Origin: a virus
Taxonomy: Duplodnaviria > Caudoviricetes
IMG/VR virus record: IMGVR_UViG_3300044453_000224
Span: 1-25,660 of that record
DNA: 25,660 nucleotides
Reading direction: 5' to 3' (one strand)
The translations under genes were made by a program, and so were the position numbers. The notes under the pieces are model-generated. The model did not search any database, was not told the origin of the DNA, and was given only the letters and a program-made list of their open reading frames with translations. Positions within the stretch are counted from its first letter, which is position 1. Every line of letters starts with the position of its first letter. Shown here one piece after another: positions 1 through 25,660 of the stretch.

Positions 1-1156
1 CACGAAACCAGGCGCCAAAAATGCGGTCGAGAATGGATCGCCCGATCTGGTCTTGGTCAACCCGCATGGCCTTAAAGTATGTTTGGTGGTCGAGTCGTCC
101 GCTGGCGTAGTTGTAGCCACTGCTGTTACCGGCGGCGACATTGAAGGGCATCTGTAAACAGCGGGCAATTTCGTTTAAGACTTCGCGTTTAAATTCACCA
201 TAGGTCGAAGCTGGCTGCTCGGCTTTGACCTGGCCTAATTTCCAGCCACCGGGCATGGTCAACAGCGTGTTGCGCTCCAGTTCGATACTGTCCATCGGCT
301 CAACTGCATCGGCTTCGCCACCAGCTGGTGCATCGGTATAGAGAATACCTGCGAAGTAGGCAGCGGCCTTGGCGGCATCCAGCGTGGCTAAGGTATAATC
401 ACGCAGGAGTGCAAAGAGCGGTAGCGCGGCTGTGAGTTCGGGAATACCGCGTACTTGCCCTGGCCGCTCGCTACGAAAATCATGAATCACCACGGTGGCA
501 GGCAGTCGTTGATAATCGAGGAGCCCTGCGCTCAACCCGGCAGCGAGTCCGTCGCCCGGATGACTGCGTAATTGATGGTACTCGATGGGATTACCGAAAG
601 CATCAAAGCGGATGCCATCGACGATACCGGGGTCGCCAGCATGGCGTGGATCAGGTGTGGTGATCTGGTCAGCCTCGATCACGCGCAGGTCCAGATGTAC
701 CCGCGATGACAAGGCCGGGTTGGTCATCAAGACGGCAAAACTTTCTCCGTCTTGGCAGCGGGCCATGCGCATGGTGCGTAATTTATTCGGCAAATCGATA
801 GCAATTGCCCACGCTGCAAATTCTTGTTCTAAGAAGCGTTTGTCGCTTTCATTCCCGCCGAGCATTTGCAATCGTGGACCGGTACCGATGACATCGTTGG
901 CGAGTGTCGTCACGATGCCGCGTGCATAGGAATTGTTGGCGACCTCGTAGCGGGAACGATTACGCAAGGTACGGCGCACCGCTGGGCTGTTCGCGGCTTT
1001 GGCTGAAAGTCCATCAGCAGCAGCCCAATGGCGACGGCTGTTGTCGCTGTGTTGTGCAGCGTCATAGCGCGCAGTGACGCTGCTGCGTCGTTGAGGACGA
1101 TCCCGCCGAGGAGCGTCCGGTCGCTTGCCGACCAAACGTGAGGCCCAGCCGAACAT
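1..1156 (-). CDS. Phage portal protein, lambda family (3' end truncated by window)
   Basis: Not in the ORF track because it runs off the window. ATG at 1156 overlaps the upstream TGA (TGATG). Manual translation MFGWASRLVG...ARYDAAQ...LRNRSRYEVANNSYARGIVTTLANDVIGTGPRLQ matches the lambda-type portal N-terminus. Confidence 0.9.
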   Translation of the reverse strand, partial: MFGWASRLVGKRPDAPRRDRPQRRSSVTARYDAAQHSDNSRRHWAAADGLSAKAANSPAVRRTLRNRSRYEVANNSYARGIVTTLANDVIGTGPRLQMLGGNESDKRFLEQEFAAWAIAIDLPNKLRTMRMARCQDGESFAVLMTNPALSSRVHLDLRVIEADQITTPDPRHAGDPGIVDGIRFDAFGNPIEYHQLRSHPGDGLAAGLSAGLLDYQRLPATVVIHDFRSERPGQVRGIPELTAALPLFALLRDYTLATLDAAKAAAYFAGILYTDAPAGGEADAVEPMDSIELERNTLLTMPGGWKLGQVKAEQPASTYGEFKREVLNEIARCLQMPFNVAAGNSSGYNYASGRLDHQTYFKAMRVDQDQIGRSILDRIFGAWFR

Positions 1157-1359
1157 CAGGCGCTCCCCGGTGGAATCAATCGCGTCAATTTGAGTGCACC
1201 AGGCCCACGCTTGGCGGCTTCTTTATTGCACAGGTAGCGGTCAGCCTCGATTTGATCCTTGAGGCTATGTTGCTCCATTTCGCCATTGTCGCCCTTGGCC
1301 TTCTTAGCCAGTTGGGTGTTTTCTTTAATGGTCTCGCTGAGGTTGCTGTCAGTAATCAT
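1156..1359 (-). CDS. Small phage protein at the gpW (head-tail joining) position
   Basis: 67 aa between terminase and portal, translationally coupled to the portal. Function inferred from position only. Confidence 0.7.
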   Translation of the reverse strand: MITDSNLSETIKENTQLAKKAKGDNGEMEQHSLKDQIEADRYLCNKEAAKRGPGALKLTRLIPPGSA

Positions 1360-1371
1360 CTGCTCTGAGGG

Positions 1372-1402
1372 TTACTTACGTCAGAGCAGGATGCAGTTTC
1401 CC
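1372..1402 (-). promoter_or_regulatory. Putative phage-sigma promoter, copy 1 (GGGAAA-N13-TGACGTAAGTAA)
   Basis: Minus strand GGGAAA ctgcatcctgctc TGACGTAAGTAA in the terminase-gpW gap. Same boxes and spacing at 12227-12257 and 17332-17362. Confidence 0.75.
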
Positions 1403-1406
1403 AACT

Positions 1407-3683
1407 TTACCGGCGTTGTCGTTTCTGCTGCTTGAGAGCTGATAATTTTACTGGCTTACTGCGCGGTTGGGCACCAGTCGTAGCAAGCGTTGGCAGCGTC
1501 ACCCCGAGCATTGATGCACCGACCGCACAACCGACGAGTCCATCCCACAAGTGATTATCGCTGATCGACGGACGTAATTTCCATTCATTCACTTGGCGAC
1601 CACGGCCTTCGGTAAGCACCCAATACTCAGACGTGCAGTGCTCGGCGAGCATGCGGTGCAGTTCAGGCTGGCGGCCAAATACACTTAAACCGCCATGATC
1701 ACCCATCGGTGTCGCCAGTCGGGTATGGACAAACGATTTCCAATAGTTGGTGTCGTACAGTACATGGCGTATAGCGCGGCGACCAACTAAAGCTGGTACG
1801 CGCCAGTTGAGACCAATCAGGTCACCTGGCTTGCGCTTGTAAGCATTGAACGGTTGTGAACTGGCCCCGGCGTATCGCCCATGACTGGGATAGAGCTGGC
1901 TATTTAATGGTGCTGATTGGCAGAAATTATAAACGATATCGGTGGACTGTCCCCAGTTGGCGTCGATCAATAACCGCTCCAAGCCGAGTGCGGCACCATC
2001 GTCACGTTGCCAGCGACGCGCTAACAGTCGTTCGACCAAACGTTTCAAAGCTGCATGCAGCGCGCCTTCCCAACCCACACCACCAGCAACAGCAAGCAAG
2101 GTCGGGTCGGCATCACGCAAGGTAAAATAGTTTCGTTTTTGGTCCGGTTCCGCGCCATAATCCAACACCCAGCCCGTAAAGTCGTCAGCCCAGCCGCAGA
2201 TAATCCAATATAATAATGCCCCTTGTACGTCGATAAATCCGGTGATGTGTTGTAACGCAATCGGCGCACGTCCACGGCGGTAGCCATTCACTCGCGCCAT
2301 AATGTCATCGACGGTCAGTTGCTCATCGGTGCCGGTATCATCGGCCAAGGGCTGGTTTTGATATTCCGACCAAAACGCTGCCTCGTCTTGTAGTTTAAGA
2401 TTCATCGCATGCTGAATCGCTGAGGCTTCGTCAGGATTAAACCGCGCAGGCCACGACACGACTGCACCTTGATCCATCGCGGTTTGATGTTTGCGATAAA
2501 ATACCGTCGCGGCTTCGATGGTACCAACGGCGCGCAAAGTATCAGCGCGCAGTGTCGCGTACTCATCCCAGAGTTTTGTATTGGTGGGAAAGGACTCGAC
2601 CATTTTGGTGCGTTCACCATTCCACTCTGGATGTAGCTCTCGGTCGAGAATGCGGTCAGCCATGTCACCGGGACGAATCACCGTGCAGGGCATCACGCCG
2701 GTAATTTTCTTACCTGGTCCGGCTAAACCCAACACCGCTCCGGCAATGATCCGTTCACGAGTGGCGCATTGCGAGAGTGAGCGTGCTGACTCATCGGTTT
2801 GCGGATCGTCAGGAATGACCAAATCAGGCCGCACCGTACTGCCATCAGCCAGCTTGTGTTTCATGCCGCGAATGCGGCCCGTGAGTCCAGCGACACGAAT
2901 AATCGAACCACTGGCAACAGAATCGGGAATGGTCGGCAAAATAATTTCTTTAGCGGTCCACGTAATCAGTGTGCGCTCACCGTCACAGAGCTGGCCCGAA
3001 CAGCGGTTGGCGATGCCCTCCAGGCGATGAATCGGATAGACAATTTCGGGGAAATCTTCGAGCAACAGCTCATTGGTTTCCATTTCGGTTTTAATACTAT
3101 CAAGCATCGACCCGGCGTGATCTTCATCGGCACCGATCAGACAAACAAAGCGCCGATGACCGTAGAGAATCGCCCACAGTCCACCGCATTCCGCCAAGAC
3201 CGATTTGCCCGTACCGCGTGGGGCAGCCACCGCGAACAAGCCACCCTGCAAAACGGATTGCTCAATGCGGCTGATAATCCGGTCATGGATCGGCGACCAA
3301 TCCAAGTGAAAGGTGTTCGGGCAGTAGGCTTCGCAAAAGCGTTTCAAATCACGCTCACAGGTCGCTTTGCGGGCCGGATCAACGACCTGTGGCAATGGTG
3401 CAATATCTCGACCAGCACGCGCAATTGAGGCATTGCGTTGGCGAGCGGCTTCTTTGCGGGCTTCGTAATCGCGTGCTGGTTCGTTGCTGCGTGGCTGATG
3501 TTTTTGATCAGCAATCCAGGCCGCATAGCGCAAGAAGTTGATGCGCGAGCCAGCGCCCAAACGCAAACCTGCCCGTGTGCGATGACGGCCCAAATGTCGT
3601 TCAGAAATAACTGGACCAAGCGGCGTGCTATTAAGCACCCGCGCCAACTGGCTCGGTCGCAACTGCGTCAGGTCAAGCTCCAC
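1407..3683 (-). CDS. Terminase large subunit, GpA-like
   Basis: Walker A APRGTGKS, PDDPQ Walker-B region, nuclease motifs GFIDVQ and NHLWDGLVG; lies upstream of the portal. Start is GTG 3683 (GAGGT upstream) or ATG 3695. Confidence 0.88.
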   Translation of the reverse strand: MELDLTQLRPSQLARVLNSTPLGPVISERHLGRHRTRAGLRLGAGSRINFLRYAAWIADQKHQPRSNEPARDYEARKEAARQRNASIARAGRDIAPLPQVVDPARKATCERDLKRFCEAYCPNTFHLDWSPIHDRIISRIEQSVLQGGLFAVAAPRGTGKSVLAECGGLWAILYGHRRFVCLIGADEDHAGSMLDSIKTEMETNELLLEDFPEIVYPIHRLEGIANRCSGQLCDGERTLITWTAKEIILPTIPDSVASGSIIRVAGLTGRIRGMKHKLADGSTVRPDLVIPDDPQTDESARSLSQCATRERIIAGAVLGLAGPGKKITGVMPCTVIRPGDMADRILDRELHPEWNGERTKMVESFPTNTKLWDEYATLRADTLRAVGTIEAATVFYRKHQTAMDQGAVVSWPARFNPDEASAIQHAMNLKLQDEAAFWSEYQNQPLADDTGTDEQLTVDDIMARVNGYRRGRAPIALQHITGFIDVQGALLYWIICGWADDFTGWVLDYGAEPDQKRNYFTLRDADPTLLAVAGGVGWEGALHAALKRLVERLLARRWQRDDGAALGLERLLIDANWGQSTDIVYNFCQSAPLNSQLYPSHGRYAGASSQPFNAYKRKPGDLIGLNWRVPALVGRRAIRHVLYDTNYWKSFVHTRLATPMGDHGGLSVFGRQPELHRMLAEHCTSEYWVLTEGRGRQVNEWKLRPSISDNHLWDGLVGCAVGASMLGVTLPTLATTGAQPRSKPVKLSALKQQKRQRR

Positions 3684-3870
3684 GCGCAACCTCATGCACC
3701 AGCCATGCAGTGTAGGCGATCAGGTTCAGCGTCCCGTCAGCGTTGGTTGGCGCACCAGCAGCGATGTCAGCTTGCACCGCTGCTGCCGTAACATGCTCCG
3801 CGCCTGAAGCCTGTAGCAGTTCGGCCATCTTCTCAGGCGTGAGAGAACCAGCGGCAGGCTCGGTGGGCAT
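3673..3870 (-). CDS. Small DNA-binding protein, putative terminase small subunit (Nu1-like)
   Basis: ATG 3870 with AGGAG RBS. HTH-like start (LTPEKMAELL). Overlaps the terminase start and lies just downstream of the cos-like site. Confidence 0.65.
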   Translation of the reverse strand: MPTEPAAGSLTPEKMAELLQASGAEHVTAAAVQADIAAGAPTNADGTLNLIAYTAWLVHEVARGA

Positions 3871-3937
3871 GAAGACTCCTTGCAATAAGGCATGAAAAAC
3901 GGTCAGCGGACAAAAAAAACAAACTTAAAAAAGTAGC

Positions 3938-3986
3938 GTCACGGGGGCGCGCGGTATCAAGCCACATCAGCCACCAGGAAGGACCC
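3938..3986 (-). other. Putative cos site (cosQ-like GGGTCCT plus GC-rich cosN candidate)
   Basis: Minus strand GGGTCCTTCCTGGTG...GATAC CGCGCGCCCCCG TGAC, then T-tracts, upstream of the terminase genes. Lambda cosQ is GGGTCCT. Confidence 0.55.
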
Positions 3987-4467
3987 GCGACCGTCGTTTG
4001 ACCGACTCGCTCCGGTCCCGCAGGAGACAACGCACGGGTGGTTGATAGCCACGCGGTATGCCTGCATTGATGGCGGTGGTGATGATCTCATGGCCATAGC
4101 GGTGCAGCGCCCAACGTCTGACCGCCGCCAAGCGCTGGCGAATAGCGGCTACTGTATCGGCAGGTGCTTGGCCTGCCGTGGCTAAGCGTTGGGCTTGCGC
4201 GGTACGATGGACGAGCCAAGCGAACCAGCCCGGATCACAGCGGCGATAGACGCGACCGATACCATCGTCATCGACTTGTGAGCAATCACGACCATAGCAG
4301 CGGGCGACATCCTCAGTCATACCCCAATAGTGAGCATCTGGACTCACATACAGAACCGAGAATACCAGCAGACCAGTGGCAGGCTCTGGCTGAGTAACAG
4401 GCTCAGGCACAACAGGCTTTGGCTGTGTTGGTTGAGCAGGCTGATTGATCAAATCTAGGAGACGCAT
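3967..4467 (-). CDS. Hypothetical phage protein
   Basis: About 166 aa, co-oriented with its neighbours, GGGAG upstream. Start at 4467 or 4473. No recognised motif. Confidence 0.65.
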   Translation of the reverse strand: MRLLDLINQPAQPTQPKPVVPEPVTQPEPATGLLVFSVLYVSPDAHYWGMTEDVARCYGRDCSQVDDDGIGRVYRRCDPGWFAWLVHRTAQAQRLATAGQAPADTVAAIRQRLAAVRRWALHRYGHEIITTAINAGIPRGYQPPVRCLLRDRSESVKRRSRVLPGG

Positions 4468-4588
4468 GTGCATGTCTCCCTGTGGCCTGATGTCCCACCG
4501 TGTCCTAAGACTTTGCCATTGTACCCTCTACTAGGCTTTATGGGCTTATGTTCTCTGGCCGTTCCAAGCCCTATAGCCCTCAATACTG

Positions 4589-4698
4589 CTAGGACATCTA
4601 GGACAGCTAGGACATCACCGCGTAAGGTAGCACTTCTCAATAGCTTACAGAAAGCTGGGAAATTGAGCGGGCTAGGACACGCTAGGACAGCTAGGACA
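4589..4698. repeat. Six CTAGGACA direct repeats in two trios; candidate replication origin
   Basis: Copies at 4589, 4598, 4607, 4672, 4682 and 4691, with an inverted partial TGTCCTA at 4501. Immediately downstream of the primase gene. Confidence 0.8.
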
Positions 4699-4705
4699 CA
4701 TTTGA

Positions 4706-7216
4706 TCATGATTGCCCCCAGAGATCGCCTGTCGGACTGAGTGAACGGTTAGCGGGGTTCAGTCGGATGTCTTGATAGGCCCAATAGCGATCACCGGACG
4801 AGCCACGGCGTACTCGTTTGATACCGGGTAGGACCGCGCGCAGCTTCGTACCAAAGGTTGCTTTCGAGCCGGGTGCGCGGCCTTCGTTATCACACCACAA
4901 TTGCCAATCGTCGTACAGTGTCGCAACGGGCGTGAGGCCGAGACCTGGCCCGACCTCGACGCGATCTTCGAGCCAGGATTTCATTGGTGACGCTAAGTGT
5001 TCAAATTCTTCCTTTTGATCAGCACCGCTGGCTGGTTCTAATAGTTTCCCGCGTTGCCGTAGCGCTCGTAGGCCAATTAAGGCCCAATTGGCAATGCCTG
5101 GTAACTCGGCCATGATCCGACCTTCGAGGGTTTCATCTTCATTGCCGCGATGACTCACCAGAAATGGAAACACCAGCAAACGGGCCGAAAGCGCGCCTGA
5201 TGGATCGGGTAAATTTAATAATTCATTACCGACGAAGGTCAGCCGGGTAGCTAATTTCATCGTCAACGCTGACACATTTTTTCGGTCAATTGTTTGTGGG
5301 TCTTCACCGGAAATGGCGAGTATGGTTTCGACGACTGCAATCGGATCCGTCGAGCGGCCAATGCGTACGTCATAAGCGATTGCTGCTAATTTACCAATAA
5401 ATGGCCACAAGCCGAAACGTTCAGACAGCGATGACACTTTGGGGGCAACTACGTTCTCTTCACCGAGAATAGCTCGGAGGACGCGGGCTGTAATTCCTTT
5501 ACCCGCACGCGGCGCACCGACCAACATAGCCATTTTTTGCAGCGAGGTATCAGCCGTGAGATTGTAGCCAAACCACATGGCTAGGCCGACTATCCAGCTT
5601 TGGTCACCTTGCGCACAACGGTCAATAAATTGCTCCCAGATCGGACATTCGGCCTCTGGGTCAAAGTCATGCGGTAAGACTTGCGGCGAAAACCAGGCCG
5701 GTGTATGAGGCTGCAAGGCCGTTAACGGTTCGTCGGGGTGCGCAATCCAATCGGAAATCGACAGCAAACCATTATGAAACGCGATGATGTCGTGTGGTTC
5801 ATGCGGCTGCTGATCGGCTGCAAGCACCTGGCTCTCGTGGTTCAGCCAACACGGCGCAAACTCGGCGTTCAGTTGGGTCAGTGCCGCTAAGGCATCTAGT
5901 ATATTTGATACTTTGTACGCGTTGGGCTTAAACGGCTCGATACCGCCTTGCTGATTTTCCGTCCAGGCGGTTTTGCAAAAAGCATACACCACCGCGCGCA
6001 TGTGCGCCTGCGTTAACTCGGCGTAATGCGTCCCGGTCCAAGCCCACCAGCCGTCTTGAAAACGATGCAAGGTACGCTGGCCCGCATGCTGCCACTGTTC
6101 ATGGAGCAGCTGCTCGGCGGTGGTCATTGGGTCGTGCGGATCCAACCAGCGTTTGGTATCACTGAGCGCTTCAGCAGATACAGCTTGTTCAATAAGTTGG
6201 ATAAGTTTTGTTTTATTGATACGGTCGCCATCAATGTCGGCAGCATCGTGGCCTTTGGGCAACTCTTTTACATCGAGCAATTGTTCGAGTTTATGGCGAT
6301 CAATCACGCGAAGGTCCTGAGCATCCGCTGCCTTGGCCAGCTTCGCAACCTGTATCGCGTATGTTGTTCCAGCAGCATCAGCATCCGGCCAAAGAACGAC
6401 GCGGCGACCAGCGAGTGCGGACCAGTCAGCTTTGTGAACGGCTTTGCAACCGCCGGGGCTGGTAATGGCGATCAATGTTTTGCTGCCAATCAGGCGATTG
6501 GCAGCCATGGCTGCTTTTTCGCCTTCGCAGACCAACACCACCGCATCGAGGTACTGTGCGAGCCAGGCGAGACCAAAGAGTGGACGCGGATCGGGAAATG
6601 CTTGCAGACACCAGCGTTGTTCACCGGTCTGCCTGTGACGGCAGTACGTCACGGGCAAGGTTATTTTACCATCATTGCCGCTTGGTAATCGGATGACGTA
6701 CCCGAGCAGCTCACCATTTTCATTCTTGTAGGGCCAAATGATGGTTGGGCGTAAAGGATTGCTGCTCTCTTTTTTCGGACTGAATAAGGGCGTGGTCCAA
6801 TAGCGGTCTGCCATCATCGGTGGGGCATCGCCAGGCACTGGCATGACAGTTTGCCAGTCGGTTGCTGGCGATTGTCGCTCCTGCGCTGAGGATACGTATT
6901 GCATGGGTGTGCTCACATCATCGACGCTTTCGCCTATGGCCTCAGCCACGATGTGCGCGGCTTCGCGTTGGCTTGCTGATTGATTCAGATAGGCATATAA
7001 ACTGATCAGATCACCGCCCTTGTCCTCCGTGGCAAAGTCCAACCAGCGCCCATCCAACAACGACACCGAAAAGCTGCCCATGTTGCTATCAGCACGCGTC
7101 GGATTACGCACCACGTAATCATGGCCGCGTACTTCTCCACCAGGCAACCACTGTTCGAGCAGCGTTTCAATATGTTCCAGCGCTGCCGCAGCGAGGGCCG
7201 GGAAGTCGATGGGCAA
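4706..7216 (-). CDS. Phage primase-helicase, P4 alpha/D5-like (Toprim plus SF3 helicase)
   Basis: Toprim motifs VCEGEKAA and LWPDAD, D5_N-like FHNGLL, SF3 Walker A GAPRAGKG, C-terminal winged-helix-like LYDDWQLWC. Confidence 0.9.
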   Translation of the reverse strand: MPIDFPALAAAALEHIETLLEQWLPGGEVRGHDYVVRNPTRADSNMGSFSVSLLDGRWLDFATEDKGGDLISLYAYLNQSASQREAAHIVAEAIGESVDDVSTPMQYVSSAQERQSPATDWQTVMPVPGDAPPMMADRYWTTPLFSPKKESSNPLRPTIIWPYKNENGELLGYVIRLPSGNDGKITLPVTYCRHRQTGEQRWCLQAFPDPRPLFGLAWLAQYLDAVVLVCEGEKAAMAANRLIGSKTLIAITSPGGCKAVHKADWSALAGRRVVLWPDADAAGTTYAIQVAKLAKAADAQDLRVIDRHKLEQLLDVKELPKGHDAADIDGDRINKTKLIQLIEQAVSAEALSDTKRWLDPHDPMTTAEQLLHEQWQHAGQRTLHRFQDGWWAWTGTHYAELTQAHMRAVVYAFCKTAWTENQQGGIEPFKPNAYKVSNILDALAALTQLNAEFAPCWLNHESQVLAADQQPHEPHDIIAFHNGLLSISDWIAHPDEPLTALQPHTPAWFSPQVLPHDFDPEAECPIWEQFIDRCAQGDQSWIVGLAMWFGYNLTADTSLQKMAMLVGAPRAGKGITARVLRAILGEENVVAPKVSSLSERFGLWPFIGKLAAIAYDVRIGRSTDPIAVVETILAISGEDPQTIDRKNVSALTMKLATRLTFVGNELLNLPDPSGALSARLLVFPFLVSHRGNEDETLEGRIMAELPGIANWALIGLRALRQRGKLLEPASGADQKEEFEHLASPMKSWLEDRVEVGPGLGLTPVATLYDDWQLWCDNEGRAPGSKATFGTKLRAVLPGIKRVRRGSSGDRYWAYQDIRLNPANRSLSPTGDLWGQS

Positions 7217-7231
7217 AACCGTCTCCTTGAA

Positions 7232-9450
7232 TTACTTGAGCCAGTGAGCGAGAAAACTACGGCGCTTATCGGCCTGCACGGTTTGCGCGCAGTGCTTCAT
7301 GCCCCAGGCATCACCAATTAAAATACAGGCCCGCGCTGCACGAGTGACGGCGGTATAAAGCCAATTGCGGTGATGCTGAAAGCTGTGGGCTTTATGGCAG
7401 ATCACGATCACACAGGGCCACTCACTGCCTTGCGCTTTATGCACAGTCAAGGCATAGGCGAGTTGGAGCCGATCCCATTTTGCTTTTGGCACTCGCACTA
7501 CGCGCCGATCAAAACGGATTGCCAAGGCATCGACTGGCTTGCCATCGTCATTGGTGATCGTGGTGCGATCTTCAATGACCCCAATTTGTCCGTTAAACAC
7601 ATCCAGGTCATAATCATTGCGGGTCCACACGACTTTATCACCGATGAGCAGTGGTTGTCGTTTGCCAAAGCCGCCAACGCGCCATGCCGCCTCGATGCGA
7701 TCATCGCCGTGGACCAATCGTTGGATGAAGACGTTGAGCGCTTTGGTACCGAGTGGTCCTTGATGGGTCGGTGTCAATATCTGTACGTCGCGCAAACGCT
7801 GTGTGCCGGTGTAGCCAAGCTTATCTGGGATAATTTCTTGCCAGAGTTGTTCAAGAACACCAGGGATGCGTCCGACGTTTTGATGGTTATTGAGCACATG
7901 CCAACTGGTGCGCTGTTCATGGAGCATGCTGTCATCATCGCGGGCTGTCTTGGCGAGTTCACCATCTAGCACCGCCAAACTGTTTGCACGCAGTACCCCG
8001 GCTTGCCGCATTACTTGATGCAGTTCGGTAATCGGCAGGGAATCGGTTGCTAAGACATCGCGCAAAAACGCGCCCGCGCCAACGGGTGGTAGCTGGTTTT
8101 TATCACCGACAAACACGACATGGGTATGCGCAGTATCGAGCGCTGCTGTTAGGCGATAGCTCAGCTCCACGTCATTCATGGATGTTTCATCGACAATGAC
8201 AAGATCAGCATCGAGCGGGTTGTCCTCGTTACGCTGCCAGCCCTCAACAGGGCTATACTGCAAGAGGCGATGGTGGTCATGGCTTCAATGTCACAGCCAG
8301 CCTTGCCGACTTGTTCAGCCATACGCTGGGCTGCTTTGCCAGTCGGCGCAGCCATGGCGACGCTGAAGCCAGCATGAGTAGCAATACGAACAATCGTCGC
8401 GATGGTAAATGTTTTGCCGACTCCGGCCCCACCAGTAATGACGCTGGCACGATGGGTAAAAGCTGACAATGCTGCCAAGTTTTGTTGTTCATTCATGTGA
8501 GCGGGCAGCTGGGCCAAGACCGTTACTTCATCGAGCAACGGATCATTGGTCGCGTTGGCATCGTGTATCCAGTCAGCAACGGCTTGCTCCCATTCGGCGA
8601 TGTGTGGCAAGCAATACGCAGTCGTCGTACCCAGGCGATGCCGTCCTACGTCATCGCATACCACCAGAGCATCGAGCTGGTTGGCAATCAGCGTTGTTGC
8701 GTCGAGTTCGTCGAGAGCCAAGACGTTGACCCCGTCGCGCACCAAGTCGGCATGTGCCATCCAGCAATGACCCTCACGAGTGCTTTCTTTGATGAGATGT
8801 AGTAAACCTGCTCGCACGCGGCCCGGATGTCGTTTGGCAACACCGAGTCGTTGCGCGACTTGATCAACCCGTGCAAAGCCCAAGCCGTCCGCCGCACCAA
8901 CCAAGCGATACGGATCCTCTGCTAAAAGAGCGGCAGCATTGGGACCGAGTGTTTGGCAAATGGTCGTGATTTGATGATACGTCAAACCATACGCAGCGAG
9001 TCGCGTGGCAACCGCATTGACGTTCGCACACGCCTGCCACGACTGTGCAAGTTGTGCCACATGATCGGGATTAAGGCCAAAGGCCTTGCAAAGTTCTTCT
9101 GGCCGGTGCACTAATACATCACCAAACTCGGCGCCATAGCGTTTGGCAATTTGCTGTCCTTTTTTCGGACCAATACCTTTAGCATCCGGATGCACGGCTA
9201 AGAAATGCGCCAACCCGGCAGCATCCAGAGGCAGATCAATAGTCATCGTGGTCGCGGCAAATTGACGTCCGTATTTCGGATGCACCGACCAGACACCATG
9301 GAGCGTGATGGTTTGCCCGCTGCTAAGGAGCGCCGGGCAGGTGAAGGTCTGCGGTTGGCATTGATCAGACGGAACAATCGTGCCGATAGTGAAGCGGTCG
9401 TTGCTGAAGCGAATGTGCCGAACGGTGCCGGCCAGCGTCGTAGTACTCAT
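7232..9450 (-). pseudogene. recD2: RecD2/TraA-like SF1B helicase split by a 1-bp deletion at 8273/8274
   Basis: The 5' ORF carries HPKYGRQF, HhH GIGPKK, GGAGVGKT and APTGKAA. The 3' ORF carries IVDETSM, GDKNQLPPVG, YALTVHKAQGSE and LYTAVTRA. Adding one T restores MTIHRLLQY. A sequencing error is also possible. Confidence 0.85.
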
Positions 9451-9923
9451 GAAATATCCTTGCCGTGCAAACGGCGTGCTGTGCGTGCTAACCAGGCTGT
9501 TGCCCACAGGCGGGCATGCGGTCGGTCACCAGCGAAAAAAACGGGAACCTGATAGTCAACCTGAGCAGAAAGAGCTCGACCCAGAATGGCGCGGGGAGCG
9601 GCGGCAGAGCGCTGATGTTGGGCAAAAACATCTGGCAATCCGGCTTCAACGACGATCACTGCGGTGGTGAGCGCACTCAATCGTTGTAGTTCACGGTGCC
9701 ATCGCTCGGCGTCATGGATGACCGTGTGCGTCCAGTCAGCCAACGATTTGCGCTCGATAACGCACTCCTGCTCCAAACCAGCCAGCGAATAATCACCGGT
9801 TGCGAGCGTTGCCGGTTGCACCGCAATGTCGGGTTCAGCCCACGTCCACGGGCGTTGTTCGCGTCGATCAACAAGAATGGTGAGACGCGGGTTACGCCCG
9901 TGGCGTGCGCTGTTACCTGGCAT
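9447..9923 (-). CDS. ERCC4-domain nuclease (putative resolvase)
   Basis: ILVDRREQ, LATGDYS and IERKS motifs; coupled to both neighbours. Confidence 0.88.
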   Translation of the reverse strand: MPGNSARHGRNPRLTILVDRREQRPWTWAEPDIAVQPATLATGDYSLAGLEQECVIERKSLADWTHTVIHDAERWHRELQRLSALTTAVIVVEAGLPDVFAQHQRSAAAPRAILGRALSAQVDYQVPVFFAGDRPHARLWATAWLARTARRLHGKDIS

Positions 9924-10420
9924 CAGAACGGCGGCTCGTCGTCGAAGAGCGCGGCAACGTCACTGCCATTGGCATGCTCAGCTTGTCCGGCATCAATCAG
10001 GTCGCGTGGATTGGTACCATCAGCCAGTTCGATACGTTTGCGGAAGTAGGCGTTGCAGTGCTCACCTTTATTTTTGACCTGGACTTCGATCACCATGTCT
10101 AAGAACTCGTTGAGCCGTTGGGGGAGTTCGCTCCAGCTTCCGAGCGAAATGCCCAGCGTTTTCAAATCGCGCTTGAGCCACTTTAAATTATCTGGCGTTT
10201 CCAGCATATGGCCGGTGAACAGACAACGGCCAATATGGGTCGGGCCAATAATACGCAGCACCCACGAGAGACGGCGCTTATCATTTTTGGTGCGCGTGAT
10301 TTCGACTTTATCGACGAATGCGCGAAAACGTCCATCAGGGATGTCACCTGATTCAGGCACTTCCGTATCGGCAAACGTGCTCATGTCGTCTAAGTCAGTG
10401 AGATCGAATGATTCGGTCAT
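9923..10420 (-). CDS. DUF669-like phage ssDNA-binding protein
   Basis: Acidic N-terminus, IPDGRF, beta-rich core and acidic C-terminal DDEPPF tail; follows the Sak4-like gene. Confidence 0.72.
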   Translation of the reverse strand: MTESFDLTDLDDMSTFADTEVPESGDIPDGRFRAFVDKVEITRTKNDKRRLSWVLRIIGPTHIGRCLFTGHMLETPDNLKWLKRDLKTLGISLGSWSELPQRLNEFLDMVIEVQVKNKGEHCNAYFRKRIELADGTNPRDLIDAGQAEHANGSDVAALFDDEPPF

Positions 10421-10462
10421 GAGATGTTCCTTAATAAAATAAGTTGCTAGGTGAAAAATTAT

Positions 10463-11281
10463 TTACGACGTTGCTACTGTCTTTTTTGAATCATTTTGCA
10501 CATTCTTGCTTGTTTTCTGCGCAGCATTGGTCTGTGGCTGGCTTTGCGGCTTGGTGTTCGCGGTGTAGGCCTTCACCAGGGCAGGCCATTTCAGCGGCAG
10601 TAGCGGCGGCAACCGTCCACTGCGATCTTTGGCCTCAAAGGTTGGCTCTGATCGCAAGCGCAGCACTTGATGAATCTCGACCCGATCTTCACGAGTGATG
10701 GATTCTTGATCGGCATAGCCAATGAGATCAGCCGTCGCTAGAATCGCGTTGTAGAGTTCCTCGCGTTTATTATCGCCAGGAATTAACGGAATTTGTTTGG
10801 TGATTTCACCGGTCCGCGTTTCAATAACTTTACTGGTGCCATGCGCGATCAGTACCACGCCGATACCCATGCCGGTGAGCTTGGTCAAGTAGCGTTTAAT
10901 TTCATTGACGACTAAGCGAGTGCCTTTGCCGTACCCCAGCTTGCCATCACTAATATAGTTTTCGTTATATTTGTCACAAATATGGCGTTCAGCGAGCCAG
11001 CATGCATTGCCTAAAGTGTCAATGATAATGGTTTTCGAGCCAGCCTGAATCGCTTCTTCAGTAGCATGCAATAGTTCATGCCACGATTGAATGACGTAAC
11101 GGCCATCCTCGGTTTCCCAGCGATTGGCAACGTCGAGTTCTTCGAGTCCTTTTTCCGTTGCTAAAAACGTCGCGTTGGGAATTTGCGCCGCCATGGTCGA
11201 TTTGCCAATGCCAGGAGCGCCATAAAGCAAGATCAGTTTTTTCGTCAAGTCGGGTTTGGGTTGTGATGAGCGGATGGGCAT
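10463..11281 (-). CDS. Phage AAA NTP-binding protein (AAA_24/Sak4-like)
   Basis: YGAPGIGKS, IIIDT, GYGKG, LIAH and AKDR motifs. Confidence 0.85.
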   Translation of the reverse strand: MPIRSSQPKPDLTKKLILLYGAPGIGKSTMAAQIPNATFLATEKGLEELDVANRWETEDGRYVIQSWHELLHATEEAIQAGSKTIIIDTLGNACWLAERHICDKYNENYISDGKLGYGKGTRLVVNEIKRYLTKLTGMGIGVVLIAHGTSKVIETRTGEITKQIPLIPGDNKREELYNAILATADLIGYADQESITREDRVEIHQVLRLRSEPTFEAKDRSGRLPPLLPLKWPALVKAYTANTKPQSQPQTNAAQKTSKNVQNDSKKTVATS

Positions 11282-11356
11282 ACGGTGTCCTTATGAAATT
11301 TGAGTGATTGGCGCGATGTGCGCAGTCGGTGAACGTATTTCTTGGTAAAATTGTTT

Positions 11357-12166
11357 TTAATTCGTGAGCACGCGCAGATGCTCATAGCCGGTTGGCCAAG
11401 TGTCGGTCTGGCGGCAATGCTTGAGCCGCAGAATCGCTTGGTGATTGTCAGTGGCGGCGTCATCGAGTGCGCCGTCATCAATGAGCCAGACGCCAACGCG
11501 GTACGGATAGTTTTTTTCACAGGCGATGAGATGAACCGGAACGGTCATGCCGGAGAGTTCTTTGAGCATCGCGCGATAGAATGCCATTTGATGGATGTAG
11601 TGGTATTTCTTGGTGGCGTCGTATTCAAACCAGTCGATGTCATTACACGTTTTTAAATCGACTAAGCCATGATCAGGGCTGAACCAATCGCACCGAATTT
11701 GACAGCGCATTCCTTCATAGCGTACGCGAGCGACACCTTCGGGGCGACCGGCTTGAAGCAGTTCAGCCGCGAGCTCATGGGCTTGGATTTTGCTAGCGAT
11801 GCGCCGCACACGCTGATCTTCGGCGGCGGTCACGAAATCGCGGCCTGGTGGCTGCTCTGCTTCCCATTTGGCAAAGGCTTGCGTATCGCGGCCATATGGT
11901 TTTTGTGTGCGTGGATTGATCGGCCCGCCGATCAGAAATTGCTGCAAGTATTCTTGCTCACCTTCGAGGGCACAGGCATGAACGGCGCGGCCAAAGCGGT
12001 AATCGTCGTTGTCGTCATTGCCGGTTGTTTCAATTTCATTGACGCGAAATACATACGGACAGGCACGAAAATCAGCAAGTAGATGTGAAGAGAGACATTC
12101 ACCACGGCGACCATGATAGGTCGACGCAGGCTCGGTGATCAATTGTTGTAAAATAGTTTCATACAT
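11357..12166 (-). CDS. PD-(D/E)XK exonuclease, RecE/DUF3799-like
   Basis: LSSH, FGRAVH, RCDW...DLKT and YIHQMAFY motifs; GGAG RBS. Confidence 0.85.
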   Translation of the reverse strand: MYETILQQLITEPASTYHGRRGECLSSHLLADFRACPYVFRVNEIETTGNDDNDDYRFGRAVHACALEGEQEYLQQFLIGGPINPRTQKPYGRDTQAFAKWEAEQPPGRDFVTAAEDQRVRRIASKIQAHELAAELLQAGRPEGVARVRYEGMRCQIRCDWFSPDHGLVDLKTCNDIDWFEYDATKKYHYIHQMAFYRAMLKELSGMTVPVHLIACEKNYPYRVGVWLIDDGALDDAATDNHQAILRLKHCRQTDTWPTGYEHLRVLTN

Positions 12167-12226
12167 GGTCGCGGTCTCCGTGGGATCAGTGGCCGGGGCG
12201 CATGCGCTACCCCGACCGACAAGGAA

Positions 12227-12257
12227 TTACTTACGTCAGCACGTTGGCTGATTTCCC
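12227..12257 (-). promoter_or_regulatory. Putative phage-sigma promoter, copy 2
   Basis: Minus strand GGGAAA tcagccaacgtgc TGACGTAAGTAA(TTCC), between the sigma stop and the exonuclease gene. Confidence 0.75.
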
Positions 12258-12263
12258 ATGTTT

Positions 12264-12809
12264 TTAGCAGTAGCCATCCAGACCGGCTTGACGGAACACA
12301 CGTCTGATGTCCTCAATGGCCTGATAGACCTTGCGTTTTGAAATACCAAGCATGCGTGAGACCGCATAGGCCGAATGGTGCGGCAATAGGCGACAAATAT
12401 CCTGCTGAATTGCCGATAATTTTTGCATGACCGTTGCAATATCTGTTTTTAAATCTGCATGGTTGATGGCGCTGCCAGCCTGGGGATCGATTAAGGTATC
12501 GGCTTGCTGCCCAGATTCTTCATCGCTATCGAAAACGATGGCGCGGTCTTTGAATGCATCACGGCACTGGCGACGCTGGCGGCGAATCAGATCAACGGAG
12601 CGCCGTTCCAAGCAACGGGTAAGATAGGTTGACCATTTCCCGGCAGCCTCGTTAAAGGACTGGTGGCAGATGAGTGCCTGCTGGGCCAGTTCTTGCTTGA
12701 GATCGTCGCGGTCATTTTCGGTAAAACCGTGACGGCCAATCAAGCGACTGACATGGTGGTGAATCGTGGTCTCGGTGTACTCGTCGAGACAGTCTACAAA
12801 TAGTGGCAT
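12264..12809 (-). CDS. Phage sigma-70 family (ECF-like) sigma factor
   Basis: Region 2 DRDDLKQE...FNEAAGKWSTYL...RSVDLIR; region 4 HTH AVSRMLGISKRKVYQAI. Confidence 0.85.
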   Translation of the reverse strand: MPLFVDCLDEYTETTIHHHVSRLIGRHGFTENDRDDLKQELAQQALICHQSFNEAAGKWSTYLTRCLERRSVDLIRRQRRQCRDAFKDRAIVFDSDEESGQQADTLIDPQAGSAINHADLKTDIATVMQKLSAIQQDICRLLPHHSAYAVSRMLGISKRKVYQAIEDIRRVFRQAGLDGYC

Positions 12810-12887
12810 CGTTGTGCCCTCGCTGTGTGGCAGCCCCCGAGTGGGGCCGCTTCACAGGCGCGGGCAGTTGCACGACATCACAGCATG

Positions 12888-12915
12888 AAAAAAGGCCGCT
12901 ACCGAAGTAGCGACC
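12888..12915 (-). terminator. Intrinsic terminator upstream of the sigma gene
   Basis: Minus strand GGTCGCTAC-TTCG-GTAGCGGCC-TTTTTT: 9-bp stem with one G-U pair, cUUCGg tetraloop and U6. Confidence 0.8.
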
Positions 12916-12981
12916 AGAGCGAGGTTTATGAGCCTACTTGCAACAATCGCAGTTGCACAAGTGAACAGCGATGCAAGTGGG

Positions 12982-13914
12982 TTACTGATAGAGGAGCGGG
13001 TTGAAATCCTGAATGCGATATTCGTCTTCGGCAATGGCCCAGAGTTCTTGGACTTTGTGGCCAAGCGGTGAGCTATCTTTAAGGCGGCGACTGATGGTTG
13101 ATTCGGTGGTGTCACAGAGCTTGGCAAAATGTTTTTGCTCTGGTCGTGGCAGAATTGTGCCCGTCTTTCGCCAAGTGTCTTGTGATGAGCGAATATGCGC
13201 GACCAATTCTTGCCGCAGTTTATCAAGGCCAGCTTGCTTGGTGGCTGTCTTGGCAACCTTTGGTTTCCGTGCTGGGGCGCTTGGCGTTAGAACTTCGATC
13301 AGATCTTCGACCAGCGATATGAGTTGATGGGTGTCGTCGTCTTCATCTAAGTATGCCCACAGGGTATGACTCAACGCGACATCCGGACAATAATCTGGTA
13401 CGTTGAGTTGCGGACCAAATGACAGCAAGACGGTTCGAGGTGTGAGTCCTAGGCTATCCCATTGCGCTCGTTTCGATCCTTCCGGTATATCGCGAACAAA
13501 CACGAAACGAAAACGCATATCGCCGATGGAAATGCGAGGCAGGCACCAGGCTGAATCAGTCAGTGCTTCAGCTGCGTGTCGAGAGCCAAGTGCAGTGCCA
13601 AACCAATTGATGAGCGCATGGTGATCTACGCGATATTGCTGGAACAGTGCCGAGTCAACGGATTGAAAACCGGCATCGGGGCAATGCACAAAGAAGCGGC
13701 TACTGTCGGTCGGACTGCGGTGGATTTCCACATCGTGTATCTCCGAACAGGCTGGGCAGGGAATGCGGCTGGCATGGCCAGAACGAACCAGGAACCCGGC
13801 ATCGAGCAAAGCAGAGCCGACGCCAGGGGTCCATGTGTCGAGGTCAGCTTGCGTGACATGGTGATCACGCAGCGGACTAAGCGCTTGCAGCGCGTGGGTG
13901 CTCGTCGGAAACAT
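12982..13914 (-). CDS. Hypothetical protein with Cys/His cluster and C-terminal HTH
   Basis: CPACSEIH...HCPD; C-terminal QKHFAKLCDTTESTISRRL is HTH-like. Confidence 0.75.
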   Translation of the reverse strand: MFPTSTHALQALSPLRDHHVTQADLDTWTPGVGSALLDAGFLVRSGHASRIPCPACSEIHDVEIHRSPTDSSRFFVHCPDAGFQSVDSALFQQYRVDHHALINWFGTALGSRHAAEALTDSAWCLPRISIGDMRFRFVFVRDIPEGSKRAQWDSLGLTPRTVLLSFGPQLNVPDYCPDVALSHTLWAYLDEDDDTHQLISLVEDLIEVLTPSAPARKPKVAKTATKQAGLDKLRQELVAHIRSSQDTWRKTGTILPRPEQKHFAKLCDTTESTISRRLKDSSPLGHKVQELWAIAEDEYRIQDFNPLLYQ

Positions 13915-15091
13915 CGACGCCCCAATCCATCAATAGTTGTTCGCCAATTTGTTGATAGTGATCTTTGAGATTGCCAACATTGCAGGCCCCAATGCGACTG
14001 ACGCCAAAGCTAAATGCGGGGATGCGACCACCAGCAGCGGGACGCGGCAAATGGACGCTGAAGACTACCCGTTGCAGGTCGATATTGTGAATCGGAATCC
14101 GGCGTGTGTTCAGCCACTCGGCAAATACGTCGTAGATGTCCTCTGGCCCTTTATCAGGGTCAGCCTTGATCGTCATGGAGCGCTTACCACCACCGAGCAC
14201 CCGTAAGCGAACTTCCTTGATTCGGGCGTCTTGCACCACAGTGGGGTCAAACGGCAAGGTGCGTTGATAGCGCAAGTGGTCGAGCTGATAACTGCCCACG
14301 CGGCGATTATCCAGGTCAAATTCTACTGGCACTGACGGCACGCAGCGACCAAAGATGCGTAAGATTTCATTACGAACCGGATTGCCACCAGTGGCAGATA
14401 CATCAGCGAGACCACCGTTCATCGGGCACCGAATGTAGACCGTGAACACGCGGCCTGCGTCGATTTCGCGCTTGAGGGCATTTTGGCTGGTGAGCACTTC
14501 GCGGGCGACGGGATAATCCGACAGGTATACACTGAACAAACAGGTACCATCTTCGCGCTGATCGACTTCGATCACGCCAAATTGTCCGCGCGCCTCATGT
14601 TGTTTGTAATAGGCCGAGAGAGCTTGGCGGAATTGCTCGCAGGTCTGCTCATCCGTCCGAGGTACGAACGCGGGCAAATCGTCATAGCGTTGCCATGAAC
14701 GACCGTAGGCCAGGTCGTCGGCAGTGGCAAAGCGCACGATAGTATCCCAGATGTCGTGCTGCTCGACTGCTACAGACATGACAAAATCAAGGACATGATC
14801 AGCCTGCTCAAGGGCGACCGTCTGGTCGATATTTTTGAACATACGGCAGGCTTCGAGGATGGATCGAATGCCGATTTCACTGGTCATGGCGAGCACGTCG
14901 TAGAAATCAGCTGCGACCGTTGCGTTGGTCGCATCATCCAAGGCCTCCCAGGCGGCTTGCACCTCTGGCCATTGGCTGGAATCCAGCGTGTCCCAATCAA
15001 GGCCAAGATCGATGCCTTTGGAGTGGAAGTAGTTACGGAGAGTGGTGAGCGTGGTCCGGCGGAACACTTGGCTCGGTTTGAAACGCAGCAT
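13877..15091 (-). CDS. Hypothetical phage protein (404 aa)
   Basis: Long ORF with AAGGAG RBS; overlaps the next gene; no recognised motif. Confidence 0.8.
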   Translation of the reverse strand: MLRFKPSQVFRRTTLTTLRNYFHSKGIDLGLDWDTLDSSQWPEVQAAWEALDDATNATVAADFYDVLAMTSEIGIRSILEACRMFKNIDQTVALEQADHVLDFVMSVAVEQHDIWDTIVRFATADDLAYGRSWQRYDDLPAFVPRTDEQTCEQFRQALSAYYKQHEARGQFGVIEVDQREDGTCLFSVYLSDYPVAREVLTSQNALKREIDAGRVFTVYIRCPMNGGLADVSATGGNPVRNEILRIFGRCVPSVPVEFDLDNRRVGSYQLDHLRYQRTLPFDPTVVQDARIKEVRLRVLGGGKRSMTIKADPDKGPEDIYDVFAEWLNTRRIPIHNIDLQRVVFSVHLPRPAAGGRIPAFSFGVSRIGACNVGNLKDHYQQIGEQLLMDWGVDVSDEHPRAASA

Positions 15092-15372
15092 TGGTTAAAC
15101 TCCTTCAGTCATGCGTCAGGTCAAAAAGGCGGAGCCAAACACACGGTGTATCTGGTCCTCTACCACCTATACGCCAGGCGGTAACAGCGGCCCCAGACAC
15201 GAGGAGTTCCAGGCCACTATCCTATGTACGCTGAGCGGTAACAAGGAATGGCGCTGGCAATGGCCTATATAGGTCTATACTGACACAAATGCAAGTCTCT
15301 CTTTGGAAGTCGTTACAGAGGCAGCAATTACGATCTTGTTATTGGGATACGTTTCCTATCTTAGCCCTCTTT

Positions 15373-16083
15373 ATGCCTTACGACCACGCTATGACAGTCT
15401 CATTACCTGATGAAGGTGAATGGATTGACTCGACTGATGCCGAGTTGATGGAGGCCATACGCCTGTGGAACGATGACCGGCCTTTTGCGCTTGGTGCCTT
15501 TCAAGCATTGTATGCTCGCCACGCTCAGTTCGTCGCGAATCAGTGCGCGAATGCCTGTCAGGCACGACCATTACGCGATTTCGGTCACTTGGACCTCCAG
15601 CAAAAAATCTGGATCAAGGTTCGCGCGAAAGCGGACTCATTTAAGCCTGAACGAGGTAAACTCGTAGGCTGGCTAGCACGTATGATCCATAACGCCTACA
15701 TGGACGAGCTTCGTGCTCGCAAAAATCTTCCATTGTGTGCTCTACCTGATTGTCCCGAAGCTTATCCTGCGGAGCTCATGGGCTACGTGGTCGGTGACGC
15801 GCCGGCTACCCGGCAATGTCGTTGGGTGCTTGCGCTACGAGATTGTTTGCAAGATTTGCCGACCAAAGAGCAAACAGTGGTAGAAGCCTCTGCACCGCAT
15901 TATCATCCACCAGACATGAACTGCACCATGAGTACAGAAGAAACAGATGCCCTAGCGACACGGCTCGGTACGACGCGGGCATCTGTGAAAGCGTATCGCA
16001 GCCGGGGGTTGAAAAAGTTGCGCATCTGCATCCAACATAAGTTGGCGGAACACGGTATAGATGTGGAGGAGAAACGTGGCTAA
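15373..16083 (+). CDS. ECF-type RNA polymerase sigma factor
   Basis: AFQALYARH, DLQQKIWIKV and FKPERGKLVGWLARMIHNAYMDELR (region 2); LATRLGTTRASVKAYRSRGLKKLR (region 4). Start uncertain (15289, 15373 or 15391). Confidence 0.85.
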   Translation: MPYDHAMTVSLPDEGEWIDSTDAELMEAIRLWNDDRPFALGAFQALYARHAQFVANQCANACQARPLRDFGHLDLQQKIWIKVRAKADSFKPERGKLVGWLARMIHNAYMDELRARKNLPLCALPDCPEAYPAELMGYVVGDAPATRQCRWVLALRDCLQDLPTKEQTVVEASAPHYHPPDMNCTMSTEETDALATRLGTTRASVKAYRSRGLKKLRICIQHKLAEHGIDVEEKRG

Positions 16084-16423
16084 GGCTCACCAACACGACC
16101 ATACCGAGACGATCCTTGATGCGATGGCGCTGCTTGGCTGGCGTGATGCACGTCCTGATTTTAATTGGGATGCTTACCAGCGAGCAGAAGGCCCAGCTGA
16201 AGTGCTCGCATTTGATCAGGTTGTGGCTGCTTTAGACGACGATGCTCAGCAGGAAACGAGCGAGCAAGATTGCGCTCCTATTCCCTTTGTGATTCCTGAG
16301 GCTGTCGAAACCAATATGCGGATGGTGGCACGTAACGGTCAAGATATTCCGGACGAAATTGCTCAGAAAATGCAGCGAGATCGTTTAGCGGCCCAGGCGG
16401 CCCAGGATAATAACGATGCTTGA
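16076..16423 (+). CDS. Small acidic protein, candidate anti-sigma or peptidase substrate
   Basis: GTG 16076 with GGAGGA RBS; overlaps both the sigma stop and the peptidase start. Function inferred from position. Confidence 0.7.
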   Translation: MAKAHQHDHTETILDAMALLGWRDARPDFNWDAYQRAEGPAEVLAFDQVVAALDDDAQQETSEQDCAPIPFVIPEAVETNMRMVARNGQDIPDEIAQKMQRDRLAAQAAQDNNDA

Positions 16424-17318
16424 TGCGCGGCAGCAGAGCGTCGCGCAATTGGCTGAAACATTGGCGTGTTCTTATTTCCCGACAGGGCGTGTTGACCCCG
16501 AAGCCATTATTTCTGATCAGGGTAACGTGACGTTTTCGCGTTCTGAATACGGCGACTACTTTGACGGCCAGCTCCAGTATGTGCAGGGTCAGTTTCATAT
16601 TTTCTGCAACACTGAAGGTAGAAACGAACGACGTCAGCGTTTTACGCTCGGCCATGAATTGGGGCATTATTTTATAGATGAGCACCGCTTGTGGTTGGAG
16701 TCCCATCCAGACTTGCCACATTGCTCCTTCTGTCTCGACGACAGTGACCGACCTGGCAAAGCCATTGAGGTCGAAGCCGATTGTTTTGCCGCCAGCCTCT
16801 TACTTCCAGAGCGCTCTTTGCGAAAAAAAGTTGGGACACCTGCCGCTACTGCTGAAGTTATTCTGAACACGGCTGATTATTTTGATGTTTCTTTAACGGC
16901 AACAGCGCTGCGGTTTGCCAACTTAGAATTGTTCCCATGCGTGCTCATGCATTGGGATCGCACTGGGACGCGAACATGGATACGAGCATCAGCTTGGATG
17001 TTTCAAAATTATGGTGGACGTGTCTGGCGCAGTGATTTGCAGGGCATGGATGATTCTGTAACCGCGCGCGTGCTCCGTGATCCAGACGGAGCAAGCCGCA
17101 TCGAAGAAGCAACCTCAGTATTGGAAGCCTGGTATCCTGGCTTGGAACAACGGATGAACCAACATAAGCGCCAATTCGCCCAGTGTGCCGTCGACACCAT
17201 TACTGAATACGCCTTGAACTTAGGGCCTCATGGTGTGCTGACCGTTTTGACTAGTAATGAACTATGGAAGAAATGGCGTACTCAGCGCCAGTCAAACGCA
17301 GGAACCTCAGCACAATAA
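16416..17318 (+). CDS. ImmA/IrrE family zinc metallopeptidase
   Basis: RFTLGHELGH (HExxH), EVEADCFAASLLLP, HTH-like ADYFDVSLTATALRF, and an extended C-terminal domain as in IrrE/CapP. Confidence 0.92.
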   Translation: MLDARQQSVAQLAETLACSYFPTGRVDPEAIISDQGNVTFSRSEYGDYFDGQLQYVQGQFHIFCNTEGRNERRQRFTLGHELGHYFIDEHRLWLESHPDLPHCSFCLDDSDRPGKAIEVEADCFAASLLLPERSLRKKVGTPAATAEVILNTADYFDVSLTATALRFANLELFPCVLMHWDRTGTRTWIRASAWMFQNYGGRVWRSDLQGMDDSVTARVLRDPDGASRIEEATSVLEAWYPGLEQRMNQHKRQFAQCAVDTITEYALNLGPHGVLTVLTSNELWKKWRTQRQSNAGTSAQ

Positions 17319-17331
17319 AAACAAGCTTGGC

Positions 17332-17362
17332 GGGAAATAGAACCGCATCATGACGTAAGTAA
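17332..17362 (+). promoter_or_regulatory. Putative phage-sigma promoter, copy 3
   Basis: GGGAAA tagaaccgcatca TGACGTAAGTAA(TTCC) upstream of the ParB-like gene. Confidence 0.75.
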
Positions 17363-17403
17363 TTCCCTGGGTCGTCACTACACAGACCCAGGGAGTGCGG
17401 CGC

Positions 17404-18033
17404 ATGCATATCGAGCAATGGCCTATTGAACGGGTCCAACCGTTTCCTGGCAATCCGCGTAAAATAACCGAAGCAGCTATCGACAATGTGGCGCAGTCCT
17501 TGGCCGCATTTGGTTGGCGGCAACCGCTGGTTGTCGATGCAGACAGTGTGCTGATCGTTGGCCATGTGCGCTATCTTGCGGCGCGGAAATTGGCAATGAC
17601 CGACGTACCAGTGCATGTCGCCGATAATTTAACACCAGAACAAATTGCTGCGTATCGATTAGCTGACAATCGCGTCGGTGAAGATTCCTCATGGCATGAA
17701 GGTTTATTAACGCAGGCATTGCAAGATTTAACTGGCGACATGCAGCAAGTGACTGGTTTTAGCAGCGATGAATTAAATCGATTAGTTGGCACATTAATCG
17801 ACAACACCGAACAAAGTCATCAAGAGTTGGACACGGTCGTTGCTGATGTTAGTTGCGAGGCCGATCCTGATTCTACCGATGATGACGGTAAAGAACTTGG
17901 CGCGACGACTAACGATTTTACCTATCAAGAACAATTCGGAGTCATGGTCATTTGCGAGAGCGAACGACATCAGCAACAGGTGTACGAATCACTCCAGGCT
18001 GACGGTCATAACTGTCGGGTGGTGGTGGTATGA
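17404..18033 (+). CDS. ParB/Srx N-terminal domain protein with small C-terminal domain
   Basis: PGNPRK, SLAAFGWRQPLVVD, VGHVRYLAA and AYRLADNR motifs; acidic linker; about 36-aa C-terminal module. Confidence 0.88.
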   Translation: MHIEQWPIERVQPFPGNPRKITEAAIDNVAQSLAAFGWRQPLVVDADSVLIVGHVRYLAARKLAMTDVPVHVADNLTPEQIAAYRLADNRVGEDSSWHEGLLTQALQDLTGDMQQVTGFSSDELNRLVGTLIDNTEQSHQELDTVVADVSCEADPDSTDDDGKELGATTNDFTYQEQFGVMVICESERHQQQVYESLQADGHNCRVVVV

Positions 18034-19175
18034 AAATTGAAGTATGCAACCAATGCAGTGACTTTCATTCCTACCGATCTGCTCGGGTGAAATCATTATT
18101 TAATGCTGAATCAGGAGCGAATTTTAATCTCGATGTGGATCTTGATTTGGCACCGGATGAAGATTGGCGTATTGGTGTGGTTGTCGGCCCATCAGGATCG
18201 GGCAAGACATCTATCGGGCGACAGTTCTTTGATAACGAACCGGCTTGGTTTGAGCCAGCTTGGCCAGAAGATGTGCCGATTATTGATGCCATTGATCCAG
18301 ATGGGGATTTCAATGCTGTCACCGCAGCACTCAGTGCTGTCGGTTTGGGAACTGTGCCTGCGTGGCTGCGACCATTTCATGCCTTATCGATGGGTGAACA
18401 ATTCCGCGCAACACTAGCGCGGTTATTACTCGAAGCGCCTACCCAATCTGTCATCGATGAATTTACCTCCGTCGTGGATCGGCAAATTGCGCGAATCGGT
18501 GCGTTGGCCTTTGCTAAAGCTTGGCGACGGCTCAAGCCAGCACGCCAAGTGGTTTTGCTGACTCCGCATTATGATGTCCTGGAGTGGCTGCAACCTGATT
18601 GGGTGTATGATACCGGAAAACACGCCTTTCAACGGGGGTGGCTTCGGCGACCTTCCATCGAACTCGATATTCTCCAGACAGACTGGCGTTATTGGCCGCT
18701 CTTTGAACCGCATCATTATTTGAAAGCACCGCTCATGCCCGCATCGAAATGCTATGTGGGCACGGTCGATGGGGAATTAGTCGCCCACCTTGCGGTCAGT
18801 TGTAAGAACAAAGGTAAGCATGTTGAAGCGCGTGCTTGTCGTTTGGTCGTGATGCCGGAATGGCAGGGTGCAGGCGTTGGTTTACGATTTTTGAATTGGA
18901 TCTGTCAGCATCAGCTTGATGGCGGTGATGGTGCGCGTTTGCCTTATCCCGCGACGACTGTTTTTCATACCAGCCATCCTGGATTATGTGCAGCACTGCG
19001 CCGGATGCCACAGTGGACGCAACTCTCAGCTAAATTACATGGCGGTAAAAAGGGTCCGAAGTCCTGCCAGATGAATCGCCATAAAAAAGTATTTCTTGGC
19101 ACTGGTTACGGCGGTCATTTCCGTGCAGTGCAAGGCTTTCGCTACATTGGCACACAGGAGTCAGCGCATGTATGA
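18030..19175 (+). CDS. Soluble ABC-type ATPase fused to a GNAT acyltransferase
   Basis: Walker A GPSGSGKT, signature LSMGE, Walker B VIDEF, H-loop TPHYD. C-terminal RLVVMPEWQGAGVG is the GNAT CoA-binding motif. No permease nearby. ATGA-coupled to the ParB-like gene. Confidence 0.88.
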   Translation: MKIEVCNQCSDFHSYRSARVKSLFNAESGANFNLDVDLDLAPDEDWRIGVVVGPSGSGKTSIGRQFFDNEPAWFEPAWPEDVPIIDAIDPDGDFNAVTAALSAVGLGTVPAWLRPFHALSMGEQFRATLARLLLEAPTQSVIDEFTSVVDRQIARIGALAFAKAWRRLKPARQVVLLTPHYDVLEWLQPDWVYDTGKHAFQRGWLRRPSIELDILQTDWRYWPLFEPHHYLKAPLMPASKCYVGTVDGELVAHLAVSCKNKGKHVEARACRLVVMPEWQGAGVGLRFLNWICQHQLDGGDGARLPYPATTVFHTSHPGLCAALRRMPQWTQLSAKLHGGKKGPKSCQMNRHKKVFLGTGYGGHFRAVQGFRYIGTQESAHV

Positions 19176-19782
19176 TCCCGACCCCTTACGACTTGGCTTG
19201 GTTGGTTCGCGTTCGTTTGGCCGCGCTGTTCTAGAATTACTTGATCATCGTAGTGGCGTCGTTGTCGAGCAGGTGATTGCCCCGACTGGCGATGCGTTGG
19301 CCCGTGCTGCCGGAGAACGCTATGCAGGCGCTTGGCTGAGCGATGAGGTGATATTTCCCAATTGTGATCTGTATATTGCCGCGCAGTGCCAGACATTTAT
19401 TGCACCCCAGGTACTTGCATCGCCCAAGCTGGGTGTGCTTGCCTGGCATCCAAGTTTACTACCTGTGCATCGTGGCGGCGATGCCGTGCGGTGGACCATT
19501 CGAGATCGTGATCGCATCGCGGGCGGTTCGATTTATTGGATGACGGACCGCGTTGATGCTGGTCCCATCGCTCGTCAGGATTGGTGTTTTGTGCAACCAG
19601 ACGACACCGCCAGTTCGCTATGGCGACGAGAATTGTTCCCGATGGGTTTGCGGTTATTGGATGCGGTTATTGGTGATGTCTTGATGGGCCGTGAACAGCG
19701 CAGGCCACAAGACGAAACAGTGGCCACTTGGGAGCCAGTTTTTAAGCAACCTGATTTACGTACTCAGAAAGGAATATCATGA
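19168..19782 (+). CDS. Stand-alone 10-formyl-THF-dependent formyltransferase core domain
   Basis: ATG 19168 with AGGAG RBS; HPSLLPVHRGG and VDAGPI motifs; lacks the C-terminal tRNA-binding domain of Fmt. Confidence 0.88.
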   Translation: MYDPDPLRLGLVGSRSFGRAVLELLDHRSGVVVEQVIAPTGDALARAAGERYAGAWLSDEVIFPNCDLYIAAQCQTFIAPQVLASPKLGVLAWHPSLLPVHRGGDAVRWTIRDRDRIAGGSIYWMTDRVDAGPIARQDWCFVQPDDTASSLWRRELFPMGLRLLDAVIGDVLMGREQRRPQDETVATWEPVFKQPDLRTQKGIS

Positions 19783-19824
19783 TGGCAGTTGTGTCGATGA
19801 TGCTATGTTTGGTGTGTAGTACCT

Positions 19825-20247
19825 ATGCCGATCTATCATGCGCTTTCTCTCAAACAGCCGTGGGCCAACTTGATCCGCGATGGCCACAAAACCATCGAGA
19901 CCCGCAGTTGGCAAACGAACTATCGTGGCGAATTATTGCTCTGTTCGAGCAAGCAACCTGCTATCGCTCCGGCAGGCATGGCAATTGCACTAGTGACAAT
20001 AGTCAATTGCCGGTTGATGGCTACCGGAGATTGGCACCACGCCTGCATCGATCCGACCGGCCAACGGCTTCGCATGACCACCGCAGCAGCGGCACTACTG
20101 GACATCGAACCGGTCGTGCTCCCACCGCGCGCAAAAACGTTTGGTTGGCATCTAGAACAGATCAGGCCCGTAGAACCCGTACCAGTAACAGGGACGCTCG
20201 GCGTGTTCCAAATCGAACTGCCAGAACTGCGAGTACTCGCTCTCTAA
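19825..20247 (+). CDS. ASCH (PUA-like) domain protein
   Basis: ALSLKQPWANLIRDGHKTIETRSW...YRGELLL and C-terminal PVTGTLGVF are typical of ASCH. Confidence 0.9.
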   Translation: MPIYHALSLKQPWANLIRDGHKTIETRSWQTNYRGELLLCSSKQPAIAPAGMAIALVTIVNCRLMATGDWHHACIDPTGQRLRMTTAAAALLDIEPVVLPPRAKTFGWHLEQIRPVEPVPVTGTLGVFQIELPELRVLAL

Positions 20248-20466
20248 GCAGCGGTTCCACGGTGCAGAGAATATCATCTGCTGATATGGAGAACGAGACG
20301 AACAGAGATTCATCTCGCTCTGGGCAACGAAGCATTATAGGCTGGAGGCAGACTCTGGCAGTGCAGGCAGTTATCACTGTCAACACTACTGCCTTATCAA
20401 CAAAACGAACCCGCCAAGTGCGTCAACACTTAACGGGTTCTAGCCACCGCGAAAAGAGACTTCGCC

Positions 20467-21261
20467 ATGACCTCCGACCAGTCTGGTCCGGTAACACAGC
20501 CGGACAATTCCCAACTTGTATTGGCCCAACAGGCCCATGCGTATCAAGCTCACGGCAGACCGCCAGGACAGGATGGCATGGCCCATCTCAGCGATGCCGC
20601 ACTCGTGACGGCGATAGCTGGACGACGCTCGACCAGCAAGCGTGTGGCCGAAGCCATTGCTGCACCGCCACCGGTACTCGATGCAGCCCATTACAGCAGT
20701 GCCGAACTTGCCCATTGCTATGGGCTGACTCCAAGCGGCACCCGCCGTCTGGTAGCAGCAATGGAACTACATCGTCGCATTCAACAGGCCGAACGACCAC
20801 CACGCAACACGGTGCGCAAGCCAGAAGACGTAGCCGAAATGATGGCACCACTGGCGAACCTCGATCACGAACGCTTGTGGTGTCTGGCACTCGATGTGCG
20901 GTCATCACTGATCGGCGAACCGCTATTGATTTCGGTTGGCGATGTCGATGGCACCGATGCCGGGCCGCGCAGTTTTTTCCGGATGGCATTACGCACGGGA
21001 GCGGTATCAGTCATCGCGGTCCACAATCATCCGAGTGGAGCGGTACAGCCGTCACAAGCCGACCTTGCGGTCACCAAGCGGCTCGTTGCCTCTGGAGCTA
21101 CGCTGGATTTGCCTTGTGTCGATCATGTGTTCATCGCCGCAGGCGACCGCTTTACCAGTATCCGTCGCCAGCGGCAGGATTTGTTTACGGCTTTGACGGC
21201 ACGGGACAGTGTGCATGAAGCCAGACGATCCCGCTACCACTATGACTGGAGAGCCGCATGA
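20467..21261 (+). CDS. radC: RadC-like JAB domain protein
   Basis: DHERLW, HNHPSGAVQPSQAD and CVDHVFI motifs. Start is 20467 or 20578. Confidence 0.88.
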   Translation: MTSDQSGPVTQPDNSQLVLAQQAHAYQAHGRPPGQDGMAHLSDAALVTAIAGRRSTSKRVAEAIAAPPPVLDAAHYSSAELAHCYGLTPSGTRRLVAAMELHRRIQQAERPPRNTVRKPEDVAEMMAPLANLDHERLWCLALDVRSSLIGEPLLISVGDVDGTDAGPRSFFRMALRTGAVSVIAVHNHPSGAVQPSQADLAVTKRLVASGATLDLPCVDHVFIAAGDRFTSIRRQRQDLFTALTARDSVHEARRSRYHYDWRAA

Positions 21262-21406
21262 ATCTCCGTCATCTCAAGCTGCTCTATCAATCCCATCAAC
21301 CACTCTCGCGTTATTGGCCACCGGCTTGTTGCGTGTCCTCGCTCAACAAGCGGGCCAAGCACGGACAGCAAACGACCAAGATCGACCTCCAGACCAGGAG
21401 GACTAA
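21215..21406 (+). CDS. Small hypothetical protein upstream of DUF2924
   Basis: Short ORF with a LALLATGLLR helix ending 3 nt before DUF2924. Start and frame are uncertain; an alternative ORF runs 21258-21413. Confidence 0.35.
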   Translation: MKPDDPATTMTGEPHESPSSQAALSIPSTTLALLATGLLRVLAQQAGQARTANDQDRPPDQED

Positions 21407-21409
21407 GGC

Positions 21410-21943
21410 ATGATTCGCGTTGATGATCCACTCACCTCAGACCAACGTGCTGAACTGTCGGGAGCTATCGCAGCTTTGGACTCCATGACCATTGGCGAAT
21501 TACGTCGTCGCCATCGCACGGTGTTTGGTCAAGCAACCAGTAGCCGTCACCGCTCTTGGTTGGTTCGCCGCATTGCCTGGAAGCTGCAAGAACAAGCCGA
21601 AGGCGGACTATCAAAACGTGCTCAAAACCGTGCTGCTGAACTGGCTCAAGGGTTGCCGTTTCGAGAACGACGCCCGAGCGATCATCACTCGACCGCTCAA
21701 CCCGTCGCAACCAAAGTCGTTGCCCTGCCCGCTACTGCTCATGATCCGCTGGCTCCAGGGACTGTCCTGCGTCGTACGTGGCAAGGCCAAACCATTCAGG
21801 CCACCGTACATCCGCATGGTTTTGAATATGATGGTACCATGTACCGCAGCCTCAGCGCATTGGCTACGAAAGTCACCGGCACCAAATGGAACGGCTACAC
21901 CTTTTTCGGCCTACGCAAACAACGGAAGGGGCAGCAAGCATGA
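21410..21943 (+). CDS. DUF2924 domain protein
   Basis: LVRRIAWKLQEQAEGGLS, PGTVLRRTWQG and YRSLSALATKVTGTKWNGYTFFGL; AGGAGG RBS; coupled to the recombinase. Confidence 0.88.
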   Translation: MIRVDDPLTSDQRAELSGAIAALDSMTIGELRRRHRTVFGQATSSRHRSWLVRRIAWKLQEQAEGGLSKRAQNRAAELAQGLPFRERRPSDHHSTAQPVATKVVALPATAHDPLAPGTVLRRTWQGQTIQATVHPHGFEYDGTMYRSLSALATKVTGTKWNGYTFFGLRKQRKGQQA

Positions 21944-23445
21944 CCACTGCGACAACAACTAAAACCGTTGCCATCTATTGCCGCAAAAGCACTGAGGAAG
22001 GACTCGATCAGGCGTTTAATAGTTTGGATGCCCAACGACAAACCTGTGAACATTTTGTTGCCAGCCAAACCCATGATGGTTGGGAAATCAGTCCAACTCG
22101 TTACGACGATGGTGGCTTCTCTGGTTCCAATACGCAGCGCCCAGCATTGACCCAACTCATCGCCGATATCAATGCCGGTCTCGTTCAGGTGGTTGCTGTC
22201 TATAAGCTAGACCGACTGTCGCGCTCACTGACAGACTTCGTCGACTTATTGCGCGTACTGGATAAGCATAATGTCGCCTTTGTTTCGGTAACGCAGCATT
22301 TTAACACGGCAACGCCCATGGGGCGCTTGATGCTCAATATCCTCATTTGTTTTGCGCAATTTGAGCGTGAAAATATGATTGAGCGCGTGCGCGATAAAGT
22401 AGCCGCCGCGAAGCGCCTCGGTCGTTGGTGTGGTGGCCGACCTGTCTTGGGGTACGACGTTGCGCCTGGTGGCGGCAAACTGTTGGTGAACGACTTTGAG
22501 GCTGAGCGTGTCCAAGCGATCTTTCAATTGTATCTCGATTGCGGGAGTCTCAGCCTGACGGTGCAAGAACTTGCCAAACGTGGTTGGACCACCAAGGCGT
22601 GGACGACAGAGAAAGGTAAATTGGCAGGCGGTAAAGCTTTCGCTAAAAGTACCTTGGCGAAGATGCTCAGCAATATCTTATACACAGGTCGCGTGCGCTA
22701 CCGCGAAGAAATCTATCCAGGCGAACATCCGGCAATCATTGATGAAAAACTTTTTCATCAGGTACAACAGTATCTCGCACAACAAAAACGTACCGGCGGA
22801 CCAACAGCCCGCGTAAAGCATCACGTCTTATTGCGGGGTATTTTACGCTGCGGTCATTGCGACTGTGGCATGACGTACACGTACACGAAACGCAAGAATA
22901 AGCTGTATGGTTATTATACCTGCATTCGCAGTCGTGAACGTGGTGCCCATACATGCCCCATGCCCAGTGTGCCTGCTGGTGAAATTGAAGCACTGGTGGT
23001 GCAAGAAATCAAAGCGATTGCTCAATCGCCTGATCTGATTGATCAGGTGCTCAGCGAAGCAGTACGACAACATCAGGCAACCATCGCTGAATTGGAAACC
23101 CGTTTGGCTGAGGCTGAGGCTCTCGCTGCTCAGGCTACCAAAGTCGCTGAACGTACTCCCGATGACCCGACTCAGGCTGGTTTAGTTCGCCAGGCCGAAG
23201 CCCAACTCACTACGTTGAGGCAGTCGCTTCAGTCTGTCAAAGCCAGTGCACCCAATAAAAAGCTCGCTCACCAAGCACTCAAACGCTTCGATCCGGTGTG
23301 GGCTGAATTGTCACCCAAAGAAAGATGCCAACTGCTGCAAAGTCTGGTCAATCACATCACGCTTGATGGTCATAACGGTACCTTGTCGTTTGCGTTTCAT
23401 TCCGAAGGCATCGCCGCTCTCGCTACGCATGAGGCCACGCCATGA
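21940..23445 (+). CDS. Large serine recombinase (integrase)
   Basis: Catalytic YCRKST, YDDGGFSG, YKLDRLSR and FAQFERE; recombinase domain; zinc ribbon CGHC...C...C; coiled coil. Confidence 0.95.
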   Translation: MTTATTTKTVAIYCRKSTEEGLDQAFNSLDAQRQTCEHFVASQTHDGWEISPTRYDDGGFSGSNTQRPALTQLIADINAGLVQVVAVYKLDRLSRSLTDFVDLLRVLDKHNVAFVSVTQHFNTATPMGRLMLNILICFAQFERENMIERVRDKVAAAKRLGRWCGGRPVLGYDVAPGGGKLLVNDFEAERVQAIFQLYLDCGSLSLTVQELAKRGWTTKAWTTEKGKLAGGKAFAKSTLAKMLSNILYTGRVRYREEIYPGEHPAIIDEKLFHQVQQYLAQQKRTGGPTARVKHHVLLRGILRCGHCDCGMTYTYTKRKNKLYGYYTCIRSRERGAHTCPMPSVPAGEIEALVVQEIKAIAQSPDLIDQVLSEAVRQHQATIAELETRLAEAEALAAQATKVAERTPDDPTQAGLVRQAEAQLTTLRQSLQSVKASAPNKKLAHQALKRFDPVWAELSPKERCQLLQSLVNHITLDGHNGTLSFAFHSEGIAALATHEATP

Positions 23446-23876
23446 GCTTTACGGTCGAACGACGATTCCATTTGAAAACTCGCCCTGGTCGCAGCGGTGG
23501 CTATCGGAATCTCACTCAAGCAGGCAAGGATCCACAACATGAATTACATGAAATTGAAGAAGATCATGATAGCTCTGTTCACCCATTTGCCCGCCGCATG
23601 GCCATGGCTATCGAGTGTAAACGCCTCATCGATGAAGGCATCGTTGAAACCGCTGCCGAACTCTCACGAATTGCTGGCGTCACGCGCGCTCGTATGACCC
23701 AAGTACTCAACCTGACGCTACTCGCTCCAGATATTCAAGAAATGCTATTAGAGCTAAACCCGTCCGACAAAATTGATCGTCATGCCGTGCGTCGGGCAAC
23801 GCAGTGTCTTGTGTGGTCCGAGCAACGGGAGACACTTACTTTGTTAGAGCGTGATTTCTTCGTCGTTTTAAGCTAA
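23442..23876 (+). CDS. Recombinase-associated HTH protein
   Basis: AAELSRIAGVTRARMTQVLNLTLLAPDIQE HTH; ATGA-coupled to the recombinase. Confidence 0.8.
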   Translation: MSFTVERRFHLKTRPGRSGGYRNLTQAGKDPQHELHEIEEDHDSSVHPFARRMAMAIECKRLIDEGIVETAAELSRIAGVTRARMTQVLNLTLLAPDIQEMLLELNPSDKIDRHAVRRATQCLVWSEQRETLTLLERDFFVVLS

Positions 23877-23887
23877 TTTTGCCGAAC

Positions 23888-24691
23888 CTATATATTATTG
23901 TTTTCGATAGATTTTACTGAATCAGTGAGCACATAATGGACAAATTGTCTGCCTAATTCGGTCAATTCATATGGCTCAGTATCATCAAAAGCAGATTTGT
24001 AAGTGCCACCAGACCCTTTTGGTCTACGAGACTGTTTAATGAAATTGCCAGCATAGTCAGTTGGGCGATGTTGCCGAATAACACCGCCCGTACTGAGGTC
24101 TCTCACTAGCAGCTTAAAAAGATCTGCTTCCGCTGAATTTTCAGCCGGTCTTTGACCCGCAGTTGCATTCCAAATTTGCCCGCGAGTGGCTCCAGGGTTA
24201 TTGAAAACATGCCCGATAACATCGAAGTGAAAATCAGAGTAGACATTGATCCATTCGGCGAACAGCATAACTACTCGGTCATCGCATAAATCGGTTCCGG
24301 CAGCATTGACTATGATATTTCGTATCGCTGTAATTCGCGATTCCGACGTAGCTTGATCATAATTTTGAAATGATTTACGAGTTATTTGCAGGAACGATTC
24401 ATCTGAAATCCGCGATTCGACCCTCTCTCCGAGGTCATCTAATCGAGCTGTGATATCAGAAACGAGTCCAGCTAAATCTGCAATCTTTCTTTTATGTTCA
24501 TCGATCCAATCTTTTTGCATTTGGTTGACTTTGCCTTGTTCTGCTTCGGCATCAAAGGCTGCGCAGGCAGCCAAGAATCCCCCAACCCATGGAATAACGC
24601 TGAGCGTAGCGAGAACAAAGCGTGAGTATTTTTTCCTGCCTGACTCTGATTGCATCAATGCGTAGGCATCTTGTTCTGATAGTTGGTTCAT
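23888..24691 (-). CDS. Hypothetical cargo protein (267 aa)
   Basis: Intact ORF, visibly AT-richer than the phage core, convergent with the recombinase operon. Confidence 0.8.
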   Translation of the reverse strand: MNQLSEQDAYALMQSESGRKKYSRFVLATLSVIPWVGGFLAACAAFDAEAEQGKVNQMQKDWIDEHKRKIADLAGLVSDITARLDDLGERVESRISDESFLQITRKSFQNYDQATSESRITAIRNIIVNAAGTDLCDDRVVMLFAEWINVYSDFHFDVIGHVFNNPGATRGQIWNATAGQRPAENSAEADLFKLLVRDLSTGGVIRQHRPTDYAGNFIKQSRRPKGSGGTYKSAFDDTEPYELTELGRQFVHYVLTDSVKSIENNNI

Positions 24692-25035
24692 ATAAGCACG
24701 CGCACAGGAAGAGGTTTCTAATGGAGATCTCGAAGATCGATCGAGATGAGTTTACACTATGACAGAATTTGGTGCGTGTGCCAATACCGAATTATGGTGG
24801 TGTTACCCTGCACTTATGAGCAGTTCTCCGTTCGCATCTCGCTTGGTGCTTTTGCTGGACGCCTGCGTTAAGTAAGCCTCGATTCTCTAGCAGAGAAACA
24901 GAGAATTTTCACTGAGAATGGGTTGTAAGTCGGCTTTGGGAGCATGCGGAACACGAACAGAGAACGGCGAGGTATCTCAAGCACAGCTATAATTGGCGTT
25001 TATTGCGCCTGTTAGTAGAGAGTCCCATGTTAAAC

Positions 25036-25065
25036 AAAAAGCCCAGCCTTTTGAGGCTGGGCTTT
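25036..25065 (-). terminator. Intrinsic terminator after tRNA-Asn
   Basis: Minus strand AAAGCCCAGCCT-CAAA-AGGCTGGGCTTTTT directly after CCA. Confidence 0.85.
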
Positions 25066-25067
25066 AT

Positions 25068-25142
25068 TGGCTCCCCGGGCTGGATTCGAACCAGCGACCA
25101 ATTGATTAACAGTCAACTGCTCTACCGCTGAGCTACCGAGGA
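25068..25142 (-). tRNA. tRNA-Asn (GTT)
   Basis: TCCTCGG TAGCTCAGCGGTAGAGC AGTTGA CTGTTAA TCAAT TGGTC GCTGG TTCGAAT CCAGC CCGGGGA G CCA: complete cloverleaf with GTT anticodon and encoded CCA. Confidence 0.97.
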
Positions 25143-25267
25143 ATGTTCTGCGACCACTGGTTGCAGGCGCGGAAAGTTAAAAACGGCTTTGAATATGCAA
25201 GTTCGCATGCTGGGCTGCAACTATTGGTGTGTAATGTGATTCGGGCATGTTTTCTGTATCCGTCGCT

Positions 25268-25660
25268 GTAAGCCGGTTTGATCATCGCGATCCATAAGCC
25301 GATACTGCTCGGCATGGAACACATCGAGAACACAACGTCACCTCAATCACCGCGCCTGACGCGATCGCGTGCGATTGCCTTATTGGCCGAGCAATCTGAG
25401 AGCGGTCTGTCGACCGCAGCTTTCGCGGCACAACACGGCCTGCGACCGCAGTTACTCTATCGTTGGCGGAATCGGCTGCGAGCAGTTGATCGTGAAGATC
25501 GAACGAGTCCATCATTGATCAATGTCACGGCATGCGTGGCTTGCGATGTCTCGTCACCGTCGGCGGCGGTGCTGACGTTTGCCAATGGCATGCGGCTTGA
25601 AGGCGTTGAGCGTTTGTCGCCAGAGCAGTTGCGGGTGCTGTGTGCGGTATGTTAAATTTT
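25268..25660 (+). mobile_element. IS66 family element, left end (truncated)
   Basis: Starts GTAAGCC (IS66 ends begin GTAA), followed by tnpA and an overlapping ATG at 25649 (MLNF...), the likely tnpB start. Confidence 0.75.
25314..25655 (+). CDS. tnpA: IS66 accessory protein TnpA
   Basis: SESGLSTAAFAAQHGLRPQLLYRWRNRL HTH and C-terminal LTFANGMRL. Confidence 0.82.
   Translation: MEHIENTTSPQSPRLTRSRAIALLAEQSESGLSTAAFAAQHGLRPQLLYRWRNRLRAVDREDRTSPSLINVTACVACDVSSPSAAVLTFANGMRLEGVERLSPEQLRVLCAVC

Follow-up and report, generated by a model that had tools for sequence, protein, structure and literature searches.

The locus considered here raises the question of what four neighbouring prophage genes accomplish together in a 25,660-nucleotide stretch of viral DNA (the window, that is, the whole stretch analysed), and whether they modify phage DNA, as a preliminary description had proposed. 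All four lie on the plus strand, and Pfam assigns to them, in order, ParB_N, ABC_tran together with Acetyltransf_1/7, Formyl_trans_N and ASCH domains. The layout given earlier was recovered: the genes are co-oriented, the first three overlap, and the ABC ATPase and the GNAT domain are encoded by one ORF.

17404..18033, plus strand: ParB-like gene, start codon ATG, with a further in-frame GTG at 17395; ParB-N domain, acidic linker and C-terminal beta-alpha-beta tail with a conserved Cys
18030..19175, plus strand: ABC-ATPase-GNAT fusion gene, 4-bp ATGA overlap with the ParB-like gene; ABC residues 1-206, GNAT residues 210-375; predicted writer
19168..19782, plus strand: formyltransferase gene, 8-bp overlap with the ABC-GNAT gene; PF00551, FDH/ALDH1L1 N-domain type without the C-terminal subdomain; predicted formyl-CoA maker
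19825..20247, plus strand: ASCH gene, after a gap of 42 bp; PF04266, GxKxxExR (ASC-1/EOLA1) type; possible deacylase

The ABC-GNAT protein matches phrog_11143 (E 4e-142). Its ABC part contains a Walker A motif (GPSGSGKT, residues 53-60), a signature motif (LSMGE, 119-123), a Walker B motif (DE, 143-144), a D-loop (SVVD, 147-150) and an H-loop (H180). These residues and the QGAGxG motif of the GNAT part are conserved over 147 sequences, the loop Q279-G-A-G-x-G284 being invariant in 147/147. This is the canonical CoA pyrophosphate loop. The structure model of the fusion protein (pLDDT 85.8) matches the folds of an ABC NBD (Z about 15) and of a GNAT. A role as transporter ATPase was rejected, as Pfam placed none of the 28 window ORFs in a permease family, in line with the earlier remark on a lacking membrane partner, and as the neighbours elsewhere are mostly tail and terminase genes. 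By tblastn the window protein matched Tenacibaculum phage pT24 (E 3e-37, 35% identity over 75% of the query), presumably in the same protein as accession QAX98348.1. This phage is named in PMC7824862 as an example of a predicted system, attributed there to Iyer et al. 2013, in which a phage GNAT coupled to an ABC ATPase acylates a DNA nucleobase, and the window protein has the identical domain fusion. The suspicion that such neighbourhoods had already been predicted and lacked a characterised product was therefore justified; our literature search returned the prediction alone and no characterised product for the cassette. The passage on the Iyer system in PMC7824862 is silent on product, donor, formyltransferase and ASCH, the last two of which the window cassette has. 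What is added here to the base acylation predicted in 2013 is the FDH-type affiliation of the formyltransferase.

The closest solved relatives of the phage formyltransferase are FDH (10-formyl-THF dehydrogenase) structures, making the phage enzymes close relatives of the N-domain of the animal folate enzyme ALDH1L1. With a profile of 39 phage formyltransferases, six FDH N-domain sequences scored 148-152 bits, whereas among the 60 of 76 matches listed Fmt reached at most 94 bits and PurN at most 57 bits, and HypX was absent. A tree from a quick search (59 rows, no bootstrap, LctF and HypX outside it) placed the phage, ACT-fused and FDH rows together against 26 Asn-x-His rows (SH-aLRT 98), apart from Fmt, ArnA-like, PurN and PurU. 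The phage enzymes share with the FDH N-domain a His/Ser/Asp triad (His94, Ser96 and Asp130, invariant in 39/39) and the missing Asn two residues before the catalytic His, which is found in 0/39 phage formyltransferases and is present in the Fmt, PurN, PurU and ArnA-like rows; the corresponding tally over 80 loci was set aside, as the scan pattern itself had fixed that motif. Identities as Fmt (56.6 bits against a curated cut-off of 201.5) and PurN (35.6 bits against 150.1) were rejected, as was a PurN- or Fmt-like annotation in general, given these scores and the missing Asn-x-His motif. According to passages in PMC4388273 and PMC8748788, FDH carries Ile at the Asn position and retains less than 10% activity upon the exchange Ile104Asn, its formyl acceptor is a thiol or 4'-phosphopantetheine, and the isolated N-domain hydrolyses 10-formyl-THF to formate via a thiol. 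A thiol is the predicted acceptor of the phage formyltransferase as well, which, judged from its sequence and by analogy, likely makes formyl-CoA from 10-formyl-THF and CoA, although the position in the FDH clade does not by itself prove a thiol acceptor. Chemical precedents are LctF, for which formyl-CoA formation in vitro is described, and HypX, for which the same is proposed (PMC11730586, PMC6802093). Unlike ALDH1L1, the phage enzyme of about 200 residues lacks the C-terminal subdomain, the carrier and the aldehyde dehydrogenase domain. The window's own copy carries non-consensus residues at three otherwise conserved sites (Gln73, Trp93 and Gly104) and may be weakened; the enzyme of the relative L041 is consensus-like.

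Because an FDH domain loads the thiol of pantetheine and the GNAT has retained its CoA loop, a path from formyl-THF via formyl-CoA to a DNA base appears likely for the formyl group. We therefore propose, with somewhat less than even confidence in the whole, that the formyltransferase would convert 10-formyl-THF and CoA to formyl-CoA and that the GNAT would pass the formyl group on to an exocyclic amine of a phage DNA base, probably as anti-restriction cover for the phage. Driven by ATP, the ABC domain would clamp the DNA or open it, the ParB-like protein, or its tail alone, would serve as activator, and cytosine N4 is the best guess for the acceptor; in cassettes without formyltransferase, acetyl-CoA or formyl-CoA of the host would be the donor. 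A narrower version, in which folate feeds ALDH1L1-type formyl-CoA synthesis, the ATP-driven GNAT writes an N-formyl base, likely N4-formyl-dC, and acetyl takes over after loss of the formyltransferase, seems possible but doubtful to us, and we are just as hesitant about the corollary that such a base might be labile enough for standard digests to miss. The instability of N6-acyl adenine reported in PMC13219725 counts against our proposal. If the proposal is true, the cassette would provide a new DNA base and an instance of phage use of formyl-CoA, an N-formyl base in DNA being absent from the literature searched. Placement in the thiol-formylating FDH clade also opens the way to a simple formyl-CoA assay and gives a defined mass to seek.

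How firmly the formyltransferase belongs to the writer was assessed from the distribution of the genes. The cassette is widespread: its search gave 6339 matches among 8000 candidates scored and 61 GenBank phage records. All three core genes also occur in cultured phages, among them Axumite and Ligma of Gordonia terrae. The ABC-GNAT gene lies upstream of the formyltransferase gene in 80/80 formyltransferase loci, directly adjoining in 78, and the two are linked in 14/14 best matches from cultured phages; two three-domain fusions were also found. The linkage is one-way: 15 of 62 informative ABC-GNAT loci lack the formyltransferase. On the ABC-GNAT tree its state changes seven times, and strong branches force no fewer than four of these changes. 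By annotation it is absent from the distant cultured phages P335, LE3 and EastWest, and for formyltransferase-free loci no copy elsewhere was found in 5/5 viral records checked, two being small fragments. Seven gains or losses without a second copy in these five records imply that formyl is not the sole donor. Thus, the earlier notion of a folate-derived formyl group stands in so far as the enzyme travels with ABC-GNAT; it has to be amended by the CoA thioester that likely lies between and by the loci without the enzyme.

The same distribution bears on two other views of the donor. One holds that the GNAT acetylates DNA from acetyl-CoA in every cassette and that the formyltransferase is a helper with no other task than the hydrolysis of 10-formyl-THF or the clearing of stray formyl groups. 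Its repeated loss, the three cultured phages without it and the hydrolase activity known for the FDH N-domain would fit, but this hydrolysis passes via a thiol (PMC4388273, PMC8748788), and the one-way linkage (80/80 and 14/14), the overlapping genes and the fusions suggest direct hand-over, so that we consider this view improbable. According to the other, the GNAT first places an aminoacyl group on the base in the manner of Mom, and the formyltransferase then caps its free amine, much as PurN formylates glycinamide. This would explain why the formyltransferase is optional and agrees with the PHROGs label of its family (phosphoribosylglycinamide formyltransferase) and with an invariant His-x-Tyr and Arg271 that resemble, by eye only, Mom His58/Tyr59/Arg111; however, the enzyme is distant from PurN and Fmt and has no Asn like theirs, and the GNAT keeps the CoA loop missing in Mom and gives no Mom profile match, which leaves this order of events a slim prospect.

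The ParB-like protein matches PF02195 and phrog_620, and its tail (about 17884-18030) phrog_28816; in the Noc/ParB chromosome-segregation family only the N-domain matches, with a score below the cut-off. ParB-N was found in 25/68 loci. The tail of about 45 residues occurs in 62/68 loci in one survey and 64/64 in another, and stands without ParB-N in 31 of the 62 tail-bearing loci. ParB-N is thus dispensable, and the conserved unit consists of the tail and the ABC-ATPase/GNAT, with the formyltransferase as an optional third member, which leaves the claim that ParB targets the modification weak. An activator has been described in PMC13229309, where a phage ParB without DNA-binding domain activates a DNA dioxygenase. 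These activators of thymine dioxygenases resemble the cassette protein in joining ParB-N to a short C-terminal domain and in adjoining a DNA-modifying enzyme, a putative one in our case; they need both domains, whereas about half of the cassette loci have just the tail in place of ParB. The C-terminal domains are likened by architecture, homology aside. The tail Cys is invariant in 53/53 aligned tails, the tail stop codon overlaps the ABC start in 58/60 loci scored, and FDH-type domains load thiols (PMC4388273, PMC8748788), all of which would suit a tail Cys that carries the formyl group from formyltransferase to GNAT in place of CoA. Yet cassettes that lack the formyltransferase retain the Cys, and it is missing in Porphyromonas locus L036, which has the enzyme and lies outside the 53-tail alignment, and the GNAT possesses a CoA loop; we give such a carrier very little credence. 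A predicted complex between ABC-GNAT and the ParB tail, modelled together with CoA, scored 0.02 and was given no weight in either direction; an ESM Atlas query with the tail returned only clusters without names.

The fourth gene, counted by the preliminary description as part of the system, fared less well. ASC-1 and EOLA1 are the closest solved relatives of the window ASCH protein, and its octapeptide GHKTIETR is of the GKER type, without the Thr of the YqfB-type GKTR. Next to the cassette, ASCH was found in 3/68 loci, all close relatives; the same slot is occupied in L040, L041, L042 and L107, a single clade, and not in L038, the nearest relative. A motif scan of 142 loci gave 25 candidates; a Pfam check of about five of these and L127 confirmed ASCH in L107 (adjacent) and L065 (distant) and did not confirm it in L159, L174, L180, L060 and L127. 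The four-gene system was rejected on these grounds, ASCH being a lineage-specific passenger that may serve in salvage of acylated cytidine.

Which substrate the GNAT acts on was approached through its relatives and its genomic position. Mu Mom, a tRNA-dependent adenine modifier, shares with the cassette GNAT the fold, the slot after tail fibre genes and a small overlapping upstream gene, but has neither ABC domain nor QxxGxG loop and uses Gly-tRNA as donor. Comparison of the GNAT profile with Mom (147 against 116 rows, shallow alignments) gave an hhalign probability below 1% and no significant hmmsearch match in either direction. TmcA/NAT10, the N4-acetylcytidine writers, like the cassette protein fuse an ATPase to a GNAT, their ATPase being helicase-like and that of the cassette of the ABC class; acyl-CoA as donor and an exocyclic amine as acceptor are predicted likewise for the cassette protein, whereas their substrate is RNA and not the DNA predicted here. 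Against a single E. coli TmcA, again a shallow comparison, the GNAT and ATPase parts were not significant overall (E 0.2-0.4); motif A alone aligns, as does an Arg before the motif A strand. The best structural matches of the GNAT are generic small-molecule and protein acetyltransferases. These matches and the lack of significant profile similarity to Mom or TmcA are counterpoints to a DNA writer. Neither Mom nor TmcA is among the 50 structural matches listed for the ABC-GNAT model. The GNAT-only model reached pLDDT 80, one weak match emerged when PDB sequences were searched with the GNAT profile, and the ESM Atlas returned viral generic-GNAT clusters only.

A serious though unlikely alternative is that ABC-GNAT, still supplied with formyl-CoA, acylates a protein or an RNA instead of DNA: tRNA, the RNA polymerase of the host, or a protein of the virion or of packaging. 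RimI and N-terminal protein acetyltransferases are among the top structural matches, genes for structure and packaging surround the cassette, modification of host proteins is described for phage GNATs such as phiKMV Rac (PMC7824862), and GKER-type ASCH proteins deacetylate tRNA ac4C (bioRxiv 10.64898/2026.02.27.708502). These structural matches are tied, however, reflecting the common GNAT fold, and simple protein acylation would hardly account for a fused ATPase. What points to DNA is the ParB partner and the gene position: the cassette lies after tail genes in at least 21/64 loci and before terminase in at least 19/64, and in phiE255 it stands behind the genes for tail fibre assembly at the end of the late region, the slot in which Mu has com-mom. 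A DNA-modifying role, as put forward in the preliminary description, thus fits the gene contexts and the published prediction (PMC7824862).

The promoter-like motif reported to be common to the cassette, replication and head operons proved larger than claimed. TGACGTAAGTAA occurs three times in the window, 5' of the ParB gene, of the exonuclease/recombination operon and of the connector-portal genes (chance mean 0.10; three copies reached in 0/100 shuffles), and the full motif is two-part, exact at 3/3 window sites.

17332..17362, plus strand: promoter-like motif copy 1, GGGAAA-N17-GTAAGTAA, 5' of the ParB gene
12227..12257, minus strand: copy 2, 5' of the exonuclease-Sak4-SSB-RecD2-primase operon
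1372..1402, minus strand: copy 3, 5' of a 67-aa ORF and the portal gene
17364..17394, plus strand: hairpin of 10 bp in the leader, which takes in most of the likely ParB ribosome-binding site

The leader hairpin (-24.7 kcal/mol, z -3.46) was equalled by 0/200 shuffles; folding was not significant at the other two window leaders or at L064, and the hairpin was dismissed as a conserved feature, as it was not seen at L064, the locus sharing the motif. There, in one of 104 loci, the same motif with the same spacing stands 5' of ParB. Two window ORFs contain a sigma-70 region-2, and the two-part motif looks ECF-sigma-like and may be read by a phage-encoded sigma factor.

The four genes named in the preliminary description, the first three of them overlapping, were confirmed in the window, with each label backed by Pfam and PHROGs:

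17404-18033, + strand, ParB-like gene
18030-19175, + strand, ABC-ATPase/GNAT fusion gene (ABC-GNAT), overlapping the ParB-like gene by 4 bases
19168-19782, + strand, formyltransferase gene, overlapping the ABC-GNAT gene by 8 bases
19825-20247, + strand, ASCH gene

The window comes from a virus record. To the left of this cassette lie portal, terminase, primase and recombination genes, all on the minus strand, and to the right RadC, DUF2924 and a serine recombinase (Pfam, PHROGs). The cassette is real and widespread. Its core, in which a GNAT is coupled to an ABC ATPase, has already been predicted in print to place an uncharacterised acyl modification on a DNA base (PMC7824862, citing Iyer et al. 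2013). The window cassette therefore belongs to a known, predicted kind. A characterised product was not found in the literature searched, whose coverage leaves out most subscription papers.

Among 8000 candidates scored, 6339 matched ABC-GNAT, which is also present in 61 GenBank phage records and 3 plasmid records. For gene content, 68 loci were examined, 64 from pattern scans that reach the close clade only (56-75% identity) and four from hand-picked cultured phages. The C-terminal tail of the ParB-like protein was present in 62 of them, the formyltransferase in 47, ParB-N in 25 and ASCH in 5 (3 of these adjacent); of the six loci lacking a tail, three begin within the ABC gene. In 31/62 loci the tail ORF has fewer than 100 aa, and 58 of the 60 scored show overlap between its stop and an ABC start. 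When 60 full-length ABC proteins were clustered into 43 groups, the tail was found in 41/43 groups and the formyltransferase in 32 of the 41 informative ones. In a reverse scan from the formyltransferase, ABC-GNAT lay upstream in all of the best 80 of 415 viral loci (78 directly, 2 across inserted genes). Within these best 80, the tail was present in 64/64 loci with enough DNA, and an ASCH-profile match lay 3' of the formyltransferase in 2/65. On an ABC-GNAT tree of 56 rows, four of them unlabelled and with five loci excluded as near-duplicates or truncated, the formyltransferase state changes 7 times, at least 4 of them forced by strong branches. The dependence therefore runs in one direction: the formyltransferase needs ABC-GNAT, and ABC-GNAT does not need the formyltransferase. 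The expected co-occurrence of all four genes held for the formyltransferase with ABC-GNAT, and for ASCH in close relatives only. ABC, GNAT and formyltransferase are joined into one chain in two database entries, both of them singletons that a frameshift artefact could explain. The cassette of a Burkholderia pyrrocinia prophage (L033, L068) has come apart into frameshifted fragments. Locus L004 has two tandem ParB-like genes (3713-4998) directly 5' of ABC-GNAT, beside which the tail was not detected.

The structural model of ABC-GNAT (pLDDT 85.8) comprises an ABC nucleotide-binding domain (1-206) and a GNAT domain (210-375). Every ABC catalytic motif and the GNAT loop QGAGxG, which we take to bind the CoA pyrophosphate, are kept across 147 sequences. 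In contrast to the window protein, Mom lacks a loop of this type and uses Gly-tRNA as donor (PMC13219725). Judged by eye, the residues His58, Tyr59 and Arg111 that are important in Mom look similar to an invariant His-x-Tyr and to Arg271 in ABC-GNAT. Profile comparisons of the GNAT with Mom and with TmcA gave no significant similarity, and membership of either family was rejected; ABC-GNAT may act like them.

The PurN-like or tRNA-enzyme label given to the formyltransferase by PHROGs and GenBank was rejected, as it scores far below both family cut-offs. Among solved structures it comes closest to N-terminal domains of 10-formyl-THF dehydrogenase (FDH, ALDH1L1; 148-152 bits), followed by weaker matches to Fmt (best 94 bits) and PurN (best 57 bits). 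The Asn two residues before the catalytic His occurs in 0/39 phage formyltransferases, all chosen for adjacency to the ABC gene; it is present in the Fmt, PurN, PurU, ArnA-like and NRPS rows, the exceptions being one divergent row and two in which the motif found no match. In a quick tree built from 59 rows, phage, ACT-fused and FDH rows stand apart from the other 26 (SH-aLRT 98). The ACT-domain-fused formyltransferases (P0123-P0126, P0133) group with the phage enzymes with support 100, which suggests a regulated cellular offshoot. The window enzyme departs from consensus at Gln73, Trp93 and Gly104. In FDH, according to PMC4388273 and PMC8748788, the catalytic residues are His106 and Asp142, Ile104Asn leaves <10% activity, and a thiol attacks the formyl group, 4'-phosphopantetheine being the natural acceptor. 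Formyl-CoA is made from 10-formyl-THF by LctF in vitro, and its formation by HypX has been proposed (PMC11730586, PMC6802093); the two are precedents for the chemistry.

Because a thiol-loading type of enzyme is tied here to a CoA-binding acyltransferase, we infer that formyl-CoA links the two: the formyltransferase would make formyl-CoA from 10-formyl-THF, and ABC-GNAT would then pass the formyl group to a DNA base. We put this full route forward tentatively, as somewhat short of an even chance; that the cassette acylates a DNA base in some form is reasonably probable. The old prediction of base acylation is now open to a cheap and specific test. Three of five host genomes with a formyltransferase-less cassette carry a stand-alone cellular FDH-like protein, and in five genomes with a complete cassette only the phage copies had the FDH-like motif, numbers too small to weigh. 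Binatia- and Chloroflexota-labelled genomes encode bacterial proteins of roughly 310 aa that stand alone and look like the ALDH1L1 N-domain (L097:5831-6754, L098:5694-6851, L099:5702-6856).

ParB had been proposed to target the writer. Half of the loci manage with the tail alone, so a role as activator fits better, by analogy with a phage ParB that lacks a DNA-binding domain and activates a thymine dioxygenase, mutation of its NTP residues having little effect (PMC13229309). ASCH was confirmed in the same slot in L040, L041, L042 and L107 only, and is absent from the window's nearest relative, L038. In or next to the cassette, short ORFs bearing either a motif like that of ASCH or a faint match to its profile lie at L159:2569-2958 (-), L174:3809-4258 (-), L180:1055-1462 (+) and L127:3667-4110 (+); Pfam gave no ASCH confirmation for them. 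The reported instability of N6-acyl adenine (PMC13219725) hints weakly at cytosine N4 as acceptor.

The promoter-like motif said to be common to the cassette, replication and head operons was borne out and is larger than claimed, with two parts, GGGAAA-N17-GTAAGTAA, exact at three window sites (chance mean 0.10). It also lies 5' of ParB in L064 (1/104 loci). Its shape suggests an ECF sigma promoter, and we infer that the cassette is co-regulated through it with replication and head genes. The window has two sigma-type ORFs; these, of the sigma-70/ECF type, together with a 120-aa ORF and an M78 peptidase of the IrrE/ImmA type (15289-17318, +; 12264-12809, -), probably act as the lysogeny switch and as reader of the three motif copies. 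In L038 and L064, too, M78 genes lie 5' of the cassette. Most of the ribosome-binding site of the window ParB gene lies within a 10-bp hairpin (z -3.46), which was not seen in L064.

Of the 64 scanned loci, at least 19 have the cassette 5' of terminase genes and at least 21 have it 3' of tail genes, as judged from PHROGs on 96 upstream and 78 downstream ORFs (some near-duplicates skipped). The late genes of phiE255 and Komp_PAO1_1 end with it, behind those for tail fibre assembly, which is where Mu carries com-mom. In Gordonia phage Axumite it forms genes 1-3, ahead of terminase. In P335 and LE3, distant relatives likewise precede terminase, and no formyltransferase is annotated there. In the window's clade, mostly Planctomycetota records, the cassette adjoins RadC.

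Elsewhere in the window, two overlapping ORFs (7232-9507, -; 443 and 343 aa) share a RecD2-like helicase between them, matching successive parts of phrog_4412; this is a frameshift, either genuine or due to a sequencing error. Neither Pfam nor NCBIfam matched two ORFs of 310 and 404 aa (12982-15091, -), the second of which hits the unnamed phrog_37634. The 762-aa terminase large subunit (1407-3695, -) has halves fitting separate families, phrog_38 and phrog_15, an arrangement that recurs in L063. Just beyond the recombinase genes, a 267-aa ORF of lower G+C (0.44) without a family match (23888-24691, -) is possibly cargo or a host gene.

Follow-up and report, generated by a model that had tools for sequence, protein, structure and literature searches.

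The N-terminal domain of 10-formyltetrahydrofolate (10-formyl-THF) dehydrogenase (FDH-N, or ALDH1L1-N) places a formyl group on a phosphopantetheine thiol. LctF, encoded in the lactacystin cluster, is described as forming formyl-CoA from 10-formyl-THF and CoA in vitro, and this formyl-CoA is taken by a polyketide synthase (PKS) AT domain (PMC11730586). Formation of formyl-CoA from 10-formyl-THF by HypX was proposed in PMC6802093 and is reported as shown in PMC12134894. In FMT, ArnA-TF as well as GART, a catalytic Asn occupies the position of FDH Ile104 (PMC4388273, section 3.2). For phages, Iyer et al. 2013, as cited in PMC7824862, predicted that a DNA base is acylated by a GNAT linked with an ABC ATPase. 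According to PMC3299994, transposable phages carry mom or DNA methylases in the slot after the tail-fibre genes.

The window, by which we mean the whole stretch of 25,660 nucleotides analysed, is a viral record of 25.7 kb that is ~51% complete. It contains an overlapping gene run in which a ParB-N protein precedes an ABC-ATPase-GNAT fusion and a formyltransferase, and an ASCH gene follows (Table 1). We infer that the ParB-N frame starts at ATG 17404, GTG 17395 being possible; it overlaps the ABC-GNAT gene by 4 nt. The formyltransferase frame starts with ATG and shares its first 8 nt with the end of the ABC-GNAT gene, stop codon included. At its C-terminal end (~40 residues, 17908-18033) the ParB-N protein matches a stand-alone protein of ~50 aa (49-54) located before ABC-GNAT in Mu-like phages, which is more likely a cassette adaptor. 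In Porphyromonas phages this stand-alone form is annotated 'acr candidate'. We rejected the ASCH gene as a core member of the cassette; tblastn found it in one of the best 80 of 299 viral formyltransferase stretches, making it an occasional companion.

Table 1 Coordinates of features in the window (positions without prefix) and in related loci (prefix L).
Feature	Position	Strand	Match or remark
RecD2-like helicase gene	7232-9507	-	frameshift near 8250; same letters in runs X1 and X6
Regulatory block	12264-17318		two sigma-70-like genes, 120-aa ORF, IrrE/ImmA-type peptidase
Two long ORFs	12982-15091		adjoin regulatory block; no Pfam match
ParB-N protein	17404..18033	+	ParB_N (Pfam); phrog_620; phrog_28816 on residues 170-210
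ABC-type ATPase fused to GNAT acyltransferase, 381 aa	18030..19175	+	phrog_11143, E 4e-142
LctF-family formyltransferase, 204 aa, catalytic core only	19168..19782	+	phrog_9240, E 2e-42; predicted 10-formyl-THF:CoA formyltransferase
ASCH-domain protein	19825..20247	+	Pfam ASCH, E 5e-9
Integration module right after cassette	20467-23876		RadC/JAB, DUF2924, serine recombinase, 144-aa ORF
LctF-type loci	L119:5779-6474, L115, L124, L130, L131, L135, L138, L146		
Internally deleted cassette	L194:6081-6473		part of ABC-GNAT frame joined to formyltransferase end
Annotated aspartate decarboxylase (Gordonia phage Jace gp87)	L213:3481-3906		after distant ABC-GNAT, in formyltransferase slot
160-aa ORF downstream of cassette	L022:6277-6756		no Pfam match; presumably Mom-like, by motifs
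Family member without GNAT (plasmid pKV29)	L221:4001-4603		beside IS91 transposase and fatty-acid hydroxylase/desaturase gene
LctF-family core fused to ACT domains, betaproteobacterial subclade	L134:6001-7161, L152, L163, P0134-P0253		

The formyltransferase matches an unnamed phage family (phrog_9240). Pfam finds Formyl_trans_N alone (E 4.9e-20), with no Formyl_trans_C and no carrier or aldehyde dehydrogenase domain; this bears out the initial annotation, made from the letters of the sequence, in which a tRNA-binding domain had been noted as missing. The segments quoted there (LAWHPSLLPVHRG, AVRWTI, GGSIYW, PDDTASSLWRRELFPMG and PQDETVATWE) are all found in the ORF, and the Asn of the Fmt/PurN motif is indeed lost: residues 66-195 align to FDH 78-207 without gaps, which places Ala92 opposite FDH Ile104. 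In the same alignment His94 pairs with His106, Ser96 with Ser108 and Asp130 with Asp142, so that the His94-Ser96-Asp130 triad is intact in a stand-alone core. An Asn two residues before the His occurs in 0 of the 194 collected family sequences. Assignment as fmt, PurN, ArnA or PurU was rejected on scores far under all their curated cut-offs (fmt 56.6 against 201.5 bits needed; PurN 35.6 against 150.1). A PDB sequence search gave 37 matches, of which the top six are all 10-formyl-THF dehydrogenase (90-97 bits), compared with at most 45 bits for the matches that follow (WbkC, Fmt). The AlphaFold model has a pLDDT of 88.9, and the first five chains returned by Foldseek are FDH; Fmt reaches equal TM-scores (~0.8), so the fold hardly discriminates and is weak evidence.

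To represent LctF we used putative ortholog loci, with orthology resting indirectly on the strains of Table S5, the cluster layout and the primers given in PMC11730586. The strains of L119 and L135 are named in that table as carriers of lct-type clusters, and the ends encoded by the lctF primers of the same paper agree with L119 at the start and with L115 at the end. L119, which was mapped in full, has the lactacystin layout: KS-AT-AT-ACP-C, stand-alone KS, P450-like, MbtH-like, formyltransferase. In this list, P450 and MbtH are labels taken from sequence reading together with the layout in PMC11730586. Several other LctF-type loci belong to strains outside Tables S4 and S5 of that paper. The match between the window enzyme and that of L119 reaches 51% over 128 aa (139 bits), and the best blastp scores of the window enzyme by group are 140 bits for LctF-type enzymes, 110 for FDH and 63 for amine-type and other outgroups.

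We placed these sequences in a tree of 50 hand-chosen rows under LG+G4, a model without mixtures. The rows were 18 phage, 3 LctF-type, 4 cellular, 7 FDH and 4 bacterial FDH-like sequences plus outgroups; architectures were checked for the FDH and bacterial FDH-like rows, and outgroups were labelled by motif and Pfam. A single branch with support 100/100 unites the window enzyme with the phage, LctF-type and cellular enzymes. This family joins FDH, HypX-like enzymes and a Porphyromonas enzyme at 97/95, apart from Fmt, PurN, ArnA-like enzymes and NRPS domains; the join between the Porphyromonas enzyme and HypX brings long branches together, and we draw nothing from it. AU tests reject placement of the window protein with FDH (p 6.8e-7) and with Fmt (p 0.001). 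The initial annotation had called the enzyme a thiol-formylating one of ALDH1L1-N type rather than an Fmt, and had proposed profile search and phylogeny as the check. The choice of thiol type over Fmt stands, given the grouping with FDH-N and HypX-like enzymes and with the LctF orthologs and the lack of any clustering with Fmt, PurN, ArnA-like or NRPS formylation domains. The likeness to ALDH1L1-N holds insofar as FDH-N provides the best solved relatives; membership of that group does not, since the AU test makes the family a sister instead.

What the present analysis adds is the link to LctF, whose putative orthologs are nested among the phage enzymes. The LctF-type rows sit within the phage rows at 99/98, adjoining a Gordonia phage enzyme, and a phage clade without LctF and cellular rows is rejected at p 0.011, for a group chosen after a quick tree had been seen. 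This nesting suggests that the lactacystin pathway may have recruited lctF from an actinophage; it also means that the activity of LctF could be derived. FDH-N, HypX and LctF, three characterised enzymes placed around and inside the family, all formylate a pantetheine thiol, which by parsimony suggests the same of the phage family. We consider it probable that the family makes formyl-CoA.

The proposed acceptor enzyme lies next door. The ABC-GNAT protein has a Walker A motif (GPSGSGKT), a DEF Walker B and the CoA-binding sequence QGAGVG, whose Q279, G280, G282 and G284 are invariant in 57 aligned rows; we take the QGxGxG of GNATs to be the CoA pyrophosphate loop. Among solved structures the GNAT has no close relative, its weak PDB sequence matches being only to generic acetyltransferases, and a Foldseek search with the two-domain model gave ABC ATPases alone, which is uninformative on the nearest GNAT.

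The query used to collect viral loci was built by aligning 40 homologs out of the 120 listed, a single-sequence query against viral contigs having given no matches, and we kept the best 80 of 299 stretches, several of them near-duplicates. A GNAT lies upstream of the formyltransferase in 79 of these best 80, the sole miss having 119 nt of upstream sequence, and a ParB-N protein or its short C-terminal piece is present in 68. Full ABC-GNAT-formyltransferase fusions were found twice (P0121, P0122), each on one short contig, and P0364 joins an FDH-like enzyme and another GNAT in a single protein. In Porphyromonas phages the partner of the same GNAT clade is a different formyltransferase, also lacking the Asn and 27% identical, whose best PDB matches are FDH and then HypX. 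This enzyme is a second, predicted thiol-type lineage at the same spot.

Among the 22 closest ABC-GNAT phage records, 21 also match the formyltransferase; among 38 distant ones (29-41% identity, among the matches listed), none appears in the 42 formyltransferase-matching records. The 33 fetched viral loci with ABC-GNAT comprise 19 with the formyltransferase, one deleted remnant, nine without it and four that end too soon, so that the gene is missing in 9 of 29 informative loci with close GNATs. In a tree of 46 of the 75 dereplicated rows, the eight close GNATs that lack it are dispersed and require eight changes. Its repeated absence near close GNATs indicates that the gene is dispensable, which fits a supply gene that the host can replace, but also fits an optional second step. 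We found no GNAT residues that separate formyltransferase-linked from unlinked copies, and no formyl-specific pocket. In Gordonia phage Jace, the formyltransferase slot after a distant ABC-GNAT holds an annotated aspartate decarboxylase, an enzyme class that feeds CoA synthesis.

We propose that the formyltransferase likely moves a formyl group from host 10-formyl-THF onto CoA, and that the neighbouring ABC-ATPase-GNAT likely uses the resulting formyl-CoA to formylate a target, probably an amine on a phage DNA base. The formyltransferase would be an optional donor supply; where a cassette lacks it, the host would be the source of formyl-CoA or acetyl-CoA. Supply of formyl-CoA to the adjacent GNAT had been put forward in the initial annotation. 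The linkage and the fusions speak for it, the frequent absence of the formyltransferase and unusual residues of the window copy speak against, and on balance we lean narrowly towards formyl-CoA from the window gene serving this GNAT. We infer that the window copy is active, that the GNAT accepts formyl-CoA, what part ATP plays and that DNA is the target.

If the preceding steps hold, DNA is the favoured target, on the strength of the published base-acylation prediction, a mom-like genomic slot and a methylase in the place of ParB. In three records of transposable-type phages the cassette comes after the tail-fibre genes, and in Vinitor-27 an adenine methylase occupies the ParB slot. A protein or RNA might instead receive the formyl group from the GNAT, for example host RNA polymerase, a virion or packaging protein, or tRNA. 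Protein-modifying phage GNATs are described (PMC7824862), TmcA is an ATP-using GNAT that acylates a tRNA cytosine, the cassette often abuts terminase genes in other records, and the weak PDB matches of the GNAT are all generic acetyltransferases. The mom-like slot, the exchange with DNA methylases and the ParB-N partner, its short stand-alone form counted, in 68 of the best 80 of 299 viral loci argue against such a target, which we regard as unlikely. In the open literature we found no report of an acylated phage DNA base, nor is any carrier known to have a modified base. In the open-access literature, Iyer 2013 and the 2020 ABC-ATPase classification aside, we came across no description of the chemistry of the cassette, of a link between phage formyl-CoA and GNATs, or of a phage relative of LctF; those two works, including their supplements, may already mention the formyltransferase.

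The window copy itself departs from its family. It carries Gln73, Gln75, Trp93 and Gly104 at positions where homologs have His, His, Tyr and Arg (116, 107, 118 and 117 of 119 homologs, respectively, and all 10 LctF-type rows), and with Gln73, Gln75 and Gly104 it lacks the family signature of an HxH loop and HRGRD. Sequencing error was rejected as the cause of these residues or of the frameshift in the RecD2-like gene, as the same letters recur in other runs. It is conceivable that the family makes formyl-CoA while the window copy is weakened or inactive, part of a decaying prophage-like element. Besides the four altered near-invariant residues, this would be in keeping with the RecD2 frameshift (in runs X1 and X6), the repeated loss of the gene among relatives and the internally deleted cassette at L194, in which part of the ABC-GNAT frame is joined to the formyltransferase end. 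On the other hand, the frame is full-length and retains the triad and 31 invariant family columns. Other distant members likewise have Gly104 and non-His residues at 73 and 75, positions at which FDH also lacks His. The unusual residues are moreover identical in contigs of other runs, a coral-reef study among them. We consider a weakened or inactive window copy quite unlikely.

The patchy presence of the gene could also be accounted for by an optional second step, in which the enzyme would N-formylate an amine directly, for example on an aminoacyl group that the GNAT had transferred Mom-style from charged tRNA, or, as proposed for DpdN, on preQ1 in phage DNA. Precedents are fdPreQ1 with the proposed role of DpdN (10.1101/2023.04.13.536721) and the use of Gly-tRNA by Mom (PMC13219725). 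The Asn required by amine-formylating enzymes is missing from all 194 family rows, however, and the tree groups the family with thiol-formylating enzymes. LctF, the sole tested family member, uses CoA (PMC11730586), the GNAT keeps its canonical CoA-binding motif, and no deazaguanine gene is present among the 24 window ORFs scanned in this ~51% complete record. Direct formylation of an amine is distinctly improbable.

Outside phages the family is also found without a GNAT. The 80 genome loci kept among the matches listed comprise 11 with a GNAT, 54 of a cellular subclade without one, 7 phage-type loci without one, and 8 Streptomyces or Kitasatospora genes beside NRPS/PKS genes. Querying for the cellular subclade gave 1737 longer matches. 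In a large betaproteobacterial subclade the core is fused to ACT domains, and Bradyrhizobium relatives have the bare core; the ACT-fused proteins are possibly amino-acid-regulated formyl-THF/CoA enzymes. The selected neighbour ORFs scanned did not support a place for the cellular subclade in oxalate operons (frc/oxc). That the phage gene is an auxiliary gene which acts on the one-carbon metabolism of the host, by hydrolysing 10-formyl-THF or exchanging formyl-CoA, and gives no direct service to the GNAT, is highly improbable: the GNAT-free cellular loci (54 of 80 among the matches listed), the ACT fusions, reminiscent of a regulated deformylase, and the hydrolase activity of FDH-N (PMC4388273) would suit it, but a GNAT stands directly upstream in 79 of the best 80 of 299 viral loci, stop and start codons overlap, fusions occur and a second formyltransferase lineage replaces the first at the same spot.

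The preferred reading, formyl-CoA supplied to the GNAT, gives a possible chemistry to a widespread phage cassette that was predicted in 2013 and has so far been without one. With its third gene assigned to the family of LctF, a formyl-CoA synthase, the cassette has a named donor and a predicted mass shift of +28 Da, and the Gordonia cluster DR phages are carriers that can be cultured, which makes the question directly testable. Taken as a whole, the picture remains tentative: in phages of many phyla, a dedicated formyl-CoA synthase would arm an ATP-driven GNAT that writes an undescribed N-formylated DNA base as camouflage against restriction, and the LctF of lactacystin biosynthesis would stem from such a cassette in an actinophage. 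If true, it would provide a GNAT that uses formyl-CoA and a new mark on DNA bases, a compact route from folate to formyl-CoA usable by one-carbon engineers, and a phage origin for an enzyme of an antibiotic pathway.

Among the known systems, DpdN resembles the window enzyme as a phage formyltransferase tied, by proposal, to a formylated DNA base (10.1101/2023.04.13.536721); by its description it differs in acting, as proposed, on preQ1 and in needing the deazaguanine pathway, and neither DpdA nor the FolE-QueF pathway is found among the 24 ORFs scanned in the window, which belongs to a record that is ~51% complete. Mom of phage Mu is a late phage GNAT that modifies DNA, as is proposed for the GNAT of the cassette. 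By its description it uses Gly-tRNA, and the text of the Mom paper (PMC13219725) mentions neither 'ATPase' nor 'formyl'. The system of Iyer 2013 has the same ABC-GNAT fusion in phage (PMC7824862), and the pT24 ABC-GNAT named in that paper is a distant match of the window protein (35%). It remains a prediction whose acyl group is unspecified in the available text of PMC7824862, and pT24 and other distant members are without the formyltransferase.

HypX's N-terminal domain is Asn-less as well, lies on the same side of the tree and makes formyl-CoA (PMC12134894). It is distant, on a long branch, and is fused to a decarbonylase domain, its product staying bound and giving CO. FDH-N is the best solved relative by sequence and fold, with a non-Asn residue at 104, equivalents of His106, Ser108 and Asp142, and a thiol acceptor, whereas the window enzyme is without the C-terminal subdomain, the carrier domain and the aldehyde dehydrogenase domain and belongs to a separate sister clade. 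LctF feeds a PKS AT domain, whereas the neighbour of the window enzyme is a phage ABC-GNAT; the window copy, with its predicted activity, also lacks the family residues His73, His75, Tyr93 and Arg104. In all other respects compared, LctF is alike: it falls in the same family (100/100), is a stand-alone core of ~200-230 aa without the Asn and with the His-Ser-Asp triad, and adjoins an acyltransferase that might accept formyl-CoA.
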